Origin: Methanobacteriota archaeon | GTDB lineage: Archaea > Thermoplasmatota > Poseidoniia > Poseidoniales > Thalassarchaeaceae | Direction of reading: 5' to 3' | Assembly: GCA_014239955.1 (NCBI GenBank) | Contig: JAAZXW010000011.1 | Location: forward strand, 1-64,000 | DNA length: 64,000 nucleotides | In this document: in pieces, positions 1 through 64,000 of the stretch | Numbering within the stretch: the first letter of the stretch is position 1 | How the letters are laid out: each line of letters begins with the position of its first letter | Program-made: the position numbers and the translations under genes | The notes under the pieces: generated by a model | Database searches by the model: none | Seen by the model: the letters and a program-made list of their open reading frames with translations, nothing else | Told to the model about the DNA's origin: nothing

Positions 1-238
1 CAATGACGACCGCAACGGAAACCGCAATGACGACCGCAACGGAAACCGCAACGGAAACCGCAACGGAAACCGCAACGGAAACCGCAACGGAAACCGCAAC
101 GGAAACCGCAACGGAAACCGCAACGGAAACCGCAATGACGACCGCAATGATGGCCGCAGCAAGCAGGTGACCAAGTACCAAGACAAGCGAAAGGGAAGGT
201 CTCGTGGACCTCCCAAGAAGATAGACTCTAGGGCTTAG
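1..238 (+). CDS. 3' end of a gene encoding a low-complexity (NGNR/NDDR)n repeat protein; partial, the 5' end lies outside the window
   Basis: Frame 2 reads through the 12-bp repeats as NDDR-NGNR-...(NGNR)x9...NDGRSKQVTKYQDKRKGRSRGPPKKIDSRA, with stop TAG at 236-238; the tail is basic. Confidence 0.35.
   Translation, partial: NDDRNGNRNDDRNGNRNGNRNGNRNGNRNGNRNGNRNGNRNGNRNDDRNDGRSKQVTKYQDKRKGRSRGPPKKIDSRA
2..157. repeat. Tandem 12-bp direct repeat, about 13 units (AACGGAAACCGC x10 plus AATGACGACCGC / AATGATGGCCGC variants)
   Basis: Read directly: 9 consecutive identical units between 38 and 145, flanked by variant units. Confidence 0.9.
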
Positions 239-285
239 TAAGAATGCCGCAGCAGGCCCCCTGGACCCCAATCAAATGGAAATGA

Positions 286-1035
286 TTGGTATCAATTCAA
301 ATACTAACCATTCTTGGTTTGCACGTGAGGTTATTCAGGTTCGACAACTCCATCGCAGTCCCGAGAAAATGGTTGACCCGTCATCAGATCAAGAGGTACA
401 AGGGCAGCACGCTCGGGATACTCCACGAGCCCGAGGAGGAAGGGCATTTCCTAGAGGCACTCGGGTCCCTGTCTGAGGGGGGGGCATATCTGAACATTGG
501 CGCTGCATGGGGGTACTACTCCTTACTCGCCAAGAAGACACGTCCAGATCTGGATGTTTTTGCAGTAGAGGCGCATCCGAAGATGTGTAGCAGGATATTC
601 GAGGGATCCATGATCAATGGGGTTAATGGAATTTCTGTTTTCAACTCCGCAGTGGTCGGAAAGGATGGGCTAAACGATGGCCCGATGAAGATAAAATTCG
701 GGTATGGGGCATCCGTTAGATCCGCAAACTCGGCAGAGGATAGTGATTCTATGATCGTCAAACTCGTCGATATGGATGGCCTTCTACAATCTGTGCCCAA
801 TTCTGACCTGCTAGTTAGCATGGACGTTCAGGGTTCGGAAGAAGGGATTTGCAGGGACCTAGCCGCCGACCCCAGCATGGGGGCTAGGATATCCACCATC
901 ATTGTAGGCACCCATGGTGCCGACATTCATGAATCGTGCAAGGGATTCCTAATGGAAGCCGGATTCTCGATAATATTGGACGAGCCGGCACCATTGGAAC
1001 AGCCAGACGGTATCATCTTGGCTTCTAGGCAGTAA
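286..1035 (+). CDS. FkbM-family methyltransferase (putative)
   Basis: GAYLNIGAAWGYYS resembles the FkbM SAM-binding motif (V/L-D/N-I-G-A-N-x-G); 249-aa ORF. Confidence 0.4.
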   Translation: MVSIQILTILGLHVRLFRFDNSIAVPRKWLTRHQIKRYKGSTLGILHEPEEEGHFLEALGSLSEGGAYLNIGAAWGYYSLLAKKTRPDLDVFAVEAHPKMCSRIFEGSMINGVNGISVFNSAVVGKDGLNDGPMKIKFGYGASVRSANSAEDSDSMIVKLVDMDGLLQSVPNSDLLVSMDVQGSEEGICRDLAADPSMGARISTIIVGTHGADIHESCKGFLMEAGFSIILDEPAPLEQPDGIILASRQ

Positions 1036-1069
1036 TCGGTTACTTGTAGGGGGGGCTCTCGCGAAGGCT

Positions 1070-2728
1070 GTGGCTAGGGAGCTGATTCGACTCGAGGAGG
1101 TCCACAGGGCCTTCGGGCCTCTCACTGTTCTAGAGGGAGTCAACCTTCGCATAGACGAAGGAGATCGCATCGGTGTCATCGGGCATAACGGCTCGGGAAA
1201 AACCACCTTGCTTCGCACCATCAGCAACCAGGATCAAGACGTTGGCGACATCACATTCGCCCCAGCATTGAGGCTCGCCTTCCTGACACAGGTCCGCGAC
1301 ATCGACGACGAAGCCACTCTGGGCGAGGAGCTCAGTCGCAGGGGCCGGCAGTTCCTCGAGTTGGAGGAGGAGATTTCCGAAATCGAGGGAAGGATGGAAG
1401 AACCGTCGTTCTACGAGGGAGACTGGCAGCCTACAATGGAGAGATACCAGGAGCTGCAGAGCCTCATGGCTCGCTCCGGTGGCGGGGACGTCGCAGGGCA
1501 TGCAACTGAGATACTCAAGGCACTGAATCTGGATCAAAGCTCAATGGAGGTTCCTCTGAACTCGCTCTCCGGAGGGGAGCGCGCTAAGGTAGCCCTTGCC
1601 AGGCAGCTCGTCGGACTGGATCAGATTGACGTCTTCTTCTTGGACGAGCCAACAAACCATCTCGACTTCAACACCCTTGAGTGGCTGGAGAGGTTCCTGA
1701 ACAGGTTTGAGGGTGCACTGATGATAGTCAGTCACGACAGGTACTTCCTCGACAGGGTCTGCAACAACATCGCAGAGGTCCAGGATGCACACATTCGCGG
1801 TTACCCTGGGAACTACACATCCTACCTAAAGCAGAAGGAGATTTTCCTTCAGACCCTGAATGACAGGATAGAGAAGACTCAGAAGGAGATTAAGCGCCTG
1901 CAGGGTGCGATGCAGTCGATGAAGAGGTCCAACAAGTTCGACAAGTCGGTATCCCAGAAGCATTTCATGATCACGCGCTCCCAGAGGGAGCTGAAGTGGC
2001 TCAAGTCATTGAAACCAAGGAAGCGTCAGAGTCTGAACTTCAATCTACAGTCCGCGGAGAAGAGCAGCCTCGATGTCCTGGAGTTCCGCGATGCTAGTCT
2101 GTCATTCGACTCCCTATCGAGACCCATCTTCAAGGATCTGGTAGTGAGTGTCAGGAGAGGTCAGAAGATCGGCGTGATAGGTCCGAACGGTGTTGGTAAG
2201 ACTACCCTCCTCCGCCTCATTACCGGGGACTTGGAACTCGATTCAGGGAATCTAGAGATCAGTCCCGGGGTGCAAATCGGGTACTTCCACCAGGATCACA
2301 GAACTCTTGACTTCGACCTCACGCCGGTCGAGGAGGTCCGGAGACTCAAACCAAGGATGGACTATGGGGATCTGAGAGCCCTACTTGGGCAATTCCAGTT
2401 CACCAATGATATGGTCTCGACACCCCTCAGCAAGCTGAGTGGTGGTGAGAGGGCTAGGATAGCTCTCCTCCGGCTCCTCCTTGAGGAGAACAACATGCTG
2501 CTACTGGACGAGCCGACGAACCACCTCGACACGGATGCTAAGGAGGCACTAGAGATGGCGCTGACCGAGTTCGACGGGGGGATAATCACCGTGAGTCATG
2601 ACCGGTACTTTCTGGACAAGGTGTGTGATACAATTTGGGACTTGCAGGGAGATGGTAGCCTGGTGGTGTGGCCCGGTAATTACTCTGAGTACAAGAGCCG
2701 AACAATCTCGTCCACGCACAATAGTTAG
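1070..2728 (+). CDS. ABC-F family ATPase: two tandem ABC domains with no transmembrane domain and a basic inter-domain linker
   Basis: Walker A GHNGSGKTTLL and GPNGVGKTTLL; signatures LSGGERAKVALA and LSGGERARIALL; Walker B LDEPTNHLD twice; Lys/Arg-rich linker of about 90 aa; GTG start. Confidence 0.8.
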   Translation: MARELIRLEEVHRAFGPLTVLEGVNLRIDEGDRIGVIGHNGSGKTTLLRTISNQDQDVGDITFAPALRLAFLTQVRDIDDEATLGEELSRRGRQFLELEEEISEIEGRMEEPSFYEGDWQPTMERYQELQSLMARSGGGDVAGHATEILKALNLDQSSMEVPLNSLSGGERAKVALARQLVGLDQIDVFFLDEPTNHLDFNTLEWLERFLNRFEGALMIVSHDRYFLDRVCNNIAEVQDAHIRGYPGNYTSYLKQKEIFLQTLNDRIEKTQKEIKRLQGAMQSMKRSNKFDKSVSQKHFMITRSQRELKWLKSLKPRKRQSLNFNLQSAEKSSLDVLEFRDASLSFDSLSRPIFKDLVVSVRRGQKIGVIGPNGVGKTTLLRLITGDLELDSGNLEISPGVQIGYFHQDHRTLDFDLTPVEEVRRLKPRMDYGDLRALLGQFQFTNDMVSTPLSKLSGGERARIALLRLLLEENNMLLLDEPTNHLDTDAKEALEMALTEFDGGIITVSHDRYFLDKVCDTIWDLQGDGSLVVWPGNYSEYKSRTISSTHNS

Positions 2729-2774
2729 AGCCCCGAGAGACTCTATTCAAGTAGAATGACTCCAAGGAGTCGAC

Positions 2775-3446
2775 ATGCTCCGTCTGGTCTACTTCCCGTC
2801 CCCTGGTCGAGCAGAGGCTATTCGTGTAGCACTCTCGCTTTCAGGCTCGGAATGGGAGGATTCGACCATTGATGGAGAACGCTTCCAGGCCATGAAGGAA
2901 GGAGGGGAACTCCCATGGGGGATGGTACCAGTATTGCAAACCCCTGACGGGACCATCGCCGAGTCTTCGGCAATTCTGAGATTCGTCGGTCGCTTGGCCG
3001 GCCTGGTTCCCGAGGACCCATACCAATGCGCCAAGGCTGACGAGTTCATCGATGGCATGGAGCCGTTGTCCAAGTCTCTCGACTCGACGTTCAGGATTGC
3101 TTCCGTGGACGAGAGGATACGACTCCGGAAGGAGGTGTTTGGCCCTAGTGGCAAGGGAACTAGGAACCTCATTCGCCTCGAGGGGAAGGTGACCGAGTCG
3201 GAGACCGGATGGGCAGCGGGGACCGATGAAATGAGCATCGCTGACTTGAAACTCTTCACCGGGCTGTTCGGGTTGTTCTCTGGAAACTATGATGGCATCG
3301 ATGCCTCGGTGATTTCAGAATACCCCGGACTCATTGCATACCATGGAAAGGTTTCCACAGAGCCTCGAATCAAATCACATTATGCCGATGTCAAGGCAGA
3401 AGACATCCGCTGGACATTCCTCCCCGGTGCATTCGAAGGACAGTGA
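2775..3446 (+). CDS. Glutathione S-transferase family protein
   Basis: N-terminal thioredoxin-like GST motif VPVLQTPDGTIAESSAILRFV (the cis-Pro/Ser region typical of GST_N); 223 aa. Confidence 0.55.
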   Translation: MLRLVYFPSPGRAEAIRVALSLSGSEWEDSTIDGERFQAMKEGGELPWGMVPVLQTPDGTIAESSAILRFVGRLAGLVPEDPYQCAKADEFIDGMEPLSKSLDSTFRIASVDERIRLRKEVFGPSGKGTRNLIRLEGKVTESETGWAAGTDEMSIADLKLFTGLFGLFSGNYDGIDASVISEYPGLIAYHGKVSTEPRIKSHYADVKAEDIRWTFLPGAFEGQ

Positions 3447-3452
3447 TTTCTA

Positions 3453-3719
3453 GTGATTGACGCATTACTCGACTTCGCCCATGGCGAATTGGTCGCATAT
3501 CTGGGGATGATCCTCATTCTGAGTGCATTCTTCATGGAGACGCAGGATATCATGCATAGTAAGGCAGCACCTTACCTGGGATTGATGGCATTGGGCTCGG
3601 GACTACTCGCAATACGCGCATATCTGATCGACGAATGGGCATTCTTCATTCTCGAAGTGGCTTGGTTCGCAGCCGCAGTACTGGGGCTGTGGTCATTGTG
3701 GTCATCCCTGAGTAGATAA
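3453..3719 (+). CDS. Small hydrophobic membrane protein, hypothetical
   Basis: 88-aa ORF with 2-3 predicted TM helices. Confidence 0.3.
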   Translation: MIDALLDFAHGELVAYLGMILILSAFFMETQDIMHSKAAPYLGLMALGSGLLAIRAYLIDEWAFFILEVAWFAAAVLGLWSLWSSLSR

Positions 3720-3807
3720 TCGAAAATCCACGCTTGTAACGCGAATTCCCTGCTGTTATTCCACCCAGTGTATCTCGATTTCGAGTTCCAGAATCGTGGT
3801 CGACATC

Positions 3808-4488
3808 TCAGGAAACCACTTCATTCTCCCGTTCGGTTTCAGGATAATGCTTCACAAGCCACAAGAAGCAGATGTAGAAAACCACGGGCGCCACAACCCA
3901 AACCGCTTGCGGGATCAACGTGTAGCCGGGCGACATCGGTGCGGAACCGGGCACGACCGGGATAATCACAGGGTTCCAAGACAGTGGTTCGTAGATCCAG
4001 ACTCTTCCGTTGAACAGATACTCGACTAGCAACTCCTGGAAGATCCCCCAGGAGGACATGATGACGAGCTCTTTCCGTTCGAATCTCTCGAATATTTTCC
4101 CATCCAGACAACGATGACACAGGTATACGCCGAACATGAAAATTGCACCATCCCAAATCGAATGCGAGACTTTGCGCGGCCATCCATCCAGGCCCCATGG
4201 CCAATCCACTGCTCCATGGAGGAATTCAGGGCCCAGAAAGAGGAACGTGAACTCCCAAGTCGAACCAATGAGGGCCCCTGCCCAGAAGGCATACAGGTAG
4301 GACCGGGGGATTTGCCCAGTTCGATACAGCCAATGGAACAGGGCCACGAAAATCACTGCCAACGCGAAATCAGCGACCATTAGGAAGGCCGCTAGTGGCT
4401 CCATGGTCGTTGTGGCATAAATTGCCTCATAGTGCCATTGGTTGAAATTCATTACGTTGCAAGGTCCATAGGATAGGATTGAAGACAC
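3808..4488 (-). CDS. Polytopic membrane protein, hypothetical; the true start may be the internal Met (MEPLAAFLM)
   Basis: 226-aa ORF with multiple hydrophobic, Trp-rich segments. Confidence 0.35.
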   Translation of the reverse strand: MSSILSYGPCNVMNFNQWHYEAIYATTTMEPLAAFLMVADFALAVIFVALFHWLYRTGQIPRSYLYAFWAGALIGSTWEFTFLFLGPEFLHGAVDWPWGLDGWPRKVSHSIWDGAIFMFGVYLCHRCLDGKIFERFERKELVIMSSWGIFQELLVEYLFNGRVWIYEPLSWNPVIIPVVPGSAPMSPGYTLIPQAVWVVAPVVFYICFLWLVKHYPETERENEVVS

Positions 4489-4506
4489 CCAGTCCTAGCG
4501 AGAGGC

Positions 4507-6276
4507 ATGCCCGAGGCACGGCACCCACTGGCCCGACTCATGACTCAGATGAGGGACCAGAGGGGGACAATCATCCTCGCATCAATTTGCTCCGTCCTGA
4601 ACAAGATATGGGACCTGGCACCTCCCGTCCTGATCGGGATGGCCATTGATGTAGTGCATCAACAGGAGGAGTCTTTCCTAGCTGACTACGGATACGTAGA
4701 TCCGTGGGTGCAGCTTCAGGTCCTCGCTGGCATCACAGTTGTAATCTGGGTCCTAGAGTCTCTTTTCCAGTACTTCTACGGGATCCTGTGGAGGAACCTA
4801 GCGCAGACCGCGCAGCACGAACTTAGAATGGATGCATACCGGCACATCCAGAACTTGGAGATGCAGTGGTTCTCCGAGCAGAGCACTGGCGGCCTCATGG
4901 CGATAATGAATGACGACGTCAACCAGCTCGAGAGGTTCCTAGACCACGGGGCCAACGACCTCCTGCAAGTGGGGACCACCGTTATCGTGGTAAGTGGAAT
5001 CATGTTCTCGCTCGCACCAGAGGTCGCGATTCTCGCGATTCTCCCGGTCCCAATCATCGTCGGGGGCTCGTTCCTCTACCAGAGGAGGATAGGGGCCCGC
5101 TACACCGAGGTCCGCAAGGAGGTGGCAGAGCTGAACGCCATCCTGAACAACAACCTGCAAGGAATCACCACGATCAAGTCGTTCACTGCTGAGGAGAGGG
5201 AGGCACAGAGGGTAAGTGAGGCATCCCAGTCATACAGGGATGCGAACAGGTCCGCCATCCAACTCTCCGCCTCGTTCGTACCGCTGATCAGGATGGCCAT
5301 CCTATTCGCCTTCACAGCAAACCTCCTCGTTGGCGGGAAGTATGCCCTCGAAGGGAAGATAGGCCTAGGGGAGTACTCAGTCATAGTGTTCATCACCCAA
5401 CGCCTACTATGGCCCCTCACCAGGCTTGGAGAGACCTTCGACCTTTACCAGAGGGCCATCGCATCCACAAGCAGGGTTCTCGACCTACTCGACACCGAGA
5501 TCGGAGTGGTCGAGGGCGATACCAGACTTGGGGGGGTCGAAGGTGACATCAAGTTCGAGGGCATCCGGTTCACATATCCCGGGAGGGAAGCCGTCCTGAG
5601 GGGTATCGACCTAGACGTGTCAGCAGGGAAGACAGTCGGCCTCGTGGGAGCGACCGGTTCCGGCAAGACGACCCTGGTACGACTTCTCCTCAGGTTCCAC
5701 GACCCGCTTGAGGGTAGTGTAACCTTGGATGGTCATGATGTCAGGGAACTCAAGCTAGACTCACTGAGGGGGGCGGTATCTCTGGTCAGTCAGACCACGA
5801 CCCTGTTCCCTGGGACGGTTAGGGACAACGTGCTCTATGGCAGACCAGAGGCCTCCGAAGAAGAGATGGTCGAGGCCGCCCGCATCGCAGAGGCGACCGG
5901 ATTCATCGATGAGCTTCCCGAGGGCTGGGGGACTAACATCGGGGAGGACGGTCACCGACTATCAGGGGGCCAGAGGCAGAGGTTAGCAATCGCCCGCGCA
6001 GTCCTGAAGGACGCACCCGTTCTGATCCTCGACGAGGCTACGAGTAATGTGGACAACGAGACTGAGGCAGCACTACAGCGCTCGATTGAGAGGATCTCAC
6101 GCGACCGGACTACCCTCATTATCGCCCACAGACTCTCCACTGTGAGGAACGCAGACACCATCGCGGTGATGGAGTGGGGCCAGATTACGGAGATGGGCAG
6201 CCATGACGAGCTCGTCTCCCAAGAAGGTCTGTATGCGAGGTTGTGGGCGGTCCAGACCGGGGAGGCATCGGAATGA
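4507..6276 (+). CDS. ABC exporter with fused permease and ATPase (MsbA/multidrug type)
   Basis: N-terminal six-helix TMD; C-terminal NBD with GATGSGKTTL, LSGGQRQRLAIARA and ILDEATS. Confidence 0.85.
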   Translation: MPEARHPLARLMTQMRDQRGTIILASICSVLNKIWDLAPPVLIGMAIDVVHQQEESFLADYGYVDPWVQLQVLAGITVVIWVLESLFQYFYGILWRNLAQTAQHELRMDAYRHIQNLEMQWFSEQSTGGLMAIMNDDVNQLERFLDHGANDLLQVGTTVIVVSGIMFSLAPEVAILAILPVPIIVGGSFLYQRRIGARYTEVRKEVAELNAILNNNLQGITTIKSFTAEEREAQRVSEASQSYRDANRSAIQLSASFVPLIRMAILFAFTANLLVGGKYALEGKIGLGEYSVIVFITQRLLWPLTRLGETFDLYQRAIASTSRVLDLLDTEIGVVEGDTRLGGVEGDIKFEGIRFTYPGREAVLRGIDLDVSAGKTVGLVGATGSGKTTLVRLLLRFHDPLEGSVTLDGHDVRELKLDSLRGAVSLVSQTTTLFPGTVRDNVLYGRPEASEEEMVEAARIAEATGFIDELPEGWGTNIGEDGHRLSGGQRQRLAIARAVLKDAPVLILDEATSNVDNETEAALQRSIERISRDRTTLIIAHRLSTVRNADTIAVMEWGQITEMGSHDELVSQEGLYARLWAVQTGEASE

Positions 6277-6692
6277 GCCACGAGGATAGCGTACCGAGGT
6301 TGAACAACCTGGCAGAGTCCCTCGGCATGGAGATAACTGACTTCAGCGAGGGGATGTGCGTCGTCGAACTCACTGTGGAGGAGAAGCACCTGAACATGGG
6401 GGGGATGGCTCACGGAGGGGTGCACGCGACTCTGCTGGACACGGCAATGGGGGGGACACTCGTCTCGATAATCTCCAAGGAGGAGTGGTGCGCTACAGCC
6501 CAGCTAGACATCTCGTACCTGAATGCGGTTAACGAGGGAGTCCATCTCGTAGCCACAGCCGAGGTCGTACGAAGGGGGAGGAACCTTGCCCATGTAGAGG
6601 GCAAGCTCGCAACTGGGGAGGGCAAGCTGGTGGCCACTGCCAAGGGGACGTGGGCTATCTGGGAGACTCGTCCAAAGAGAAGAGGCGGCTGA
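6273..6692 (+). CDS. PaaI/hotdog-fold thioesterase
   Basis: Hotdog thioesterase pattern ...HLNMGGMAHGGVHATLLDTAMG...; ATGA start/stop overlap with the upstream ABC gene. Confidence 0.6.
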   Translation: MSHEDSVPRLNNLAESLGMEITDFSEGMCVVELTVEEKHLNMGGMAHGGVHATLLDTAMGGTLVSIISKEEWCATAQLDISYLNAVNEGVHLVATAEVVRRGRNLAHVEGKLATGEGKLVATAKGTWAIWETRPKRRGG

Positions 6693-6738
6693 TTCAGACC
6701 CATGCAGGGGTCAAATTCAAGAGGGGTAATATCCTCTT

Positions 6739-7089
6739 GTGACCATGGCAAGGAAGGACTCTATCACATGGTTCATGATGGGAATAGCGCAGATACTAAT
6801 TGGAGAAGCAATCATCGAGGCAGGTACATCTGAACTTATGGGGACATTGATTCAGTGGTCTGGAGGGGGGACACTAGCCCTCGGATTCTATTTCCTACTT
6901 TTCTTGGCTCGACACGAAGGAGAGTTCTCAGAAGTATATAGCAAGGCCGAGAAGACCATCATGATGACGGATCCAGCAACTGGCAGGAAGGAGCTAGTAG
7001 ACAACTCCCCCACCGGGGTCAAGGCAGCTTGGTACGCAGTGCCCATTGTGATGACATTCATAGGTGCGATGGCCTGGCTTGTTGGCTGA
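6739..7089 (+). CDS. Small membrane protein, hypothetical
   Basis: 116-aa ORF with 3 TM segments. Confidence 0.3.
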   Translation: MTMARKDSITWFMMGIAQILIGEAIIEAGTSELMGTLIQWSGGGTLALGFYFLLFLARHEGEFSEVYSKAEKTIMMTDPATGRKELVDNSPTGVKAAWYAVPIVMTFIGAMAWLVG

Positions 7090-7098
7090 GGAAGCCTG

Positions 7099-7362
7099 AT
7101 GACCCCTAGAGAAGACGAGACCATCGTCGACAAGGCAATCGGAAACCCGGCATTCGATCAGATGTTCGGGTATCACATATTCTTCAGAAGAGCTGCCATC
7201 CCTGTCCTACTTTTCCTGATAGGGCTGCTGGCTTACACCATCTTCGACTCATTCCTCTCTTCTCAGAACACACTCACGCTGTCCTTTATCGTGGTCGGCC
7301 TCTCCTTGGGCCCGATTCTGAACCTGGAGCGCTACATGGGGGCCCTATTGTCAAGGAAATGA
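7099..7362 (+). CDS. Small membrane protein, hypothetical
   Basis: 87-aa ORF with 2 TM segments; sits immediately upstream of the NfeD/flotillin pair. Confidence 0.3.
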   Translation: MTPREDETIVDKAIGNPAFDQMFGYHIFFRRAAIPVLLFLIGLLAYTIFDSFLSSQNTLTLSFIVVGLSLGPILNLERYMGALLSRK

Positions 7363-7372
7363 GACTTTTTTG
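7363..7372 (+). terminator. T6 tract immediately after the stop codon; possible archaeal oligo-T terminator
   Basis: gacTTTTTTgac directly follows TGA at 7360-7362. Confidence 0.2.
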
Positions 7373-7422
7373 ACACTCGTGCCGCCGAACAAGTCAAATC
7401 TTACCCATCTCACGCAGTTACG

Positions 7423-8010
7423 ATGGCTGAGTTCAGTTTGTTCGGATTAATAGGTTTTGGAGATGCAACGGGGGTTGAGCTGCTCTTCGCAGCAAGTGCG
7501 CTTGTGGGGGGGATACTGTTCGTCCTCTACTTCTTCCTGCTGATGATCGGAGGCATTGCTACCGATGTCTTTGGTGGCTTATTTGGCATCGATGTCGACC
7601 TAGGGGCCGATGCCTCATTCAAGGCTCTAACTTTCCAGGGAATCATGGCATTCTTGATGTTCTTCGGCCTTGGTGGCCTTTACGTTCTGAAGTCAGACGG
7701 GGGTGCCAGCCTTTCTATCCTCGCAGGGGGCATCGCAGGGGGGGCTTCAATGTACGCCACAGGGAAATTGTTCGAACTCTTTGTCACTTTGCAGCAGGAT
7801 GGAACTACCGACCTCGTCGAGGCAATCGGGTCAAAGGGGCAGACATACCTGAGGATAGCCACTGACGGGGTAGGACAGGTCACCGTGGAGGTGAACGGGG
7901 CTCAGAGGACATACAATGCAAAGTCAGAGGACAATACCGGAATAGCAACTGGGGATTTCATCGAGGTAGTCGATGTCATCGGTGAGGTCTTGGTCGTGAA
8001 GAGGATATAA
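7423..8010 (+). CDS. NfeD-family membrane protein (partner of a stomatin/flotillin protein)
   Basis: N-terminal TM helices plus a C-terminal OB-fold beta domain (GQTYLRIATDGVGQVTVEVNGAQRTYNAKSED...GDFIEVVDVIGEVLVVKRI). Confidence 0.65.
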   Translation: MAEFSLFGLIGFGDATGVELLFAASALVGGILFVLYFFLLMIGGIATDVFGGLFGIDVDLGADASFKALTFQGIMAFLMFFGLGGLYVLKSDGGASLSILAGGIAGGASMYATGKLFELFVTLQQDGTTDLVEAIGSKGQTYLRIATDGVGQVTVEVNGAQRTYNAKSEDNTGIATGDFIEVVDVIGEVLVVKRI

Positions 8011-8107
8011 CTTCTCGATGAAATTTCTTGTTCCATTATCACCCCATAGACCGCGACGGGTAAGCATTCATAGGTAACCAACCCTTCTTCTTGAATGAGT
8101 TGAGCCA

Positions 8108-9526
8108 ATGGCAACGTCAGCAGATATACTAGGAATAATGATTTTTGCAGTTGTACTGATTCTTGTGGCCGCTGTGATGTTTTTCGCACAGCGATACAAG
8201 AGATGTCCACCTGACCAGATAATGGTGATTTACGGTAGGACCGAAAGGACGGCCGACGGACGCCCGAAACCATCCAAGATATTGCATGGCGGCGCTGCGC
8301 TGGTATGGCCCTTGATTCAGGACTATGCATACATCTCACTGAAGCCGATGACGATCAACATTAACCTCGAGAAAGCACTGTCTCTACAGAACATCAGGAT
8401 CAACGTTCCGAGCACCTTCACAATCGGTGTGTCCACTGAGCCGGCCATCATGGCCAATGCAGCAGAGCGTCTTCTTGCGTTCAAGGCCGATGACATAGAG
8501 GAGATGGCCAAGGAGATAATCTTCGGTCAACTCCGTCTCACTGTCGCGACCCTCACAATCGAGCAGATCAACCAGGACCGTGACTCCTTCCTTGAGCTGA
8601 TTCAGAAGAACGTCGGCCAGGAGATGAGGAAGGTTGGGCTGTATCTGATCAACGTTAACATAGCGGACATTACAGATGAGTCGGACTACATCGAGAGCAT
8701 CGGCAAGAAGGCCGCATCCACTGCTGTGGAGCAGGCTAGGATAGATGTTGCAAACGCCCAGAGGGACGGTGCAATCGGTCAGGCAAAGGCAGACAGGGCC
8801 AAGGATATTGAGGTGGCGCAGAACGATGCCGAGGCAGAGAAGGGCCGTAAGGCCGCCCAGGCCGACCAGCGCGTATACGTCGAGCAGCAAGAGGCCATGG
8901 CTGTTGCTGGTGAAAATTCAGCCCAGGCCGAGATCGCTATGGCGAACGCCGACCTAGCTGAGGCAGAGGCGTCAGCCAAACAGCGGGCCGATGTAGCCAC
9001 CGCTAAATCCGAGGCAGAGATTGCTAAGGCAGCATACGACGAAGAGGAGCAAAAGCTCAGGGCTAGTGAGATCGTTCGTGAGACAATCACTAAGCAACAG
9101 ATAGAGATTGCAGCAGAGGCCGATGCTCAGAGGCAGAGGCTAATCGCTCGGGGTGAGGCCGATGCTATTCTCGCTAAGTACGAGGCAGAGGCCGAGGGTA
9201 TCCAGAAGGTCCTCGAATCCAAGGCTAAGGGGTACAGCAACCTAGTTGCCAGCGCTTCCGGAGATCCGAAGGCAGCAGCAACCCTACTAATGGTCGAAAA
9301 GATCGAGTCCATGGTCAATGCACAGACGGAGGCCATTCGGAATCTGAAGATAGACAAGATCACAGTATGGGATAGTGGGAACGACGCAGACGGAAACTCA
9401 GCTACTAGCAACTTCGTTAGCAGCCTAGTGCAGAGCCTGCCACCAATCCATGACGTAGCCAAGATGTCGGGCGTTGAACTCCCAGACTACCTGGGCTCAT
9501 TGACCGATGATTCTGTCGAGTCTTGA
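8108..9526 (+). CDS. Flotillin-like SPFH/band-7 protein (YqiK/FloA type)
   Basis: N-terminal TM, SPFH domain, and a long Ala/Glu-rich coiled-coil region (AEAEKGRKAAQADQ... EAEAEG). Confidence 0.8.
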   Translation: MATSADILGIMIFAVVLILVAAVMFFAQRYKRCPPDQIMVIYGRTERTADGRPKPSKILHGGAALVWPLIQDYAYISLKPMTININLEKALSLQNIRINVPSTFTIGVSTEPAIMANAAERLLAFKADDIEEMAKEIIFGQLRLTVATLTIEQINQDRDSFLELIQKNVGQEMRKVGLYLINVNIADITDESDYIESIGKKAASTAVEQARIDVANAQRDGAIGQAKADRAKDIEVAQNDAEAEKGRKAAQADQRVYVEQQEAMAVAGENSAQAEIAMANADLAEAEASAKQRADVATAKSEAEIAKAAYDEEEQKLRASEIVRETITKQQIEIAAEADAQRQRLIARGEADAILAKYEAEAEGIQKVLESKAKGYSNLVASASGDPKAAATLLMVEKIESMVNAQTEAIRNLKIDKITVWDSGNDADGNSATSNFVSSLVQSLPPIHDVAKMSGVELPDYLGSLTDDSVES

Positions 9527-9546
9527 GAATTCGTGGAAGTTGTGAA

Positions 9547-10779
9547 ATGACCGAGAGTGCCGTTGTAGTCGACGGGGCAAGGACCCCGTTCTGCGAGTGG
9601 CTAGGTGGAAAGCGAGGGGACGGGGGCCCAGGTGGACGACTAGCCTCTGTCTCTGCAGAGGAACTGGGCACTATCGCAATCAGGGGTGCGATGGAGAAGG
9701 CTGGTACCGACCCAAGTACCGTAGACCACGTCGTAATGGGGCATGCACTCCAGACTTCCGGACAAGCAATATTCGGAGCTAGGCATGCGGGACTGAGGGC
9801 GGGAATTCCCCAGGAAGTCCCGATGCTCACGCTAAACCGACTTTGCGGAAGTGGGGCCCAATCGATAATCAGTGCATCCCAGATGATAATGTTGGGGGAG
9901 GCAGAAGTCGTCGTCGCCGGAGGCATGGAGAATCTCAGCCAGGCCCCTCACGTCCTCAGAGGGATGAGAGGGGCATACAAGCTTGGAAGGCCACCTGCTG
10001 CGGGAGAAGAAATACCACATGACATGGAGGACTACCTGTTCACGAATCTAGTGGACGGTGTCAGTGGCATGTTCATGGCTCAGACCAGCGACGAGCTATG
10101 TCGTAGGAAAGGGGTTCTCCGAGAGCAGGCAGATGAGTATGCAGCCATGAGCCACCAGAGGACAGAGGCCAGCGTTTCATCCGGAATATGGGGCAAGGAG
10201 ATTGTTTCCGTAGAGACTCCTGATGGTGTAATTGACCATACTCACGAGGATCACGTGGTCCTTGGGACGACTCTTGATACCCTATCGGGCCTGAGGGCCC
10301 ATTTCGGCCCCGACTCCCTAGTAACGGCAGGAAACGCCTCCGGGGTGGTCGATGGTGCGGCTGCAGTCGTGGTGAAGTCGGAGTCTCGAGCAGAGGCGGA
10401 TGACGATGAACCGCTGGCACGCATTGTCTCCTGGGGGATTGTAGGGCTAGAGCCCAGTATCATGGCATATGGCCCGGTTCCTTCCAGCCAGAAGGCTATC
10501 GAGAAAGCCGGCCTGGCCGTCTCGGACATTGATCTCTGGGAGATTAACGAGGCATTCGCCGGACAGGCAGTAGCCTGCATCAAGGATCTTGGAATCGACT
10601 ACGATAGAGTCAACGTGAATGGTGGTGCTGTAGGTCTGGGGCACCCTCTAGCCGCAACTGGAACCAGGCTGATCCTGACCCTCTCGCACGAGTTGAGGAG
10701 CAGCGGAGGCCGTTACGGTGTGGCTACGGCTTGCATCGGGGGCGGTCAAGGCATCGCTGTCGTCGTAGAATCCCTCTGA
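9547..10779 (+). CDS. Acetyl-CoA C-acetyltransferase (thiolase)
   Basis: Active-site regions NRLCGSGAQSI, GHPLAATGTRL and ACIGGGQGIAVVVE; start taken at the ATG 9547 (MTESAVVVDGARTPF). Confidence 0.85.
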   Translation: MTESAVVVDGARTPFCEWLGGKRGDGGPGGRLASVSAEELGTIAIRGAMEKAGTDPSTVDHVVMGHALQTSGQAIFGARHAGLRAGIPQEVPMLTLNRLCGSGAQSIISASQMIMLGEAEVVVAGGMENLSQAPHVLRGMRGAYKLGRPPAAGEEIPHDMEDYLFTNLVDGVSGMFMAQTSDELCRRKGVLREQADEYAAMSHQRTEASVSSGIWGKEIVSVETPDGVIDHTHEDHVVLGTTLDTLSGLRAHFGPDSLVTAGNASGVVDGAAAVVVKSESRAEADDDEPLARIVSWGIVGLEPSIMAYGPVPSSQKAIEKAGLAVSDIDLWEINEAFAGQAVACIKDLGIDYDRVNVNGGAVGLGHPLAATGTRLILTLSHELRSSGGRYGVATACIGGGQGIAVVVESL

Positions 10780-10835
10780 TCTGACTGTGAACCTATCATC
10801 GGAGGGGTTATGTCTAATCGAATTAGACAACGCAT

Positions 10836-11108
10836 ATGTCACACATACCCGGAACCGGACACTCAAACAACGCTAGAAGTCTAGTAAAGACTGTGACATG
10901 GAGAACAATTGGGACGATGGATACCATAATTATCTCATATTTAATCACTGGAAGCATAGCAATGGGGGCAGCCATCGGGGGGACCGAGCTATTCACTAAG
11001 ATGTTCCTCTATTACCTCCATGAGAGGGGCTGGAGTAGAATCGACTGGGGGCTAGAGGATATTGATTCGATAGAAACCTCAGCCATTCCGGTTACTGCTT
11101 CCCCATAG
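10836..11108 (+). CDS. Small membrane protein, DUF2061-like; paralog 1
   Basis: Shared pattern KT.TWR.IGT.DT..ISYLITG...YYLHERGW.RIDWG. Confidence 0.5.
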   Translation: MSHIPGTGHSNNARSLVKTVTWRTIGTMDTIIISYLITGSIAMGAAIGGTELFTKMFLYYLHERGWSRIDWGLEDIDSIETSAIPVTASP

Positions 11109-11155
11109 TAAAATACGAAGTTACCAAACCCAATACCGGTTAGGTTAATTGCCCA

Positions 11156-11401
11156 ATGTTAGGCCCGGGCGAAGATATGGCGATGGGTATGTACACTAGG
11201 GAACGCGTTCTGGCAAAGACATTTGTCTGGAGAATGATTGCAACTTTGACAGGTGCGGCAATAGCTGCGATTCTGAGTGGTGAGCTAGAAACAGCTGGCT
11301 GGTTCATAATCATCGAGTTCCCACTAAAGATGGGATTCTACTACGTCCACGAGAGAGCCTGGGAATCAATCGAGTGGGGGGTCGCCGAACCCTCGGTATG
11401 A
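11156..11401 (+). CDS. Small membrane protein, DUF2061-like; paralog 2
   Basis: KTFVWRMIATLTG...YYVHERAWESIEWG; about 40% identical to the upstream paralog over the conserved core. Confidence 0.5.
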   Translation: MLGPGEDMAMGMYTRERVLAKTFVWRMIATLTGAAIAAILSGELETAGWFIIIEFPLKMGFYYVHERAWESIEWGVAEPSV

Positions 11402-11403
11402 TC

Positions 11404-14130
11404 CTATTCGCGGATGAACCAGTGTTCCTTCCTTGGTGGCAGAGGCCTCTTCATCCATAATGGCCTCCTTTCTCCACGAGGATGGACCTCTTTCTCCTTG
11501 GCCATCTCGTTCCATCTCTTGTAGTACTCAAACGACTTATTCGTATCGACCTCAACGTCCCCGTACTTCTCTCCTTCCACTGGTCTTGATATTCTCACCT
11601 TCTGAAGCCAGCAATGCGCACCGCTGATTGGGTCTGGCTGTACGGCATGAGTGATGTTCTGGTGCACCCCTCCATCCCTCCACCACACCCTGTTGGTATC
11701 CGGGTCGTCGGACTCCCATGGCCTGACTCCGGTGACCGTCCTCATCCGCATCCTGCCTTCTCCCAGGTCCTCTATCTCGACTTCGTTGGTCATGTATCTG
11801 TTGCCCGAGTCCTGTTTCCTTCGCCATCTCCCTATGTGGTGCGAGCATCCGATAATCCCCGGCTTAATCCCCTCAGTCACCCAGACCTTGTCGATGAACC
11901 AGCCTATCTCGGTCTCCACTTTGAGCAAGTCCCCCTCCCCAACCCCTAGCTTAGCAGCATCAGTGGGATGGACCCAAAGGGGGTTTCGGTGGGCTATCTC
12001 TGCCAGCCATTTGGCATTGGCAGAGCGTGAGTGGATGTGCTGGGGGAGTCGGAAGTTGGGTAGGAGGCAGTACTCGTCCTCTCCCTGTAGGTTGTCCGGA
12101 TGCACGTGGCTCATGACTCTGTAATGCGGGATGGAGTGCTCGGGGTATCCGAACTCTACCATGCTGTTTGAGTAAAGCTCCTGCTTCCCACTGGGCGTCG
12201 GCCATCCGTCTTCCTCGTGCTTATTGTAGGTGGCCTCCTCGATCAGGAAAGCACCGTGCTTCCTCATGTACCCAAGTGGATCCGTCCCTTCGGCCTCTGC
12301 TGCTTCTGGGAGTCCGGGAATCCTTTCGAACATGTACTGGTAGTATTCGTCGATGGTGATTCTCTCCCCCTCACGATACGGACTCATGAAGTGCTCGCGA
12401 ATCCCCATAGTCCCGTCGTCAATCCTCCATGACAACTCGTTCCAGAACTCGTCCTCCTCCCACACCTCTCCGGGATTTACCTCGTGCGTGAACTCGACCT
12501 CTTTCCCCTCCCTGCGTGCATACTCTCTCAGAACCGGTTGTCTGAACGCTACCCACTTGCCCGAGCTTGTCGCGTATGAGTTGACGTCGTGCCTCTCTGA
12601 GGCATGACCCATAGGGAGGACGTAGTCGGCGAAGAAAGCCGTCTCGTTCCAAGTAGGGGTTAGAGCCACGTGGCATCCAACCGACTCCTTGTTCTGCAGC
12701 ATCTCGATCCAAGAGAACCCATCCGGGTAGGTCCAAACTGGATTGAAAACCCTTGTGAAGTAAACGTCCATAGAGCCCCTGCCGTCCTTGACCAGGTGAG
12801 GTAGGATGTGACTCATCTCGTAGTGGGACAGGGTGTACTCAGGAGGGAAGTGCAACTCGTTCCATCCATCTGGGTCCGGAGGGTCGTCGAACAGGTCCGG
12901 CTTGTACTTCGACCACGAGTTGGGTGAAGTCCCGCCCTCGGTCCCGACGCTCCCTGTCAGGACGTTAAGCAGATGCAGGGTCCTGCTGACTTGCCAGCCA
13001 CCGAGATTACCTATGGCGGCAGCCCTCCAAACATGTGTCGCTAGCTTGCTTCCTGAGTTTGCTACGATTTCTCCGACCTCTATGACTTGCTCAATGGGGA
13101 TCCTGCACTCCTTCGCAGCGAACTCGGGCGTGTACTGTGCGTACTCTTCTCTTAGTAGTTCGATGAAGCGGTCGAACTCCAGTGGCTCTCCCGGATGATC
13201 GGCCTCCAACCACTCCTCCCAGTTCACCCAGTTCTCAACGAAGTCCCTGTCGAACAGGCCTCGTTCCAGAATCATGCTCGCCCATGAGAGGAAAAGGGCA
13301 GATTCGGATCCGGGCCAAGTCGGTAGCCAATGATCTGCCATCGCCGCTGTGTTGGAGAGCCTTGGGTCAATTACGATGAGCTTAGCACCATCCATCATTC
13401 CCTCGAGAATCCTCTGTGCATGTGGGTTGAAGTAGTGACCCGTCTCCAAATGGGAGGAAGTTAGTAAGATCACCTTGGCGTTGGCGTGATCGGGTGATGG
13501 CCTATCGTGACGATGCCAGAGTGAGTAGCCGGTCCTTGCTCCTGCGGAGCATATGTTTGTGTGGCTATTGTGGCCATCCACCCCCCATGCCTTCAGAATC
13601 CTGTTGGTGTACCCCTCGTGCCCAGGGCGTCCGACGTGATACACCACTCTGTCCTTGGCCCCTGTCTTCAGGGATTCACGAATCTTTGTGGAGATCTCGT
13701 CCAATGCCACTTCCCAGGAAATCCTCTCCCAACCTCCCTCTCCCCTGGGGCCCACCCTCCTCATTGGGTGGAGTATCCTCTCCGTGTCATTGATCTGGTT
13801 AATTGTGGCAGGGCCCTTGGCACAGTTCCTCCCCCTGCTCCCAGGGTGATGGGGGTTCCCTTCGAACTTCGATACCTTCCCCGAGTCCTTGTCGACATAG
13901 GCGAGAAGGCCACAGGCCGACTCGCAGTTGAAGCAGGTCGTCGGAATCAGTGAGTACCGTTTCTCGATCATCTTTGGCCACTCATTGGCATCAAGCTCCA
14001 CGTGATCGTGCCACTCATTCGGTTCGGGGAAAGCCCTCAGTGGGCCATTCGCCCCCTCAGCATCTCGTCTGTCCAGATTGGGAATTATTCGAAGGCGCTG
14101 TGCCACTTTCTCGATGAACGTCTTTCCCAA
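11404..14130 (-). CDS. Molybdopterin (Mo-bisPGD) oxidoreductase catalytic subunit, polysulfide/thiosulfate/tetrathionate-reductase-like; no Tat signal
   Basis: N-terminal [4Fe-4S] motif CFNCESACGLL...NPHHPGSRGRNCAKG; 908 aa; no S/T-RRxFLK motif in the first 40 residues. Confidence 0.7.
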   Translation of the reverse strand: MGKTFIEKVAQRLRIIPNLDRRDAEGANGPLRAFPEPNEWHDHVELDANEWPKMIEKRYSLIPTTCFNCESACGLLAYVDKDSGKVSKFEGNPHHPGSRGRNCAKGPATINQINDTERILHPMRRVGPRGEGGWERISWEVALDEISTKIRESLKTGAKDRVVYHVGRPGHEGYTNRILKAWGVDGHNSHTNICSAGARTGYSLWHRHDRPSPDHANAKVILLTSSHLETGHYFNPHAQRILEGMMDGAKLIVIDPRLSNTAAMADHWLPTWPGSESALFLSWASMILERGLFDRDFVENWVNWEEWLEADHPGEPLEFDRFIELLREEYAQYTPEFAAKECRIPIEQVIEVGEIVANSGSKLATHVWRAAAIGNLGGWQVSRTLHLLNVLTGSVGTEGGTSPNSWSKYKPDLFDDPPDPDGWNELHFPPEYTLSHYEMSHILPHLVKDGRGSMDVYFTRVFNPVWTYPDGFSWIEMLQNKESVGCHVALTPTWNETAFFADYVLPMGHASERHDVNSYATSSGKWVAFRQPVLREYARREGKEVEFTHEVNPGEVWEEDEFWNELSWRIDDGTMGIREHFMSPYREGERITIDEYYQYMFERIPGLPEAAEAEGTDPLGYMRKHGAFLIEEATYNKHEEDGWPTPSGKQELYSNSMVEFGYPEHSIPHYRVMSHVHPDNLQGEDEYCLLPNFRLPQHIHSRSANAKWLAEIAHRNPLWVHPTDAAKLGVGEGDLLKVETEIGWFIDKVWVTEGIKPGIIGCSHHIGRWRRKQDSGNRYMTNEVEIEDLGEGRMRMRTVTGVRPWESDDPDTNRVWWRDGGVHQNITHAVQPDPISGAHCWLQKVRISRPVEGEKYGDVEVDTNKSFEYYKRWNEMAKEKEVHPRGERRPLWMKRPLPPRKEHWFIRE

Positions 14131-14139
14131 CCTATCACC

Positions 14140-15579
14140 TCACAACAACGGCTCCATCTGCGGCCTCACGACCAAGTGATTGTCATGGGCAAGAATCCCT
14201 AACAGAACCACTCCACCTACTATGAAGGAGAGCGGTTCCATCAATACAAGGGGGAAGAAAACTGCAGCCCCTATGGCCACGGTCTCGACTAGGAACTTCG
14301 CAGGCAGTAGGGAATCTTCTGACCAAGATCTGCCCTTTGCCTGCATCAAGAGCCAAGCCGTGTACACCCCAGTGAGTAAGGCCAGGGGCAATCCAGCAAT
14401 TGCCAGGTACGAAAGAAATGTCCGATCAAGGTCCAGTATTATCACTGCCACACTTAGGGCTAACACTCCACCATATCCAGAGAGGATGTACGCCCCCCTG
14501 ACTAGCCAAGAGTCCCAATTAGGACGAAGCATCACGTAGAGGAACCTCTCTGGTCTGTCAAGATCAATAACAAGGAGCAATCCAGTAAGTGCGAGGAAAA
14601 CTACCCCAATTGCCAGGGTCATCGCCCACAGTCCATCACTCATCTCAACCAGTCCAGAAAGCATTGCTAGTACTGCTACTACATATGTTCCTGCTGCTAT
14701 CCCCTTTGTCCAGATGTAAGCTGACACTTCCCAACCCCACAGGACTCCCTTGCTCGGCTGATCGTAACTCCTCTTGGCCTCGCCTGTTTCGTTCGCTAGC
14801 CTATCCATCACATCTCTGATGATTGCCTGGTCTCTAGGGGCGGACTGCTTCGCCTTCTTCTCCAGAGCCAGTTGCACAATCATAGATTTGGTATCGGCAC
14901 CACCCAGTCGACTCTCTGCGTACTTTGCAAAGTGCCCGACGCCGAAGGCCTGCTCTGTCCACATGCCAGCCCCCGTCACATCTGTAGCGGATGGGTCAAG
15001 CATCTCCTCGCTAGCATCAATGTAGTACAAGTTGGGAACCGCACCTGACTGGGGCTTCCTCACCGTTGTTTCGTGGGAAGCTACAAGATTGGAAATTGCC
15101 GAGTTGGGGTCATCCAGGTCTCCTGAGACTATGGATTCCGTTGGGCAAACGATTACGCAGGCAGGTTCGTAGGAGTGCTCGATCCTGTGAGCGCAATAGT
15201 TGCACTTAGCAGCAGTTCCCTTGTTGGGGTCGATGTACAGGGCGTCGTAAGGGCACGCTTGCATGCACGACTTGCATCCTATGCACCTCTCATCATCGAA
15301 ATCGACTATCCCATCAGACCTCGTGAATAGCGCTGTAGTAGGGCAGATTGTAGTACATGGGGAATCCTCGCAATGGTTGCACCGATGGACGCTGAATTCT
15401 CTGGTGGAGTCCGGATATGTCCCCTTCTCGATGTACTTGACATGGGTCCTGTTTACCCCGATTGGGATATCGTGCTCTGACTTGCAGGCTACGGTGCAAG
15501 CGTGGCAGCCGATACAAGTCTTGTTGTTTATCACGAATCCGTAGTTCGTCACTATTGCTGCGACAAGGCTTCGACGCAA
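14140..15579 (-). CDS. Four-cluster ferredoxin (PsrB/DmsB-like) fused to a truncated NrfD/PsrC-like membrane anchor
   Basis: Four Cys motifs (CIGCHACTVAC, CNHCEDSPCTTICP, CIGCKSCMQACP, CNYCAH...CVIVCP); C-terminal about 200 aa contains WGWEVSAYIWTKGIAAG and DLDRPERFLYVMLRPNWDSWLVRGAYIL, which are NrfD-family signatures. Confidence 0.7.
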   Translation of the reverse strand: MRRSLVAAIVTNYGFVINNKTCIGCHACTVACKSEHDIPIGVNRTHVKYIEKGTYPDSTREFSVHRCNHCEDSPCTTICPTTALFTRSDGIVDFDDERCIGCKSCMQACPYDALYIDPNKGTAAKCNYCAHRIEHSYEPACVIVCPTESIVSGDLDDPNSAISNLVASHETTVRKPQSGAVPNLYYIDASEEMLDPSATDVTGAGMWTEQAFGVGHFAKYAESRLGGADTKSMIVQLALEKKAKQSAPRDQAIIRDVMDRLANETGEAKRSYDQPSKGVLWGWEVSAYIWTKGIAAGTYVVAVLAMLSGLVEMSDGLWAMTLAIGVVFLALTGLLLVIDLDRPERFLYVMLRPNWDSWLVRGAYILSGYGGVLALSVAVIILDLDRTFLSYLAIAGLPLALLTGVYTAWLLMQAKGRSWSEDSLLPAKFLVETVAIGAAVFFPLVLMEPLSFIVGGVVLLGILAHDNHLVVRPQMEPLL

Positions 15580-15591
15580 AATGGTTCTGTG

Positions 15592-16758
15592 TCACCCAAG
15601 GAGAATTCCCAGGATGGCTCCCCCAGCTAGCCATGCACCCGCCATTGAACCGAGATTCCCTAGGAACGTGACCATCAGCACCCTACCGACACGATTTTTC
15701 CAGAAAAGAGACACCTCGTCAAGGACCAGGAAGTCCTTTGCGTCCTTCCCTGTCGGTGAGGCCACCTTCAGCTGCGTGTATCCAGCGAACCATCCAGCTG
15801 CAAGTGTGGGATTGAGGGATGTGATTGGCGATGCAATAGCACCTACTAGTATGGAGAGCGGGTGACCCCTTGCAATGAGGACTCCAATTCCGGCTAGGAG
15901 GGCATTGAGTAGGAGCCAAGTCTGAGCCGTCTGCTTTAGAGCCCCCATCTCGCCATTTGCAACCATCCAAGCCACAGCACCAAAGAGGAATATTGGGATT
16001 GCCGCCATCAGCAGTCTCGGCCAAATTGACTTGATGGGTTCCTTGCTAAGTTCTGCCAGTCTTGACGTCGTTTCCATCGCAGGCTCCCTCAGATTGTGTA
16101 CAACTCCACTAATGTGACCTGCACCGATAACGGCCAGCACCTTGCCCTTTCCTCGAATCTGCTGTATCCTTCCCGCTAGGAATGAATCTCGCTCGTCAAT
16201 CAGGACCTCTCCTGCCCCGGGGGCAATTTCTCTGGCATCTTCCATCATGCTACTGAGGAGATCCGAGTCTCCAAGCATCTCGTCTATGGACAACTCATCA
16301 TCATCCTCTTCCCATAGGAGGGCGTTCAGTATTCTCCATTTCTCGATAATTCCCATCTTCCTCCACGCTCTCCTGAGTGTGACAACGACGTCCCTGTCGA
16401 TCATTTCCACCGGAACCCCCGAATCCTCAGCAGCATTTACCGCAGCCAGGAGCTCGGCTCCAGGTTTCTCTCCCGATGAAACCCCCATCCTCCTCTGCTG
16501 CGCTGCAAGTGCAGATTGGAGGAGAATCATTGCCGACCTTCCTTCTTTGATTATTTTCAGAAGGTCTTCAGAATCTAGAGAGTCTGGTTTTGTCAATGCT
16601 GCCATTCTCGACGGGCAGAGTTCCACTGCCACCAAATCCGGCCCCCATTCTTCGATTTGATTGCGCACTAGCTCCACCGATTCGCTACTGACGTGGGCCG
16701 TTCCCAAAAGCCTCAGATTCTCATCTATCTCGATGATGTTCTTGCTCCCCTCGGACAT
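15592..16758 (-). CDS. TraB/PrgY family protein
   Basis: LLGTAHVSSESVELVRNQIEEWGPDLVAVELCPSRM and AVIGAGHISGV match TraB-family motifs; C-terminal TM helices. Confidence 0.55.
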   Translation of the reverse strand: MSEGSKNIIEIDENLRLLGTAHVSSESVELVRNQIEEWGPDLVAVELCPSRMAALTKPDSLDSEDLLKIIKEGRSAMILLQSALAAQQRRMGVSSGEKPGAELLAAVNAAEDSGVPVEMIDRDVVVTLRRAWRKMGIIEKWRILNALLWEEDDDELSIDEMLGDSDLLSSMMEDAREIAPGAGEVLIDERDSFLAGRIQQIRGKGKVLAVIGAGHISGVVHNLREPAMETTSRLAELSKEPIKSIWPRLLMAAIPIFLFGAVAWMVANGEMGALKQTAQTWLLLNALLAGIGVLIARGHPLSILVGAIASPITSLNPTLAAGWFAGYTQLKVASPTGKDAKDFLVLDEVSLFWKNRVGRVLMVTFLGNLGSMAGAWLAGGAILGILLG

Positions 16759-16762
16759 CTTC

Positions 16763-17596
16763 TCATCTCACCGCCTTCATCGCTGCGAAAGTATCCGAAT
16801 GTTCTGTGACGTCATGGACTCTGACAATGTCTACTTCTTTCTGCAAGGACATTGCAGCAATTCCCAGCGAACCAGCTAGTCTGTCATCACTCATCTCACG
16901 ACCGAGGAGGTCCCGAAACATGCTCTTCCTGCTAACCCCCCACATTAGTCCCATTTGACTATCTGGCACTATCTCCCTCCCCGAAGATAGCAGAGCCAGA
17001 TTGTTTTCCAGATTCTTCCCGAAGCCTATACCCGGGTCAACAACTATTCGAGAGGGCATAACTCCTGCTTCTATTAGGCGGCTTGTGGCTCCGTCTAAGT
17101 ATGATCTGACCTCATTCACTACGTCCTCATAATGGGGGTCGTCTTGCATGTTCTCAGGGAGTCCTTGCATGTGCATCAAGCAAACTGGACATCCGTGCTC
17201 GACTACCACATCTAGCATCTCAGGGTCGCTCATTGAAGAGACATCATTCACCATATCAGCTCCGATTTCCAGAGCCCGACGCGCAACCTCGGCCCTTCGC
17301 GTGTCCACAGATATACACACATCCGGAAGCTCAGCCCTGATGCCCTCTATCGCTGGAACAACTCTGTCTAACTCGTCTACGACCGACACTGGCTTCGCCC
17401 CTGGTCTTGTCGACTCACCTCCGACGTCAATCCATTCTGCGCCATCTGCAGCCATACTAGATGCCGTGGCTATTGCTTGATTCTTGTTTGCCGACCTAGA
17501 ATCGGGATGGAACGAGTCCGGAGTGATGTTAACAACCCCCATGACCCTAGGAAATCCATCATCTCGGCGATTTATCATAGGTCGCCAGTCGGCCAT
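16763..17596 (-). CDS. folP: Dihydropteroate synthase
   Basis: VMGVVNITPDSF and WIDVGGESTRPGA are DHPS pterin-binding motifs. Confidence 0.8.
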   Translation of the reverse strand: MADWRPMINRRDDGFPRVMGVVNITPDSFHPDSRSANKNQAIATASSMAADGAEWIDVGGESTRPGAKPVSVVDELDRVVPAIEGIRAELPDVCISVDTRRAEVARRALEIGADMVNDVSSMSDPEMLDVVVEHGCPVCLMHMQGLPENMQDDPHYEDVVNEVRSYLDGATSRLIEAGVMPSRIVVDPGIGFGKNLENNLALLSSGREIVPDSQMGLMWGVSRKSMFRDLLGREMSDDRLAGSLGIAAMSLQKEVDIVRVHDVTEHSDTFAAMKAVR

Positions 17597-17650
17597 ATGG
17601 AACTCGCAAACGACGATTGCTTTATGATGTGACGGAGGGGCAATCGGGCG

Positions 17651-18298
17651 ATGGTTCTGGGCGAGGATGCTTCCCTAGAGGCCCCAGAGTCACAAACTAA
17701 TCTAGACTCTGATGAATCTCATGACCCCGAGACTCTATTCATCCTCGACTCAATTGTTCAGAGGCTAAAACCTCGTGATGCCCACCATGTTAGGGATATG
17801 ATTACCGAACGCGCCAGGGCCTCCGGTGCTCTATTCATTTCTAGTGCGCTCTGGTGGTGGATCGCAATTAGCGAAGGCGGTCAAGAGATTAATGACGCAC
17901 AAATTCCCGACTCAACTCTAGGATCATTCGACTACGTAACTGTGAGTCTCCTGATTCCCGCACTCGTCGCTACCGCGACTCTTTTCACAGGCATTGGGAG
18001 GGAGAGGGGGAATGCGACAATGTCCCAGATTGGTGGAGGGCTAGGGGTCCTCGCAGCGTTCTACATCATCGAGCCAGCAATGATGAGCTACGGGGAGCTG
18101 GAGGGGGATGCTCTATTCGCATCCGGCAGAGTTCTTGTTCTTGCGGTGATGGTGGGCTTTGCTTCTCACATGATGTTCGATGCCCTCCTCCTCCAATGGG
18201 TCAGAGCTAGCATGCTGAACATGGGGGTCGACGTTTTCCCGTCCCCTGGAAACGAACCTCTCGAGGGTCATGCTGATGAGGCACCCCCTTACGCATGA
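17651..18298 (+). CDS. Membrane protein, hypothetical
   Basis: 215-aa ORF with an acidic N-terminus and 4-5 TM segments. Confidence 0.3.
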   Translation: MVLGEDASLEAPESQTNLDSDESHDPETLFILDSIVQRLKPRDAHHVRDMITERARASGALFISSALWWWIAISEGGQEINDAQIPDSTLGSFDYVTVSLLIPALVATATLFTGIGRERGNATMSQIGGGLGVLAAFYIIEPAMMSYGELEGDALFASGRVLVLAVMVGFASHMMFDALLLQWVRASMLNMGVDVFPSPGNEPLEGHADEAPPYA

Positions 18299-18301
18299 GG
18301 C

Positions 18302-18856
18302 ATGAGTCACGAGGTACCGCCAAGGCTGTCAGTTCTTCGATTGGGACATCGTCGTGACAGGGACAAGCGCATCACATCTCACTTGGGCCTGACTGCTAGG
18401 GCATTCGGTGCTGACGAGGTCATTCTTGCAGGAGAAAGAGACCCTTCTGCATTGGAGACTTGGGATTCTGTGACGGGCCGTTTCGGTGGCGAATTCATGA
18501 GTAGGTTCGAAGAGAGTCCAATGTCTTGGCTCAGGAAGGTATCTAAGTCCGGAGAAGTAACGATTGTCCATCTCACGATGTATGGCCGTCCTTGGAGGGA
18601 ATCAATCCCATCTATCCCAACAGATAAGCCAGCATTGGTAGTAGTGGGCGGCACTAAGGTTCCTGCCGAGGTTTACCATCTGGCTGATTACAACATCTCA
18701 ATAGGCAATCAGCCTCACTCAGAAGTGGCTGCTCTTGCTATATTCCTAGACTCTTTGATAGGACCTTTCGATGAGGGATCGAAGTTCTCAGGGGCTAAGA
18801 TGAAAGTCATCCCATCGGCTGAGGGAAAGGTTGTGGTCAACGATGACGAAGAGTGA
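18302..18856 (+). CDS. tRNA (cytidine56-2'-O)-methyltransferase aTrm56 (SPOUT family)
   Basis: VLRLGHRRDRDKRITSHLGLTARAFGADEV is the hallmark aTrm56 N-terminus. Confidence 0.8.
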   Translation: MSHEVPPRLSVLRLGHRRDRDKRITSHLGLTARAFGADEVILAGERDPSALETWDSVTGRFGGEFMSRFEESPMSWLRKVSKSGEVTIVHLTMYGRPWRESIPSIPTDKPALVVVGGTKVPAEVYHLADYNISIGNQPHSEVAALAIFLDSLIGPFDEGSKFSGAKMKVIPSAEGKVVVNDDEE

Positions 18857-18916
18857 ATTTGTGACAACGGGAAATCCGATTTCCTGTCAACCATTAAGAA
18901 TCGTACTTGGGCAGCG

Positions 18917-20257
18917 TTGCTGATGTCGGAGAGTCCAGCAGTCGGGGGCTTCTGTCCCGGCGCCGGTATTCGAGGTGTTGATTCCCCTCCAACCTTCTCC
19001 GATGCTGCAGATTTAATTCTCGATTCTGGACGCTCAGAGCAACCTAGCGGCTCTAAGGGGATTCTACTACTAGCCGATGGGACGCGCTTCGAGGGACGCC
19101 TCTTTGGGTCCGAGGCAATTGCAGAGGGGGAGCTGGTATTCACTACTGGGATGTGTGGTTATCAAGAGAGCCTTACCGATCCATCCTTCGCTGGGCAGGT
19201 TCTAACTTTCACCTACCCGCTACTCGGAAACTACGGGGTCCACCCCGGAGTCTCGGAGTCTTCTTCGGTTCACCCTAGAGGGGTGGTATGCAAGGAGCAC
19301 ATGGCATATCCCGACCATCGTGACTCTGTTGGCAGTGTGCATGACCTGTTGGTCACCCACAACGTCCCCGGGATAGAGGGAATCGATACGCGAACTCTAA
19401 CCAGGAGGGTCAGGGAGCACGGAACCCTACTTTGCGTATTCGGCCCCGCTGAACGGGCCGAGGAAATGGAGACAATTCTGGAGGAGATGGTTACTCCGGA
19501 CGCGGAAGATTTGGTCGCTCAAGTTACCTGCGAAGCACCTAAGCTGCTCAATCCCGGAGCCGAGGATGAGGATGGCCTCTCCCTGCCGCGCCTAGCCGCA
19601 ATCGACTGTGGTGTCAAGCACAACATCCTGAGGGAGCTATGCACTAGGTTCGAGGTAGTTTGGTGTCCTGCTGACATGTCTCTTGAGGAAATTTCTCGCG
19701 ATTGGGCCCCTGATGCCCTCTTTGCCTCTAATGGGCCCGGAGACCCAGCCCATCCCGGAGCAGCAACCGATGCGAGGAGGACGTTGGCAGCTGCCGTCAG
19801 ACAGGGGATGCCAGTGATGGGGATATGCCTAGGACACCAGTTAATGGGGCTAGCAGCTGGGTTGAGGACATACAAACTGCGATACGGTCACAGAGGCTCC
19901 AATCAACCAGTGATGGACTTGGAGACGGGGAGGGTCCACATCACAAGCCAGAACCACGGATTCGCAGTCGAAGATCCGGTTCAAGGAATGCTAGCACCCC
20001 ACCCTAGCAGAGCCTGCTCCGAAGCTAGTGACAACATCCTAGGGGCTGAGTTCAGGGTTCGGCACGTCAACTCTAACGACGGGACAGTAGAGGGGCTTGA
20101 CCTGTTGGATAAACCCGCATTCACCATTCAATTCCATCCTGAGGCTTGCCCAGGGCCCCATGACGCCTCACCCCTCTTCGACAGGTTCCAGCAAATTGTT
20201 GCGGAGCATCTAGGTATGGCAGAGGCAGAACTAGTTAGCAATGAAGGGGGTTCATGA
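18917..20257 (+). CDS. carA: Carbamoyl-phosphate synthase small (glutaminase) subunit; about 45-aa N-terminal extension or an unresolved start
   Basis: LLADGTRFEG...FTTGMCGYQESLTDPSF N-domain; GATase triad region GICLGHQLM; overlaps carB (ATGA). Confidence 0.85.
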   Translation: MLMSESPAVGGFCPGAGIRGVDSPPTFSDAADLILDSGRSEQPSGSKGILLLADGTRFEGRLFGSEAIAEGELVFTTGMCGYQESLTDPSFAGQVLTFTYPLLGNYGVHPGVSESSSVHPRGVVCKEHMAYPDHRDSVGSVHDLLVTHNVPGIEGIDTRTLTRRVREHGTLLCVFGPAERAEEMETILEEMVTPDAEDLVAQVTCEAPKLLNPGAEDEDGLSLPRLAAIDCGVKHNILRELCTRFEVVWCPADMSLEEISRDWAPDALFASNGPGDPAHPGAATDARRTLAAAVRQGMPVMGICLGHQLMGLAAGLRTYKLRYGHRGSNQPVMDLETGRVHITSQNHGFAVEDPVQGMLAPHPSRACSEASDNILGAEFRVRHVNSNDGTVEGLDLLDKPAFTIQFHPEACPGPHDASPLFDRFQQIVAEHLGMAEAELVSNEGGS

Positions 20258-23200
20258 TGCCTCGTCGTGACGACTTGAAGAGGGTCCTAATCCTTGGTAG
20301 CGGCCCGATTAGGATTGGACAGGCAGCAGAATTCGATTTCTCAGGATCACAGGCCTGTCGAGCTCTTCGATCCGATGGATACGAAGTCATCCTAGTCAAC
20401 TCAAACCCAGCTACGATTCAGAATGACCCTGAGATGGCCGACAGGATATACATCGAACCCTTGCTGCCAGAGGTAGTCAAGAGAATAATGGAGTTGGAGA
20501 AACCGGATGCCCTTCTAGCAGGCATGGGTGGTCAGACTGCTCTGAACATAGCCTCTGCACTTGCCAAGGACGGTACTCTAGATGAGTTGGGGGTAGAGCT
20601 GATTGGATGCAATCTTGCTGCAATAGATGAGGCAGAGGATAGAGACCTGTTCAAGAGGGTGTGCGAGGAGATCAATCTGCCAGTTTGTAAGGCGATGGCA
20701 TGCAAATCGATCGAGGAGGTCATTGCAGCCGCCGAGGAACTTGGGTCTTTCCCATTGCTTATCAGGCCAGCTTTCACCCTCGGTGGCCTCGGCGGGGGCA
20801 CTGCATTCAACATGGGTGAATTGGTGGAGATTGCCAGCCAAGGTATTCTGCATTCCGCAATTGGTCAGGTCCTCATTGAAGAGAGTATTCTAGGCTGGCA
20901 AGAGCACGAGTATGAGGTGATGAGAGACAGTTCTGACAATGCAATCATCGTTTGCACCATGGAGAACATCGATCCGATGGGCGTGCACACAGGTGAATCC
21001 ATCGTTGTGGCCCCACAGCAGACGCTTTCCGATCGTGACCACCAGGGTCTGCGGAATTCGGCTCTAAAGCTGATCAGGAGGCTCAATATCAAGGGAGGCT
21101 GCAACGTCCAATTCGCAGTAGAGCAGTCCACAGGTGACTACAGGGTCATAGAGGTGAACCCACGAGTCTCCCGTTCCTCTGCATTGGCATCGAAGGCCAC
21201 CGGCTACCCAATAGCAAGGATGGCCGCGCTGATTGCAGTTGGTTACACACTGGATGAGCTCCCCAACCCGATTACCGGGGATGGAACCACGGCTGCATTC
21301 GAACCCACCCTGGACTATTGCGTAGTCAAAATTCCTCGCTGGCCGTTCGACAAGTTCAGGACTGCAGACAGGAGTCTTGGAACCTCAATGAAGTCGACCG
21401 GCGAAGTAATGGCAATCGGCCGTTCCTTTGAGGAGGCCTGCCTCAAGGCATGGGCTAGCCTAGAGTATGACAAACCCCATCCACGCCCTTTGACGATGTC
21501 CGACGCATCGGATGGCGAGACAATGGACGAAAGAGCCTCGGAGATGCTTCCCACAGCGCTTCACGAGGACTGGCTCCGCATTCCTACCGACAGGAGGCTG
21601 GGGGCAGTCATTGAGGCATTCCGGAGGGGTTACTCGATAGAGGACGTCAGGGACCTGACAGGGGGGATCACGAGGTGGTTCCTTAGAAGGTTCGAGAGGA
21701 TAGCGGCAATCGAGACTGAGATTCGAGCAGCTGGAGAGATTGGGATGCGACCAGCTGGAATTCCACAGTCCGAGATGCGGTCTTGGAAGGGCGCCGGATT
21801 CACTTATTTACACATCGCAGATGCGCTTTGTGGCTTTCCTGCGAGTGGTTTCAAGAACCTCCCGACCGGGCAAGACGAAACCGCTGTAAGGTTGCGAAGG
21901 CACGAGCTTAGTGTCCATCCACGGTACCGTATGGTCGACTCATGCGCTGCAGAGTTCGCTGCAGTGACACCATACTACTACTCGACGTATGAGGGCGGCT
22001 CGGCTGAGTCCGGAGTGGACTACGTGCCCGGTCTCGCTTCTTCTGTGAAGCAAAGGATTGCAGTAGTCGGTTCTGGCCCTATTCGAATTGGCCAGGGAAT
22101 AGAGTTCGACTACGGATGCGTGCATGCTGCCGGTGCAATTCAGGACCTCGGCCATGAGGCCATAATAATCAACAACAACCCAGAGACTGTCTCTACTGAC
22201 TTCGATACGAGCGACAGGCTGTACTTCGACCCACTCACTCTAGAGGCTGTCTCGGAGATGCTTCTCCGGGAAGACGCACATGGGATTCTCCTCCAGTTTG
22301 GTGGACAAACAGCAATCAATCTCGCTCTCCCTCTTGTCAACGAACTACCACACCTTTCCACTATGGGTCTTGAACTTGTGATGGAGGGGACATCCCCCGA
22401 GTCAGTCGACGAGGCCAGCGATCGAGAGAGGTTCGAAGAGTTCTCTCTGAGGTGTGGCCTGAGGATGCCTGACGGAGCAACTGCGACAACTCCAGAGGGA
22501 GTGAGACATGCTGCTAACGAGATTGGTTATCCTGTACTAGTTCGCCCCTCCTACGTACTTGGTGGGAGGGGGATGGAAATACTGGCCAACTACAAGCAGT
22601 TGGAGTCTTACATGAGGGATGCATACCTATCATCAGACAGGCCCCTGTTGATCGACAAGTACCTCGGAAATGCCATGGAGCTCGATGTGGACGCGGTTTG
22701 TGATGGCGAAGAGGTTCTCATCGGGGCAATAATGGAGCATCTCGAGGAAGCGGGAATACACTCCGGCGACTCCACTTGCTTCATCCCTCCACAGAATGTC
22801 CCTGATGATATCCTGGAGCAGGTCGAAGAATGGACGAAGGTGATTGGCCTTGAACTCGGAATTCGTGGATGCTACAACATCCAGTTCGCTATACATGATG
22901 GTCTACTGTACGTGCTTGAAGTAAATCCTCGAGGTTCACGTACATTCCCCTTCGTAGCTAAGTCTACAGGAATTCCACTAGCACGGATTGCAGCTAGGGT
23001 GGCCCTCGGGGAGAGGTTGTGCGACCTTGATATCCCAGAGCCACAAACCGATGCAGTGTGTGTGAAGGCACCGGTATTTCCCTTCATCAAGCTGAGGGGT
23101 TTGGACCCAGCCCCAGGTCCAGAGATGAAGTCAACTGGAGAGGTCATGGGGTCTCACATAAGGGCATCAGCAGCATATCTGAAGGCTAGACTGGCAACGG

Positions 23201-23625
23201 AAATACCCGTACCCACCGAAGGAGGGGTGTACATTACCGTGAAGGATGAAGACAAGTACTCTATGATTCCATTAGCCGAGAGCCTCCAGAAGATCGGTTT
23301 TACGATTTTTGCCACCAGGGGTACCTCTCGGGTTCTCCGAGGCGTCGGAGGGCTTGAGGTGGAGACTTGCTACAGGATCGCTGAGGGACGATCTCCCGAT
23401 GCCCTTGACTTGATGCGCCAGGGCAAGATCAATCTCGTCATCAATACGCCCAGATCAACTGGTGGCGCTGTCCTAGATGGGAACATGATGAGGAGGCTTG
23501 CCGTGGAACTCAACATTCCTTTCGTTACCACCATGGCAGGGGCACGTATGGAGGTAGAGGCGATCAAGGAGGCCCTCCAAGGGATCCCAGAGCCTAGGCT
23601 TCTGGAAATTAAATCACTCAACTAG
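20254..23625 (+). CDS. carB: Carbamoyl-phosphate synthase large subunit
   Basis: Duplicated ATP-grasp halves (RVLILGSGPIRIGQAAEFDFSG / RIAVVGSGPIRIGQGIEFDYG) and a C-terminal MGS-like domain; 1123 aa. Confidence 0.95.
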   Translation: MMPRRDDLKRVLILGSGPIRIGQAAEFDFSGSQACRALRSDGYEVILVNSNPATIQNDPEMADRIYIEPLLPEVVKRIMELEKPDALLAGMGGQTALNIASALAKDGTLDELGVELIGCNLAAIDEAEDRDLFKRVCEEINLPVCKAMACKSIEEVIAAAEELGSFPLLIRPAFTLGGLGGGTAFNMGELVEIASQGILHSAIGQVLIEESILGWQEHEYEVMRDSSDNAIIVCTMENIDPMGVHTGESIVVAPQQTLSDRDHQGLRNSALKLIRRLNIKGGCNVQFAVEQSTGDYRVIEVNPRVSRSSALASKATGYPIARMAALIAVGYTLDELPNPITGDGTTAAFEPTLDYCVVKIPRWPFDKFRTADRSLGTSMKSTGEVMAIGRSFEEACLKAWASLEYDKPHPRPLTMSDASDGETMDERASEMLPTALHEDWLRIPTDRRLGAVIEAFRRGYSIEDVRDLTGGITRWFLRRFERIAAIETEIRAAGEIGMRPAGIPQSEMRSWKGAGFTYLHIADALCGFPASGFKNLPTGQDETAVRLRRHELSVHPRYRMVDSCAAEFAAVTPYYYSTYEGGSAESGVDYVPGLASSVKQRIAVVGSGPIRIGQGIEFDYGCVHAAGAIQDLGHEAIIINNNPETVSTDFDTSDRLYFDPLTLEAVSEMLLREDAHGILLQFGGQTAINLALPLVNELPHLSTMGLELVMEGTSPESVDEASDRERFEEFSLRCGLRMPDGATATTPEGVRHAANEIGYPVLVRPSYVLGGRGMEILANYKQLESYMRDAYLSSDRPLLIDKYLGNAMELDVDAVCDGEEVLIGAIMEHLEEAGIHSGDSTCFIPPQNVPDDILEQVEEWTKVIGLELGIRGCYNIQFAIHDGLLYVLEVNPRGSRTFPFVAKSTGIPLARIAARVALGERLCDLDIPEPQTDAVCVKAPVFPFIKLRGLDPAPGPEMKSTGEVMGSHIRASAAYLKARLATEIPVPTEGGVYITVKDEDKYSMIPLAESLQKIGFTIFATRGTSRVLRGVGGLEVETCYRIAEGRSPDALDLMRQGKINLVINTPRSTGGAVLDGNMMRRLAVELNIPFVTTMAGARMEVEAIKEALQGIPEPRLLEIKSLN

Positions 23626-23652
23626 AAGAATATGGAATCCCTATCCCCGATT

Positions 23653-23985
23653 TCAATCGGATAGGAGTGTAGCCCCAGTTTCAGTTCGAATTAACCGCCC
23701 GTCCTTTTTGGTGTGGACTGCCATCACGGCCTCCCTTGATCCGTCGGGGAAGCCCATCACCGAGTGCTCGACTAGGATTTCGTCGTTCTCATAGATACAT
23801 CTCGGTTCGTTGATCAAAACTTCCGAATTAGCCATCATGCTAGCCATCATTTCGCTCATCTGAATCTTGTCCATAGTGGTGCCAGTTTGGTGTCTGACGA
23901 ATTCGTAATCATCGTGAAGAATCCCCACATAGTGCGTTGCATCCCTCTCTTCTATTGCCTTCATAAGTAGCTCGTAAACTCCCAT
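23653..23985 (-). CDS. Small cytoplasmic protein, hypothetical
   Basis: 110-aa ORF with no recognisable motif. Confidence 0.3.
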   Translation of the reverse strand: MGVYELLMKAIEERDATHYVGILHDDYEFVRHQTGTTMDKIQMSEMMASMMANSEVLINEPRCIYENDEILVEHSVMGFPDGSREAVMAVHTKKDGRLIRTETGATLLSD

Positions 23986-24033
23986 GCAATTCCGTCCAAG
24001 AGGTAGGATTTGAGTGTTTTCTAGTCAAAATCA

Positions 24034-24336
24034 CTAGAGAATAAAGAAACCAATCAGAAGGATAGGGATGAGGGGGAAGGCAGTTACTAGGTCTTCCACC
24101 GGGTCTACCATGTTCTGGTTCTCCTTGTAGTAGATGAAGGCGGGTGGGTAGAACATTGTTGTCAGGAGTAAGATTGCCCACCACGGGAAACCCCCGTGGA
24201 CACCTTCCCATTCGGACATCGCCTTAACGAACCATTCGCCAAGAGATAGGACGCTACTTACTAGGATGTAGAATATGGACATCGCAACCCCATGTAGGGC
24301 CACGATGTACATCTTCTCCTTCCCCACTCTATGCAC
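24034..24336 (-). CDS. Small membrane protein, hypothetical
   Basis: 100-aa ORF with 3 TM segments; overlaps the lysK stop by 8 nt. Confidence 0.3.
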   Translation of the reverse strand: MHRVGKEKMYIVALHGVAMSIFYILVSSVLSLGEWFVKAMSEWEGVHGGFPWWAILLLTTMFYPPAFIYYKENQNMVDPVEDLVTAFPLIPILLIGFFIL

Positions 24337-25903
24337 TCCCTAGGAGGGTCAGAACACTCTCCTTGTCCATTTCGCAGAGAAGTGAGGAAGCCTTTGGTCC
24401 GAAACTCCTTCCGATTAAGGCCCAATATATCGAGGCATACCCTTCCCTTCTGGATATCCCTGCAGATTCGCAAGCATTCGAGATGGCTTCGCTGATTTGA
24501 TCATCCCGCCAATCGCATTCGGAGAGGAGCGAGGAAAGCACCGATAGGAAACCCATGCCCTCCTCGCCAATCCCCTCCCTCGCCTCATCGCTCAGCTCCA
24601 TTCGAATCTCAAGCTTGGCACCTTCAGGGAAGTGAGGGCCATCAATCCAGATCCTCATCCTCGCGAGTCGGACCACCAGTGATCCCCTCGGCTCACCTTG
24701 GATGTGTCCAGACCTGTTCAGCGATTTCCATACGTCTGCATCTGAGGCCTTGATCTGTGCGAGCATTGAGAGGTGCCTGAAGGAGACGCCTCCAAACGAG
24801 TCACTAGGGTTGGCACCAGCCTCTACCTGGCTGAGCCTTATTGCGCCACTCTGAGTCTGCGCTGCTACCAACTGTCGTTTCGTCATCCCTTCTTCATCGG
24901 CAATCGGGTTCGACACCAACCTCTCATACTCGTCCGCAGTTTGGAAAAGCGAACTCCCCGTGTCGAACTCGATGTGGCGATTGATTTTGCTCCTTGCTAT
25001 CACATAGCGTAGTATCTCGGGAGGAACCAGTGAGAGAGCCTCCATTGGCCCAATTGTGAGGCCAGTAGAGCTGGACATCGGCCCCATTCCCTTCAGTTGA
25101 ATCCACTCGTAGACTATTTTGTCCGGAGGTTCCCCTCCGAGAAGTTTGCATATTGGGATGCCAGTGTCATAGCTCCCACCAGCAGCACCATGGTCCTTGC
25201 CCGCTGGCTCGCAGGTGATGCCATGGATGGCCCATCTGGCCGCCCAATCGATTCTCCATGGCATTTTCCCCTCTCCCTTTCGGATATCTGACGTCCCTTC
25301 CACCCCAAGAGAGTCAATCCAGTGAACGAATGGCTTCTCATAGCCCGTGACAGTCACGCCATCGAGGCTCCCATCCGAGCCCATTGGATTGAACGGGAAC
25401 CAGTCATCAGCAAGCTCCCTACCGGAAATTTCCTGGATGATGCCCCTGATTTCTTCCTTCTTCGATATTGCCGTGTCGATGTATTCGGCGAACCCACCCG
25501 ATTCGTAGGTCTCGTGATTCATCACCACCTCTGGGTGAACACCGATTTGCTCCAGAGCATTCAGGAATGGCCCTAGGAAGTGATCAGCATATGTGCCACT
25601 ACCATCGCTAGGTTTCCCATCTGAACCCGGTGCAGGTATGTACGCAAGTGGGTGGCCGATGTAACTCTCATATTCTGGCGATAGGAAGTCGTATACCCTC
25701 CTCAGGGGGTCCATTGAGTCTACGATGAAGATATATTTCGACTCGATCCCAGCGTCAAGGCAGGCTCTGTGAATCATTTCTGCTGAGAGTATCTCCCTCA
25801 GGTGACCAATGTGGAACTCTCCAGATGGAGTAATTCCAGATGCTGAGACCTGCTCCCCTCCACGCCCCATGAGCCTTTGTGCGGTGTAATCCGCCCAGTG
25901 CAT
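24329..25903 (-). CDS. lysK: Lysine--tRNA ligase, class I (archaeal type)
   Basis: SGITPSGEFHIGHLREI (HIGH) and GMGPMSSSTG (KMSKS-like MSSS) are characteristic of class I LysRS. Confidence 0.9.
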   Translation of the reverse strand: MHWADYTAQRLMGRGGEQVSASGITPSGEFHIGHLREILSAEMIHRACLDAGIESKYIFIVDSMDPLRRVYDFLSPEYESYIGHPLAYIPAPGSDGKPSDGSGTYADHFLGPFLNALEQIGVHPEVVMNHETYESGGFAEYIDTAISKKEEIRGIIQEISGRELADDWFPFNPMGSDGSLDGVTVTGYEKPFVHWIDSLGVEGTSDIRKGEGKMPWRIDWAARWAIHGITCEPAGKDHGAAGGSYDTGIPICKLLGGEPPDKIVYEWIQLKGMGPMSSSTGLTIGPMEALSLVPPEILRYVIARSKINRHIEFDTGSSLFQTADEYERLVSNPIADEEGMTKRQLVAAQTQSGAIRLSQVEAGANPSDSFGGVSFRHLSMLAQIKASDADVWKSLNRSGHIQGEPRGSLVVRLARMRIWIDGPHFPEGAKLEIRMELSDEAREGIGEEGMGFLSVLSSLLSECDWRDDQISEAISNACESAGISRREGYASIYWALIGRSFGPKASSLLCEMDKESVLTLLGSA

Positions 25904-25911
25904 GTGTCACC

Positions 25912-26493
25912 TCAGACCGTCGCTGCTCTAATCAGCGCCCTCAATGGCACCCCTTCGACGTCATCGTCCCAGGACTTGTTCACAAGGACAATGCACATTT
26001 TGACATCGGCCCCTGCAGCACTGAGGCTGGATGCAGTTTTCTTCATGGTAGTGCCTGAGGAGTATACGTCATCGACAATGATTACCCTCTTGCCCTCGAT
26101 ACTGGCGTAGACTTCCGAAAGATGCCCACCGGCATCCTCGCTAATGCTCCTTACCACGGCCATCTCAAGATCCAGAGTCGATGAGATTGCTTGAGCGAAA
26201 GCGATTCCATTGATGCTGACGCCGACTATCGTGTCGATTTCGTCCCCCACGGTCTCATCGATGATGTCACAGAAAATGTATGACACTGCCTCGATCCGAT
26301 CTCCCTTGACGGCAATAGACCTCCATCCGACCTTCACGTCAAGTGGTTTGTCTTCTACCTCGTAATCGCTGGCAGAGAGCCACTGGACCGTGGTCTGTGA
26401 CAACGACAGCTCATCCGCTATTTGCTGAGTGTTGAGTCCGTTCGATCTGAACTCTTCAACCTTAGACCGCAGTTCATCAACACTTAGGTGCAT
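25912..26493 (-). CDS. GfcR-like transcriptional regulator: N-terminal HTH plus a PyrE-like phosphoribosyltransferase domain
   Basis: HTH (GLNTQQIADELSLSQTTVQWL) plus PRPP-binding motif VIIVDDVYSSGTTM. Confidence 0.65.
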   Translation of the reverse strand: MHLSVDELRSKVEEFRSNGLNTQQIADELSLSQTTVQWLSASDYEVEDKPLDVKVGWRSIAVKGDRIEAVSYIFCDIIDETVGDEIDTIVGVSINGIAFAQAISSTLDLEMAVVRSISEDAGGHLSEVYASIEGKRVIIVDDVYSSGTTMKKTASSLSAAGADVKMCIVLVNKSWDDDVEGVPLRALIRAATV

Positions 26494-26565
26494 CAGTCGA
26501 TGCCAGCGTTAGAGTGCTATCAATCCACCGGGAGTATTCTACGGTGCCCGCTGTATTTTCCATAT

Positions 26566-27015
26566 TCAGAACCTACCGGTGCTGCCGAAGCCTCCCTCGC
26601 CTCTCTCGGTATCTCCGAGTTTATCGATTTCAACTTCGGAGAATTGAACATTGGGTATTGGTGATATCACTAGTTGAGCAATCCGCTCCCCGGATTTCAC
26701 CTTGTAAGAATCGCCATCCCCTATCCATGTCATTAGTACGAACAGCTCGCCCCTGTAATCCGCATCAATAGTTCCAATGCTATGGGGTAGGATGAGTCCT
26801 TTCGAGCCTAGTGATGACCTGGCTCTCACTTGTCCCTCGTAACCCTCTGGAATCGCAACCCTGAGCCCAGTCCTAACCTTAACGCTAGAACGGAAACTAA
26901 CAACAGTTTCCTCCAAACAGTACAAGTCCCAACCGGCAGCATGGGCGCTTCCCTTCGTGGGAATCCTAGCATTGGGTTCCGTCTTGGCAATCTTCACTAT
27001 GGGCGGTTCATCCAC
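26566..27015 (-). CDS. dut: dUTP diphosphatase (dUTPase)
   Basis: AGWDLY, GTIDADYRGEL, GERIAQL and RGEGGFGSTGR are the five dUTPase motifs. Confidence 0.8.
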   Translation of the reverse strand: MDEPPIVKIAKTEPNARIPTKGSAHAAGWDLYCLEETVVSFRSSVKVRTGLRVAIPEGYEGQVRARSSLGSKGLILPHSIGTIDADYRGELFVLMTWIGDGDSYKVKSGERIAQLVISPIPNVQFSEVEIDKLGDTERGEGGFGSTGRF

Positions 27016-27089
27016 ATGTTACCGAGTTAGAACCGGTCCTTGACCGTTCCCAAAACTCCCGGTGGGGTGAAAAGCCCCCCTATTCTCCC

Positions 27090-27506
27090 ATGGTCGTGAC
27101 CAACCGCGGATACGAGGACCTCTTAGACCGTGCAAGAGAGAGGATACCGAAGGATATCAGCGAGCGTTCAAGGTGGACGATGCCTCAACCAGATATCATG
27201 ATTGAGGGAAGTCAGACTATTCTCCGGAACTTCTCAGAGATTGTCGATGCGATGGATAGGGATGCCAACCACGTTTTCCAGTATTTGCTCAACGAGCTCG
27301 GGACTTCCGGAAGCAGAGAGCAAGTCCGAATCATGCTCAAGGGTAAGGTCCCTCCAAAGAGAATCAAAGAGAAGATTGTCTCGTACGTCAAGACGTACAT
27401 CCTATGTGGCGAGTGTAAAGCCCCCGATACAAGGTTCATTCGCGAGGGTCGGACTACCCTTCTGAAATGTCAGGCATGCGGCGCAACAAGGCCAGTTCGA
27501 TTGTAG
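27090..27506 (+). CDS. eif2b: Translation initiation factor aIF-2 beta subunit
   Basis: C-terminal zinc ribbon CGECKAPDTRFIREGRTTLLKCQACGA and the eIF2beta N-terminal helix region. Confidence 0.85.
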   Translation: MVVTNRGYEDLLDRARERIPKDISERSRWTMPQPDIMIEGSQTILRNFSEIVDAMDRDANHVFQYLLNELGTSGSREQVRIMLKGKVPPKRIKEKIVSYVKTYILCGECKAPDTRFIREGRTTLLKCQACGATRPVRL

Positions 27507-28535
27507 TCACTTCGGTGAGAAATCCAGCAGAACCTTGCCGCGGTTCTTCCTGTTATGTATGTGCATCTGAGCTTCGGCTACTTTCTCGAATCGCCAAACT
27601 GAATCAATCACCGGATCTATCTTCCCTTCTTGTAGCATCCCGGACAACGAAGCGAGATGTCCCTTGAAGATCGAATCGTCCTCTAGGAGCCCCATATGGA
27701 CTCCGAAAACTGCCTTGTTCGAGCTCATTAGCCCGAGGGGGTCGAATCGAGGCATCCCCCACCACATTCTTAATTCCGAAAGTCGAGATCTCTTCTGCCC
27801 CTTCACAGCTGCAGATGCCCCGAAGTAATACAGCTTGCCCCCTTTCCTAAGAGACTTGTATGAGCGTAGTAGATGACTCCCTCCGACTGGGTCAATGGCA
27901 TGGTGCACCCCCCTTCCACCTGTCATTTCATTGCAGACTTTCACGAAGTCCTCTTTCTCCCTATCGACGAACCTCATACCTAATGATTCGACGAAATCCT
28001 TCTTGGAGGCTGAAGCAGTTCCCACTACTAATGAAGCACCGAAGGCTTCGCATATCTGTGATACTGCAGTACCTACTCCACCAGCAGCGTGATGGACCAG
28101 AACCGTTTCTCCCTCGGAGATCATACCAAGATGTACCAGCATGTGGAAAGCGGTGCCATAGGTAACTGGAATCGCAGCCGCTTGGTCGAAGGAGACCGAG
28201 TCTGGAATCGGAACTACTCTTCTAGCATCCAGGCAGACCATCTCGGAATAACCCCCGAATCCAGTCATTGCGAGTACTCTGTCTCCTTTCTTTACGGAAT
28301 CTACTCCCTCTCCAAGTCCAATCACTACTCCAGCTGCCTCATAACCTGGGGTGAATGGGAAGTCAGGACTCGAACCATAGAGGCCCTGCCTCATCATCAG
28401 ATCTGCAAAATTCACCCCTGCTCTGTGTATACTGACGCAGACCTGGCCACTCTTTGGCACTGGGTCTTGCTCTTCCACAATCTGGATTGTTTCGATACCC
28501 CCGGCCCTTGGATACACAACTCTCTTCATCAACAC
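27507..28535 (-). CDS. NADPH:quinone oxidoreductase / zinc-independent MDR-family reductase
   Basis: GVNFADLMMRQGLY, TPGYEAAGVV and the Rossmann motif HAAGGVGTA. Confidence 0.7.
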   Translation of the reverse strand: MLMKRVVYPRAGGIETIQIVEEQDPVPKSGQVCVSIHRAGVNFADLMMRQGLYGSSPDFPFTPGYEAAGVVIGLGEGVDSVKKGDRVLAMTGFGGYSEMVCLDARRVVPIPDSVSFDQAAAIPVTYGTAFHMLVHLGMISEGETVLVHHAAGGVGTAVSQICEAFGASLVVGTASASKKDFVESLGMRFVDREKEDFVKVCNEMTGGRGVHHAIDPVGGSHLLRSYKSLRKGGKLYYFGASAAVKGQKRSRLSELRMWWGMPRFDPLGLMSSNKAVFGVHMGLLEDDSIFKGHLASLSGMLQEGKIDPVIDSVWRFEKVAEAQMHIHNRKNRGKVLLDFSPK

Positions 28536-28572
28536 CCACCTCGCTACTAATTATTCCCAAATTCTCCAGTCC

Positions 28573-29148
28573 CTATGGCAGGTAGGATCTAATTTCTTCG
28601 AGTCCCTTCTTGTTCTTTGATGGTATCTCCTCTGGGTATCCTATCTTAATGAAACCAATAATTCGCTCTTCGATAGGCGATGCTCCTATCGCGCAATAAG
28701 CAGCTTCTGAGCGAGTAATCGCTCCTGTGCTCCACTGGGAACCAACTCCATTGCCCCAGAGTGACAGAATTAGATTGTGTGTTGCGCATACCGTTGCCGC
28801 ATAGTCCTCTTCTTGCCTGAAGAGATCCCCCGGACTCAGTGAGCTAGTGACGCTAATTAGTACAGGAGGTGATAGAATCTTATCGACGGCCTTGGCCACT
28901 CCTGCTTCAGGAACTTCTCCCTTAGGGGATTTCTTCATGGCTAGGATCTTGACCTCTGGGATGAGTTTGGTTCGGGCATCATCCCCCATTACGTAGAATT
29001 TCCACGGATGGGTATTCTTGTGGCATGGGGCATTTCTTGCAGCCTCAAAGGCCAACTCTAGGATATTATCATCCACTTTCTCGTCTCTGTACCTGTATAT
29101 TGTTCGCCTCGAGGTGAGCACATTCTGGAAAACGCTCATTTTTCTCAC
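28573..29148 (-). CDS. Nitroreductase-family protein
   Basis: RRTIYRYRDEKVDDNILELAFEAARNAPCHKNTHPWKFYV is a nitroreductase N-terminal signature. Confidence 0.65.
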   Translation of the reverse strand: MRKMSVFQNVLTSRRTIYRYRDEKVDDNILELAFEAARNAPCHKNTHPWKFYVMGDDARTKLIPEVKILAMKKSPKGEVPEAGVAKAVDKILSPPVLISVTSSLSPGDLFRQEEDYAATVCATHNLILSLWGNGVGSQWSTGAITRSEAAYCAIGASPIEERIIGFIKIGYPEEIPSKNKKGLEEIRSYLP

Positions 29149-29516
29149 CGTTCGATTTCATCGAACTTGGAAGCCAAGACAAAGTCCGACTCGGTGAGGC
29201 CGTCAATCTTGTGAGTGAAAATTACAGCGACTAGCTTCCCCCATCCAAGCTCAAAGTCAGCGTGATGGGATTGTTCTTCGCAAATTGCACCCAGTGCGTT
29301 GGTAAATTCGAGAGCAGAGACAAAGTCGGGAAACCCCCAGGCTCGAGTAAGGTGATGGTTTTCCACTAACCCCCAGTCTTCATGAATCTGCACAAGGAAT
29401 GCAGCAGACTCCTCTTCGCTGAGTGGGGGGGCCCCTCCTTCACAGGGGATACAGTTCATTGCTGAAAGCCTATCCAAGTTGTCACCCCCATGACAGGTTG
29501 TTTCCGTGACCTTCAC
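29145..29516 (-). CDS. Pterin-4a-carbinolamine dehydratase (PCD/DCoH); the likely true start is the internal Met at 29459 (MNCIPCEGGAPPLSEEE)
   Basis: C..C..GAPPLSEEE N-terminus and ...FTHKIDGLTESDFVLASKFDE with the HHAD core, typical of PCD. Confidence 0.7.
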   Translation of the reverse strand: MKVTETTCHGGDNLDRLSAMNCIPCEGGAPPLSEEESAAFLVQIHEDWGLVENHHLTRAWGFPDFVSALEFTNALGAICEEQSHHADFELGWGKLVAVIFTHKIDGLTESDFVLASKFDEIER

Positions 29517-29934
29517 TGGTCTTCTCTGCCATCTCGTGGACCTCAGATCTTCTCTTCATGTCGTCTTTCTCGAATTTTAGGAGCTCCTCATCCTCGATGT
29601 ATGTTCTTCTCAGGTGCGTTACAAGTCTGACTTCGACAATCGCATCCCGTGAAATTGACCTGAATTCTCCGTCCTCATCCAGAATATCTATCGACGAACT
29701 CCTCCCTCCTACCATCATTCCACGAACACATGGGTCTCTGTCATCGGGGAGCATCCTCCGGTCTAGTAGCATCTCAACCAAGTCATCCTTCCTTAGGCCA
29801 TACTTCCTGTCCAACAGAGGGCCATGGAAGACATCACCAAGTTCTTCTAGGCTCGGGGCCCCATAATCCTCGAAGAAACCAGCAGCCCAAGGCGGCAGGT
29901 CTACAATTTTCTCATCTCTTGTTGCGTCGGACAC
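29482..29934 (-). CDS. Hypothetical protein
   Basis: 150-aa charged ORF with no recognised motif; overlaps PCD by 35 nt. Confidence 0.3.
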   Translation of the reverse strand: MSDATRDEKIVDLPPWAAGFFEDYGAPSLEELGDVFHGPLLDRKYGLRKDDLVEMLLDRRMLPDDRDPCVRGMMVGGRSSSIDILDEDGEFRSISRDAIVEVRLVTHLRRTYIEDEELLKFEKDDMKRRSEVHEMAEKTSEGHGNNLSWG

Positions 29935-29977
29935 ACACCCTCGTTTCGGCAGTCATAGAAAAACCAGCGGGTCGACT

Positions 29978-31087
29978 ATGCCTGCTAATTCCCCTCATGC
30001 TTTGCTAATGATTGAAGTGCAATACCGTGGCGGAGTCGACGGAGGTAGTTGCTTGGCATCGGTTGAATGGAGGTCGATTCCGACCGTTCTTTATCCCCAG
30101 GAGATCCTTGACAAGGCATTTGGAAGGGCGAGCAGTCAGGCGGATCTGGTCGAGGATCCAGACAAGTACCACAGGGTTAGGAAGCAGATGAGCCGGATGG
30201 TCCAGTCCGCCTGCGACGTCGCTACTAAGACTCTCAATTCGTATGTGGGCCGATGGCCAAGCCTGAATGCACTATCTGAGTTCGACCAAGCCCTTGTTGA
30301 CGCAGCAGTTGGTTGTGACGACTACAAGAAGAACTTGGCGTCATTGCAATGGGCCGCTGAGAGGTCTCAGAGGATTTCTGGAGAGGCCCAGTCAAAGATT
30401 CTAAGACTCAGAGAAATCGATGGATTCCACAAGGCAAGGAGGCACGCATATGGTCGATTGGCTTCTATTATCGATCAGATTTCACCCCAGATATTGTGGT
30501 TGGGAGAAGCCAGAGATGTTCTGCGAAAACTCCCTTCTACTGACCCTCTGGAGCCGTGTATCGTGGTCGCAGGCTCCCCCAACGTGGGAAAATCCGCACT
30601 AATCGGGGCCCTTTCAAGCGGGGAGCCACAGGTCGCATCTTACCCATTTACTACCAAACAACTGCATTTGGGTCACTTCACACATCGGCGCAGGGTGTAT
30701 CAGATGGTAGATACCCCTGGCCTTCTCGATAGACCAATGTTGGAGAGGAATCAGATTGAGATGCAAGCCATTGCCGCTTTGGAGCATCTAGGTGATGTCC
30801 TCCTGTTCTTGATTGACTGGACTGATGAATCTACTACTCCGATTTCTGAGCAGGAGCGACTACTGGAGGAGGTTCGGGGCCTGTTATCGGATAGGAGGGT
30901 CCTCGTGGTCTCTACAAAGTCGGATCTCTTAGAGGACGATGTTGGGGAGGAAGATCATAGAATCAGCTCAATTTCCGGTGAAGGACTCGAGGAACTAAGA
31001 GCGGATCTGATCGAAATTATTGATGCGGATAGGGTGGATGACCCTCTGATTCTGCCCGAACATTGGCCCCGAGAGGATGAACGCTAG
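29978..31087 (+). CDS. NOG1-family GTPase (archaeal homolog of nucleolar GTP-binding protein 1); the start is possibly at the internal Met 30008
   Basis: G1 GSPNVGKSALI, G3 DTPGLLDR, and a NOG1 N-terminal helical domain (IPTVLYPQEILDKAFGRA). Confidence 0.7.
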   Translation: MPANSPHALLMIEVQYRGGVDGGSCLASVEWRSIPTVLYPQEILDKAFGRASSQADLVEDPDKYHRVRKQMSRMVQSACDVATKTLNSYVGRWPSLNALSEFDQALVDAAVGCDDYKKNLASLQWAAERSQRISGEAQSKILRLREIDGFHKARRHAYGRLASIIDQISPQILWLGEARDVLRKLPSTDPLEPCIVVAGSPNVGKSALIGALSSGEPQVASYPFTTKQLHLGHFTHRRRVYQMVDTPGLLDRPMLERNQIEMQAIAALEHLGDVLLFLIDWTDESTTPISEQERLLEEVRGLLSDRRVLVVSTKSDLLEDDVGEEDHRISSISGEGLEELRADLIEIIDADRVDDPLILPEHWPREDER

Positions 31088-31099
31088 TTCAGAACAAGA

Positions 31100-31222
31100 T
31101 TACACATGCCATGAATGGCCGCAAACGACGCAGTAGAAGTTGTGTCCTCCGTACGACTCCGCCAGCCCTGAGACATCAACCTCAGACCCGCAGTTGGGGC
31201 ATTTCGTCACGCGCATATACAT
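31100..31222 (-). CDS. Small zinc-ribbon protein (40 aa), unannotated in the ORF track
   Basis: Reverse-strand translation is MYMRVTKCPNCGSEVDVSGLAESYGGHNFYCVVCGHSWHV; it carries CPNCG...CVVCG (a CxxC-x18-CxxC zinc ribbon). Confidence 0.35.
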   Translation of the reverse strand: MYMRVTKCPNCGSEVDVSGLAESYGGHNFYCVVCGHSWHV

Positions 31223-31264
31223 CCCAATACGGTTTGGTTATTCAACGATACTGAGGGCACTAAC

Positions 31265-31855
31265 TTATTTCCCTCTTAAGCGCCTCAGCAAGTTCCTAAC
31301 TGGAAAAGCCATCTCTCCAGCACCAATTAGTAACAGTGCCGAGGTCCCAGCTAGTACAATCTCCACAATATTGTCCAAGTGGACGCTTGAGGACATCTCG
31401 ACTCTCTGCGAATCCAGGCCCGAACCCTCATACCCAGCAGTGACGAATCTGTAAGATCCAGGCTCGAGCCTGAAACTCATCGAACCATCGTTCTGCGGCC
31501 CTCCTGCCACGAGGAATCTTCCAATTTGCTCCTCGGTGCAGTGTGTGAGTCCAGTCGAACTGTCAGGAGGGCACTCTTCCGCCGCCGAGGCATCAACTAC
31601 TCCTAACCAACCCCTATCCGGCTCCTTCCACTCGACCTCTAATGTGATTTCCAGTAGTCCGAATGCTCTTGGCACGTTCAAGTTCTCGATGGTCATTCCA
31701 ACGTTGCATCCAGCATCGTCATCTGAACATGGGACGATTGGGACCTGATTTCCTGTTTCCGGGGTTTGGTAACCGACTAGGCTCAGTAATAGGATTAAAG
31801 CGCATAGTAAACCGACTAACATTGGCAGTAAGGAGAGAATTCTGACCATCATCAT
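31265..31855 (-). CDS. Secreted or lipid-anchored protein, hypothetical
   Basis: N-terminal signal peptide/TM (MMMVRILSLLPMLVGLLCALILLLSLVG); remainder Cys-containing and soluble. Confidence 0.4.
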   Translation of the reverse strand: MMMVRILSLLPMLVGLLCALILLLSLVGYQTPETGNQVPIVPCSDDDAGCNVGMTIENLNVPRAFGLLEITLEVEWKEPDRGWLGVVDASAAEECPPDSSTGLTHCTEEQIGRFLVAGGPQNDGSMSFRLEPGSYRFVTAGYEGSGLDSQRVEMSSSVHLDNIVEIVLAGTSALLLIGAGEMAFPVRNLLRRLRGK

Positions 31856-31880
31856 TTCATGCCTCCAAAATTGCTGTGAT

Positions 31881-32189
31881 TTAACCTGACGCTCCCATGA
31901 TTACTTGGAATGCTAGAAGCCCTACGAAAATCAGTATCCCAAAGTACATCAAGAAAGTGAACCTCTTCCTTGATTTCTCACGGCGCTCATACATGGAAGA
32001 GCACCCGTCATCACCACAAATTGCCGGATCACTTTCCAAGGATATCGGTTTCCAGCAAACAGAGCAATGCCTGTGTGGTTCGATGTTCACTCTCGTCTTC
32101 GATTTGTGTCCCCTCTTCGAGGCTGCAGCGTGCGCCTGCTTCGCAGTTCTCTTTGCTGCCTTCAGGATGGTGTCTTTCCTACTAGCCAT
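31881..32189 (-). CDS. Zinc-ribbon protein with a C-terminal TM anchor, hypothetical
   Basis: CSVCWKPI...ICGDDGC followed by a hydrophobic C-terminus (FLMYFGILIFVGLLAF). Confidence 0.35.
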   Translation of the reverse strand: MASRKDTILKAAKRTAKQAHAAASKRGHKSKTRVNIEPHRHCSVCWKPISLESDPAICGDDGCSSMYERREKSRKRFTFLMYFGILIFVGLLAFQVIMGASG

Positions 32190-32890
32190 TAGCCCCTCAC
32201 CATTGTTCCCTCGAATTCCTCCCCCTCAAGTGACCTCTTGATTACTCGAGTATCTCTGCCGTCCAGAACATCCAAATGTAGGCCATGCTCCAATGCATCC
32301 CCAACTCCAACCGGGTCAACGACTTGGGAGGTGCCCGCCTCTACGTGCCCCGGGGGTCCGACTATTTGCTGTAATTCATCGAGTGTCAATTCATCAAATG
32401 CCTCGGCCTCTGGATTTTCTCTTGGATCTTCGGAATAGACCTTGGATACGTTTGTCGCGATGACACACTTCTCAGCCCCACTTTGTATCGCTAGCCTAAT
32501 CGCAACTGCGTCAGTCGTTTGACCTGGCACCGTACCCCCCATCACAACAACATCACTGCCAACCAATTCGAGAACCGCTCCTTCGATACTCTCTGGAATC
32601 TTCTCCGAAACATTGACTCCACCATCGGAGAGTGCTTCCCTGACTATGGTCGCGTTTAGTCTCGTGGCGGCTATCCCAATCCGATCCAGGTGTGAGACAT
32701 CTCCAATCAATTGTCTGGCCAATTCGATGCCCTCTCTTGCTGGAGCCCCCCCTCCAACCACTAAGGCTAACTTTGCCCCTGATTCTACTCTTGCCCCGAT
32801 AACACGAACCATTTCCATCAACCAGTTGTGCCTTCCCTCGACTTCTGGCCTCAGCAAGCTCCCACCGAGCGCAACAACAACCGTCGCCAT
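32189..32890 (-). CDS. pyrH: Uridylate (UMP) kinase, archaeal type
   Basis: Amino-acid-kinase fold: VVVALGGSLL N-terminus, GGGAPAREG, TDAVAIRLA; about 230 aa as in archaeal PyrH. Confidence 0.8.
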   Translation of the reverse strand: MATVVVALGGSLLRPEVEGRHNWLMEMVRVIGARVESGAKLALVVGGGAPAREGIELARQLIGDVSHLDRIGIAATRLNATIVREALSDGGVNVSEKIPESIEGAVLELVGSDVVVMGGTVPGQTTDAVAIRLAIQSGAEKCVIATNVSKVYSEDPRENPEAEAFDELTLDELQQIVGPPGHVEAGTSQVVDPVGVGDALEHGLHLDVLDGRDTRVIKRSLEGEEFEGTMVRG

Positions 32891-32986
32891 CGACCATAGG
32901 TTGGCACCCTGCCTTTCAATACGTATGCTCTACTGGCGCTGAAGGGTTGAAATGCCGCCCGTGGTGGCAAATCACGGAGGAGTGAC

Positions 32987-34234
32987 ATGGCCGATGAGAT
33001 AGCACAACAACAGCGGAGGCTCCGACTCAAGAAGTCCCTGCAGGAACTCTCAAGCATGAAGGGCATGGGGACTGAGTTGGTATCGGTTGTAATCCCCCCT
33101 GACAGGATGATACATGATGTGAGGCACCACCTTAGCAATGAGGCCGGACAAGCAGCCAATATCAAGTCAAAATCGACGAAGAAGCATGTTACTGATGCTA
33201 TTGAGTCGGCACTCTCCACACTAAATCGATACAAGACTCCAGGTGAGGGGGGAATAGCAATTTTCGTCGGCCATGTCATAGTAGGGAACAACAAAACAAG
33301 ACTAATGTCAACCGTAATTGATGATCCACCTGAGCCATTTCCTTCGTTCAGGTATAGGTGCGACTCGACCTTTGAAGTGAGTCAGTTGGAAGAGATGCTC
33401 ATCGATCGAACTTCCTATGCTCTTTTCGTAATTGATAGGTCCGAGGCGGCGTACGGTCTTGCTTCAGGAAAAAGACTCCATTGCCAGGAGCACATCACTT
33501 CACTAGTCCCTTCGAAGCACGGCAGAGGGGGCCAATCTGCACAAAGGTTCGAGAGGCTGATAGAGGAGGCTGCTCACAACTTCTTCAAGAAAGCAGCAGA
33601 GAGGGCGTCTAACTATTGGCTTCCAATGGTTCAGGACTTGAAGGGGGTAATAATCGGAGGTCCCGGAGCAACAAAGGACTTCGTTGTAAAGAATGATTAT
33701 TTCCATCACGAGATAAAGAAACTGATTGCAGAACCATACTTTGATGTTGGCTATTCGAATGAGAGCGGCCTAAGGGAATTGATTCAGCGAGCAGGGTCGA
33801 CAATGGACCAGATTGAGCTAGATGTTGAACGGAGAATCGTTGACGAATTCTTGCAGGAGGTGATGAAGTCAAACCCAAAGGCGACATATGGGGAGATTAT
33901 GGTTCGCTCTGCATTGGAGCAAGGAGCCGTTGCAACCCTCCTTCTCTCCGAGGCAATAACCAAGATGAGGATGAGGTGGTTTTGCAAGGAGTGCAAGAAC
34001 GAATGGGAAACCACGCATGAAAAGTCCTCGGCCAATCCATCTTGCCCCGAGTGCAAATCCGGAAAAGTCAATGAGGACAAGGAAAATTCAATGGAACTAA
34101 TCGATGAACTCACCATATTGGCCGGTCGTACTTCGGCTAAAGTCAGGTTAATTTCATTGGATACCGAGGAAGGATCAACCCTCTACACGGCATTCGGCGG
34201 GATCACCGCCCTGTTGAGGTACCCTATTTCGTGA
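32987..34234 (+). CDS. prf1: Peptide chain release factor aRF1
   Basis: NIKS motif (ANIKSKSTKK), GGQ motif (HGRGGQSAQRF) and a C-terminal Zn ribbon. Confidence 0.9.
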   Translation: MADEIAQQQRRLRLKKSLQELSSMKGMGTELVSVVIPPDRMIHDVRHHLSNEAGQAANIKSKSTKKHVTDAIESALSTLNRYKTPGEGGIAIFVGHVIVGNNKTRLMSTVIDDPPEPFPSFRYRCDSTFEVSQLEEMLIDRTSYALFVIDRSEAAYGLASGKRLHCQEHITSLVPSKHGRGGQSAQRFERLIEEAAHNFFKKAAERASNYWLPMVQDLKGVIIGGPGATKDFVVKNDYFHHEIKKLIAEPYFDVGYSNESGLRELIQRAGSTMDQIELDVERRIVDEFLQEVMKSNPKATYGEIMVRSALEQGAVATLLLSEAITKMRMRWFCKECKNEWETTHEKSSANPSCPECKSGKVNEDKENSMELIDELTILAGRTSAKVRLISLDTEEGSTLYTAFGGITALLRYPIS

Positions 34235-34235
34235 G

Positions 34236-35984
34236 GTGATTTTGATTAGGGAACTGATTAATGAGATGATTCCAATCTTCTCCAAAGCCATGAATTCCCT
34301 CGGCGTGGAAGATTCGGATTGGGTTCCACTGATCGGAAGGGCAACTGTTGAGGATCATGGGGACGTAGCACTTCCCTGTCATTCTCTAGCGAGCATGTTC
34401 AGGAAGCCACCACAGGAGATTGCAGAGCAGATTTGCGCACTTGTGGAGGAAGATTTGGATTCAATTGCCACTGTATCATCCATTAGCGGATTCGTAAATG
34501 TCAGTGCCGAGCCCGAATGGCTCTCGAAATGCCTTTTGAAACTAATCTCTGATCCAAGACTGGGAATCGGGGTGGAAAAACCACTAACATTTGCCGTCGA
34601 CTATTCCGCTCCAAACGTGGCTAAGGAGATGCACGTTGGCCATCTTAGGTCCACGGTAATCGGCGACTCAATCGTCAGAATGCTGGAGTTCAAGGGACAC
34701 AGGGCAATTCGTGAAAACCACGTAGGCGATTGGGGTACTCCGTTTGGGATGTTGATTGAGCACCTCCTGGATCTCGGGGAAGATCAGGCTGCAAATGAGT
34801 TGGGGGTGGGGGACCTCGACTCATTCTACAAACAGGCTAGAACCAAATTTGTCTCTAATGATGAGTTTGCAAACCGCTCGCGAAGCCGTGTTGTTCTTCT
34901 TCAAGGGGGAGATCCCGAGACCCTCCGCCTCTGGAGGGTTCTCGTAGATGAATCGATGAGGTATTTAAATGAAGTTTACTCGATGCTCGGGGTGCTCCTT
35001 ACCGATCAAGATATCAAGGGTGAGTCTAGCTACCAGGATTTGCTTCCAGAGGTCGTGGACCGACTCATGAGAGAGGGAATTCTGGAGACTAGCGAGGGGG
35101 CCGATGTTGTTTTCCCAGGTGGTTGGGTGAATCGTGATGGGGCACCCCTTCCAATGATAATCAGGAAGGCCGATGGCGGTTACAACTACAGCACATCAGA
35201 TTTGGCCTGCATTATCGATAGGGTGGAGAGGCTAGGCTGTGATGGGTTCCTTTACGTTGTTGGGACTCCTCAGAAGCAGCACTTTGAGATGGTTTTCCAG
35301 GTTGCGGAACAAGCTGGATTCATGAGCCCCTCCCATCAAGCAATTCACGTCAACTTTGGTTCGGTTTTGGACATCGATGGAAAGGTCCTGAAGAGTAGAG
35401 AGGGCGAGGTTATCAAGCTACACGATCTTCTTGATGAAGCAATAAGAAGGGCCGAGTCCGCTATCAATGAGAAGAACCCAGAATTGGTTGGCGATGAGAG
35501 GGACGATGTCGCCAGAACCGTCGGAATAGGTGCTGTGAAGTATGCCGATCTATCTACGGAGAGGACAAAGGACTACGTTTTTGATTTGGAGAGGATGCTC
35601 TCTTTCGAGGGCAATACGGCACCCTATCTCCAGTACGCATATGCCAGGATATGTAGCATCTTCCGGAAGTGGGAAGGGGAGAGGGACCACCTCACATCTG
35701 TCGAACTAATCCTCACTCATCCCGAAGAATTGGTCCTGGCTCGTCGTCTGGCCGACTTTCCTTCAGCATTGGATGAATCAATTTCTACCTTCAGCCCGCA
35801 CAAACTCTGTACCCATCTTCATTCGATTGCCTCTTCCTTTGCGTCCTTCTATGAGAATTGCAATGTTCTGAAGGGAGAGGGGGACGAGATCATCAGAAGC
35901 AGACTAGCAATGTGTGATCTCACTGCCCGTGAGCTAAAACTCGGTCTCGGACTCTTGGGGATCGGGGTCCCGGAGAGGATGTAA
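34236..35984 (+). CDS. argS: Arginine--tRNA ligase
   Basis: PNVAKEMHVGHLRSTVIGD (HIGH), class I fold, and a DALR-type anticodon-binding C-terminus. Confidence 0.9.
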   Translation: MILIRELINEMIPIFSKAMNSLGVEDSDWVPLIGRATVEDHGDVALPCHSLASMFRKPPQEIAEQICALVEEDLDSIATVSSISGFVNVSAEPEWLSKCLLKLISDPRLGIGVEKPLTFAVDYSAPNVAKEMHVGHLRSTVIGDSIVRMLEFKGHRAIRENHVGDWGTPFGMLIEHLLDLGEDQAANELGVGDLDSFYKQARTKFVSNDEFANRSRSRVVLLQGGDPETLRLWRVLVDESMRYLNEVYSMLGVLLTDQDIKGESSYQDLLPEVVDRLMREGILETSEGADVVFPGGWVNRDGAPLPMIIRKADGGYNYSTSDLACIIDRVERLGCDGFLYVVGTPQKQHFEMVFQVAEQAGFMSPSHQAIHVNFGSVLDIDGKVLKSREGEVIKLHDLLDEAIRRAESAINEKNPELVGDERDDVARTVGIGAVKYADLSTERTKDYVFDLERMLSFEGNTAPYLQYAYARICSIFRKWEGERDHLTSVELILTHPEELVLARRLADFPSALDESISTFSPHKLCTHLHSIASSFASFYENCNVLKGEGDEIIRSRLAMCDLTARELKLGLGLLGIGVPERM

Positions 35985-36025
35985 GGCTCCGGTCAGATTG
36001 AAAATGAGTAACCCCTCGGAATGTC

Positions 36026-36490
36026 ATGGTTTCTGTCGGCGACGAAGCACCTGGGTTCAACCTAATAGATCAGAATAACAATAGCATCAGCCTAGTCGAA
36101 TTTCGCGGTAGGAGGGTCATACTGGCATTCTTTCCTGCTGCCTTTACAGGCGTTTGCACAGAAGAGATGTGCCAATTCGAACAATCTGTTCTCGGCTCGA
36201 AGGACTCCGATGCCGATTTTCTGGGGATTTGTGCTGATTCTCGATTCACTAATGCTGCATTCGCTGAGAAGAATGAGATCTCATTCCCAATTCTCTCAGA
36301 TTACACTCGCTCTACAATTGAGGCATACGGTGTCGCATTGCATGACTTTGCTGGAATGCCAGGTTATACTGCCAGCGAGAGGGCAGTTTTCATTGTGGAC
36401 GAGCAGGGGGATGTGATGTGGAAGTGGATTGGTGAGAACCCAGGTGTTCAGCCCAACTATGATGAGGTAATTGCCGCATCAGAGGCGTGA
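36026..36490 (+). CDS. Peroxiredoxin (Bcp/PrxQ-like, AhpC/TSA family)
   Basis: GDEAPGFNL...RRVILAFFPAAFTGVCTEEMCQF, with peroxidatic and resolving Cys 5 residues apart. Confidence 0.8.
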   Translation: MVSVGDEAPGFNLIDQNNNSISLVEFRGRRVILAFFPAAFTGVCTEEMCQFEQSVLGSKDSDADFLGICADSRFTNAAFAEKNEISFPILSDYTRSTIEAYGVALHDFAGMPGYTASERAVFIVDEQGDVMWKWIGENPGVQPNYDEVIAASEA

Positions 36491-36493
36491 AAA

Positions 36494-38113
36494 TTAGCCC
36501 CAAGCAAGATGTCGGACCAGAGAACCGTAGATTACCCCAGAAACCATCAGACTCTCCTCATTGAATCTGTCCATGCTATCCAAATAGGTGTGATATTCTG
36601 AGGATCCAGAACCATAGCACATCATAGCTAAGCCAAACTCCTCGTTGTCTTGGTGAATACCAAAAACGAATGGGGCATGGTCGGAGTTGTATGGCATCTG
36701 TTCAGAATCAATCTCTCTTACGCTAATGCTGTACCTTTCGAACAAATCCGGGTATGATGAGGCAAACTCTCCGACCAAGCGCTCAATGTGTTTCACATCC
36801 GTTGCACTGTTCCCTTGTAGGGTCAAACCAGAGTTCCTCTCAGCATCGACGTGATTCATATCTAGGTTGATGTAAAGTCTGAGATTTTCCTCTAGTAATC
36901 CTCGATGCTTGCCAACCCATTCCGAGGACCCCCACAGTCCCTCCTCCTCTCCACCCCAAGTGCAGAAGTAAATTGTCATCCCGGGATCCCCAAGTTCTGA
37001 TTGCAGTAAACCGAACTGCCTGGCCATCTCCATTACAGTTGCCGTCCCTGCCGTGTTGTCGACAGCACCCTGTCCGTTGTACACAGTATCATGATGGGCT
37101 CCAATGATGATCAATTCCTCAGTTTCCCCTTCTATAATCCCGCAAGGGACGTGGACGTTGCCATTGTTCTGATTGTCCACTTCTACTCGGAATTCCAACA
37201 TCCCCCCTGAGTCGACAACCTGTTCCAGGATAGCTTCCCCGACACTCTTCGACACCATCACGAAGCCGATGTCATAGGGCCTTTCCTCAAACTGTGTGAT
37301 GTCCAATGATTTTGAGTATGGCACGCAATCGCCTTCCACTAACTCGTCACAATTCTGCCTAGAATTGACGGTAATCAGGCCTCTGAGGCCATTTTCTTGT
37401 GCCCTCTTCATCAGTATCGTGTTGCTCTCAGTTCCCGGTTGTCCATCCTCTCCATCCAATAGCCAGACTAATCCAACACCATTACTGGCCGAACTCCAGT
37501 CCTGTGTTTCATTTCCCATCCCCAGGTCAATCACATGTGTATCGCTGCTTGCTGGGATGTTCACACTGCCGCTGTATCCCTGAACGACAAATTCGACTCT
37601 ATGCTCGAACTGCATCTCGTCCCTGTCTATGTCAGCAACGGAGCATGGGGTTGGACCTCCGAATATCCCACCTACGTTGCCAGGCTGGCAAATCATCAGT
37701 TCGAATGTGTTGCCCATGTAGTATAGTGGGACATCGAACTCCTCGAGAGTAGAGGGCAAACCGCTATTCGAGAAATTAGTCTTAATTGACTGTGCGGTAT
37801 TCTCCTCTTCCACGGTACCTGACAGGCGACCGCCCCACTCGGGGTCACCAAGATCCACCAACCCCTGTGCGTAGGCTCTAGTTTGATTGGAATCGAAGTC
37901 AATTAGTTCGTAGTCCTGACCTCCTTTGATCCACTTCGCGAGATCATCGCCAAACAACATCCCCCCTCCAGCGGCTCCAAGGACAATCATCCCCACTACG
38001 AAAATTGTAGAAGTTGGTTTTCGAAAACTAGGTGGCCATTCGGTCATGCTATGTAATTGAGCTATTTCCACCACTATTGAACCCATTCCAGACGAGGTCA
38101 TGCCGAGCATCAA
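36494..38113 (-). CDS. M28-family zinc aminopeptidase with a PA domain and N-terminal membrane anchor
   Basis: IIGAHHDTV, DNTAGTA, GGEEEGLWGS, NLDMN and SDHAPF are M28 metal-ligand motifs. Confidence 0.7.
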   Translation of the reverse strand: MMLGMTSSGMGSIVVEIAQLHSMTEWPPSFRKPTSTIFVVGMIVLGAAGGGMLFGDDLAKWIKGGQDYELIDFDSNQTRAYAQGLVDLGDPEWGGRLSGTVEEENTAQSIKTNFSNSGLPSTLEEFDVPLYYMGNTFELMICQPGNVGGIFGGPTPCSVADIDRDEMQFEHRVEFVVQGYSGSVNIPASSDTHVIDLGMGNETQDWSSASNGVGLVWLLDGEDGQPGTESNTILMKRAQENGLRGLITVNSRQNCDELVEGDCVPYSKSLDITQFEERPYDIGFVMVSKSVGEAILEQVVDSGGMLEFRVEVDNQNNGNVHVPCGIIEGETEELIIIGAHHDTVYNGQGAVDNTAGTATVMEMARQFGLLQSELGDPGMTIYFCTWGGEEEGLWGSSEWVGKHRGLLEENLRLYINLDMNHVDAERNSGLTLQGNSATDVKHIERLVGEFASSYPDLFERYSISVREIDSEQMPYNSDHAPFVFGIHQDNEEFGLAMMCYGSGSSEYHTYLDSMDRFNEESLMVSGVIYGSLVRHLAWG

Positions 38114-38691
38114 TCTTCAGCACTGACCTCTTCGCCAGTCCATCTTTTTCCCAGGGAGTGTTCAATATCCAACTGATCTAAGATTCTAGCTACCACGAAG
38201 TCTACCAAATCCTCAATATTTCTTGGAGAGTGATAGAATCCCGGACTCGCGGGAAGGATGACTGCCCCCCACTCGGACAGATTGTACATCGCTTTCAGAT
38301 GAGGGGTTGAGTACGGGGACTCCCTTGGAACGATGATTAGCTTCCGTCTCTCTTTCATGGCCACCAAAGCGCTCCTAGTTGCAAGATTGTCACTTATTCC
38401 GGCTGCTATCTTTCCCATGGTTGTTCCACTTGCAGGGCAAATCACATACGCATCGAACCTAGCAGAACCGGAAGCTGCTCTAGCAGCAAGGTTTGCATTG
38501 TCTTCGAGAGCCACACTTTCTCTGGCAGCCAACTCCTCAGGGGTTATTCCGCATTCCAAATCGAGATTTATTGCTCCAGTACTGGTGACGATCAGGTTCA
38601 CTGTCCATCCATGTTCGGCCAGAGCTTCAAGCAGCCTGACGCAGTACTGCGCCCCGGAAGCCCCCGTTAGTGCAACGACCGCCTCAGGCAT
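38110..38691 (-). CDS. ubiX: UbiX/Pad1-family flavin prenyltransferase
   Basis: VVALTGASGAQY...LIVTSTG and the conserved (I)IVPRESP / C-terminal region. Confidence 0.75.
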   Translation of the reverse strand: MPEAVVALTGASGAQYCVRLLEALAEHGWTVNLIVTSTGAINLDLECGITPEELAARESVALEDNANLAARAASGSARFDAYVICPASGTTMGKIAAGISDNLATRSALVAMKERRKLIIVPRESPYSTPHLKAMYNLSEWGAVILPASPGFYHSPRNIEDLVDFVVARILDQLDIEHSLGKRWTGEEVSAED

Positions 38692-38733
38692 GACATCGCT
38701 GCACCCACCACTCCCTTCAATGGTTTCCCACCC

Positions 38734-39945
38734 TTAGAGGGACTGCTTCAGACACTCCGCAAGGAACTCATACTCTTCGACACTGTTGTAAAGTTGTGCT
38801 GATATCCTGATGTATCTTCGGTTATGATGCCTCCATGGGAAAACAGGTACTTGGATTCCGAACTCATCTAGAAGGTAGTTGTGAAACGGATCCCCCTCCA
38901 TGCCCATGGGCCCTATCTCCACATCCCCAGGCATCTCTACTGATGCTATTGAGGAAACCAATGAATCAGGAACGGGTTCGGTTGTTCCAAGTGCATCACA
39001 GAGGATTTGCCTTCCCTCGAGGGCTAGTAACCTGTTTCTTTTCATTATTGCCGGCCACCCTCCTTCCACAAGTCCTTCTAGGAAATCAATTGCTAGCGGG
39101 ATACATAGCCAAGGTGTAGGATCTTGGGTCCCAGGCCAACCAAATTCGAACTCGAACTTTTCTTGGGCGGTCCCCTCGAAGCTTGCACCATGACTGATGC
39201 TAAGAGGCCTCACCACCTTCTTGCGATCGGTTCGAATGTGAAGGAAAGCAGAGCCTTTCGGTGTGCAGAGCCATTTGTGGCAATTACCTGTACAGTAGGC
39301 TGCACCTATGTCTCTCAGATCCAAAGGGACGATTCCCGGGCCATGCGCTGCATCAAGTAGGACATCAACGTCCACTTTCTGTAAGCTTTCGACAAGTTTC
39401 TCGAACGGCATCCTCAGTCCGGTGGCGCTGGTCACAGTGTCGATAAGTGCTAGAACGGTTCGTTCTGTTACAGCACCCATAACCAGATCAACTACTTCCT
39501 CAGTATTCTCCACTCTGAATGGGATTTCCACAACTACTGTCTCCGCACCTGCTCTCTCTGTCACGAAGTCGACCGCATTCCAGCATGCCTGATAGCTGTG
39601 ATTGGTTACGATAATCTCATCCCCTGGCTTGAGGTCAATGCTCCTGAGTACTGTGTTTACTCCTTCTGTAGTATTTTTCACGAAGGCCAACCCTTCTGGT
39701 TCGGCATTCATGAATTTTGCAAGTCTTCTGATTGAGGATCTCATCAGTGGGATGTAGTCCCTTTCAAAGAATCTGACCGGGTCGCTCTCGATCATCCCTC
39801 TGAGCCTTGTTTGCTCTTCAAGAATGGCGATGGGTGTGGCTCCGAAGGAGCCGTGATTCAGAAAACAAGTGTCCTCGGACAACATCCAGTGTTCAGCTAA
39901 TTCACTCCTCTGTGGCCTGTTCACACTAATATCTCCGGCCTCCAA
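38734..39945 (-). CDS. Class V (fold type I) PLP-dependent aminotransferase, isopenicillin-N-epimerase/cysteine-desulfurase-like
   Basis: FLNHGSFGATP N-terminus; a PLP-lysine region (CHKWL) in the AT-V arrangement. Confidence 0.6.
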   Translation of the reverse strand: MEAGDISVNRPQRSELAEHWMLSEDTCFLNHGSFGATPIAILEEQTRLRGMIESDPVRFFERDYIPLMRSSIRRLAKFMNAEPEGLAFVKNTTEGVNTVLRSIDLKPGDEIIVTNHSYQACWNAVDFVTERAGAETVVVEIPFRVENTEEVVDLVMGAVTERTVLALIDTVTSATGLRMPFEKLVESLQKVDVDVLLDAAHGPGIVPLDLRDIGAAYCTGNCHKWLCTPKGSAFLHIRTDRKKVVRPLSISHGASFEGTAQEKFEFEFGWPGTQDPTPWLCIPLAIDFLEGLVEGGWPAIMKRNRLLALEGRQILCDALGTTEPVPDSLVSSIASVEMPGDVEIGPMGMEGDPFHNYLLDEFGIQVPVFPWRHHNRRYIRISAQLYNSVEEYEFLAECLKQSL

Positions 39946-40607
39946 TCAACAGGTCCCAATGGCACTCTTCCAAGATTCTCCTCGCAAGTCAGGATTAGGC
40001 TCTTCTCCATCCTATCGACGTCTAGGGGCTGGCCTTCGTTGTCGTTCACATAACCCAGTTGTGAAAGGCTAGTATGCGTACCAGCTTCAATGCCGCAGAA
40101 CTCCAATCCTTCAACCCTGTTTTCAGGTGTGTCTATGTTGATGGATATCCCATGGCGACTAACCCAGTGTAGGAAAGAGAGCCCGATCGAGCAAATCTTG
40201 TGACCATCAACCCAGGCACCCTGCATCGCTTCGTCCTTGTAAGCTGAAATCCCGCATTCCAATAGGGCTGCTATCACCCAGTCTTCTAGCCTCCCGATAA
40301 TCCCTCTGATGCTCTGTTCCTCAATATCCCATTTCACAATTGGATATGCGACAAGCTGCCCAGGGCCATGCCAAGTAATGCCCCCTCCCCTGTCTGTGGG
40401 TGAAGTCGGATACCCTTCCACGATGACGTTGTCACGGACCGCCTTGGGTCCAATTGTCACTACTTCTGGGTGTTGGACAAATATCAGAGTGTCACTAATG
40501 TCGCCCGCTATCCTCTTCTTTTGTAGGTCCTTCATAGTCTGGGCCATTACGCGATAATCAACTACTCCGCATCTTAGAACGTTTATTCCGTCAATTCGAT
40601 CACTCAA
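39921..40607 (-). CDS. lipB: Octanoyl/lipoyl transferase (LipB-like)
   Basis: RGGGITWHGPGQLVAYPIV (LipB RGG..T.HGPGQ motif) and HKICSIGL (the K-I-x-x-x-G acyl-enzyme lysine region). Confidence 0.65.
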   Translation of the reverse strand: MSDRIDGINVLRCGVVDYRVMAQTMKDLQKKRIAGDISDTLIFVQHPEVVTIGPKAVRDNVIVEGYPTSPTDRGGGITWHGPGQLVAYPIVKWDIEEQSIRGIIGRLEDWVIAALLECGISAYKDEAMQGAWVDGHKICSIGLSFLHWVSRHGISINIDTPENRVEGLEFCGIEAGTHTSLSQLGYVNDNEGQPLDVDRMEKSLILTCEENLGRVPLGPVDWRPEILV

Positions 40608-42040
40608 CTGATGTGGATGGCATGTCCAAGGGTCTTGAGTACGCTCTCATGGAATGCCTCGGACATCGTGGGATGGGCATGAACCGTTCCAGCCACGTCC
40701 TCCAGAAGTGCTCCCATTTCGAGCGCCAATACGAATTCTGAGTGAAGCTCGGCTACATGGCTTCCTACAGCTTGAACTCCAAGAATTACGTGATCAGATT
40801 CCCTTGCCGTGACTCGAATGAAACCCCCGGTTTTTTCTGCCTCTAGGCTCAATGCCCTACCATTAGCCGCAAGTGGGAACTTGCCAACTATTACCTCCTC
40901 GCCCCTTTCCTTCGCTTCATCTGGGGTGAGGCCGACTGAAACGATCTCAGGCTCAGTGAAGACAATCGCGGGAATGGCAACTTTGTCGAATTCACGCTTG
41001 TGCCCGGCAATAATCTCTGCTACCATCTCCCCCTCTGCACTAGCCTTGTGGGCCAGCATAGGCTCACCTGAGACGTCACCAATGGCAAACACCCCGGGAA
41101 CCGATGTTCTGCATTGCCTGTCCGTTCTGATGAAACGCCCCGAGCCATCCATCCTTACTCCGGTGTTTTCTAGTCCCCATCCCTTGGTATTGGGCTTCCT
41201 CCCCACTGTGACTAGGACTTTGTCCACCTTCACCTTGTGCTCCAAGCCTTCTTTCTCAAAGGTCAACTCAACCTTTCTTGATGCACCCTTGCCCTTGACT
41301 TCTGCACCCCTTGCCAGGGAGTCTGTATGGATCGTCACCTTGTGTTTCTTTAGCCACATTTCCAACGGCCTCCTGATTTCTTTGTCCATTATTGCCAATA
41401 CGTTGCTCAAACCCTCAACGACAGTTACTTCAGCTCCAAGTTTTGCAAGTGCGCAACCCAACTCGAGGCCAATATAGCCCCCTCCAACAATTGCCACGCT
41501 CTTTGGTAGCGTATCCAGGTCCAATGCCCCAGTCGAGGAGAGCACGAACTCTTCGTCACATGGCATGAATGGCAAGTCTATGTGGCTTGAACCAGTGGCG
41601 ATTATGACATTCTCTGCTTCTATCTTTACCTTGTCACCATCATTGTCTACGGTGCAACTCTTGGGGCCATCAAAACTGGCCCACCCTTTGATCAAATTCG
41701 CTCCAGCAGCTTTCAGAAGACCCTCGACACCCTTGTTCAGCCTATCCACAATGGAATCCTTCCAAGACACCAGTGCACCCATGTCGACCTCCGCCTCGCC
41801 ACTCACGGTTAGGCCCATGTGGCCCCCCTCTGCAGAATGCTGGCGTAGAGATTCGAACCTCTCTGCAGCGTGTATGATCGCCTTGCTAGGTATACACCCC
41901 CTAATCAGGCATGTCCCACCCGCTTTGTCACCCTCAACTACAATTGTATCTAGGCCTAGTTGCGCTGACCTGATTCCCGCTACGTAGCCACCCGGGCCAG
42001 CCCCAACTACCAAGACTTGGCACTTGCGTGATTCAGCCAT
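40604..42040 (-). CDS. lpdA: Dihydrolipoyl dehydrogenase (E3)
   Basis: GAGPGGYVAGIRSAQLG (FAD), redox disulfide GTCLIRGCIPSK, NAD site, and interface-domain His. Confidence 0.9.
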   Translation of the reverse strand: MAESRKCQVLVVGAGPGGYVAGIRSAQLGLDTIVVEGDKAGGTCLIRGCIPSKAIIHAAERFESLRQHSAEGGHMGLTVSGEAEVDMGALVSWKDSIVDRLNKGVEGLLKAAGANLIKGWASFDGPKSCTVDNDGDKVKIEAENVIIATGSSHIDLPFMPCDEEFVLSSTGALDLDTLPKSVAIVGGGYIGLELGCALAKLGAEVTVVEGLSNVLAIMDKEIRRPLEMWLKKHKVTIHTDSLARGAEVKGKGASRKVELTFEKEGLEHKVKVDKVLVTVGRKPNTKGWGLENTGVRMDGSGRFIRTDRQCRTSVPGVFAIGDVSGEPMLAHKASAEGEMVAEIIAGHKREFDKVAIPAIVFTEPEIVSVGLTPDEAKERGEEVIVGKFPLAANGRALSLEAEKTGGFIRVTARESDHVILGVQAVGSHVAELHSEFVLALEMGALLEDVAGTVHAHPTMSEAFHESVLKTLGHAIHIS

Positions 42041-42049
42041 TTTAGCCCC

Positions 42050-43276
42050 TCACATGAAAATGAGTGCTGGTGTTTCCAGCATTCTCTTGAGGTCCTGTAT
42101 TAGAGATGCACCGTCCGCACCATCGACCACTCTGTGGTCAAAGGCACTTGATAGATTCATGATTCTCCGAACTACTATCTCCCCATTTCTGACAACGGGC
42201 ATCTCTCTCGCCTTGTGGACACCTAGGATGGCAACCTCTGGGTGGTTGATGATTGGTGTTGCTCCCAAGCCACCTTCGCGTCCCAGACTTGTTATCGTGA
42301 AAGTGGAACCAGTTAACTCGTCCAGGCTTGCGCTTCCATTTTTTGCAGATCCAGATACTCTCTGCATTTCTAATGCAGTGCTCCAGATATCCATGGACTC
42401 GACGTGCTTCACCACTGGGACATACAGGCCCCGTTCTGTCTGAGTAGCAATTCCTAGGTTCACTGCTCCCTGCCTGTTCACCACTCCCCCTTCGTCATCG
42501 AAGTGGGCATTACATTCGGGATGATCTGGCATGATCTTTGCAAGAGTCAGCATGATGAATGGGAGATAAGTCAACTTCGGCTGAGTTTCGTCCTTTGTTG
42601 TATTCAGAACCCGCCTCAACGACTCTAATTCGGTAATATCCACTTCTTCGAAATATGAGAAGTGAGGTATTCTACTCTTAGAGAGGCTCATTTGCTCTGA
42701 TATTTTCCTCATCAGTCCGACAACTTTCACCGGCGTCACTTCGGTTCTTTTCACTGAGTAGGCCATTGGCGGAGCCCCAGAAATTGCACCTCCTGCAGCA
42801 ATGAAGGCATCCAAATCAGCGTGCCTAACTCTTCCAGCGGGGCCCGAGCCTCTAACGTTGGATAGATCAACATCATTTTCCCTAGCACGCTTCCTTACTG
42901 CAGGACTCGCAAGGACTCGTCCGATGTCAGCTTTCATCGACGCCACAGGGACTGGAGTTTCTGGGGCTGGAGTCGGAGCTGTAGGCTCGATTTCCTCTTC
43001 TGCACTCTTTTCTTCCTCCTCGGGTACTTCTCCTCCCTCGGAGTCAATCTCTAGGAGAGTTTTCCCCACAGCAATCATGTCCCCAACCCCTCCGCTGAGT
43101 GAACTGATTACTCCACTGGTTGGAGAAGGTATGGTGACTGTTGCCTTATCCGTCATAACATCCACAAGAGGGTCATCCTCGGATACTGATTCTCCAACCG
43201 AAACGTGCCATTGGACTACTTCTCCTTCTACTACCCCCTCTCCGATGTCAGGCAACTTAAACACGAATTTTCCCAT
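42050..43276 (-). CDS. Dihydrolipoamide acyltransferase (E2) of a 2-oxoacid dehydrogenase complex
   Basis: Lipoyl domain (DIGEGVVEGEVVQW...VMTDKATV); Pro/Glu/Ala linker; catalytic DHRVVDGA. Confidence 0.85.
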   Translation of the reverse strand: MGKFVFKLPDIGEGVVEGEVVQWHVSVGESVSEDDPLVDVMTDKATVTIPSPTSGVISSLSGGVGDMIAVGKTLLEIDSEGGEVPEEEEKSAEEEIEPTAPTPAPETPVPVASMKADIGRVLASPAVRKRARENDVDLSNVRGSGPAGRVRHADLDAFIAAGGAISGAPPMAYSVKRTEVTPVKVVGLMRKISEQMSLSKSRIPHFSYFEEVDITELESLRRVLNTTKDETQPKLTYLPFIMLTLAKIMPDHPECNAHFDDEGGVVNRQGAVNLGIATQTERGLYVPVVKHVESMDIWSTALEMQRVSGSAKNGSASLDELTGSTFTITSLGREGGLGATPIINHPEVAILGVHKAREMPVVRNGEIVVRRIMNLSSAFDHRVVDGADGASLIQDLKRMLETPALIFM

Positions 43277-43277
43277 T

Positions 43278-44297
43278 CTAATCCTCCTGTGTTTTTGCTA
43301 TTGCCGCCGCGATTCTAGATGGTCCGGGCATGTAATCCCATTCAGTAGTATGGGGGAACGGAGTGTCCCAACCGGCAACCCTCTCAATGGGGGCCTCAAG
43401 GTGATAGAAGCACCTCTCTTGGATGGAAGCTGCCATTTCCGCACCGAATCCACTAGTCTTCGGGGCTTCGTGGACGATCACGCACCTTCCTGTCTTCTCA
43501 ATGGAACTTACAACTGCATCTCTGTCCCATGGCACTAGGGTCTGCATGTCTATCAGATCGCATGAGACGCTGCTGTCCTTGATTGCTTGTTCACAAACAT
43601 GGACCATGGCACCCCATGAAATTACCGTGCAATCATCCCCTTGTTTCGCTAATCTTGCTTGCCCAAGCGGGATTTTATAGTGACTCTCGGGAACTTCTGC
43701 CTCCGGGTGATCTGACCAAGTGGGTACGTTGTGGGGGTCTCCGTAGAAAGGCCCCCTATAGCATCTCTTGGGTTCGAAGAAAACAACTGGATCGTTGCAC
43801 TCAACTGCACTAATTAGCAACCCTTTGGCATTGTAAGGTGTCGAGCAGTAAACAACTTTCAGCCCGGGTGTGTGTGTGAATTGAGACTCGGGGGATTGTG
43901 AATGGTGGTGCCCCCCTCTGATCCCACCACCAGCCGGGGTTCGAAGGGTGACTGGTGACCAAAACTCGCCACCAGACCTATGCCTAACTTTGGCCATCTC
44001 ATTTACAATCTGGTCATAAGCAGGGAAGATGTAGTCGGCGAACTGAATTTCCACTATAGGCCTGAGGCCATTAAGGCCCATCCCAAATGCAGTTGCTGCA
44101 ATTCCGCCTTCCGACAAGGGGGAGTCGAAAACACGATGTTCACCATGCTTCTCTTGTAACCCATCAGTCGTCCTGAAGACTCCCCCGAAGTATCCAACGT
44201 CCTCTCCAAATACGATGACATCAGAGTCATTCTCAAGCAAGTTATCAAGCGCACTATTTAGGGATTGAATCATATTCATGTTGGTCATTTCAACCAC
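43278..44297 (-). CDS. 2-oxoacid dehydrogenase E1 component, beta subunit
   Basis: Transketolase-like pyrimidine-binding and C-terminal domains. Confidence 0.8.
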   Translation of the reverse strand: MVEMTNMNMIQSLNSALDNLLENDSDVIVFGEDVGYFGGVFRTTDGLQEKHGEHRVFDSPLSEGGIAATAFGMGLNGLRPIVEIQFADYIFPAYDQIVNEMAKVRHRSGGEFWSPVTLRTPAGGGIRGGHHHSQSPESQFTHTPGLKVVYCSTPYNAKGLLISAVECNDPVVFFEPKRCYRGPFYGDPHNVPTWSDHPEAEVPESHYKIPLGQARLAKQGDDCTVISWGAMVHVCEQAIKDSSVSCDLIDMQTLVPWDRDAVVSSIEKTGRCVIVHEAPKTSGFGAEMAASIQERCFYHLEAPIERVAGWDTPFPHTTEWDYMPGPSRIAAAIAKTQED

Positions 44298-45525
44298 CCA
44301 TTAGTTCGTCATGCTGTTCTTTCAGATGCCATGGCATCTCTTCGTAAACCTCGGTGAAAATTGTATCGGCCGAGGGGTATGGGCCATTGGCCAGATCACC
44401 GAATTTGACGGCTTCCTTGTAAGCATCCACTACCTCGGTATCGATCCTTTCCTCCATTTCTTTGTGTCTATCCTCGCTCCACTCTCCCAAATTAATCAGG
44501 TGTTCTTTCAGCCTAGTTATCGGATCCCCGCCTGGCCATTTCGTATGTTCGTCCTTTGGCCTGTATCTGCTGGGATCGTCACTGCTACTGTGCGCTCCCG
44601 TTCTGTAAGTCAGAACCTCAATGTGGGTCGCCCCGGATCCCGAAGATGCCCTTTCGCGTGCCCATTTGGTTACTGAATAGAGTGCTAGGAAGTCATTCCC
44701 ATCAACTCTAATCGATGCAAGCCCGTAGGGAATTCCCCTGCATGCGAAGTTATCCATTCCTGTGGCGAAGTTAGCATGTGTCGAAATTGCCCACTGATTG
44801 TTTACCACATTGAGAATTACCGGTGCTTTGAATACACTTGCGAAGTTTAACGCATAGTGGTAATCTCCTTCAGCGCTCGCACCATCTCCGATCCACGTGA
44901 TGGTCACTTCGTCCAGTCCCTTGTAACTTGACGCGAGACCTACGCCAACCGCCTGGCTGAATTGTGTTCCAACAGGGCTAGAAATCGAAATAAATCTGCC
45001 CTCTCGATATGAATAGTGTACTGGCATTTGCCTCCCCTTGATGTTGTCCTCTATGTTTCCAATGCAGTGACAAATCATGCTAACCATCCCCCTCCCTCTG
45101 ACGAATTGCGCCCCTGGTTGCCTGTATGTCGGGAATATCCAATCCTGTTCTTCCAATGCCATAGTTTGCGCAATCGCCACTGCCTCCTCGCCTAACGACC
45201 TCATGTAGAATGAAAGCAAACCTGTCCGTTGCATCTTCATCATCCTGTCATCGAATATCCTCAACCTCGCCATGTGCTCTAGCCCGGTTCGGAGTTGATC
45301 TGCAGAGAGTCCGGGATCCCATTCTCCAGAGGCATTACCATCGTCATCGAGCACCCTTACTAGCCCGTTTGCTAGGTCTACAGTGTCCTCGGATCGACAA
45401 TTCTTTGGATCGGGCTTCGGCAAGTCACCAGGTTTCCACGGCCAGTCCTCGAAGCTCGCTTGCTCCCCGGGCCTGAAAGGCGCATCGGGGACGTGGATTT
45501 TTCCATCATTGCCCTTAGACCCCAC
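44290..45525 (-). CDS. 2-oxoacid dehydrogenase E1 component, alpha subunit (TPP-binding)
   Basis: TPP motif GDGASAEGDYHYALNFA; 8-nt overlap with the beta subunit. Confidence 0.8.
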   Translation of the reverse strand: MGSKGNDGKIHVPDAPFRPGEQASFEDWPWKPGDLPKPDPKNCRSEDTVDLANGLVRVLDDDGNASGEWDPGLSADQLRTGLEHMARLRIFDDRMMKMQRTGLLSFYMRSLGEEAVAIAQTMALEEQDWIFPTYRQPGAQFVRGRGMVSMICHCIGNIEDNIKGRQMPVHYSYREGRFISISSPVGTQFSQAVGVGLASSYKGLDEVTITWIGDGASAEGDYHYALNFASVFKAPVILNVVNNQWAISTHANFATGMDNFACRGIPYGLASIRVDGNDFLALYSVTKWARERASSGSGATHIEVLTYRTGAHSSSDDPSRYRPKDEHTKWPGGDPITRLKEHLINLGEWSEDRHKEMEERIDTEVVDAYKEAVKFGDLANGPYPSADTIFTEVYEEMPWHLKEQHDELMGG

Positions 45526-45543
45526 GATGATTTCCTCCTGTAA

Positions 45544-46638
45544 TCATGAATTATCAACCTCTGCTGCAACCAATCTCTCCGATGACAGGATGCGACTAAC
45601 TGCCGAACCAGTCGAGTCACGAGTAACCACTGGTTCGCCCCCGATTGCCTCTTCCCATAGTAGACCTGCCCTATAGCTCGATCTAACTAGGGGTCCGCTA
45701 GCCACTGCACTGAAACCTAGTTCCCTAGCGAAGCTATCCCAATCTGCAAATCTATCTGGCTCCGGAAACCTATCTACTGGGAGGTGTCTGAAGCTAGGTT
45801 GTAGATACTGCCCTAGTGTAATCATGTCCACTCCGGCCCCACGAATCATTTCCATTGCCTCTATGATCTCTTCATCTGTTTCTCCCAAACCAACCATCAG
45901 ACTAGTCTTTGTAAGCAGGTCAGGACGAATTTCCTTTGCCGTTCTCAGAATCTCAAGTGACTGAACAAATGAAGCTCTGTGATCCCGAACAACAATGTCT
46001 AGTCGAGGGACACATTCGACATTGTGTGCAAATACTCTCAGAGGTAATCCATCCAACAGTGCATCCAGGGCCTCGAGATTTCCGTCTAAATCTGAACAAA
46101 GTAGCTCCAATCCGACGTTTGGATTATTCTTCGCAACTTCTATGATACAATCTCTGTAGTGAATCGCCCCGCCGTCTGGTAGGTCATCTCTGTTCACTAC
46201 CGTGATTACTGCATAGCTAAGGCCCATTTTGGATACTGCATCAGCTAACTCACGAGGCTCTTCAGGATTGAGTTTCGAAGGGGTCCTAACAGTTCCGACT
46301 GCACAGAATCTGCACCCTCTGGTGCAGACTTCTCCCGCAATCATGAAGGTCGCCGTACCCCTGCCCCAACAGTCGTGAACATTTGGGCACCTTGCCTCTT
46401 CGCAGACAGTATTCAACCCGTGAGCCAACACATTCTCCTTTGTTTCGTTGTACCTCGACTGAGCTAGACCCGTTGGAAGAGACGTCTTGAACCAAGAAGG
46501 GAGACGCTTCCTCATTTTTTTCCTCTTATTTAGAGGGCTAATTGTAGTCGCACTTCCACAACCTCCAGACACCTCTGTTTCAGAGTCGATGATTGGCAAC
46601 CGCCTCTCCATCGTAATCAACGGATAGAAGAACGACAT
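45544..46638 (-). CDS. lipA: Lipoyl synthase (radical SAM)
   Basis: CEEARCPNVHDCW (auxiliary cluster) and CTRGCRFCAV (radical-SAM CxxxCxxC). Confidence 0.9.
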   Translation of the reverse strand: MSFFYPLITMERRLPIIDSETEVSGGCGSATTISPLNKRKKMRKRLPSWFKTSLPTGLAQSRYNETKENVLAHGLNTVCEEARCPNVHDCWGRGTATFMIAGEVCTRGCRFCAVGTVRTPSKLNPEEPRELADAVSKMGLSYAVITVVNRDDLPDGGAIHYRDCIIEVAKNNPNVGLELLCSDLDGNLEALDALLDGLPLRVFAHNVECVPRLDIVVRDHRASFVQSLEILRTAKEIRPDLLTKTSLMVGLGETDEEIIEAMEMIRGAGVDMITLGQYLQPSFRHLPVDRFPEPDRFADWDSFARELGFSAVASGPLVRSSYRAGLLWEEAIGGEPVVTRDSTGSAVSRILSSERLVAAEVDNS

Positions 46639-46687
46639 TAACCGTTCTCATTGCGAAGTCCCACTTCTTGTGAGCAATTGGTAAAGT

Positions 46688-47467
46688 GTGAGGTCTCTTG
46701 CGCATCACATGCACGGGACAGTTTTGGTAACGGGGGGCGCTAGGAGGATTGGTCGTGAAATATGTTCGAGGCTTTCAGCAGAAGGTTTCCCAGTAGCGAT
46801 CCACTATAGGAATTCCCAACGTGAGGCAAACCTCCTCCTCGAGGAGATAGAGTCCAACGGCGGAAAGGCATGTGCCCTGCATTGCGATCTCAACGATGCC
46901 GATTCTGTGAAAGGCCTGATTAAGAAAGCCACTGAATCATTAGGTGCGGTGGTAGGCATCGTTAACAATGCCTCGTACTTTGCTTTCGACAGAATCGAGA
47001 GCCTCTCCGAAGAAGGATGGTTGGAACATATGAGAGTCAACGCATTCGCGCCCCTAGTCCTAATCGGGGAGTTATCCAAGTCCCCCAAGGAAGGGTCGTG
47101 GGTGGTGAACGTTTTGGATTTCAAGGTAGAATCCCCCAATGCAGATTATCTGTCATATACTAGTTCAAGATTTGCAATGTATGGCTTGACATCTGCACTA
47201 GCAATCGACCTTGCCCCAAGAATCCGAGTCAACTCAGTCGCCCCTGGCCATGTTCTGACTAGCGATGTTCTCGATGAGGATTCTCTCAAACTAGTTCAAT
47301 CCCAATCTCCGCTAGGATTTGGCCCAACTGTTTATGATGTGGCTGAATCAGTAGCTTTCTTGGCCACTTCTCCTTCTATTACCGGCCAAACAATATTCGT
47401 TGACTCGGGGGAGCGCTTTAGGCAGATGTCGCACGATCCAGCATTCGATCAGGAGAATCTCAAATGA
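46688..47467 (+). CDS. SDR-family oxidoreductase, pteridine-reductase (PTR1/FolM)-like; the start is possibly Met 46709
   Basis: VLVTGGARRIGREI resembles the TGxxxRIG motif of the FolM/PTR1 subgroup; overlaps folB by 4 nt. Confidence 0.55.
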   Translation: MRSLAHHMHGTVLVTGGARRIGREICSRLSAEGFPVAIHYRNSQREANLLLEEIESNGGKACALHCDLNDADSVKGLIKKATESLGAVVGIVNNASYFAFDRIESLSEEGWLEHMRVNAFAPLVLIGELSKSPKEGSWVVNVLDFKVESPNADYLSYTSSRFAMYGLTSALAIDLAPRIRVNSVAPGHVLTSDVLDEDSLKLVQSQSPLGFGPTVYDVAESVAFLATSPSITGQTIFVDSGERFRQMSHDPAFDQENLK

Positions 47468-47883
47468 CAATTACTACTCCCCATCTTAGTTCGATAATCG
47501 GAAACCTCGAATCGACGGGATGGACGACCCTGCGGCTTGAAGATGTTGTAATCGAACTAGACATTGGGGCCCATGACTACGAGAAGGGGGTGAAGCAACC
47601 AGTTAGATTCGATATCGAAGTTTTGATCGAAGGCGCCGATGCACCAATTAACGATCACATCGGAGAAGTACTGGATTACGAGTACCTATACCGTTCAATT
47701 GAGTCCGCCATCTCAAAGAGGCATACTCTGGTGGAAACAATTGCTTCATCGATTCTGGATACTATTCTAGAACCAGAGATCGTCGTTGCAGGAGTAGTAT
47801 GCCTGACCAAGGTTTCTCCCATGGGCTTTGATGGGAAGTTTGGGTGCTCATTGGCAAGGGTAAAACCGGACTTAGAGGATTAA
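47464..47883 (+). CDS. folB: Dihydroneopterin aldolase (bacterial FolB type)
   Basis: LRLEDVVIELDIGAHDYEKGVKQPVRFDIEV...GEVLDYEYLYRSI...ETIASSIL matches the FolB tunnel-fold consensus (E..G.....Q......DY). Confidence 0.6.
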   Translation: MTITTPHLSSIIGNLESTGWTTLRLEDVVIELDIGAHDYEKGVKQPVRFDIEVLIEGADAPINDHIGEVLDYEYLYRSIESAISKRHTLVETIASSILDTILEPEIVVAGVVCLTKVSPMGFDGKFGCSLARVKPDLED

Positions 47884-47969
47884 TGGTGCAGGGGATGGGA
47901 TTCGAACCCATGAAGCACTAAGCACCGGAGCTTAAGTCCGGCCCCTTTGACCAACTCGGGTACCCCTGC
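47884..47969 (-). tRNA. tRNA-Leu (anticodon UAA), 86 nt, long variable arm, genomically encoded CCA
   Basis: Reverse complement is GCAGGGG-TA-CCC-GAGTTGGTCAAA-GGG-G-CCGGA-CTTAAGC-TCCGG-(13-nt variable arm)-ATGGG-TTCGAAT-CCCAT-CCCCTGC-A-CCA. The 7-bp acceptor stem, D, anticodon and T stems all pair; the anticodon loop is CU-UAA-GC. Confidence 0.8.
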
Positions 47970-48085
47970 AGCCCAACGAGCCACGACTTTCGATTTCAAC
48001 CGAGCGGACGTTAACGTCCTATAACCGATGCATCCAGTACTCTACTCTCCCGAACTCTTTAACCTCTCGGATACGGCGCACAATC

Positions 48086-51022
48086 GTGCGAAAACGCAAC
48101 ACCGACCCCTCTGTACGTCAAAGTACACTCGTTACTCTCTCACTGGCGTTATTGATGCTGATTCCCGTGGGCTTCGATTTGGAGGCTTCTGAACTGCCCG
48201 ATTCCACGATCCTCAATGCTTCCGAAAGCGCACCAGACGCAAACCTGTACAAACTATACTTCGTCTCGTCCGGACAGAACCAGACTTCTGGAATGGACGG
48301 CCTAATTAGTACCGAACCGCCCGAGGCAGATCAGGATCAGGAAGTAGCCAGTGCTCTGGATGATGACGTCCAATTTATGTCTATTTCATTAATGTCATCG
48401 ATGGAATTTTTTGGCCGGAAGCACCATACAGATAACTCATACTACATTCCGGTTGAACTATTCCTGAAGTCCGAAGGATCCCAGAATTCTAACGTCGATT
48501 GGACCGTCTCAGTAATGACTTCTGAGAGGACTGTTGGCTCCAAAATTTACTCTGGTTCAGTATGCTCTTCTTCATTCGGAAGCAGTTGCGACTTCGACCA
48601 CGAGATTATCGATGTCGAAATAGGCAACTCAGAATCATTCCAAGTTGGAAAGAATGAGAGACTGATTATCAAAGTTAGAGCCAGCATGTCTGGATGCGAC
48701 AGCAGTGATAGCCCATTCGGGGGGTCTTGTACTGCGGACGTCGCCTTCAACAATATCGACAATGAGCCAAACAAATTCTCCAAGATGGAGGCAAACGGCA
48801 ATGCCCTGATGAATAGCATCATTGTTGTCCAGAGGGAAGGGGCAAACATAGCAGAGGGTTCGGAGATTGACTGGTACCCGAATGACATCGTCGAAGACAG
48901 AGAGATGCAGTTCTCGATAGATGCAATTAGTGCATTCGGAAGGGCTGATATCGCCAGGGTAGACATCCTGATGAGGGGTCCGGATGGAAACTACGAGGTC
49001 GACGAGAGGATTACTGGCGACATGGAGGAGATAGAAGACTCCAGCACAGGAATCTTCGGCAAGTTCCCCTATACGTACAATAGCGGGCTCAGCCCCGGTG
49101 AGTATGCAGTGATACTCAAGGTCCGGGATGTCGGTGGAAACGAGATTGAAATTGAGCACGAGCCCATCGAGATGCACCAGTTTGGAGTATCTCTGAAGCA
49201 TAGGTTCGATCGTTCGGTAGAGTACTTCGCACCAGGTAAGGTAACTCCTATCCCCATGGTACTTGTTCATAGAGGCGATTCGACAAAGTCGATGAACGTA
49301 GAATTAGAGGTGCTGACTAATCTAGGAAGCTCTTGGTTGGTTGAGTTCGATTCTCCTGCAGGATATGAGATGAGCTCTGGAGGGTCAGTCATTAATCCGA
49401 CAGTGACTCTAACCGCACCAGATGATCTAACTGGCATGCCGAAGAAGATCGAGATCAGAGCGGTTGCAGAGGCAGATGTGGAGGGGGTAATTTCGGTAGT
49501 CCATCAGGACACTCTCGTACTGGTTGTAGAGAAGGTTGATGTCTATCAGCCCCCCGTGGTCTCAATCTGGTCAGACGACCACAAGATACCGATAGCGAAT
49601 TCTTCCAGGGGTGATGCTCTGGATTCTACCATCCCCAGATTTGCCGAATATGGCGAATTCAACCCCTTCATATTGGAGATTTTCAATACTGGTTTCGATG
49701 CCGATAACTTCCGGATTGACATTCTCAAGAGATCGAAGTCAATCTTCCAGTTGCACGACAATCTCACAGGTCAGCGGATACTTCAGGACGAGGGGGATGG
49801 GACTTTCCACACTCCTTTATTGGAGAGGCACAGCACAAAGGTACTGATTCTCGGTGTGAAGCCAAGCTTGGATAGAGAGGACGAGGACATCGGTGAGATT
49901 GAGATAGAAGTAATCAGCGGCGGCAACGCATCATCATCAACAACCATTTCATTCACAATTCAGAGAACATACGGCATAAGGGGGGAGGTCTCACAAGACT
50001 GCGACGGAACTCCTCTCGGACACATGAAGGTGGCACTATGTGCACCCGGACAGGACAGACCGGTCTTGGACTTCAGGACCAGATTGACGAATAGTGAAGA
50101 CGACTTGGAGGCAGCATCTTGGTGGCTATTGCAAAACCCTGCTTCGTTGAATGAGAACACCGATCGAAACTCAGCCTACGGGCAATGGGAATTCAGGATC
50201 ACAAACTCAGACGGAGAGGCCGTCCCTCGAGTCTCCCTGGGTCCGGGGGACTTCACTGAGGTCTACATCAGCGTAACTCTGACGAACCAGGTAGAGGTCG
50301 GCAACCATACTGTTTTCTTGAGAATTTCCGAGGACATAGAAGACGACGATCCAAGATATTTCGATCTCCCGATGACATTCGAAATTGAAGCAGATCAACC
50401 AATGCTGGAGATCGTCCAAGTTTCCCAGAATACAAAACTTGCACCTGGTAATGACTACTCGATTCAAATGAAGGTGAAGAACGAAGGAAACAGTCCTATG
50501 ACCGTTCTCCTTGAAGCTGACGTTGATGAGAATGGATGGGATGTCAGTATCGGCGGCCTGTCGGGTTCGCCCCTGATTGAAATCGAAGCGTTCGACGAAG
50601 CCACCTTCACAGTCGAAATCTCCGTCTCAAGTTCCGCAAATAATGGGGATTCAATTCCGATTTCTGTAACTGCAACCCCACTGGATACGGATCAGAGCTT
50701 CTCAGAGTCTTTAACGGCTAAGTTCACTTTGACAGTAATTGTTGAGATAGGCTCTTTCGTTGACATCATAGTTAACGAAATGTCTCACCCCAGACCAATC
50801 ACTCTTGTTTTGGTGCTAGTAAGCGTACTATTGCTGTTTGCAGGTGTTCAGAGCAGGCTCAATAGGAGAAGATGGGCAGCACAGATGAGAGCGATAGAGT
50901 CACTTTCTGAGGATGAAACAGAGTCTCAAGAAAACACGCCAGAGATACCTGCCCCAGTTACAGTTATGGATGAGCCGAAGGGTGTGGAAAGATACGACGA
51001 TGACGATGTAGAGCTGATGTAA
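48086..51022 (+). CDS. Large cell-surface protein (978 aa): N-terminal signal/anchor, beta-rich extracellular region, C-terminal TM helix and an acidic cytoplasmic tail
   Basis: GTG start; N-terminal hydrophobic LVTLSLALLMLIPVGF; C-terminal ITLVLVLVSVLLLFAGV followed by RLNRRRW and an Asp/Glu-rich tail. Confidence 0.5.
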   Translation: MRKRNTDPSVRQSTLVTLSLALLMLIPVGFDLEASELPDSTILNASESAPDANLYKLYFVSSGQNQTSGMDGLISTEPPEADQDQEVASALDDDVQFMSISLMSSMEFFGRKHHTDNSYYIPVELFLKSEGSQNSNVDWTVSVMTSERTVGSKIYSGSVCSSSFGSSCDFDHEIIDVEIGNSESFQVGKNERLIIKVRASMSGCDSSDSPFGGSCTADVAFNNIDNEPNKFSKMEANGNALMNSIIVVQREGANIAEGSEIDWYPNDIVEDREMQFSIDAISAFGRADIARVDILMRGPDGNYEVDERITGDMEEIEDSSTGIFGKFPYTYNSGLSPGEYAVILKVRDVGGNEIEIEHEPIEMHQFGVSLKHRFDRSVEYFAPGKVTPIPMVLVHRGDSTKSMNVELEVLTNLGSSWLVEFDSPAGYEMSSGGSVINPTVTLTAPDDLTGMPKKIEIRAVAEADVEGVISVVHQDTLVLVVEKVDVYQPPVVSIWSDDHKIPIANSSRGDALDSTIPRFAEYGEFNPFILEIFNTGFDADNFRIDILKRSKSIFQLHDNLTGQRILQDEGDGTFHTPLLERHSTKVLILGVKPSLDREDEDIGEIEIEVISGGNASSSTTISFTIQRTYGIRGEVSQDCDGTPLGHMKVALCAPGQDRPVLDFRTRLTNSEDDLEAASWWLLQNPASLNENTDRNSAYGQWEFRITNSDGEAVPRVSLGPGDFTEVYISVTLTNQVEVGNHTVFLRISEDIEDDDPRYFDLPMTFEIEADQPMLEIVQVSQNTKLAPGNDYSIQMKVKNEGNSPMTVLLEADVDENGWDVSIGGLSGSPLIEIEAFDEATFTVEISVSSSANNGDSIPISVTATPLDTDQSFSESLTAKFTLTVIVEIGSFVDIIVNEMSHPRPITLVLVLVSVLLLFAGVQSRLNRRRWAAQMRAIESLSEDETESQENTPEIPAPVTVMDEPKGVERYDDDDVELM

Positions 51023-51098
51023 GAAAGGCAAATGTACGAACGACGCTCCATTCTTCTTAAGACCCGAAGTTAGCGCCAACAAAACGGGACCGATATTC

Positions 51099-54000
51099 AT
51101 GAAGTTCGTAATTTCAAATTACGAAGATTCCGACCCCATGGTCAAGAAGAGGTCCGCTACACTGCTAACCTGCTTACTACTCATGTCTGGAATCGCTTCA
51201 ATGCAGATCACAGTCTTCGAGGTTTCTGCTACTGTCAACGACCAAGATGCCGACGGTTTACCATACGGGATTGAGTTCCTAATTAACACCCAGCCCCAGG
51301 ATTGGGACTCTGATAATGACGGACTCCCAGATGGATGGGAATGGCAATATGGACTAGACCCACTTTCTTCATCTGGCGACAATGGATCGACAGGAGATCC
51401 CGACTCCGACGGCCTGACAAATCTGAATGAGTATCTTTACGGGATTCCTTCAGGCTGGGACGAGCCTTCTACTACGAATATCTTAGACAATGGGGTATGG
51501 TGGAATGGCACGATACCCGTTTCCAACTGGGACGAAGAGAGCGCAATGCAAGTGATTCAGGGTTCTGGATCAGACGGTGCCGACGAGGACCCGGTGGGCA
51601 ACATCTGTACTGACACGTTCGACAACGATCACGATGGGATGGTTGACTCAAATGACGGTGACTTTGATGGAGATGCGGACTGCAGCTCCAATGATGACGA
51701 TGGGGATGGAATTGCCGATGAGGATCCCAACGGATGGGACACCGATGGAGATGGGATGCCAGATGGATGGGAGGCGGCAAACGGATTGGATCCAACCTCT
51801 AATTCTAATCAAGACGGAACCTTCGGTGATCCCGATTTCGATGGGCTATCAAACATTTACGAATATGTCAATCCTGCATGGGGGACTAGAAATGGATCTA
51901 CATTCCCTCCAACGCAGTACTTCAGGCCAGGCCCAATCAATATGACTGTCACAGAGTCGCCCTGCAATCCAGTACTTTCGCTTGGCCCTGGAGGCTGTAC
52001 CATTTTTACCTCCGAGGTCGATGGAATTACTCAGACTGATCCGCAGAACAACGATACAGATGGAGATGGCTTGAACGACTCGTTAGAGGCTCTCGTCTTG
52101 TTGACCGACCCAACTTCGCCCGATACGGACTCCGACGGCATTTCTGATGGAGTCGAATTCAATGGCTCATACGGTGATCCTGCACAAGGTTCAGACCCAA
52201 GAAGCAACAATACGGATGGCGATCATCTGGATGATGGAGAAGAGGATCTGAATGGTAATGGGGTGATTGACACAGGAGAGACGGACCCAACTAGGATAAA
52301 TGACGAAGGGGACTTCGATGGTGATGGGATTCAAAACTGGGAAGAAAACAACTCCTGCACCCTATGGAACGTCTCAGATTCTGATGGCGGTGGAATCAGT
52401 GACGGCAACGAAGGCTTCCCCGGTCAGACGGATCCTTGTACTTCCATTTTCGATCTAGTCTTCACAATCATTTCTTGGGACGGTGATGCAGATACTCTCA
52501 CCATCAATTCCACTGTGGGGATCAATCCCGATCCGGCGGATTGGAGGGGGGACGTTCCGATGGCATATTTCGTCGCACCCAATGGGACACGCACACCGTT
52601 TACCTATGCATCTCTAGAGGATCCTTCATTCTTGAAAGGCGTGGATACCGAACCACCAATCGGAGCCAATGCGATTTTGTTCACGAATGGATCTTGGTGC
52701 TGGAACGTGTCTGCCAATGCTACCAATGACCCATGGTGCGATGATGACTACAAGGACTCAGATGGCGACGGGCTAGCAGACTGGGAGGAGTTGACTGCAA
52801 CCTGGGGATTCCTTTCGGATCCGACCCTTTTCGATACCGATGGTGATGGTGTCAATGACTTATCCGAGATTCTTAACCTCACAGATCCAAGGGAGCCTTG
52901 TGACAATCTCCTCGATACCGATGATGACGGCCTCAACAACTACTTCGAGAACACCACTGGTTGCTCGATGATTTTCGGGATCGGTGGCTTTGGCTTCGGT
53001 GGCAACTTCACTTCGGACGTTTGGTTTACTCTCTGGAACTTAGCCGATTCCGACAATGGAGGCGTTGACGATGGACAGGAATACCTCGATGGGACCAATC
53101 CCCAAGATAATCCGGACGACGATATCAATCCTCTAGATACCGATGGTGATGGAATCCCTGATTTGATTGAGCAGGAGCTTGGTACTGACTGGCTTGACCC
53201 TGACTCGGATGGAGGGGGTGTTCCCGATGGCGAAGAGTGCACAGAAGACTTCTGGGCCCTGGATTGTATCGGATCTCCGGGAGATCCATTCGATCCCATT
53301 GACGACATCCAGGAGAACGCACTAATGTTCACAGCAACCAATACCTCGGGAGGGATGGATCCCACCGTCAAACACTACTGGAGGTGGCATACTTACGACT
53401 TCTACACCGGAGTCTCATGGGGGGTCAATAGCACCCTAGTTGGGAATACCCAAGTTACTCCCGAATTCTCCACAGATCAAGGCGTGGCAGACCAGTCTTT
53501 CTGGAATCACTCCGGAGCACTTTCTTGGGAGATAATATTCGAAGGTGCCGGAAACATAGGGCCGGGTCAAGAACTCATACAACCCTATAATGTGGTCAAT
53601 TACACGACATGGGTGGATATTGCCGCGGGCCTCAACTTCTCCAACTACACTAGGGACATTATCGTGGATAGTGCCGTTGTGGAGGCCCTATATGTCAACG
53701 CTCCCGAAGTGATATTGTCCGCCGCAATCCGTGAAAACACCACAGTTTTCGCAAATTCTGATTACGGAAAGGATCTCCCTCAAGACTTCACGGATAACTC
53801 TGGTTTTGTTACGAATCTAACTCAGGACGTGCTGGACCAATCCGGAGCGATATCCGCATGGGACAAGATCTCCGCCATTCAGGACTTCATAGTGAACGGT
53901 AACGATACAATCTCTTTCCTTAGGAATCATTACGGTTCAGGAAGGACAAATGGGTTGGGGGTCGATAGCGATGTCACTCATTGGATTCTAAACTCTTCGA

Positions 54001-57000
54001 GAGAGGGAAACTGTGACGAGTTCACTTCCATCTTCGTGACCATGCTTAGAATAGCAGGAATCCCCGCTCGCAAGGTCACCGGTTTTTCTGGTGGCTCATG
54101 GGACGGCAAGGCATTCAACGTGTACGGTAAAGACTTCACAAGATGGGCGGAGGTTCATCTGCAGACAAACCAGAACCAGGGGGAACTGGACCTTGGTTGG
54201 ATCCCGTTCGAAGCATGTCCCCCTATTTCTGAAGTGATGGTCAATGTGGAATCTTGGGGTCCAACAGTAGTTGAGAGAAATACAACGATATCTGACTCAA
54301 TCTGGGTGGAGGGAACTCTGGAGTTTGTAGATAACCAAACCCTTGTGGAAAATATCTCTCTATTCATGTACTTGGTCGAACCGAGTAAATCCGACGAGGT
54401 CCCCGGAAGCGCTGCCATCGAAGAACATCTGGTGGCTAACGTAACTACGGATGCCAATGGTTCGTTCAATCTGACAGGGCTCCCCTCACAAGTTATCCAA
54501 CCAGGATTCGGGTCTCTGGTAATCCTGACTACCGAGAAGGGTTATGTTGGAACACAAGGAATTTCCATGCCATGGCAGGTCAACATCACAGATAATGTGT
54601 CAATTTCGATAACTAGCCCAATCCCGATTGGACAACCAATGCTAGGGATTGGGGTAAATTCGTCAATTACCGGACAATTGTCTTGGGCTAGCTCCCCCTA
54701 CCTGGACCCATCAATCGCAGATGATCTACAGGTCGTGCTAAACTATTCTTCGAGTGTAGATGGCGAGATATCAATTGTTTCAGGTGTTTCGGGTGGTGGT
54801 TACTACGAGTTCATCGTCCCAATTGACGAGACAGAACCACTCGGCCTGATGGATGCTGCTCTTTCCTTCCAAGGTTGGCATTTCGATGATATGAACAACG
54901 CGACGCCTCCTGCCTACCATGCCCGACCAGGCTCCTTCCCCTTCATGTTCAACATTACTCTTTCTCCAAATCTATCCGTTGAAATCGAGTCCCAGGGCGC
55001 AAATAACTCAATTCTTGAGATTGGAAGCAACATCTATCTGAATGGTACAGTTCTCAGTAGAGGGCCCTCTCCAACTCCCCTAAATGGGACTCTGATACTC
55101 GAGATGCGCAGAGCCGACATCTCCGGTCCCTTTGTCGAACTTTCCTCTTGGTATCTCAACAACTCATCATGGGGCGCGTCGCCGGGAGACTTCTCCATAT
55201 CGTGGCCATTCTCAGCTTCCGAAGTCCCTCTACCCGCAGGTCCAGTTGATGTGCGAATGCAGTTCGACTCGGATGACTTGAATTCGAACGATCAAGAGCA
55301 ATTTGTCGATACCTTCGGAATCAGAAGTTTCGTAGTTTTCGACTATGAACTCATCTTCGCAATCAGAGGACGGGAGTACGCAGTAGACGTATTCATGGAG
55401 GACCATACCGGCTCATCATTCGCTTCATTTGAGGGTGAATACACCCTTCTTTTCGATGGTGATAACGTTTGGAATCAAACCGATCCGGAAGCGGGGAGGA
55501 TCACACCGACGTTCACGCCTTTGTTCAACATGGATCCCGGTGACTATGATTGGAATCTCAGCTATAGCGGTTCAACTTGGCTCATCCCCAATTCTACATC
55601 TGGTTTACTTAGGGTTCGTGGGATGGCCAATGCATCTGTGAGCATCTCTGACGAGTGGTCTGTTAGGGGTTCGACAAATTGGATATCTGGATTCGCTAGC
55701 GATATGGTGCTGCAAAACCAGGTCATTGGAAACAACTCTTCCGTTGTGGCACAGCTCCTGTTGCCATCTGAACTGCCTACTACCCCTGGAGGTTTCCCTG
55801 CCGCCGGTCCGATTTACAACATTGCAAACGGTTGGGTGGATGAAGCAACCGGTGCCTACAACCTTTCATTCGAGATACCACAGGGAGTCCCATCGGGAGT
55901 TTATGAGATCGATGTCACCCTGAGTTTCTCGGGTAATCCTCCTGCAGGGGGGGGCTACTACAATGCAGGTGATCCCACAACAATCCAAATTGGAGTTCAG
56001 ACAGAGTTTGTCATCGAGACGGATCCCACAGCCTCGATCATAACTGCCGGTGAGCAATTGCTCCTTGAGTCCGTAGTGACCGATGTTGAGGATCCCAGTG
56101 AAATGCTCTCTGGCGTCGCTTTGGACCTCTATTTCGATTGGGGCGGGCCGCTCGAGACTATCCTTCAGTCTGGAACTACTAATTCAGAGGGCATGGTTTC
56201 CTTCGACCCTGTTGTCCCTTCTTCTGCTCCACCGGGATTCTATGATATTCGAGTGCACGCTCCAGACGACCTTTCCGATTCCCTTAGCACACCCGAAGCA
56301 GGCAGGTGGCTCGGGAACGAGAGCTTCGTTAACCTCACCGTCCAGGTAGCTAGCACGGTTGATATATCCTCGATTCCAACCCAAGTGACTGCACTGCAAT
56401 TCTTCAACCTGGTCGGTACCGTGATGGATTCTGCAGATATCAACAGGACCGTAGATGGCCCCGTGGGGATCAACGTCTTCTTCCTAGACGAGCCCGATGA
56501 GCTCCTGATTGATAACCAAACTACGAATATGTCAGGCGGATTCAACCTCACCGTTCCCACTGATACTCTAGGAAACGGTGTCCTGAGGGGCGACAGAACC
56601 GTGGTCGTCAGCGTCGTCAGCGGCTCTACTCCATTCTACCTCACAGGTAACGGGGACGCATCCATACTAGTGATCGGCGTGTCCCAGTTCGTCGATTCTA
56701 ATCCATTCGTCAATACCATCGTAGACAGAGGCCAATCGGCTACCATGACAACCAGACTTGTCGAGTTCAGCAACAACGAGGAGCCACTTTCCAGTTTCGA
56801 AGTCATGGTCCTTTTCCATGATACATGGCTTGATCCTGAAGTTACTGCAGCCGATGGCAGTGTCGCATTTGAATTCGAAATTCCTCACGACCACCCACTT
56901 GGCCTTGTGAATGTCACCTTCGTCTTCAACGGTTCCGAAGACCTCCACCAGGCAGTACAGATTCTGAATACAATCACTGTTAGATCTTCAACCACTATGG

Positions 57001-60000
57001 TGATCGATCCAATCACTGCCAATCCTCTTCCCGGGGAGTTCTTCAATGTGACTGGTTCTCTTACTTCTAGTAATGGGACTGGACTCTCTGACGCTTCAGG
57101 AAACTCGCTGAACCCTACATTGACATTCTCAATTGACGATGAAACCAGTACATTCACCGTATCTCAGGTTTCATTCCATTCGGATGGAACTTGGTCCGCC
57201 GAACTGAGACTCGACTTATCTTTCCAAAGGGGTCCACACGGATTGGAGGTATCTTTCACGCCCCAAGTAACATATTTCTCTTCAGCATCTGGGTTTTCCA
57301 CTTTCGATAGTAGGGGTTATTCGGTTCTAGCTATAGACAACCCGAATGACCTGGATCCGGACAACAGGACAATCAGGGGCGAAACATTCGACATCGACCT
57401 TTCCCTAATAGACAACGCAGGCGGACCCGTCTCTTCCGCTATAATCGTAGTCAGGATCGACAACATCACCGTTTGGGGCGGGCTGACCGATTCAAACGGG
57501 ACCGCTTCAGCATCAATACTCGTCAGACCCGACAGAGATCCCGGACCAATGGTGGTCACAGCCACATTCTCTGGCATCAATGGTACGATTGGCCTTCTTG
57601 GCGACGAGACATGGACAAGGGTCGTCGTCTTGGCCCCCACTGACTTGTTCCTGAAACAGGCATCCTCGCCTTCCATAGCAGGCGAGTCAGTAACACTCGT
57701 GGGCTCACTCTTGGATGAGAGGAATCAGATGCTGAAGGAAGATGGCAACTTTAGTGGTGGGCTAATCCACTTGTACATAGATGGAATTGATGTAGGCTCT
57801 GCTTACACCACATTCTCCAATGGAACCACAGGACAGTGGTCGATAACTTACCTCATTCCTGCAGATATGAACTTCGGTTCCCATACCGCTCGCGTCGACT
57901 TCCTGGGTGGCTTCTCATGGGTCGACCCTATGGGCCAAGGGGACTCCCTGAATCCAGAATACTACCTGCCTTCTTCGGATTCAATGGCGTTCAATGTGAC
58001 TCAAACCTCTCAAGTAGTCATCTCAACATCTCCAGCCGATATCGACAGGACCGGAGTGGCAATCGTCGAAGGGATGCTAACCGATGGCGTCGGTCGAGCC
58101 ATCCCAAACAGGGATCTCATCTTGTCAGTCAATGGAAATGAAATCACTGGTATTTCTGTGGACGAGAACGGATCATTCATCGGTTTCGTTCCAATCGCAC
58201 CCGACATGCCATTGGGGCCAATGCTAGTCGGAATAGAGTTCGCTGGCGAGGCCTTCATACTCCCATCAAACTCCTCTGTCGCCTTCGCCATCTATGCTCC
58301 CGTGTTCGTGGCGATGGACCAACCAAGTCCCATCGCGGTAGGAGATTCCATGGTTATTTCTGGTTCTGCAAAGGACAACTTGGAGAACGGTTGGCTCGGG
58401 AGCCATACAATCGAGGCCTTCGTGGACGGGGTCCTAGTGGGTATTACTAGCAGCCAGGAAAACGGCAACTGGTCAATTGAGTGGACAATTCCGGAGTCAA
58501 TGGAAGTTGGCAACCACTCGATATCTGCAATCTCCCCTGCTCAGGGATTCTACAGGCAGGGCGGCACCGAGTCAAATTTCACGGTCTCGTACCATACTTC
58601 GATATCCCTCCAGGTCGAACAGACCTATGTCACACGCGGCGGTCACTGGAACTTCTCTGGCAGGCTTTTCGAATCGGACACCGGATTTGAGCAGGGCCTG
58701 GAGGGGAGGGCGGTCTCAGTACTATTGGATGGGGTGCCCGTGGAACTGATTTCCACAGAAGAAGGGGGGATCTTCTCTTACAGCCACAGGGCAAAGTACT
58801 CATTGAGCAGGGGTGTGCATAATCTCTCTTTCCAGTTTGAGGGGGAGTTCCTCTATCTTCCCACCACGTTCGTTTCATCGGTTTTTGTCTTGTCAGACAT
58901 AGTGGTTGAGATCCAGCCGATTACCAACACAATTGTTCGTGGAGACGCATCCCCATCCAATTCCATCATGATACAGGGACTAGTTCGTGAGGTCGGCGGT
59001 GAATCCGCAATCTTCGACAATCTTTCCATGAGCCTTACTTGGGGGGATTCGAACCTCCCTCTAACATCTGGGCCATGGGATAACCCAAGCACGATGAACT
59101 TCCAGATTCGGGCCAAGGCTCAAGAGTTCATGCACCCGGGTGAGAACGTCATCACCATAGTGGTTGGTTCTGATCAGACAAGGTTCCTGAACGGCGCATC
59201 TCGGAATATCGAAATATTGGTTATGATCGAGGTTGACTTCGTCTACTCTGAACTTGATCTCTCAAACGGTCAGAGGGTAATCAGGGGCACGGTAAACGCT
59301 ACTGCTAGGGATACGGGGGCGCCCCTAGAGGGTCTCTCACTAACTGCCAGCCTGGCCAATGGCAGCGTCACCCATTTCTCAGTCTCCAAGCTGACTGGGG
59401 CAGATGGCGTCTTCGAGTACGAGTTCAAGGCAATGTCCCCACTTCCAGCGTTTTCCGAACAGGAACTCCCCCCAGTGGGATGGGGGCTTCTCAGTGTGAT
59501 GATCGGGTCGGACTCCGAGTTCATTGCCCCGGGCAGCCTCTCCCTCCTGCCTTCATCGGGGGTCCCGATAGCCTACGAGAAGCAGGAAGGGGGCTCATTC
59601 TTTGGCAGCACCACAGTAGCACTCGGGGCACTCGTGGTCGCTACAATCGCCATAGCCCTCGGTGCTTTGGCATTCAACACAAAGAGGAAGTCAACGATCA
59701 GGGAGCTCGCAAAGGTTCTTGGCCAGACAGTTGAGATGTTGGCATCAGGGGACGAATACCGAAGGGCGATTTTCCTCTGCTACGAGAATCTATGCTCAGT
59801 GCTGATGCGTCGGGGTTTCCTTCGTAGGAACTTCGAAACAGTTCGAGAGTTTGAGTCCGCAATCAGGGAAGCATTGCCTATCAGCGAGGCCTCATTGGTC
59901 TCTCTTGACCGAATCTTCGAGGAGGCCCGATACTCAAGCCATGTTCTGGGAGATGCCCATAGGGACAATGCACAACTAGCGCTCTCATCTGTCATGCAGG

Positions 60001-60062
60001 AGATAGAGGAAATGCAGGATATTCCGGAGAGGGGGCCACTTCAAATTGAGATGGACGAGTAG
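51099..60062 (+). CDS. Giant surface protein (2987 aa). Domain order: signal peptide, about 15 thrombospondin type-3 (DxDxDGxxDxxE) calcium-binding repeats, a transglutaminase-like cysteine-protease core, a long array of Ig-like beta domains, a single TM helix, and a cytoplasmic DUF4129-like domain
   Basis: TSP3 repeats such as DSDNDGLPDGWE and DTDGDGIPDLIE; transglutaminase-like core GNCDEFTSIFVTMLRIAGIPARKVTGF...RWAEVHL...GWIPFEA; TM helix TVALGALVVATIAIALGALAF; C-terminus RRGFLRRNFETVREFESAI...LDRIFEEARYSS resembles DUF4129. Confidence 0.6.
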   Translation: MKFVISNYEDSDPMVKKRSATLLTCLLLMSGIASMQITVFEVSATVNDQDADGLPYGIEFLINTQPQDWDSDNDGLPDGWEWQYGLDPLSSSGDNGSTGDPDSDGLTNLNEYLYGIPSGWDEPSTTNILDNGVWWNGTIPVSNWDEESAMQVIQGSGSDGADEDPVGNICTDTFDNDHDGMVDSNDGDFDGDADCSSNDDDGDGIADEDPNGWDTDGDGMPDGWEAANGLDPTSNSNQDGTFGDPDFDGLSNIYEYVNPAWGTRNGSTFPPTQYFRPGPINMTVTESPCNPVLSLGPGGCTIFTSEVDGITQTDPQNNDTDGDGLNDSLEALVLLTDPTSPDTDSDGISDGVEFNGSYGDPAQGSDPRSNNTDGDHLDDGEEDLNGNGVIDTGETDPTRINDEGDFDGDGIQNWEENNSCTLWNVSDSDGGGISDGNEGFPGQTDPCTSIFDLVFTIISWDGDADTLTINSTVGINPDPADWRGDVPMAYFVAPNGTRTPFTYASLEDPSFLKGVDTEPPIGANAILFTNGSWCWNVSANATNDPWCDDDYKDSDGDGLADWEELTATWGFLSDPTLFDTDGDGVNDLSEILNLTDPREPCDNLLDTDDDGLNNYFENTTGCSMIFGIGGFGFGGNFTSDVWFTLWNLADSDNGGVDDGQEYLDGTNPQDNPDDDINPLDTDGDGIPDLIEQELGTDWLDPDSDGGGVPDGEECTEDFWALDCIGSPGDPFDPIDDIQENALMFTATNTSGGMDPTVKHYWRWHTYDFYTGVSWGVNSTLVGNTQVTPEFSTDQGVADQSFWNHSGALSWEIIFEGAGNIGPGQELIQPYNVVNYTTWVDIAAGLNFSNYTRDIIVDSAVVEALYVNAPEVILSAAIRENTTVFANSDYGKDLPQDFTDNSGFVTNLTQDVLDQSGAISAWDKISAIQDFIVNGNDTISFLRNHYGSGRTNGLGVDSDVTHWILNSSREGNCDEFTSIFVTMLRIAGIPARKVTGFSGGSWDGKAFNVYGKDFTRWAEVHLQTNQNQGELDLGWIPFEACPPISEVMVNVESWGPTVVERNTTISDSIWVEGTLEFVDNQTLVENISLFMYLVEPSKSDEVPGSAAIEEHLVANVTTDANGSFNLTGLPSQVIQPGFGSLVILTTEKGYVGTQGISMPWQVNITDNVSISITSPIPIGQPMLGIGVNSSITGQLSWASSPYLDPSIADDLQVVLNYSSSVDGEISIVSGVSGGGYYEFIVPIDETEPLGLMDAALSFQGWHFDDMNNATPPAYHARPGSFPFMFNITLSPNLSVEIESQGANNSILEIGSNIYLNGTVLSRGPSPTPLNGTLILEMRRADISGPFVELSSWYLNNSSWGASPGDFSISWPFSASEVPLPAGPVDVRMQFDSDDLNSNDQEQFVDTFGIRSFVVFDYELIFAIRGREYAVDVFMEDHTGSSFASFEGEYTLLFDGDNVWNQTDPEAGRITPTFTPLFNMDPGDYDWNLSYSGSTWLIPNSTSGLLRVRGMANASVSISDEWSVRGSTNWISGFASDMVLQNQVIGNNSSVVAQLLLPSELPTTPGGFPAAGPIYNIANGWVDEATGAYNLSFEIPQGVPSGVYEIDVTLSFSGNPPAGGGYYNAGDPTTIQIGVQTEFVIETDPTASIITAGEQLLLESVVTDVEDPSEMLSGVALDLYFDWGGPLETILQSGTTNSEGMVSFDPVVPSSAPPGFYDIRVHAPDDLSDSLSTPEAGRWLGNESFVNLTVQVASTVDISSIPTQVTALQFFNLVGTVMDSADINRTVDGPVGINVFFLDEPDELLIDNQTTNMSGGFNLTVPTDTLGNGVLRGDRTVVVSVVSGSTPFYLTGNGDASILVIGVSQFVDSNPFVNTIVDRGQSATMTTRLVEFSNNEEPLSSFEVMVLFHDTWLDPEVTAADGSVAFEFEIPHDHPLGLVNVTFVFNGSEDLHQAVQILNTITVRSSTTMVIDPITANPLPGEFFNVTGSLTSSNGTGLSDASGNSLNPTLTFSIDDETSTFTVSQVSFHSDGTWSAELRLDLSFQRGPHGLEVSFTPQVTYFSSASGFSTFDSRGYSVLAIDNPNDLDPDNRTIRGETFDIDLSLIDNAGGPVSSAIIVVRIDNITVWGGLTDSNGTASASILVRPDRDPGPMVVTATFSGINGTIGLLGDETWTRVVVLAPTDLFLKQASSPSIAGESVTLVGSLLDERNQMLKEDGNFSGGLIHLYIDGIDVGSAYTTFSNGTTGQWSITYLIPADMNFGSHTARVDFLGGFSWVDPMGQGDSLNPEYYLPSSDSMAFNVTQTSQVVISTSPADIDRTGVAIVEGMLTDGVGRAIPNRDLILSVNGNEITGISVDENGSFIGFVPIAPDMPLGPMLVGIEFAGEAFILPSNSSVAFAIYAPVFVAMDQPSPIAVGDSMVISGSAKDNLENGWLGSHTIEAFVDGVLVGITSSQENGNWSIEWTIPESMEVGNHSISAISPAQGFYRQGGTESNFTVSYHTSISLQVEQTYVTRGGHWNFSGRLFESDTGFEQGLEGRAVSVLLDGVPVELISTEEGGIFSYSHRAKYSLSRGVHNLSFQFEGEFLYLPTTFVSSVFVLSDIVVEIQPITNTIVRGDASPSNSIMIQGLVREVGGESAIFDNLSMSLTWGDSNLPLTSGPWDNPSTMNFQIRAKAQEFMHPGENVITIVVGSDQTRFLNGASRNIEILVMIEVDFVYSELDLSNGQRVIRGTVNATARDTGAPLEGLSLTASLANGSVTHFSVSKLTGADGVFEYEFKAMSPLPAFSEQELPPVGWGLLSVMIGSDSEFIAPGSLSLLPSSGVPIAYEKQEGGSFFGSTTVALGALVVATIAIALGALAFNTKRKSTIRELAKVLGQTVEMLASGDEYRRAIFLCYENLCSVLMRRGFLRRNFETVREFESAIREALPISEASLVSLDRIFEEARYSSHVLGDAHRDNAQLALSSVMQEIEEMQDIPERGPLQIEMDE

Positions 60063-60063
60063 G

Positions 60064-60519
60064 TCAATCCAACTTGATGGAGATGACTTCTCCTTCCCAA
60101 ATCGCACCAGAGACAACCCTCTCCTTTGGAAGACGGAATGACCTGAGCATCCCCCCGAAATTCTCGGGTGCTACAATACGGACTATCTGGGAAACGCCAT
60201 CACTCTTCGTGTCGACGGTAAACTCGTCCCTGTTGGTTGCTGGCAATGGGAGTCTGATTTCAGACTCAGACCACTCTCCACCGAACTCTGAGACAAATTC
60301 TCCTAGGGTGGACACAGAGTCTCTGAGGGCCCTAGACTCGATTTCCGAGGCCACTACTCCATGCATCTCCTGAACTTCCGAGAGATGGGGTAGAGAATTC
60401 AGGAACTCTTTGTGCATTGACTCCGCATCCGTATCCAGACCCACCTTCAGGTCGGCTAATCCGCCTGCTCTATCGATGATGGCTTCATCGGATTGGACAT
60501 CGACCCTCGTCCACTCCAT
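60064..60519 (-). CDS. Hsp20/alpha-crystallin-like small heat-shock protein (tentative)
   Basis: C-terminal ...SFRLPKERVVSGAIWEGEVISIKL resembles the sHsp F.LP..V....A...GVL.I..PK ending; weak. Confidence 0.35.
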   Translation of the reverse strand: MEWTRVDVQSDEAIIDRAGGLADLKVGLDTDAESMHKEFLNSLPHLSEVQEMHGVVASEIESRALRDSVSTLGEFVSEFGGEWSESEIRLPLPATNRDEFTVDTKSDGVSQIVRIVAPENFGGMLRSFRLPKERVVSGAIWEGEVISIKLD

Positions 60520-60559
60520 GCAATGCCCAGTTATCCAACTCGCATGAACCCATTGATGT

Positions 60560-62617
60560 TCAAATCTCGAAGAATGCCTTGACCCGCTCTGCAGTTCTAG
60601 TGGGTTTCGATGTCTGCATCGTCTGCATCTCCGGCATGCAGTCGCTGACTCTCCTTTCTAGCAGCCTCTTCTCCAAGAGAATCACAATGGCTCTGTCCTC
60701 TTTCTTCCTTATCGGCCTACCAAGGGCCTGCAATATGCTGTTAACGGCAGGCTGGAGGCTTGCGTACTTCCATGCTCTGCTCCTATCAAATTTCTTCGTA
60801 TAGTATTCCAACAGAGCATCCTGTCTGGCGCTTGGTGGGGGGAGGGGTAGACCTACGCAAACTAGAGCATTCAGGACGTTGTCAGAGTAGTCGACTCCCT
60901 CGGACAGTTTCCCACTAAGAACGCCAAAAAGTGCCGCTCCCCTCATATCTCTCTGTTCATAGAGTCTCGAAATCAAACCTTCAACCCTAGCTTTGCTCAT
61001 TCGTTGTTCTTCCTTGACGATCGTCTTTGGGCACCACCCGCTTTTTTCGAATTCCCCATGAATCCTACCAAGCATCGAATAGCTAGGAGCAAAGACCGCA
61101 ACATTCCCTTTCGTATTATCGATCACTGATTTAATGTGGCCAATTATCGATGAAAAACTACTTTCTCGTTCCGTTAACTTGCTAGTCACGTCGCTCGCAA
61201 TCAGTACTGGCCTGTTTCCAAGAGGGAACCCCGATGAATACTGGTGACATGTAACCCTATCTCCAGGTATGCCAAGAATCTCTGCGTACATTTCTGGAGG
61301 GAATAGAGTTCCCGACATCAGTATCGAGCCCAGGCATTTTTCAAAGATGGGCTCGCCAACAACGCTTGGATCTAGAAGATGACTTGTCACTCGGGGATTT
61401 TCCAGTAATTCATCGAAGACCAATGCCAATGCGGCATTTTTTCGATATCTTATGCATATTTCCAGAATCTCCGCCAGTCTAGTGCATTCGTTCTGTTCTT
61501 CATCGTCAAGATCATCATCTTCTTCGATAACTACCGCCAATAATCTTGAGATCATCATCCTGATTCTGTAAATTATATCCTCTGAATCTTCCTCTAGAAC
61601 GCCTTCAATCGCCTGTGAAATGATGTCCAAGAAATCTTGAGTTGCTACTCTGATGTCATCTCCTTTGGACCTCTGGTTTTCTGATTTCTTTTCTTTAAAC
61701 CATTTCCTCATCCTCGAATCTTCCTTCAATGCCTTGATTTGCTTTTCTAGATTCATAGCGTCCCTAAGCTTATTGGATTCTGGAATATCAAGCTCACGCT
61801 CACGCTTCTCCAAGTTTTCCTTATACTCTTCAACATTCGACAGTGCCCTCTGAAAGACTTGTTCTGTTACCCTCCTCTGCAGTCCATTCCTAATCCGATT
61901 GGGGAGGTTGTGGGCCTCGTCTATTATGATGATTGTATTTTCCAAATCCACTCCCATCACTGGTAGTGAAGCCTCTCTTACCCCTTCCACGAACACGTGA
62001 TTGTAGTCACAGACAATTATGTCCGTGGATTTGGCTGCTTCTCTCGCTGTTGCCCAAGCGCAAACATCTGTCTTCTTGACCCGCTTCAGAATCTGATCAA
62101 CATGTCGCGGATCGGAATGAATGTACTCTTCCAGATCAGATCTTAGAAACCTCCTCTCAGACTCGGTGACCCCTACTTCACAATTGCATTTCCCAGTAGA
62201 CCTGTCCACTACCTTGCACATGCCTTCCCTTCCGATGATGTCGACCACCTTTACTCTGGAGAATCCAGGTGGCAATCTCTTGTTTATCTCTCGAATTGTA
62301 TCAACAACTATTCTGTGTTGAGATTGCCTACCCGTCAGAAACAATATTTTGGGAATTTCAGGATTCGTACTGTACATATTAGCCGCATTGAGTGCAGATG
62401 CTAGAGCCGCCGCCGTCTTTCCAATTCCTGTAGGTGCCGCCGCCAGTAGGAAACCTCCTCCCTTCAATGACTCAATTCCATCCGAGATCATCCTTATTTG
62501 GGACTCCCGAGGGGATTCATGAGCGAAGAATAGACTGCCATTGGCCTCTACTTCGCTCGACATGGAGCCGTACTGGGAAATTGACCGTCCATAAGTTTGC
62601 ATCCCGATTTTCAGCAT
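60560..62617 (-). CDS. XPD/Rad3-family 5'-3' DNA helicase (SF2 with an FeS domain); the true start is possibly Met 62563 (MSSEV...FFAHESPRESQ)
   Basis: AAPTGIGKTAAAL (motif I), DEAHN (motif II), FeS cysteines C-x11-C-x-C...C, and C-terminal SGTL/QALGRPIR helicase motifs. Confidence 0.8.
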   Translation of the reverse strand: MLKIGMQTYGRSISQYGSMSSEVEANGSLFFAHESPRESQIRMISDGIESLKGGGFLLAAAPTGIGKTAAALASALNAANMYSTNPEIPKILFLTGRQSQHRIVVDTIREINKRLPPGFSRVKVVDIIGREGMCKVVDRSTGKCNCEVGVTESERRFLRSDLEEYIHSDPRHVDQILKRVKKTDVCAWATAREAAKSTDIIVCDYNHVFVEGVREASLPVMGVDLENTIIIIDEAHNLPNRIRNGLQRRVTEQVFQRALSNVEEYKENLEKRERELDIPESNKLRDAMNLEKQIKALKEDSRMRKWFKEKKSENQRSKGDDIRVATQDFLDIISQAIEGVLEEDSEDIIYRIRMMISRLLAVVIEEDDDLDDEEQNECTRLAEILEICIRYRKNAALALVFDELLENPRVTSHLLDPSVVGEPIFEKCLGSILMSGTLFPPEMYAEILGIPGDRVTCHQYSSGFPLGNRPVLIASDVTSKLTERESSFSSIIGHIKSVIDNTKGNVAVFAPSYSMLGRIHGEFEKSGWCPKTIVKEEQRMSKARVEGLISRLYEQRDMRGAALFGVLSGKLSEGVDYSDNVLNALVCVGLPLPPPSARQDALLEYYTKKFDRSRAWKYASLQPAVNSILQALGRPIRKKEDRAIVILLEKRLLERRVSDCMPEMQTMQTSKPTRTAERVKAFFEI

Positions 62618-62882
62618 TCCATCTGGGAAGAGTCGGGGTTGCCCCGCACGTGGTGCGGGACGGTGTGTGTTGAGTTCTAACTCTGTTCTGCTTTCCTTGG
62701 GGTTCTAGGGGCGTCTCTTGGTTCGTAACCCACTGCATTGCTCAGTTTCTTCGCCCTGTCCCTGATATTCCTCAGTCCGTTGCCGAATCTCTTGGCGTCG
62801 TTTGATTGGTGGTTGGGAGAGCGGACATGCCGCTCCCCCGTGTTTTTTGTGTGCATCCCAACTTCGCCCATATCTCTCTCAC

Positions 62883-63230
62883 CTAAGCGTTTGAATCTTC
62901 ATCATGCCTGAAGCGCAATTCGTCCATGCGCTTTCTCAAGAGGCCAACAACGGTGGCCCCCTCGATCATCTCCTTGCGGATCATCTCCCTGGCAGATTGC
63001 CTTAGCACCACATCTGCTGGCTCACCAACAATCTTGCAATAGTCTCTCAATCTAACGGTTAGCTCCGGACCTAGGTCCACTTCGACCCTGTCACCCTTGC
63101 CAGAAAGTGGTGTTGAAAGCATTCTCCTCACTGCCTCTCTAATTACATCGGACCTGTTTCTCATTCCATCGAAGCCCACGAGTCTATCCAGTTCTAGGAG
63201 GTAATCCTCTGGTATCCTAAGCGAGACCAT
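62883..63230 (-). CDS. Ribbon-helix-helix (CopG/MetJ-fold) DNA-binding protein with two RHH modules in one chain; start taken at the internal Met (MVSLRIPEDYL)
   Basis: Module 1 is VSLRIPEDYLLELDRLV...RSDVIREAVRRML; module 2 is LTVRLRDYCKIVGEPADVVLRQSAREMIRK. Each follows the beta-strand, helix, helix order. Confidence 0.5.
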   Translation of the reverse strand: MVSLRIPEDYLLELDRLVGFDGMRNRSDVIREAVRRMLSTPLSGKGDRVEVDLGPELTVRLRDYCKIVGEPADVVLRQSAREMIRKEMIEGATVVGLLRKRMDELRFRHDEDSNA

Positions 63231-63291
63231 TGGACTGTTGCCGGGCACCTCCTGTTCCTCCTGAGTCTTCGAGAGACGCGTACAGGATATA

Positions 63292-63326
63292 ATTGTATTG
63301 CAATTGAAATGCAAATGAAATACAAT
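63292..63326. promoter_or_regulatory. Composite palindrome/direct-repeat element in the AT-rich divergent promoter region between the RHH gene and the HD-domain gene; candidate operator
   Basis: ATTGTATT - GCAATTGAAATGCAAATGA - AATACAAT. The outer 8-mers are exact inverted repeats; the interior holds TGCAATTGAAA and TGCAAATGAAA direct repeats and the ATTGCAAT palindrome. Confidence 0.3.
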
Positions 63327-63351
63327 ATTGGGATAATAGGAAACCACTCTT

Positions 63352-64000
63352 GTGGGCTTTATCGAGCGATTCAAGGCAGATGGGCGTCTGGCATACCATG
63401 GTGCCCCTGTGAAAGTCATCAACGATGCAATACACGGCCAATTCAAACTGGAAGGAGTTGCTCAGGATCTACTTTCCACCCCAGAATTGAACAAGTTAAG
63501 TCACATCAAGCAGTTAGGACTGGCTCACTTGGTTTTCCCCGGCGCTCATCATACGAGGTTTGAGCACTCGTTGGGGGCCTCGCACATCGCAGGGAGGATG
63601 GCCGACTCAATTTCACTGGATGACTTGGATAGGGATACCTTGCAAGTAGCTGCGATGCTCCATGATGTTGGGCATGGCCCCTACTCGCACACATTGGAGC
63701 ATATTCTGGCTGATAGGGGTGGAATGGATCACATGGAGGTAACGAAAGGAATCATTCTCGGGGAATACGATGTAATGGTTGAGTCGGAGAGAGGGTCAAT
63801 AGATGACAGAAAATCTATCCCAGTTATCCTGGAAGATTATGGTATTGACCCCAAGCTAGTTTCCTCATTGATCACTGGACCAGATGCTTCGGGTTCCGAG
63901 AGGTCATTGTTGAACTGGACAGAAGGCAAGACAGATTTCTCCAGTGAGGACAAGACACTGGCACAACTCGTCCATGGGCCTGTTGATTGTGATCAACTGG
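63352..64000 (+). CDS. HD-domain metal-dependent phosphohydrolase (dGTPase-like); 3' partial, runs off the window
   Basis: GTG 63352; N-terminus KVINDAIHGQF; H..H and HD motifs (HTRFEHSLGASH, LHDVGHGPYSH). Absent from the ORF track only because no stop falls inside the window. Confidence 0.6.
   Translation, partial: MGFIERFKADGRLAYHGAPVKVINDAIHGQFKLEGVAQDLLSTPELNKLSHIKQLGLAHLVFPGAHHTRFEHSLGASHIAGRMADSISLDDLDRDTLQVAAMLHDVGHGPYSHTLEHILADRGGMDHMEVTKGIILGEYDVMVESERGSIDDRKSIPVILEDYGIDPKLVSSLITGPDASGSERSLLNWTEGKTDFSSEDKTLAQLVHGPVDCDQL

Follow-up and report, generated by a model that had tools for sequence, protein, structure and literature searches.

The 64,000-nucleotide stretch of DNA analyzed here (hereafter, the window), part of a contig from an archaeon of the order Poseidoniales (Marine Group II, family Thalassarchaeaceae), contains a complete gene for an ABC-F family protein with intact ATPase motifs (positions 1070 to 2728, forward strand). 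With a probability of about 0.6, we consider this protein to be a catalytically competent, soluble ABC-F of a Thermoplasmatota lineage, with a predicted role as an exit-site factor that aids slow or stalled ribosomes. The gene is a long-term resident of Poseidoniales genomes, and the Marine Group II ABC-Fs are a previously undescribed lineage of a known family.

The gene was delineated from the list of open reading frames, Pfam, NCBIfam, sequence matches in the PDB, a structure model and Foldseek, and specifies 552 amino acids followed by a stop codon. Nearly all homologues are 545 to 558 amino acids long and share the N-terminus M-A/V-R-E-L-I, which supports the GTG start at position 1070. 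The first NBD (NBD1, residues 1-246, positions 1070 to 1807; all features of the gene lie on the forward strand) displays, in the translation, the Walker A motif GHNGSGKT (residues 38-45), the LSGGE signature (166-170), the Walker B motif FLDEP with the catalytic glutamate (190-194), and the H-loop SHDR (221-224). The second NBD (NBD2, residues 335-536, positions 2072 to 2677), delimited from the translation, Pfam and the alignment, contains the corresponding motifs GPNGVGKT (371-378), LSGGE (456-460), LLDEP (478-482) and SHDR (509-512). The Walker A and B motifs, the signature, the catalytic glutamate and the H-loop of both NBDs are invariant across 30 Poseidoniales sequences.

In two further elements of the protein, conservation is close to that of the ATPase cores, for which the column identity is 0.80-0.85. 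Within NBD1, the arm subdomain (residues 85-137, positions 1322 to 1480) is an acidic alpha-helical hairpin, with helices at residues 93-110 and 120-135 in the model, a net charge of -8 and a mean column identity of 0.79; it aligns with the arm of EttA, whereas MsrE has no arm. The linker between the two NBDs (residues 247-334, positions 1808 to 2071), recognized through the Pfam domain ABC_tran_Xtn and the model, corresponds to the P-site tRNA interaction motif (PtIM) and is modeled as two long helices (249-286 and 292-314) joined by a conserved basic tip. As a sequence-only reading of the window had noted, this linker is rich in lysine and arginine, with 21 such residues among its 88, a net charge of +14 and a column identity of 0.77; at the tip, M284, K285, N288, K289, D291, K292, S295 and K297 are invariant across Poseidoniales. 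By contrast, the tail (positions 2678 to 2728) is short, poorly conserved (column identity 0.55) and devoid of a C-terminal domain, such that 42 amino acids follow the H-loop of NBD2; the corresponding stretch is about 100 amino acids long in other Thermoplasmatota, and Uup and the bacterial representatives have about 141.

The AlphaFold model (pLDDT 84.7, pTM 0.76) describes a soluble alpha/beta protein with the arm hairpin and a long linker hairpin. The best 25 Foldseek matches are all ABC-F proteins, mostly from ribosome complexes, with ribosome-bound EttA at the top (E=1.9e-47, TM 0.73). Against the ribosome-bound forms of EttA, Uup, YbiT and YheS, the Foldseek TM scores are 0.72-0.75, compared to 0.37 against free, open EttA; the model is thus nearer to the ribosome-bound, closed forms.

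The sequence comparisons lead to the same family. Pfam identifies two ABC_tran domains (E=1.7e-45) and ABC_tran_Xtn (PF12848; residues 236-297, 35.4 bits, cutoff 25.9), with no ABC_membrane, Fer4 or RLI match in the scan of the protein. Ribosome ATPases of the ABC-F or eEF3 type account for all of the best 25 matches among PDB sequences, headed by YbiT (1.6e-78) and EttA (4e-78); in this comparison, neither human ABCF1 (249 bits) nor yeast Arb1 (217 bits) is nearer than the bacterial paralogues EttA and YbiT (267-268 bits), and ABCE1 matches NBD2 only (about 1e-27). The RLI model PRK13409 is missed (143.2 bits against 469). A fusion of importer ATPases can be ruled out, given that the scores with the importer models (143-152 bits) fall far short of those with the ABC-F models, and that the only nearby ABC gene (positions 4507 to 6276) encodes a self-contained exporter equipped with both membrane and ATPase domains. 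Accordingly, the identification of a soluble ABC-F protein with two NBDs, made in the sequence-only reading, is borne out jointly by Pfam, NCBIfam, the PDB sequences and Foldseek.

Assignment to a subfamily is a different matter. The only curated model that the protein passes is NF000355, the generic ABC-F model of NCBIfam (423.1 bits, cutoff 380), which is also passed by the Escherichia coli proteins YbiT (431), YheS (432) and Uup (418), with EttA at 376.6 bits. The equivalog models for EttA (NF008775, 376.6 bits against 599; TIGR03719, 369.3 against 806.75), Uup (328.7 against 900), YbiT-type (321.4 against 762) and YheS-type (277 against 917) proteins are all missed, as are the specific ARE models (183-307 bits against cutoffs of 680-1450), including Vga (307 against 725), Msr (289 against 680), Lsa (249 against 750) and OptrA (260 against 1450). 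Thus, no named subfamily, whether EttA, Uup, YbiT, YheS or a resistance type, fits by curated profiles. What stands of the subfamily placement is an ABC-F with an EttA-like arm that groups with the ABC-Fs of Thermoplasmatota.

The host of the gene is an archaeon, as judged from the marker genes in the 64-kb window, which include aTrm56, class-I LysRS, NOG1, aRF1 and an XPD-type helicase, along with an aIF2-beta-like open reading frame recognized by eye only. The archaeal context claimed in the sequence-only reading was therefore correct. The GC content is even across the ABC-F gene and its surroundings. No ABCE1 gene was found within the 64-kb window. Relatives of the gene are encoded in 111 species-representative genomes; the best 80 of the 111 all belong to Poseidoniales and span both families, with the cluster at 57% identity representing Ca. 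Poseidonia, the other family of the order. The sources of these 80 retrieved loci are independent MAGs or single-cell genomes of Poseidoniales, in each of which the gene is usually present in a single copy, and a dN/dS ratio of about 0.03 indicates strong purifying selection. Outside Poseidoniales, no relative, bacterial proteins included, exceeds 39% identity.

We obtained several lines of evidence that the gene belongs to a single archaeal ABC-F lineage common to Poseidoniales, Methanomassiliicoccales and many uncultured Thermoplasmatota. In neighbor-joining trees, which were built from simple corrected distances, not by maximum likelihood, from a bacterial sample of the sequences nearest to the queries and without eukaryotic ABC-F or named YdiF sequences, Marine Group II is monophyletic in 100 of 100 bootstraps and forms a clade with two other Thermoplasmatota groups, one of them holding the RefSeq proteins of Methanomethylophilus alvi, in 93 of 100. 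This clade is marked in the alignment by a two-residue insertion between the signature helix and Walker B of NBD1 (about G182-L183, positions 1613 to 1618), which is present in all 47 archaeal sequences of the tree set and in none of the 152 bacterial sequences or 8 named reference proteins; a count of motif spacing, the pattern of which matched 7 of the 8 references, confirmed the insertion. Three secondary losses of the insertion are nested inside the archaeal group. The relatives of P0126 form a continuous gradient from 94% down to 35% identity, and those named by their source are archaeal in 18 of 18 cases; the archaeal origin of the P0126 family rests on these 18 source-given names and on RefSeq M. 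alvi, not on gene context (L089, L090), which proved not to be diagnostic. Furthermore, Marine Group II proteins score at least as high with a profile of other archaeal sequences as with a profile of the nearest bacterial ones, the opposite of every bacterial reference, with a small advantage (+4 bits) for the protein of the window itself.

Because Marine Group II groups with other Thermoplasmatota in the 93/100 clade and shares the two-residue insertion with them, any transfer from Bacteria must be ancient, older than the diversification of these lineages. Which group is sister to the archaeal clade varies among bootstraps, with EttA/Uup and a few unnamed sequences in this position in about 25 of 53 replicates, and we therefore assign no particular bacterial donor. 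Repeated transfer among archaeal lineages may also have occurred, given that the branching order inside the clade is poorly supported, with Marine Group II joining the main group in 48 of 100 bootstraps and the Methanomassiliicoccales-like group in 30 of 100. Compared with its archaeal relatives, the Marine Group II protein is shortened, having lost the C-terminal domain that they retain.

ABC-F proteins of bacteria and eukaryotes dock in the exit site of the ribosome. By analogy, the most likely role of the protein described here is that of an ATP-driven exit-site factor on archaeal ribosomes, and from its conservation alone we infer that it would be active on them. Under a mechanism drawn from EttA, YbiT, Uup and the eukaryotic ABC-Fs, the ATP-bound, closed protein would bind the archaeal ribosome at its vacant exit (E) site, where the acidic arm would touch the L1 stalk and the basic linker hairpin would extend to the acceptor stem of the P-site tRNA and the peptidyl-transferase center. 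When a ribosome is slow or stalled, its peptidyl-tRNA would thus be stabilized or re-positioned, after which hydrolysis of ATP would free the protein from the ribosome. There is a precedent in E. coli, where ABC-Fs relieve specific hard-to-translate nascent chains (PMC11162784). We give roughly even odds to a broader version of this model, in which the ABC-F lineage of Thermoplasmatota predates the split between Poseidoniales and Methanomassiliicoccales and works as an exit-site factor alongside aIF5A.

The gene neighborhood provides little guidance to function. A single gene block around the ABC-F gene is common to both Poseidoniales families, whereas the GST-like gene, small membrane proteins and ABC exporter next to it are common only to relatives with at least 93% identity. 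Among the flanking genes sampled in the retrieved loci are some of archaeal type, phosphopantothenate synthetase and DUF373 for example, and no conserved partner gene was found in these flanks. The wider neighbors are unrelated housekeeping genes, so that neighborhood was set aside as a functional clue, the sole possible link being a frequent DEAD-box RNA helicase. In the window, the 3' end of such a gene, cut by the window edge, lies at positions 2 to 238 on the forward strand, and its translation ends in an (NGNR)n tail; the same tails occur on DEAD/Helicase_C open reading frames next to ABC-F in related loci. A separate idea, that of a helper for poly-acidic proteins, was dropped: the 2987-aa product of a neighboring gene is very acidic, yet nowhere has four or more acidic residues in a row.

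The helicase bears on one alternative to the exit-site role, namely, that the main task of the protein is not elongation but the biogenesis or quality control of ribosomes, performed on free large subunits in the manner of yeast Arb1/ABCF2, possibly together with the helicase. About 17 of the 80 loci, with this window included, carry a DEAD-box helicase gene next to the ABC-F gene or close to it, in three different arrangements, and the structural matches include yeast Arb1 on the 60S subunit (TM 0.66/0.81). However, the association is not universal, the helicase being missing from the most widely shared block; in sequence, the protein resembles EttA and YbiT more closely than Arb1, and the EttA-like arm and the linker are typical of factors that bind complete ribosomes. 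We therefore regard a primary function on free subunits as unlikely.

The protein could also be an ARE-type ABC-F that shields the ribosome from compounds binding in the peptidyl-transferase center or the tunnel. In addition to the match to NF000355, this possibility is raised by the PGAP annotation of some orthologues as 'ribosomal protection-like ABC-F family protein' and by the presence of OptrA among the best BLASTP references (268 bits), and the short linker is compatible with a protective role inasmuch as the OptrA linker is no longer than those of housekeeping ABC-Fs. However, 'ribosomal protection-like' is a generic database name that carries no resistance information, because the housekeeping paralogues of E. 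coli pass the same model, and every specific ARE model scores far below its cutoff. The linker tip carries nothing comparable to the long, 33-residue insertion of MsrE, and the gene is old, usually single-copy, strongly constrained and located among housekeeping genes. The searched viral contigs contained no close relative, and the plasmid matches, all under bacterial names, had less than 60% identity, with no close relative among them. Protection against such compounds is, accordingly, distinctly improbable.

Uup binds DNA through its C-terminal domain, and DNA-directed activity as proposed for Uup, or regulation of a partner protein in the manner of Gcn20/ABCF3, would place the protein outside the ribosome altogether. 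Many members of the lineage are labeled 'ABCF3' by JGI and KEGG, and the functions of ABC-Fs are diverse (PMC6723617). However, the label is generic, because unrelated proteins with about 35-39% identity receive it equally in the same search, the Marine Group II proteins lack the C-terminal domain, the DNA-binding part of Uup, and no conserved partner gene was found in the sampled flanks, so that a non-ribosomal role appears very unlikely. Finally, a recent bacterial transfer or a mis-binned bacterial contig, in favor of which one could adduce the overwhelmingly bacterial and eukaryotic distribution of the family (PMC6723617) and the narrow distribution of near neighbors such as the GST-like gene, is refuted by the archaeal markers in the same window, the uniform GC content, the origin of all 80 retrieved loci from Poseidoniales, with archaeal types among the sampled flanking genes, the ceiling of 39% on bacterial identity and the synteny block of the two families. 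Nor do these results, or the grouping with Thermoplasmatota, support the acquisition from bacteria by this genome that the sequence-only reading had proposed.

That reading had also noted, correctly, that ABC-Fs are reported to be nearly absent from Archaea: a survey found them missing from almost all archaea, the listed exceptions being four genomes of Methanomassiliicoccales (PMC6723617), which implies that cultured Thermoplasmatales do not have the gene. The searchable literature yielded nothing on ABC-Fs in Marine Group II. We describe here a conserved, strongly constrained gene of abundant marine planktonic archaea, the product of which forms, with the proteins of Methanomassiliicoccales and uncultured Thermoplasmatota, one archaeal clade with its own sequence signature. 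Because Methanomassiliicoccales have cultured members, the question of whether exit-site ABC ATPases function on archaeal ribosomes can be put to a concrete system in this clade. Should the protein indeed be a resident exit-site factor, ABC-Fs would be a class of translation factors present in all three domains, and certain archaea that rank among the most abundant in the surface ocean would depend on one. [quoted passage not shown] As the E. coli housekeeping control demonstrates, this label is not evidence of resistance.

Among known systems, ABCE1/RLI, the recycling factor of archaea and eukaryotes, is likewise a soluble twin-ABC ATPase that acts on ribosomes, as predicted here for the Marine Group II protein; however, the similarity is limited to the NBDs, and the protein of the window has no match to the N-terminal iron-sulfur domain. 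The site of ABCE1 on the ribosome is the factor-binding site, not the exit site. The ARE ABC-Fs (Msr, Vga, Lsa, Sal, OptrA and PoxtA) share the family and the fold at 25-31% identity, and the Marine Group II protein differs from them in lacking an extended linker loop and in being encoded by a chromosomal gene conserved across a whole archaeal order. The architecture and fold are common to YbiT, Uup and YheS of E. coli as well, at 30-31% identity, with Uup and YheS carrying a C-terminal extension of about 100 residues that is absent here. EttA (energy-dependent translational throttle A of E. coli) resembles the protein in length (555 versus 552 amino acids), in the arm of NBD1, in the short linker tip and in the absence of a C-terminal domain, and differs in its linker tip sequence and the lack of the two-residue insertion, the identity being 33%. 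The ABC-Fs of Methanomassiliicoccales, which Murina et al. 2019 (PMC6723617) assigned to 'YdiF', are about 34% identical to the protein of the window; along with those of other Thermoplasmatota, they reach about 600 amino acids through an extra C-terminal domain of about 55 residues, and their linkers are some 6-7 residues shorter than that of Marine Group II. Nevertheless, it is with these proteins that the Marine Group II ABC-F shares the phylum, the clade, the two-residue insertion, the arm and a similar linker length.

The gene at window positions 1070-2728 (+) is an open reading frame with a GTG start that encodes 552 aa, and its assignment to the ABC-F family in the sequence-only reading is borne out by several searches. 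Pfam detects ABC_tran twice, together with ABC_tran_Xtn, the linker domain specific to ABC-F, the family-level NCBIfam model NF000355 is passed with 423 bits (cutoff 380), and the top 25 matches among the sequences of solved structures are ABC-F or eEF3-type ribosome ATPases throughout. YbiT and EttA rank first in this comparison (~1e-78), whereas ABCE1, rejected as the identity of the protein, resembles it only at the level of one ATPase domain (~1e-27). The linker is indeed rich in Lys/Arg (21 of 88 residues), and no catalytic motif of either ATPase domain varies among 30 aligned Poseidoniales sequences. Prediction with AlphaFold from 63 homologues gave a confident model (pLDDT 84.7, pTM 0.76), which shows an insert in the first ATPase domain (NBD1) as a helical hairpin, or arm (helices 93-110 and 120-135), and the linker as a long helical hairpin (helices 249-286 and 292-314) that exceeds that of most relatives by 6-8 residues. 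Compared with the PDB, the model has only ABC-F proteins among its 25 closest structural matches; it resembles EttA, Uup, YbiT and YheS in their ribosome-bound forms (TM-scores 0.72-0.75) far more than EttA in its free, open form (0.37).

Comparison of the gene with two close relatives yields a dN/dS of ~0.03. The arm and the linker (mean column identity 0.79 and 0.77, respectively) are almost as conserved as the ATPase cores (0.80-0.85), the linker being strongly basic (net charge +14) and the arm acidic (-8). Low dN/dS, together with an arm and linker that combine conservation with this charge, is what a working RNA-contacting factor would be expected to show, rather than a decaying import. 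Having established its family, fold, motifs, constraint and phylogeny, we infer by analogy that it would bind the archaeal ribosome and could affect translation. The most likely mode of action, modelled on the solved ribosome complexes that it resembles, would involve four steps: ATP would close the two domains; the protein would occupy the empty exit site; the arm would meet the L1 stalk while the basic linker hairpin reached the peptidyl-transferase centre and the acceptor stem of the P-site tRNA; and ATP hydrolysis would bring about release. In E. coli, each of the four paralogues relieves particular hard-to-translate nascent chains (PMC11162784).

Of 80 related loci, ~17 have DEAD-box helicases with repeat-rich basic tails next to the ABC-F gene, arranged in three ways, and this frequent proximity is in favour of a role in biogenesis or quality control, which we nevertheless consider less likely than action at the exit site. 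The window starts inside a similar helicase gene, the 3' end of which (2-238, +) carries tandem copies of a 12-bp unit (AACGGAAACCGC) that encode (NGNR)n. Between this gene and ABC-F lies a 249-aa open reading frame (286-1035, +) without a Pfam match; because no relatives other than two close ones (loci L003 and L006) share it, it looks like a recent insertion at this spot. In 17 Thalassarchaeaceae loci (among them L018, L020, L024, L026-L029, L038 and L041), the gene directly upstream of ABC-F encodes an S-adenosylmethionine synthetase of bacterial type (MetK domains PF00438, PF02772 and PF02773), possibly a further bacterial-like gene of these archaea.

Antibiotic resistance is likewise a less likely role. 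PGAP takes the name 'ribosomal protection-like ABC-F family protein' from NF000355, and because the housekeeping proteins YbiT, YheS and Uup of E. coli, used as a control, also pass this model, the name says nothing on resistance. Metagenome studies report matches to NF000355, archaeal ones included, as resistance genes although no real evidence supports this (PMC10979853). Subfamily assignment succeeded only at the level of this generic model: every specific curated NCBIfam model was missed by a wide margin, and EttA, YbiT, YheS, Uup and OptrA are about equally distant (30-33% identity, 244-268 bits). In the scheme of Murina et al. (PMC6723617), the Marine Group II protein would fall in 'YdiF', which its authors describe as paraphyletic and as a holding place for sequences that defy classification. 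A non-ribosomal role, too, is less likely than exit-site action.

The window markers, even GC content, named relatives and the genomes that encode similar proteins place the contig in Marine Group II, within the family Thalassarchaeaceae of the phylum Thermoplasmatota. The archaeal translation factors noticed at first reading are found within the window (aRF1, NOG1 and, recognised by eye, an aIF2-beta-like protein), along with aTrm56, class-I LysRS and an XPD-type helicase, and GC content is even across the region of the ABC-F gene. One identical protein (100%) and hundreds of relatives at 73-98% identity originate from marine metagenomes, the named ones being 'Euryarchaeota archaeon', 'Candidatus Thalassarchaeaceae archaeon' or 'Ca. 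Thalassarchaeum sp.'. With each GTDB species represented by one genome, 111 of the genomes scanned encoded relatives, and the best 80 of these were Poseidoniales MAGs or single-cell genomes throughout (58-97% identity). One MAG, XB_MAG309, has an ABC-F on each of two contigs (L016 and L049; 79% and 81% identical to the query); the two are either paralogues or come from different strains binned together. Elsewhere in the window, a single cluster (38734-46638, -) holds a complete 2-oxoacid dehydrogenase gene set (E1 alpha, E1 beta, E2 and E3) with lipoyl synthase and lipoate-protein ligase. Two very large open reading frames, one of 978 aa (48086-51022, +) with only a sub-threshold Pfam match and one of 2987 aa (51099-60062, +) that is strongly acidic (D+E 14.6%, K+R 3.5%), may encode surface proteins.

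When 1.84 billion cluster representatives were searched exhaustively with a profile, a single full-length cluster was retrieved at 57% identity (708 bits), beyond which no match exceeded 39% identity or 397 bits. This cluster comes from Ca. Poseidonia, in the other family of Poseidoniales; therefore, both families carry the gene. Many loci of both also share the flanking gene block, in which the position of ABC-F shifts slightly: an RRM protein, a radical-SAM enzyme, a UDG-family protein, and open reading frames of ~600 aa (cluster 12) and ~1,100 aa (cluster 7). The RRM protein (442 aa; L061:92-1420, cluster 8 in other loci) combines a zinc ribbon, an RRM_1 RNA-recognition motif and RGG-rich stretches. 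Because the block is common to both families, it argues for inheritance of the ABC-F gene from the ancestor of Poseidoniales. The suggestion of a bacterial acquisition, taken as a recent transfer, is refuted, as is a bacterial contig mis-binned as archaeal, by the archaeal markers, the 80 Poseidoniales genomes, the occurrence in both families, the shared block and an archaeal clade.

That clade was examined in distance-based trees, with nearest hits as the bacterial sample, with named references restricted to bacterial subfamilies other than YdiF, and with many archaeal assignments resting on MAG labels. The Marine Group II proteins are monophyletic in 100 of 100 bootstraps (neighbour-joining, 165 sequences), and their sister alternates between two small groups of ~600-aa proteins. 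One group includes RefSeq proteins of Methanomethylophilus alvi and represents the Methanomassiliicoccales lineage, the sole archaeal ABC-F reported by Murina et al. (PMC6723617). From the other, a search seeded with the protein P0126 retrieved ~600-aa proteins whose identity falls without a break from 94% to 35%; each of the 18 members named at source is 'Thermoplasmatota', 'Thermoplasmata', 'Euryarchaeota' or 'Methanobacteriota archaeon', and bacterial names start only at 35% (Gaiellaceae). All three archaeal groups form a clade in 93 of 100 bootstraps (neighbour-joining, 207 sequences), with a variable bacterial sister (EttA/Uup in roughly every second replicate). Between the signature helix and Walker B of NBD1, an insertion of two residues occurs in 47/47 archaeal sequences, 0/152 bacterial sequences and 0/8 named references; P0377, P0379 and P0347, nested within the main Thermoplasmatota group without it, appear to be three secondary losses. 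On Marine Group II sequences, a profile of the other archaeal proteins equals or outscores the nearest-bacterial profile (+0.4 to +44 bits), whereas all 8 bacterial references give the opposite sign (-18 to -192 bits). The bootstraps, the rare insertion and the profile comparison, three independent results, agree in suggesting a single Thermoplasmatota clade that includes Marine Group II.

Automatic annotation already calls the gene an ABC-F, a 2019 report (Murina et al., PMC6723617) described ABC-Fs in one Thermoplasmatota order and predicted that more would appear, and a 2026 review states, without elaboration, that they occur in all three domains. In the searchable literature, we found no mention of ABC-Fs in Poseidoniales or Marine Group II and no discussion of archaeal ABC-Fs as a group. 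The Marine Group II ABC-F is a new lineage within a known family: it is order-wide and constrained, belongs to what appears to be a single Thermoplasmatota clade bearing a diagnostic insertion, and has lost the C-terminal domain of that clade. Comparison with the references revealed no C-terminal domain: the stretch after the last H-loop measures 42 residues, whereas it is ~100 residues long in other Thermoplasmatota and reaches ~141 in Uup and the majority of bacterial relatives. The small domain of the other Thermoplasmatota ABC-Fs (for example, 'PYVVRKSFRDYESGKRYSTGETVLVTGGE...'; about the last 55 residues of P0126 and P0298, columns 600-720 of alignment A2), missing from Marine Group II, has no Pfam match on record and differs from the coiled-coil extension of Uup and YheS. 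The linker tip of MsrE bears a 33-residue insertion, whereas that of the Marine Group II protein is without any such long loop; the arm, absent from MsrE, is shared by EttA and the Marine Group II ABC-F.

Follow-up and report, generated by a model that had tools for sequence, protein, structure and literature searches.

The two adjacent genes described here belong to an archaeon of the Poseidoniales (Marine Group II). Together they encode a complex iron-sulfur molybdoenzyme of two polypeptides that, by analogy with the Soe and PSRLC3 systems, appears on balance to oxidise cytoplasmic sulfite to sulfate with a quinone as electron acceptor. Sulfite is proposed as the substrate because of the sulfur genes that surround close orthologues of the pair and the likeness to PSRLC3 and SoeABC. 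An earlier note had held that the sequence alone does not reveal the substrate; this is correct, but the orthologue neighbourhoods make sulfite a reasonable inference. Both open reading frames named in that note are present at the positions given there in the window (the whole analysed stretch of 64,000 nt), and chance is excluded as their source because each of the two proteins has thousands of homologues in the databases. The features are as follows.

11404..14130, minus strand: catalytic subunit, a Mo/W-bisPGD enzyme of the Psr/Phs/Arr structural group (908 aa, Pfam domain triad)
11407..11583, minus strand: family-specific C-terminal extension past the usual Psr-type end (approximately residues 850-908, 'YGDVEVD...RRPLWMKRPLPP')
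13534..13563, minus strand: active-site motif H190-T-N-I-C194-S-A-G-A-R199, with C194 as predicted Mo ligand from the alignment to PsrA
13822..13935, minus strand: FeS0 [4Fe-4S] binding motif C66-x2-C69-x3-C73-x29-C103, invariant in 82/82 orthologues
14140..15552, minus strand: ferredoxin-NrfD fusion (470 aa from the GTG at 15552; maximal ORF from a TTG at 15579)
14143..14766, minus strand: NrfD/PsrC-type membrane domain with six helices (Pfam NrfD, AF2, Foldseek)
14767..14982, minus strand: partly helical cytoplasmic linker from the ferredoxin to the membrane domain (residues 191-262, AF2)
14983..15552, minus strand: four-cluster [4Fe-4S] ferredoxin domain of the PsrB/NrfC/TtrB type (residues 1-190 of 470, match to PsrB 2vpw_B)

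The catalytic gene starts with a TTG codon preceded by GGTGAT, and its product carries the Pfam domains Molybdop_Fe4S4 (62-114), Molybdopterin (118-519) and Molydop_binding (692-778). The N-terminal FeS0 motif claimed in the earlier note was found at C66, C69, C73 and C103, and in the sequence alignment C194 takes the place of Cys173, which binds Mo in Thermus PsrA. These five cysteines are invariant across 82 full-length orthologues, and the surrounding motif HTN[IV]CS[AS]GAR is essentially so. Judged by these residues, the subunit is a Cys-ligated Mo-bisPGD enzyme with an intact FeS0 site. Some more distant relatives from a representative search have lost FeS0 cysteines (in P0125) or the ligand Cys (in P0124 and P0128), as would befit a redox-inactive, cofactor-less scaffold that serves only as a quinone-interacting module, like ActB (alternative complex III) or QrcB. 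Because the window protein and all close orthologues retain these residues, and because MobA, the molybdenum cofactor guanylyltransferase, is a recurrent neighbour of the latter, such a scaffold is barely conceivable here.

The solved structures most similar in sequence to the catalytic subunit are those of PsrA (2vpw_A, 1.5e-35), acetylene hydratase and ArrA, and a Foldseek search with the AF2 model (pLDDT 74.6, pTM 0.77) returned ArrA at the top and PsrA, with a TM-score of 0.74 normalised to the target. No equivalog model of NCBIfam fits; the best model, PhsA, reaches 190.7 bits against a cut-off of 694, and dmsA_ynfE 181.9 bits against 777.7. Homologues carry generic database names only (JGI and NCBI pipelines), not SoeA. 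The C-terminal extension is kept in Tat-less and Tat-bearing relatives alike. Among characterised enzymes, the polysulfide/thiosulfate reductases and arsenate reductase are the nearest in sequence, an observation that speaks against sulfite.

The fusion gene precedes the catalytic gene, as had been noted. Its translation almost certainly begins with the GTG at 15552 and not with the TTG at 15579, because homologues open with M[TVA]NYGFVI; this start drops the N-terminal 'MRRSL', the sole Tat-like element. The ferredoxin domain begins at residue 3, and 16 cysteines, all invariant across 30 homologues, form four cluster motifs. PsrB (2vpw_B) is the best solved sequence match of this domain (1.3e-47) and ArrB its structural match in Foldseek, and the NCBIfam models TtrB, NrfC and DsrO score about 160 bits each, all below their cut-offs. 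Pfam assigns Fer4_11 and NrfD (E = 2.2e-18, 67.4 bits, profile positions 6-195 of 313) to the protein, and PsrC (2vpw_C) is the only clear structural match of the anchor (probability 1.0, 193 aligned columns of 250). The proposed fusion of a four-cluster ferredoxin to an NrfD-family domain thus holds. The linker between them, with low-confidence AF2 helices at 207-255, has a mean pairwise identity of 69% within Poseidoniales versus 34% among bacteria. Six AF2 helices follow (273-298, 306-330, 349-372, 378-405, 416-437 and 440-466; helix pLDDT > 90), and helices 1-4 carry conserved cytoplasmic-side motifs, namely WGW and DLDRPERF, both already recognised in the earlier note, RPNWxSWLV and YTAxLxxQAKGR.

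The earlier note had also predicted a cytoplasm-facing active site from the lack of a twin-arginine signal. We assessed this by a motif and hydropathy test and added a positive-inside test of our own. The catalytic subunit has no segment of transmembrane-level hydropathy; the 65 residues ahead of FeS0 reach a maximum of 0.52 (12-residue window), and its sole RR, in 'DRRDAEG', is followed by acidic residues. Neither an RR-x-hydrophobic motif nor a hydrophobic stretch ahead of FeS0 was found in the 82 full-length orthologues, and by motif and hydropathy neither window protein has a Tat or other signal. The ferredoxin-side loops of the anchors carry 4-10 K+R residues (6 in the window protein) versus 0-1 on the far side, and this bias is reversed in the Tat-dependent Azoarcus NrfD (2 vs 4). 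Because export signals are absent and the K+R bias points to the ferredoxin-side loops, the hydrophilic parts of the complex are predicted to lie on the cytoplasmic face of the membrane, in agreement with the note.

The description of the anchor as a truncated one with six helices was right, but it is not the N-terminal half of an NrfD protein: compared with the eight-helix orthologues, six of eight helices are kept, helices 7-8 are deleted internally and the conserved C-terminal tail 'RPQMEPLL' is retained. Helices 7-8 are missing from all Poseidoniales copies of the fusion, and every orthologous fusion examined outside this order has eight helices. The leftover helices 5-6 evolve fast in Poseidoniales anchors. 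This loss seems to have no earlier report. It leaves the second helix bundle, the proposed ion path, incomplete, so that the Poseidoniales enzyme probably just reduces quinone in a non-electrogenic way and does not translocate ions.

Full-length orthologues (about 52-70% identity) occur in Marinimicrobia, Bacteroidota, Planctomycetota, Rhodococcus jostii, Thermomicrobium roseum and haloarchaea, and the partner is the same fusion in every case with upstream DNA present. Those of Marinimicrobia share 65-70% identity with the window protein and form its sister group in an NJ tree; the Poseidoniales pair was probably acquired from bacteria, with helices 7-8 lost afterwards.

The gene neighbourhoods of 62 bacterial and 22 Poseidoniales loci, together with the Natrinema, R. 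jostii and T. roseum clusters, feature rhodanese-MBL (persulfide-dioxygenase-like), DsrE2 (215.6 bits, cut-off 210), TusA, SQR-like, YeeE, SulP/DASS, TauE/SafE and ArsR genes. Rhodanese-MBL, a weak match to the Blh dioxygenase model, lies at most four genes from the pair in 24 of the 62 bacterial loci and immediately upstream in three of the 22 Poseidoniales loci (L014, L016, L017). A SulP sulfate permease is present in 19 bacterial loci and an SQR-like gene in six, and a TauE/SafE sulfite exporter directly follows the catalytic gene in 6/22 Poseidoniales loci and shares the cluster of the Natrinema pair. R. jostii RHA1 combines DsrE, TusA, the fusion, the catalytic gene and Mrp in a single cluster flanked by MBL genes and ArsR, and in T. 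roseum a CsoR-type regulator stands immediately upstream. None of the sulfur genes occurs in the 64,000 nt of the window, and 13 of the 22 Poseidoniales loci have none nearby. Taken together, these neighbourhoods indicate cytoplasmic sulfite:quinone oxidation rather than DMSO or polysulfide respiration. Since R. jostii and T. roseum are aerobes, an anaerobic reductase becomes less likely. Sulfite would arise in the cell, e.g. via persulfide dioxygenase or the breakdown of organosulfur compounds, and be turned into sulfate at the Cys194-ligated Mo-bisPGD centre, from where two electrons may move via FeS0 and then the four ferredoxin-domain clusters.

TusA, DsrE2 and rhodanese, carriers of sulfane sulfur, equally fit a substrate that carries such sulfur, which also counts against sulfite. 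A cytoplasm-facing polysulfide, persulfide or thiosulfate oxidoreductase of the Psr/Phs kind, which would either reduce the sulfane sulfur delivered by these proteins at the expense of quinol or supply the quinone pool by oxidation of sulfide or persulfide, is unlikely. It would agree with the Cys ligand shared with PsrA and with PsrA, PsrB and PhsA as best solved relatives and best model, although the PhsA score is well under its cut-off. The occurrence of the enzyme in the aerobic genera Rhodococcus and Thermomicrobium and in surface-ocean Poseidoniales argues against this reading, the neighbouring SulP, DASS and TauE/SafE genes suggest a link to sulfur oxyanions, and the SQR-like enzyme could already handle sulfide oxidation where it is encoded. 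Wright et al. (2014, PMC3906813) originally gave this Psr/Phs-like reading to the genes of Marinimicrobia and Marine Group II, whereas the green-sulfur-bacterial counterpart was reread as a sulfite oxidase in later literature.

A cytoplasmic oxidoreductase for another small substrate (another sulfur oxyanion such as tetrathionate, or arsenite or selenite), next to which the sulfur genes would serve regulation or detoxification only, is suggested by ArrA as top structural match, by the lack of a fitting equivalog model and by the family-specific N- and C-terminal extensions of the clade. We consider it improbable, as the neighbouring genes point consistently, in different phyla, and specifically to the handling of persulfide, sulfite and sulfate, and arsenic or selenium genes do not recur beside the pair in the loci examined.

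Ecological papers have read a Marine Group II cluster of a molybdopterin oxidoreductase, a 4Fe-4S ferredoxin and TraB as a hint of DMSO respiration (PMC6741140, citing Martin-Cuadrado 2008). An anaerobic respiratory DMSO/TMAO-type reductase is, however, very improbable: the match to dmsA_ynfE stays well under the cut-off, TraB is not a constant neighbour and the gene context of the orthologues is one of sulfur oxidation. Moreover, the Tat signal is absent, the anchor is of the NrfD and not the DmsC type, and the Mo ligand is Cys here and Ser in DmsA. A DMSO/TMAO reductase is contradicted on three defining features.

Escherichia coli DmsABC shares the superfamily and the three-module logic with the window enzyme but differs in the Ser ligand and Tat signal of DmsA and in the anchor family of DmsC. 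Thermus thermophilus PsrABC (PDB 2VPW-2VPZ) has the same Cys ligand and is the best solved sequence match for catalytic subunit and ferredoxin domain (by fold, PsrA comes just behind ArrA), at about 20% identity in structure-based alignments. However, PsrAB is exported by Tat to the periplasm and the eight-helix PsrC has its two termini on the P side, whereas the window complex is inverted, fused and shortened. The earlier note was right that the pair departs from canonical psrABC, but the combination is not new: Wright et al. (2014, PMC3906813) had already published Tat-less PsrA-like proteins, psrBC fusions and the order psrBCA from fosmids of Marinimicrobia and Marine Group II. In those clusters, likewise of two genes, the FeS-anchor fusion comes first and a Tat-less, Psr/Phs-like catalytic subunit second; the Marinimicrobia fusions examined have eight helices and about 536 aa, those of Poseidoniales six helices and 470-485 aa. 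In the published tree, on which the tie of the window clade to green sulfur bacteria rests, Marine Group II homologues cluster with fused, Tat-less PsrA homologues of these bacteria (PMC3906813), whose complex was later named PSRLC3, a two-gene system with inferred sulfite oxidation (PMC5473276, PMC6338057, PMC9324843). SoeABC, described from purple and green sulfur bacteria (PMC8232776), is likewise a membrane-bound Mo-bisPGD enzyme (Allochromatium vinosum, Aquifex aeolicus), whose FeS subunit has four clusters and whose anchor lacks cofactors. It is also Tat-less, with its hydrophilic part on the cytoplasmic (N) side of an inverted anchor (PMC8076601), and has a proposed tie to sulfite generated in the cytoplasm. 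Unlike the window pair, with B and C fused, the order BC-A and six helices, it has three separate subunits in the order soeA-soeB-soeC and an eight-helix SoeC. Since catalogued SoeC is confined to Proteobacteria, Clostridia and Aquificae (PMC8076601), the window clade is at best a separate Soe-like lineage, in which the Poseidoniales pair would do the job that SoeABC and the two-gene PSRLC3 of green sulfur bacteria are proposed to do.

The two proteins considered here are encoded on the minus strand by closely packed open reading frames, the fusion gene upstream and the catalytic gene downstream:

11404-14130, minus strand: catalytic subunit of 908 aa with the Pfam domains Molybdop_Fe4S4, Molybdopterin and Molydop_binding
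14140-15579, minus strand: maximal open reading frame of the ferredoxin-NrfD fusion (470 aa from the GTG at 15552, placed by homologue starts)

The catalytic subunit belongs to the Mo/W-bisPGD (DMSO reductase) superfamily, as an earlier note made from the sequence had claimed. All three Pfam domains exceed their gathering thresholds, and the CX2CX3CXnC motif of the N-terminal [4Fe-4S] cluster (FeS0) is present as C66, C69, C73 and C103, invariant in 82 of 82 orthologues. The AF2 model (pLDDT 74.6, pTM 0.77) has its best fold matches in ArrA, PsrA and acetylene hydratase (target-normalised TM-scores 0.74-0.76). The Mo ligand, which the note had left to be identified, is a cysteine: in a phmmer alignment to Thermus thermophilus PsrA, C194 (motif HTNICSAGAR) falls on Cys173, the Mo ligand of PsrA. 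The canonical ligand position is thus filled, and C194 is invariant across the 82 orthologues. No curated equivalog model fits the protein, the top one being PhsA with 190.7 bits against a cut-off of 694. A cofactor-less pseudo-molybdoenzyme of the ActB/QrcB type is very unlikely because all ligands are conserved; the QrcB model reaches 77 bits against a cut-off of 440. The representative search also returned remoter Tat-less relatives with 40-43% identity, of which P0124 and P0128 have lost the Cys ligand motif and P0125, a protein of 1220 aa with a long low-complexity insert, the FeS0 cysteines. These three may be paralogues that have degenerated and lost their cofactor, much as in ActB and QrcB. 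Several further matches of that search, from high-GC organisms, are frameshifted translations.

The true start of the fusion is almost certainly the GTG at 15552, because its homologues begin with M[TVA]NYGFVI. A Tat-like element at the start of the maximal reading frame, MRRSLVAAIV, was rejected: the homologues begin nine codons later, and residue 12 of the maximal frame already aligns with residue 3 of PsrB, which leaves no space for a signal peptide. The protein consists of a four-cluster ferredoxin, a linker of about 70 residues and a membrane domain of the NrfD family, the architecture that had been read from the sequence. The ferredoxin part is a four-cluster subunit of the PsrB/NrfC/DmsB type, with 16 invariant cysteines in four motifs for four [4Fe-4S] clusters and a PsrB match at 1.3e-47; its AF2 model was poor (pLDDT <50) and was left out of structural inference. 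When PDB sequences were searched with a profile of the NrfD domain, no match appeared even at E = 10, and the anchor was then tied to PsrC through Pfam and fold. Pfam NrfD matches the C-terminal domain with E = 2.2e-18 (67.4 bits against a gathering threshold of 25.8; profile positions 6-195 of 313), and Foldseek aligns it to 193 of the 250 residues of PsrC (2vpw_C) with probability 1.0 and a target-normalised TM-score of 0.53.

A Tat signal is absent and the ferredoxin side is cytoplasmic, for which motif, hydrophobicity and charge bias make a strong although not formal case, in agreement with the cytoplasm-facing active site expected before. The 65 residues that precede FeS0 contain neither a hydrophobic stretch nor a twin-arginine followed by hydrophobic residues, and the ferredoxin domain starts at the very N-terminus of the fusion. 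Tat-like features (an RR-hydrophobic motif or a hydrophobic N-terminal region) were found in 0 of 82 full-length orthologues, which share all five key cysteines without exception. Read with the ferredoxin side inside, the membrane domain follows the positive-inside rule: the loops carrying the WGW, DLDRPERF and QAKGR motifs hold 4-10 Lys and Arg residues (6 in the window protein), the opposite loops 0-1, and in a Tat-dependent Azoarcus relative the bias is reversed (2 vs 4). Assignment to PsrA/PhsA at the equivalog level was rejected, since PhsA scores below its cut-off, no Tat signal is present and the ferredoxin side is placed in the cytoplasm. In ecological papers the pair was taken to indicate anaerobic respiration of DMSO or polysulfide, and in work on Marine Group II the cluster is mentioned only as a hint of DMSO respiration (PMC6741140). 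The DmsA/YnfE subfamily heads the models that score next after PhsA, followed by type II DMSO reductases, Fdh, ArrA and TtrA. A DMSO reductase (DmsABC) is a very improbable assignment, given the Cys ligand, the missing Tat signal, the NrfD-type anchor and a dmsA_ynfE score of 181.9 bits against a cut-off of 777.7.

The AF2 model of the membrane domain has six helices (pLDDT >90), and with the charge bias this gives the topology of the fusion as six helices with the ferredoxin side inside. NrfD proteins have 8-10 helices, arranged as two four-helix bundles of which the first contains the quinone site, and the second bundle is taken in reviews of the family as part of an ion-conducting path (PMC8076601). 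The present anchor thus conforms to the NrfD/PsrC family in Pfam match and fold, but not in helix number. Eight helices are found in all aligned fusions from outside Poseidoniales, namely those of Marinimicrobia (536 aa), Saprospiraceae (about 541 aa), Rhodococcus jostii (506 aa), Thermomicrobium roseum (510 aa) and Natrinema (591 aa). All Poseidoniales copies (470-485 aa) lack a block of about 65-70 residues with helices 7-8, and every one keeps the conserved C-terminal R-PQ-x-PL tail. Because the block is gone and the tail retained, the loss is a clade-specific internal deletion; the anchor is shortened to about six helices, as the earlier note had it, but is not the N-terminal half that the note took it for. 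In the literature examined we found no report of this loss in Poseidoniales. Helices 5-6 (14143-14319, minus strand) show a mean identity of 30.7% within Poseidoniales against 64.6% for helices 1-4, and in the far more diverse bacterial set the values are 42.4% and 56.1%. These identity figures suggest that constraint on the remnant of the second bundle is relaxed in Poseidoniales. Helix 5 is scarcely hydrophobic at the loci L010, L015 and L017.

Both proteins have thousands of homologues each in marine metagenomes; the named ones are assigned to Thermoplasmatota, Poseidoniales or Ca. Thalassarchaeum with generic function names from the source pipelines, and the cluster names of the nearest representatives hold no functional information. 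With at least 22 Poseidoniales species representatives carrying it (full-length orthologues of about 72-96% identity in the species-representative genome scan), the pair is common in Marine Group II. Among the matches listed in that scan, orthologues of 65-68% identity come from Neomarinimicrobiota and those of 58-61% from Saprospiraceae and other Bacteroidota, Pirellulaceae and other Planctomycetota, KSB1, Pyrinomonadaceae and one deltaproteobacterium. A tblastn search against plasmids gave cultured hosts at 52-55%: Rhodococcus jostii RHA1 (pRHL3), Thermomicrobium roseum DSM 5159, Natrinema, Halomarina and Halomicrococcus. The same ferredoxin-NrfD fusion lies directly upstream of the catalytic gene in 75 of the 84 loci, and in most of the other nine the contig ends first. 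In a quick distance tree of the catalytic subunits (neighbour-joining) the Tat-less proteins form a tight clade with Poseidoniales sister to Marinimicrobia and nested among bacteria, and with haloarchaea elsewhere; P0127 and P0186, Tat-bearing proteins of about 1100 aa, fall outside, as do typical Psr-like proteins with a Tat signal. Because of this nesting, horizontal acquisition of the pair by Poseidoniales would fit the tree. Two relatives of 29-36% identity, on Azoarcus sp. KH32C pAZKH (L087) and a Sulfurovum mangrovi plasmid (L090), have separate FeS and NrfD genes in anchor-first order, followed by genes for a TorD-family chaperone and a second 4Fe-4S protein. Since a clear Tat signal is present on the catalytic subunit from Azoarcus, the anchor-first order preceded the loss of export.

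The window contains no sulfur-oxidation genes, and the neighbours of the pair there are housekeeping genes. Its further features are:

10836-11108 and 11156-11401, plus strand: two tandem small DUF2061 membrane proteins convergent with the catalytic gene (2 nt between the stop codons)
15592-16758, minus strand: TraB-family gene (TIGR00261, 293 bits) upstream of the fusion gene
16763-17596, minus strand: dihydropteroate-synthase-like gene (Pterin_bind in the orthologue) upstream of the fusion gene
40604-46638, minus strand: 2-oxoacid dehydrogenase operon with E1, E2 with lipoyl domain, and E3 dihydrolipoamide dehydrogenase
48086-51022, plus strand: 978-aa open reading frame with zero Pfam matches, before the next
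51099-60062, plus strand: 2987-aa open reading frame with a transglutaminase-like core (residues 951-1039) as the sole clear domain and a faint MG2 match

The dihydropteroate-synthase-like, TraB-family and fusion genes are closely packed (gaps of 4 and 39 nt) and may be co-transcribed. Marine Group IIb contigs keep the order folP-like, traB, fusion, catalytic gene, two convergent DUF2061 genes, thiolase and flotillin. TraB as a functional partner, implied in PMC6741140, was rejected: the synteny on this side holds in 13 of 22 Poseidoniales loci and is thus not constant, it is broken in L011, L013 and L019, where traB lies on the other side and strand, and the gene is missing from the bacterial loci. 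A DUF2061 gene adjoins the pair in 14 of 22 Poseidoniales loci vs 0 of 62 bacterial loci, an adjacency that falls in the same lineage that lost anchor helices 7-8, and the adjacent DUF2061 proteins may have a functional role. The idea that these two two-helix proteins supply helices 7-8 in trans was rejected (hhalign probability 0.1%, no hmmsearch match, opposite strand).

The neighbourhoods of the orthologues are more informative about the substrate. At a distance of up to four genes from the pair, a rhodanese-MBL-fold gene (persulfide-dioxygenase-like) occurs in 24 of 62 bacterial loci and a SulP sulfate permease in 19; fewer loci have DsrE2 (above the NCBIfam cut-off), a type III SQR-like gene, YeeE/YedE, a DASS sulfate symporter, ArsR or MobA. 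In R. jostii the cluster runs DsrE, TusA, fusion, catalytic gene, Mrp, with three MBL genes and ArsR regulators on its flanks. A CsoR-type regulator lies immediately upstream of the pair in T. roseum, and the Natrinema locus combines rhodanese-MBL and a TauE/SafE sulfite exporter with the pair, Mrp and MobA. Within Poseidoniales the rhodanese-MBL gene lies immediately upstream of the pair in L014, L016 and L017, and a TauE/SafE gene (Pfam 2.1e-22) immediately after the catalytic gene in six other loci; neither linkage was found reported for Poseidoniales in the literature examined. The rhodanese-MBL protein might, tentatively, be a persulfide dioxygenase. In L085 (R. jostii RHA1 pRHL3) and L088 (Natrinema caseinilyticum plasmid) the gene right after the catalytic gene encodes an Mrp/NBP35-family ATPase, for which no counterpart was found in Poseidoniales or Marinimicrobia loci; this ATPase may serve enzymes of this class as a dedicated maturation factor for Fe-S clusters or cofactor.

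Persulfide dioxygenases form sulfite, TauE/SafE exports sulfite, and SulP and DASS transport sulfate. Judging by the gene context of its orthologues, we think with moderate confidence that the pair most likely performs cytoplasmic sulfite:quinone oxidation of the Soe/PSRLC3 type. The main alternative is that the substrate is persulfide, polysulfide or thiosulfate, for which the sulfane-sulfur carriers among the neighbour genes speak. Oxidation of sulfite to sulfate with a quinone acceptor is favoured because the neighbour genes, the cytoplasmic orientation and the orthologue hosts, among which we presume aerobes, point to it together. The earlier statement that the substrate cannot be inferred thus applies to the window, whose housekeeping neighbours give no clue, but no longer to the family, since the orthologue neighbourhoods favour sulfite.

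During sulfite oxidation Mo-bisPGD would hand electrons to FeS0 and then to the four clusters, and these would reduce quinone at a site within helices 1-4, close to the cytoplasmic face. Because half of the second bundle is gone, no ion translocation would be expected in the Poseidoniales enzyme, and energy would be conserved downstream in the respiratory chain. That the six-helix anchor, with this loss, still serves a minimal non-electrogenic cytoplasm-facing sulfite:quinone oxidoreductase is a tentative prediction about which we are rather doubtful. If such an enzyme works, neither anchoring nor quinone reduction needs the second bundle; by losing two helices, the clade provides a small natural experiment on the purpose of that bundle in NrfD proteins. 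Marine Group II is among the most abundant surface-ocean microbes. Should the sulfite reading be true, the most abundant surface-ocean archaea would oxidise organosulfur-derived sulfite to sulfate for respiratory electrons, which would tie Marine Group II to organic sulfur turnover, and the pair would not be a relic of anaerobic DMSO or polysulfide respiration. Its scoring in metagenomic sulfur-cycle surveys, for which pipelines now give generic names, would also change. The interest lies in reading a very abundant gene pair of marine archaea anew and in its six-helix anchor, not in a new kind of system.

The system is of a known kind and already described in Marine Group II. Wright et al. 2014 reported, on Marinimicrobia fosmids, Tat-less PsrA-like proteins, psrA preceded by psrB and psrC, and fusion of psrB with psrC, noted the same features in green sulfur bacteria, Haladaptatus and Caldilinea, with Marine Group II proteins as closest relatives, and in the published tree Marine Group II fosmid homologues group with green-sulfur-bacterial catalytic subunits (PMC3906813). 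Fusion, lack of a Tat signal and FeS-anchor-first order, which the earlier note set against canonical complexes, are all present here but, because of that description, not new. The green-sulfur-bacterial two-gene complex, PSRLC3, is an inferred sulfite oxidase (PMC5473276, PMC6338057, PMC9324843). SoeABC is the accepted case of a cytoplasm-facing complex iron-sulfur molybdoenzyme with inverted anchor (PMC8076601), and a review quoting Dahl et al. 2013 gives its genes as universal in purple and green sulfur bacteria (PMC8232776). No characterised SoeA was among the matches in the plasmid collection; as SoeA candidates, the Azoarcus KH32C match, a Tat-bearing FeS-NrfD-Mo-TorD cluster, and the Thioclava match, an unrelated Mo enzyme with an FAD partner, were rejected. 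The putative kinship of the window enzyme with SoeABC is drawn from the literature, and its tie to PSRLC3 from the published tree. With PSRLC3 and psrBC-psrA it shares the two-gene arrangement, a fused FeS-anchor followed by the catalytic subunit, both Tat-less. With SoeABC it shares cytoplasmic hydrophilic subunits without a Tat signal; SoeABC, however, consists of three separate subunits in the order soeA-soeB-soeC, whereas in the window enzyme B and C are fused and the order is BC-A.

Follow-up and report, generated by a model that had tools for sequence, protein, structure and literature searches.

Two neighbouring genes of the window (the whole 64-kb stretch of DNA that was analysed) are read here, with a probability of about 0.55, as encoding a conserved pair of cell-envelope glycoproteins that serve structure or adhesion in Marine Group II archaea (Poseidoniales). 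The pair comprises P1 (978 aa) and a giant protein (2987 aa). Both would be exported and each anchored by one C-terminal helix, and both are expected at the cell surface and in abundance. From the membrane outward, the giant would present a beta-sandwich stalk of ~1750 residues, a TgpA-type transglutaminase-fold (TGase) module and a tip formed by ~650 residues of disulfide-stapled, calcium-binding thrombospondin type-3 (TSP3) repeats. Inside the cell its DUF4129 tail would presumably be the docking site for some conserved partner, intracellular or in the membrane; a speculative candidate is the acidic C-terminus of P1, which is conserved too. The most likely role would be that of a structural surface scaffold, glycocalyx or S-layer-like, because the two genes are under housekeeping-like constraint in length, synteny and sequence; calcium-dependent adhesion may come besides. 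An enzyme is less probable, and so is an adhesin of the variable kind.

The two ORFs are co-oriented, separated by a 76-nt gap and jointly cover 18.6% of the window, in agreement with the earlier note, which had given ~75 nt and 19% and had placed the genes next to the only tRNA of the window. That tRNA lies 116 nt from the start of P1, on the opposite strand. The elements of this part of the locus are:

47884..47969, minus strand: tRNA-Leu(TAA), identified by ARAGORN and by Rfam (RF00005, 60.7 bits), the only tRNA of the window
48050..48063, plus strand: BRE/TATA-like element CCGAAC-TC-TTTAAC, read from the sequence, 23-28 nt upstream of the P1 GTG
48086..51022, plus strand: P1 gene, GTG start, 978 aa, from ORF and translation
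48125..48184, plus strand: P1 N-terminal hydrophobic segment (residues 14-33), signal peptide or anchor, from a Kyte-Doolittle scan, with basic residues (RKRN...R) before it
48245..48835, plus strand: P1 N-terminal jelly-roll (residues ~54-250), galactose-binding-domain-like
48893..50755, plus strand: P1 beta-sandwich array (residues ~270-890), Ig/PapD/MG-like
50786..50863, plus strand: P1 transmembrane helix (residues 901-926), hydropathy 2.46, helix 904-937 in the AF2 model, followed by RLNRRR
50864..51019, plus strand: P1 predicted cytoplasmic acidic tail, ending in a conserved [DE][DE][VI]EL[VIM]-COOH (alignment of 10 orthologues)
51034..51065, plus strand: non-coding element GTACGAACGACGCTCCATTCTTCTTAAGACCC upstream of the giant gene, conserved across loci
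51099..60062, plus strand: giant gene, ATG start, 2987-aa type-I membrane protein, probably a glycoprotein, from ORF and translation

Judging from its gene content the host is a member of the Thalassarchaeaceae, a Marine Group II archaeon, since the window encodes aRF1, aTrm56, class-I LysRS and XPD and the homologues are named Thalassarchaeaceae or Poseidoniales; a bacterial origin is excluded on the same grounds, and the bacterial framing of the locus had to be abandoned. Marine Group II archaea are uncultured, abundant and marine. The gene order LipA–SDR–FolB–tRNA-Leu–P1–giant–small ORF–XPD was unchanged in all 83 loci compared, as far as the contigs extend, and was kept in a more distant locus (L086). 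A P1 orthologue was identified upstream of the giant in every locus extending far enough, and the tRNA-Leu lies between FolB and the P1 orthologue in loci L001, L002 and L003 as well; by its position it is an ancestral syntenic neighbour, outside the protein system. The locus is present in both families of the order Poseidoniales, to judge by names, since the group at ~40% identity to the giant is named Poseidoniaceae.

The giant protein is formed by the following segments:

51162..51218, plus strand: signal peptide h-region (residues 22-40), from hydropathy scan and sequence, with KKR before it
51240..53228, plus strand: TSP3-type calcium-binding repeat region (residues 48-710) with six conserved Cys pairs, from regex and TSP3_bac
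53301..54278, plus strand: TgpA-like module (residues ~735-1060), a beta-sandwich and a transglutaminase-fold core with degenerate triad, from AF2, Foldseek, phmmer and the family alignment
53949..54215, plus strand: Transglut_core (PF01841) match (residues 951-1039), E=1.4e-12, 48.3 bits against a cut-off of 23
54279..59597, plus strand: beta-sandwich stalk (residues 1061-2833), from profile-profile self-comparison
59598..59681, plus strand: single transmembrane helix (residues 2834-2861), hydropathy 2.52, followed by NTKRK, its position conserved in the family
59682..60059, plus strand: predicted cytoplasmic DUF4129 tail (residues 2862-2987; Pfam match at residues 2894-2961, positions 59778-59981)

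Homologues of the giant number 1558 at E<=1e-10. The best 120 of these have lengths of 2937-3017 aa, except for one UniRef entry of 2660 aa, with 98-100% query coverage and 40-93% identity. A relative of the giant is encoded by 315 stretches in the GTDB species-genome collection; the architecture is restricted to Poseidoniales, as had been supposed, with looser relatives in other Thermoplasmatota. Only two hydrophobic segments were identified in the giant, residues 22-40 and 2834-2861, and P1 has the same layout of an N-terminal segment and then a C-terminal transmembrane helix. The topology of both proteins was assigned from Kyte-Doolittle hydropathy and the positive-inside rule. The giant has a net charge of -331 and contains 80 N-glycosylation sequons against 31 expected, an enrichment found at 1.8-2.9 times in 29/29 giant sequences, and 24 sequon positions are kept in at least 80% of the 29. 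Such statistics make dozens of N-glycans on the ectodomain probable. P1 has 6 sequons (7.4 expected) and thus no enrichment.

In the repeat region (residues 48-710) 15-17 DxDxDG-type motifs were identified by regex, matching the ~15 repeats counted before, and TSP3_bac (PF18884) exceeded its cut-off (32.3 vs 25 bits) when the N-terminal 689 aa were scanned alone. The ectodomain contains 14 cysteines forming 7 consecutive co-conserved pairs; Cys 170/195, 289/300, 420/447, 534/547 and 601/622 are 93-100% conserved. The stalk had been described as an Ig-like array. What was identified are tandem homologous beta-sandwich units of ~100 aa at residues ~1560-2800, in hhalign self-comparison of family sub-alignments (probability >=80% in 86 of the 300 pairs of sub-alignment windows, maximum 99%); in Pfam the Ig-like domains gave sub-threshold matches only (MG2, MG4, Big_1 and CarboxypepD_reg). 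Median identity to the window is highest in the TSP3 region (70-71%), followed by the tail (62%), the TGase module (60%) and the stalk (52%), compared with 57% for P1, 72% for LipA, 62% for XPD and 52% for SDR, values that put the conservation of the locus at housekeeping level. The TSP3 region is the best-conserved part of the ectodomain, on a par with lipoyl synthase, and the tail is among the best-conserved segments of the giant.

P1 is a predicted type-I membrane protein comprising a signal peptide, an N-terminal jelly-roll, ~7 beta-sandwich domains, a transmembrane helix and an acidic cytoplasmic tail, and its AF2 model is all-beta (mean pLDDT 69.5). All of its 657 homologues belong to Poseidoniales and all are annotated as 'hypothetical'. 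The tail residues Y970, D974, E976 and L977 are invariant or near-invariant. Many gene callers place the start at Met24 (955-956 aa). The BRE/TATA-like element would be the promoter of P1, and its position favours the GTG start of the 978-aa form, which retains the signal peptide; since only 23-28 nt separate the element from the GTG, a leaderless P1 mRNA is suggested. The other upstream element, GTACGAACGACGCTCCATTCTTCTTAAGACCC, is unique in the window at <=3 mismatches (0 expected by chance), 64 of 88 loci have its 17-mer core as a single copy in the same place, and a degenerate copy was identified in L003 and L086. It has no Rfam match and no conserved RNA fold, and is a probable promoter or operator of the giant gene. 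This conserved element in front of the giant gene itself counts against a physical link between P1 and the giant, as does another gene separating the two in L003.

The alternative that survives best, although unlikely, is an adhesin dedicated to the calcium-dependent binding of particles, phytoplankton or other cells, with a stalk-borne TSP3/TGase-like head and with P1 as a carbohydrate-binding co-receptor. The TSP3 repeats and the beta-sandwich stalk are like those of known adhesins, the N-terminal domain of P1 is similar to galactose-binding-like jelly-rolls, and widespread 'thrombospondin' genes have been taken as evidence for adhesion in Poseidoniales by Rinke et al. (PMC6461757). However, the repeat number and the total length are invariant, the latter fixed to ~1% over 40-93% identity, the distal TSP3 region varies least, not most, of all parts, and a single gene is found in a syntenic, housekeeping neighbourhood. 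A variable adhesin does not agree with these data. Fixed length, synteny and a conserved tip are better fitted by a structural component than by a host- or substrate-adapted adhesin, although the structural and the dedicated-adhesin roles are not mutually exclusive.

The tail of the giant matches DUF4129 (PF13559) marginally, with 25.8 bits against a cut-off of 24.8, and a precomputed PF13559 match is carried by many giant orthologues. Its motif, L-R-R-x-F-E-T-V-R-E-F-E..A.R.A.P..L..LD..FE.ARYS, is invariant in 20 sequences. A search with the tail profile gave 3128 proteins at E<=1e-3; the proteins retrieved score 23-42 bits with DUF4129, all except one above the cut-off, and the DUF4129 identity is supported because the profile retrieves clear DUF4129 proteins. 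No homologue of solved structure was identified for the tail. It is predicted to lie inside the cell because basic residues (NTKRK) follow the transmembrane helix, so that a single helix with a cytoplasmic DUF4129-like tail, as proposed before, is borne out by hydropathy.

The absence of MoxR and DUF58 neighbours, also proposed before, held in the parts checked by Pfam and tblastn. By Pfam, MoxR, DUF58 or DUF4350 was identified neither among the ORFs of at least 120 aa in the first 30 kb nor among most ORFs beyond (a few ORFs were read as translations), and by tblastn DUF58 and DUF4350 had no match anywhere in the 64-kb window. The Pfam context of L001-L003 and L086 contains no MoxR or DUF58 gene within ~10 kb of the giant, and tblastn for DUF58 and DUF4350 found nothing within ~10 kb of the giant in the other loci, L085 apart. 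The exception, L085, encodes P0307 (2612 aa), a TGase/TSP3/DUF4129 relative of the giant from another Thermoplasmata-like archaeon, whose gene directly precedes DUF4350 and DUF58 genes. The pair could be an ordinary TgpA-type system functioning together with MoxR, DUF58 and DUF4350 genes located in other parts of the genome, only their linkage having been lost, a reading that we consider doubtful. It agrees with the conserved DUF4129 tail, with the arrangement around P0307 and with a MoxR-DUF58 operon found in a marine Thermoplasmata/'Euryarchaeota' sequence of uncertain taxon. Against it are the missing DUF58 and DUF4350 matches around the giant, the DUF58 search of limited sensitivity in which 0/71 matches were named Poseidoniales, and the remodelled catalytic site, which suggests a changed function.

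That site belongs to the TGase module, described in the earlier note as a transglutaminase-like thiol-protease core. The fold is confirmed: the AF2 model of residues 690-1130 has a pTM of 0.82, the best Foldseek match of the module model is the TgpA periplasmic domain 6g49 (E=2e-13), with 3isr and TglA also matched, and the best PDB sequence match is again TgpA. The nucleophile position is confirmed as well, Cys972 being invariant in 29/29 sequences and aligned with the Cys of TgpA and factor XIII. The catalytic His and Asp are not. The His position is Thr1014, phmmer pairing HAW of TgpA with TRW of the giant, and this column contains T/S/D/N/A/E but never His in the 29 family sequences, with no conserved replacement His near this position in the same alignment; His is also absent in 4 further Poseidoniales-type representatives. 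The Asp position is Glu1038, in a column varying among E/Q/K/N/D. A second cysteine, Cys1040, is invariant in 29/29 family sequences. Four relatives outside Poseidoniales keep 'HAW' or 'HTW', and in these the Cys1040 position is occupied by Thr or Ser, so that His and Cys1040 are mutually exclusive among the relatives compared.

An active extracellular transglutaminase or thiol protease acting on surface or environmental proteins, with the remainder of the giant as scaffold, is quite improbable in the light of these data. It would account for the Transglut_core match well over its cut-off, for a fold matching TgpA, which is reported to be TGase-active in vitro (PMC3507681), and for the invariant Cys972. 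However, the His position is a variable one occupied here by Thr, with no conserved His nearby, the Asp position is variable too, the mutual exclusion of His and Cys1040 indicates a remodelled site, and Cys972 is in keeping with the other ectodomain cysteines, which come in pairs and are probably disulfide-bonded. Canonical cross-linking or proteolysis, as suggested in the earlier note, is unlikely given the missing His, the variable Asp position and the newly gained invariant Cys. We read the module as a non-catalytic structural or ligand-binding one, since the catalytic His was lost and a second invariant Cys lies near the old active site; possibly a Cys972-Cys1040 disulfide locks it, and the conserved Cys could also be a nucleophile with an unconventional partner residue.

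A horizontally acquired, tRNA-associated island of surface-protein genes, as suggested by the large size and surface-protein type of two genes adjoining the only tRNA of the window, can practically be dismissed. The tRNA is encoded on the other strand and keeps its place even in distant relatives, and every locus extending far enough has the same flanking genes in the same order. In GC3 and codon usage the locus does not stand out from the window, in which its RSCU distance is the lowest, and the annotated neighbours include no integrase or repeat.

Among known systems, the preferred reading of a structural envelope pair has its closest analogues in the two-component archaeal S-layers (e.g. 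SlaA/SlaB of Sulfolobales) and the membrane glycoproteins of the wall-less Thermoplasmatales. The likeness to SlaA/SlaB would consist of neighbouring genes, one for a large protein that probably bears many N-glycans and one for a smaller protein anchored by a C-terminal transmembrane helix. Both proteins would be acidic and the anchor C-terminal. Unlike SlaA/SlaB, P1 and the giant are both predicted to be membrane-anchored. With known S-layer proteins there is no sequence or fold relationship beyond generic Ig-like domains, and in the literature searched no identified S-layer protein is tied to Marine Group II.

The TSP3 region resembles the type-3 repeats of thrombospondin and COMP and those of bacterial TSP3 proteins (CglD, MtsD, OmpA-type) in its DxDxDG calcium motifs and conserved Cys pairs. 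The best NCBIfam similarity of the giant is to CglD, with 97 bits against a cut-off of 400, and MtsD gives 31.6 bits against 800. The similarity to CglD and MtsD is confined to the repeats, the giant lacking a VWA domain and a lipoprotein signal.

The gene order MoxR-DUF58-transglutaminase is a common arrangement, to which bifidobacterial operons add an FN3 surface-protein gene (PMC6803598). In the PFNA operon of Bifidobacterium (pkb2-fn3-MoxR-duf58-tgm) the gene of an FN3 beta-sandwich surface protein adjoins a membrane transglutaminase-like gene, comparable to P1 and the giant (PMC6803598). The differences are the kinase, MoxR and DUF58 of PFNA, absent from the locus described here, and its Tgm, which is polytopic and fast-evolving under positive selection (PMC6803598), whereas the P1-giant pair is strongly conserved.

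TgpA (PA2873) of Pseudomonas aeruginosa shares with the giant an extracytoplasmic beta-sandwich and transglutaminase-fold module with a transmembrane helix after it, and its C-terminal tail is of the DUF4129 type. Its periplasmic TGase domain lies between transmembrane helices, the protein has 668-688 aa against the 2987 aa of the giant, and the gene is co-transcribed with PA2875 and PA2874 (PMC3507681). The giant lacks the N-terminal 5-TM DUF3488 region and has a signal peptide instead; the TgpA_N match is weak (12.5 bits vs 30) and covers only profile positions 213-282, the non-membrane part. It is extended by TSP3 repeats (~650 aa) and beta-sandwich domains (~1750 aa), the latter separating the TGase module from the transmembrane helix, unlike in TgpA. 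Further differences are the lost catalytic His, the variable Asp position, the gained Cys, the absence of a MoxR/DUF58 neighbour and the archaeal host.

P0307 has the domain set of the giant, with a signal peptide, TSP3 repeats, a TgpA-like TGase, a beta-sandwich array, a transmembrane helix and a DUF4129 tail homologous to that of the giant (E=1.9e-22). Its domain order differs, the TGase module preceding most TSP3 repeats. P1-like partners are not listed for L085, and homology of P1 to DUF4350, DUF58 or the 571-aa neighbour in L085 was not detectable. Unlike the giant, P0307 keeps Cys...HAW...FEAT, with the His present and the second Cys absent, and DUF4350 and DUF58 genes come immediately after its own. 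The system is then not as distinct from MoxR/DUF58-associated proteins as the earlier note had proposed. Since P0307 retains both the His and the DUF4350/DUF58 neighbours, the Poseidoniales form is the derived and uncoupled one, and on this comparison the giant is an expanded membrane protein of the TgpA/DUF4129 lineage, uncoupled from DUF4350, DUF58 and MoxR genes.

The pair comprises two co-oriented genes encoding a 978-aa protein (P1) and a 2987-aa protein (the giant), separated by a gap of 76 nt; the lengths, orientation and close spacing described in the earlier note were all recovered. The reading adopted here, to which we give a probability of roughly 0.55, is that of a constrained envelope glycoprotein pair whose transglutaminase-like (TGase) module is non-catalytic. 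The features concerned are the following:

47884-47969, minus strand, tRNA-Leu(TAA), sole tRNA of the window, 116 nt before P1
48086-51022, plus strand, P1, GTG start, 978 aa (open reading frame and translation)
51034-51065, GTACGAACGACGCTCCATTCTTCTTAAGACCC, 32-nt non-coding element directly upstream of the giant gene
51099-60062, plus strand, giant, ATG start, 2987 aa (open reading frame and translation)

Hydropathy identified exactly two hydrophobic segments in each protein, one signal-like at the N-terminus and one near the C-terminus, in agreement with the single transmembrane (TM) helix claimed for the giant. Behind the C-terminal segment lies a basic cluster (NTKRK for the giant and RLNRRR for P1), from which the positive-inside rule predicts a type-I topology and a short cytoplasmic tail for each protein; both would be exported, and a structural or adhesive role in the envelope appears likely. 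The window is archaeal. Its genes include aRF1, aTrm56, class-I LysRS, XPD helicase and a 2-oxoacid dehydrogenase/lipoate cluster, and the names attached to homologues of P1 and the giant are Candidatus Thalassarchaeaceae, Poseidoniales or 'marine group II'.

The domain content of the giant was identified with Pfam and comprises Transglut_core at residues 951-1039 (E=1.4e-12, 48.3 bits against a cut-off of 23) and, marginally, DUF4129 at residues 2894-2961 (25.8 bits against 24.8), both as proposed earlier. The approximately 15 thrombospondin type-3 (TSP3) repeats also stand, with 15-17 DxDxDG motifs found by regular expression in residues 48-710 and TSP3_bac scoring 32.3 against a cut-off of 25 when the N-terminal third was scanned alone. 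The proposed Ig-like array was upheld only in part: the matches to MG2, MG4, Big_1 and CarboxypepD_reg were all sub-threshold, but profile-profile self-comparison of family sub-alignments resolved residues ~1560-2800 into tandem homologous units of ~100 residues (probability up to 99%).

The giant is very acidic (net charge -331), lysine-poor (0.8%) and rich in N-x-S/T sequons, with 80 against 31 expected from composition. All 29 aligned homologues share this excess (75-99 sequons each, 1.8-2.9 times expectation) and 24 sequon positions of the giant are conserved in at least 80% of the sequences, whereas P1 and its orthologues lie mostly near expectation (5-8 against 4-9); heavy N-glycosylation would therefore be confined to the giant. 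As far as bacterial TSP3 domains are described by Dai et al. 2017, cited in bioRxiv 10.1101/2023.11.21.568195, their calcium-binding repeats are intra-repeat and disulfide-dependent, and the TSP3 region of the giant, with its paired cysteines, matches this repeat type. This region is likely to be loaded with calcium.

P1 has 657 homologues, all unnamed. Its AF2 model is an all-beta string with a well-modelled jelly-roll at the N-terminus, some seven beta-sandwiches and a TM helix at the C-terminal end; with a mean pLDDT of 69.5 and a pTM of 0.38 the single domains are usable, their mutual arrangement is not. The site CCGAAC-TC-TTTAAC at 48050-48063, ~25 nt before the GTG of P1, would fit a BRE/TATA pair and a leaderless mRNA. 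Its position favours the 978-aa start, which keeps the signal peptide; most public calls start at Met24 (955-956 aa) and would cut it off.

The window has no second copy of the element at 51034-51065, even with up to 3 mismatches allowed (0 expected by chance). The 17-mer core of the element is present in 64 of the 88 loci, each time as a single exact copy at a constant position, between flanking proteins only 54-60% identical, and a degenerate copy is present in L003 and L086, two loci from other genomes. An RNA element in the spacer was rejected, neither an Rfam match nor a conserved fold being identified there, and the element is for this reason read as a DNA-level signal, probably a dedicated promoter and operator of the giant gene. 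P1 and the giant are always adjacent but may not be co-transcribed: the giant has its own upstream element and in L003 another gene intervenes. The latter (8599-9858) encodes a 419-aa PRORP / RNase_Zc3h12a-like protein, in a lineage whose giant is 42% identical to that of the window.

Homologues of the giant number 1558 at E<=1e-10. The best 120 of these measure 2937-3017 aa, except for a UniRef entry of 2660 aa, and align over 98-100% of the query with identities from 93% down to 40%; the ~40% group includes a Poseidoniaceae-named protein, and the giant thus spans both families of the order. In a scan of one genome per GTDB species, 315 stretches encode a relative. Conservation within the ectodomain is highest in the membrane-distal N-terminal region and lowest in the membrane-proximal domains.

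Median identity to the window over the 55 loci containing all genes
Giant, TSP3 region: 71%
Giant, TGase module: 60%
Giant, stalk: 52%
Giant, tail: 62%
P1: 57%
LipA: 72%
XPD: 62%
SDR: 52%
FolB: 44%

Variable repeat adhesins and arms-race surface antigens show the opposite pattern. The conserved distal region and the invariant length of the giant argue for a dimensionally constrained structural role and against an adhesin of the variable type. A dedicated adhesin, partly overlapping with the constrained envelope pair, is possible though unlikely, 'thrombospondin' genes being widespread in Poseidoniales and read by Rinke et al. as a sign of adhesion (PMC6461757).

The last ~125 residues of the giant are among its most conserved, and 20 sequences from across the family carry the motif L-R-R-x-F-E-T-V-R-E-F-E-x-A-x-R-x-A-x-P ... 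L-x-x-L-D-x-x-F-E-x-A-R-Y-S unchanged; no solved structure related to this DUF4129 tail was found. Run against 1.84 billion representatives, a profile of the TM helix and tail matched 3128 proteins at E<=1e-3. Ranked directly behind the Poseidoniales family are proteins of Thermoplasmatota: some of 1050-1430 aa, formed by a beta-sandwich array, a TM helix and a DUF4129 tail, and several giants of 1.7-3.0 kaa.

The premise that TGase-type proteins occur alongside MoxR/DUF58 is correct: the order MoxR-DUF58-transglutaminase is described as common (PMC6803598), and tgpA shares a transcript with PA2875 and PA2874 (PMC3507681). The reported absence of such neighbours also holds: neither the window (Pfam on most ORFs of 120 aa or more, tblastn throughout for DUF58 and DUF4350) nor the ~10 kb around the giant at any examined locus of the family yielded a MoxR, DUF58 or DUF4350 gene. 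This tells against a TgpA-type system that would still act with MoxR/DUF58 encoded elsewhere in the genome, a doubtful alternative that partly overlaps with the envelope pair and draws support from locus L085, of a Thermoplasmata-like archaeon outside Poseidoniales, where the gene of a 2612-aa relative (P0307) is directly followed by DUF4350 and DUF58. There (15433-19632) DUF4350 measures 416 aa and DUF58 414 aa, a gene of 571 aa with no annotation comes next, and no MoxR gene is listed within the locus. P1 was compared with DUF4350, DUF58 and this 571-aa protein as a possible divergent relative, which was rejected at hhalign probabilities below 1%. A DUF58 search for Poseidoniales copies elsewhere gave only Thermoplasmata/Thermoplasmatota-named matches and one marine operon (7688-11724, loci L087/L088, on a 'Thermoplasmata/Euryarchaeota' contig) formed by a 269-aa gene, a 165-aa gene, MoxR (AAA_3), DUF58 and a 164-aa gene. 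This operon bears on whether planktonic Thermoplasmatota hold MoxR-DUF58 separate from DUF4129 proteins.

The TGase module was modelled with AF2 from residues 690-1130 and 15 family sequences (pTM 0.82). The best Foldseek match of the model in the PDB was the periplasmic domain of Pseudomonas aeruginosa TgpA (6g49, E=2e-13, TM-score 0.57-0.61 on target), also the top PDB match by sequence, followed by other putative proteases of the TGase fold; the modelled module has a TgpA-like fold. In the alignment the 'HAW' of TgpA pairs with 'TRW' of the giant, which places the catalytic His position at Thr1014. This position is T, S, D, N, A or E and never His in 29 family sequences, which have no conserved His in nearby columns either; at the Asp position the window has Glu1038 and the family E, Q, K, N or D. 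Cys972 is invariant, as is a second cysteine, Cys1040, two residues past the Asp position. Judged from these alignments, the catalytic triad is degenerate. Four further Poseidoniales-type representatives lack the His and carry ...[DE][AP]CP, whereas in four relatives from other Thermoplasmatota the motif is G-H-x-H-[AT]-W and the position of Cys1040 is taken by Thr or Ser; the lost His and the gained Cys are therefore coupled and define the Poseidoniales clade.

The 14 cysteines of the ectodomain form seven consecutive co-conserved pairs (170/195, 289/300, 420/447, 534/547, 601/622, 714/723 and 972/1040), and Cys972-Cys1040 would be the seventh disulfide, at the former active site. We infer that the module is a pseudo-enzyme, non-canonical thiol chemistry being possible. 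The extracellular cross-linking or proteolysis suggested in the earlier note is made unlikely by the missing His, the variable Asp position and the gained Cys1040. An active enzyme, for which the invariant Cys972 and the TgpA-like fold speak, is improbable with the catalytic His absent in 29 of 29 sequences and the Asp position not maintained.

The gene order LipA(-), SDR(+), FolB(+), P1(+), giant(+), small ORF(-), XPD(-) is constant in 83 loci, as far as contigs reach, and is kept in the more distant locus with a 3088-aa giant; tRNA-Leu(TAA) is unchanged in position in the three loci checked. GC3 here (0.54) is like that of neighbouring genes, and by RSCU distance no other gene lies closer to the rest of the window. 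The tRNA is indeed the only one of the window and near P1, but a tRNA-associated island, a reading with next to no probability, is rejected because the tRNA is syntenic, the gene order fixed and the codon usage typical, and the locus is an ancestral core feature.

The small ORF (60064-60519, minus strand, 151 aa) converges on the giant with stops one base apart and is syntenic in nearly all loci, though fast-evolving (22-89% identity); an Hsp20-like assignment was dropped, no Pfam match being found. The complete archaeal LipA...P1-giant...XPD locus is also present in PBAZ01000027.1, labelled 'Chloroflexota bacterium', probably a MAG binning error. The first ~24 kb of the window have a GC of 0.52-0.57 and a GC3 of up to 0.73, against a GC of 0.48-0.53 in 24000-64000, and contain ABC transporters and a molybdopterin oxidoreductase with a 4Fe-4S/NrfD partner (11404-15579); this oxidoreductase cluster might be a horizontally acquired respiratory module. 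A flotillin gene (Band_7 and Flot) lies at 8108-9526; flotillin-type genes, together with 'thrombospondin' ones, are considered adhesion-related in Poseidoniales (Rinke et al., PMC6461757).

The tail stays highly conserved in a protein that no longer has the catalytic His, the polytopic N-terminus or DUF4350/DUF58 neighbours, which suggests a catalysis-independent function; the tail might dock a partner. A more far-reaching and less probable scheme, offered tentatively, takes the pair as the principal cell-envelope scaffold of Poseidoniales, an S-layer-like canopy or glycocalyx. A TgpA-type enzyme would have been converted into a structural pseudo-enzyme, its Cys-His-Asp site becoming Cys-Cys (disulfide or redox); the tail, free of MoxR/DUF58/DUF4350, would couple the envelope to the cytoplasm, possibly via the conserved acidic C-terminus of P1, and the unusually conserved upstream operator would control expression of the giant.

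Poseidoniales are the most abundant planktonic archaea of the surface ocean and Marine Group II (MGII) is uncultured; to our knowledge the envelope of the order has never been characterised. The literature searched identified no MGII envelope or S-layer protein, did not bring transglutaminase together with either MGII or DUF4129 (the latter mentioned in just two papers), and contained no description of the architecture of the giant, its conservation, the remodelled site, the P1 partner or the upstream element. Public databases name the proteins 'transglutaminase domain-containing', 'DUF4129 domain-containing' or 'hypothetical'. The pair is a concrete, testable candidate for the main surface structure of a globally abundant uncultured archaeal order, and the giant is likewise a candidate for attaching to particles, for adsorbing viruses and as a target of antibodies or lectins in enrichment. 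As a long, length-invariant, single-locus marker in a fixed neighbourhood, its gene aids binning checks of Poseidoniales MAGs.

The TgpA/DUF4129/DUF58/MoxR module is widespread and poorly understood, and the Poseidoniales giant is a natural experiment on it. P0307 has the same domain set but an intact Cys/His pair, and its gene has co-oriented DUF4350 and DUF58 genes directly downstream, whereas the Poseidoniales giant lacks such neighbours and is linked to P1. Because P0307 keeps both, the giant is best placed in the TgpA/DUF4129 lineage, as a derived member that lost the catalytic His and the linked DUF4350/DUF58 genes. It is a TgpA/DUF4129-type membrane protein with new features and not a new category.
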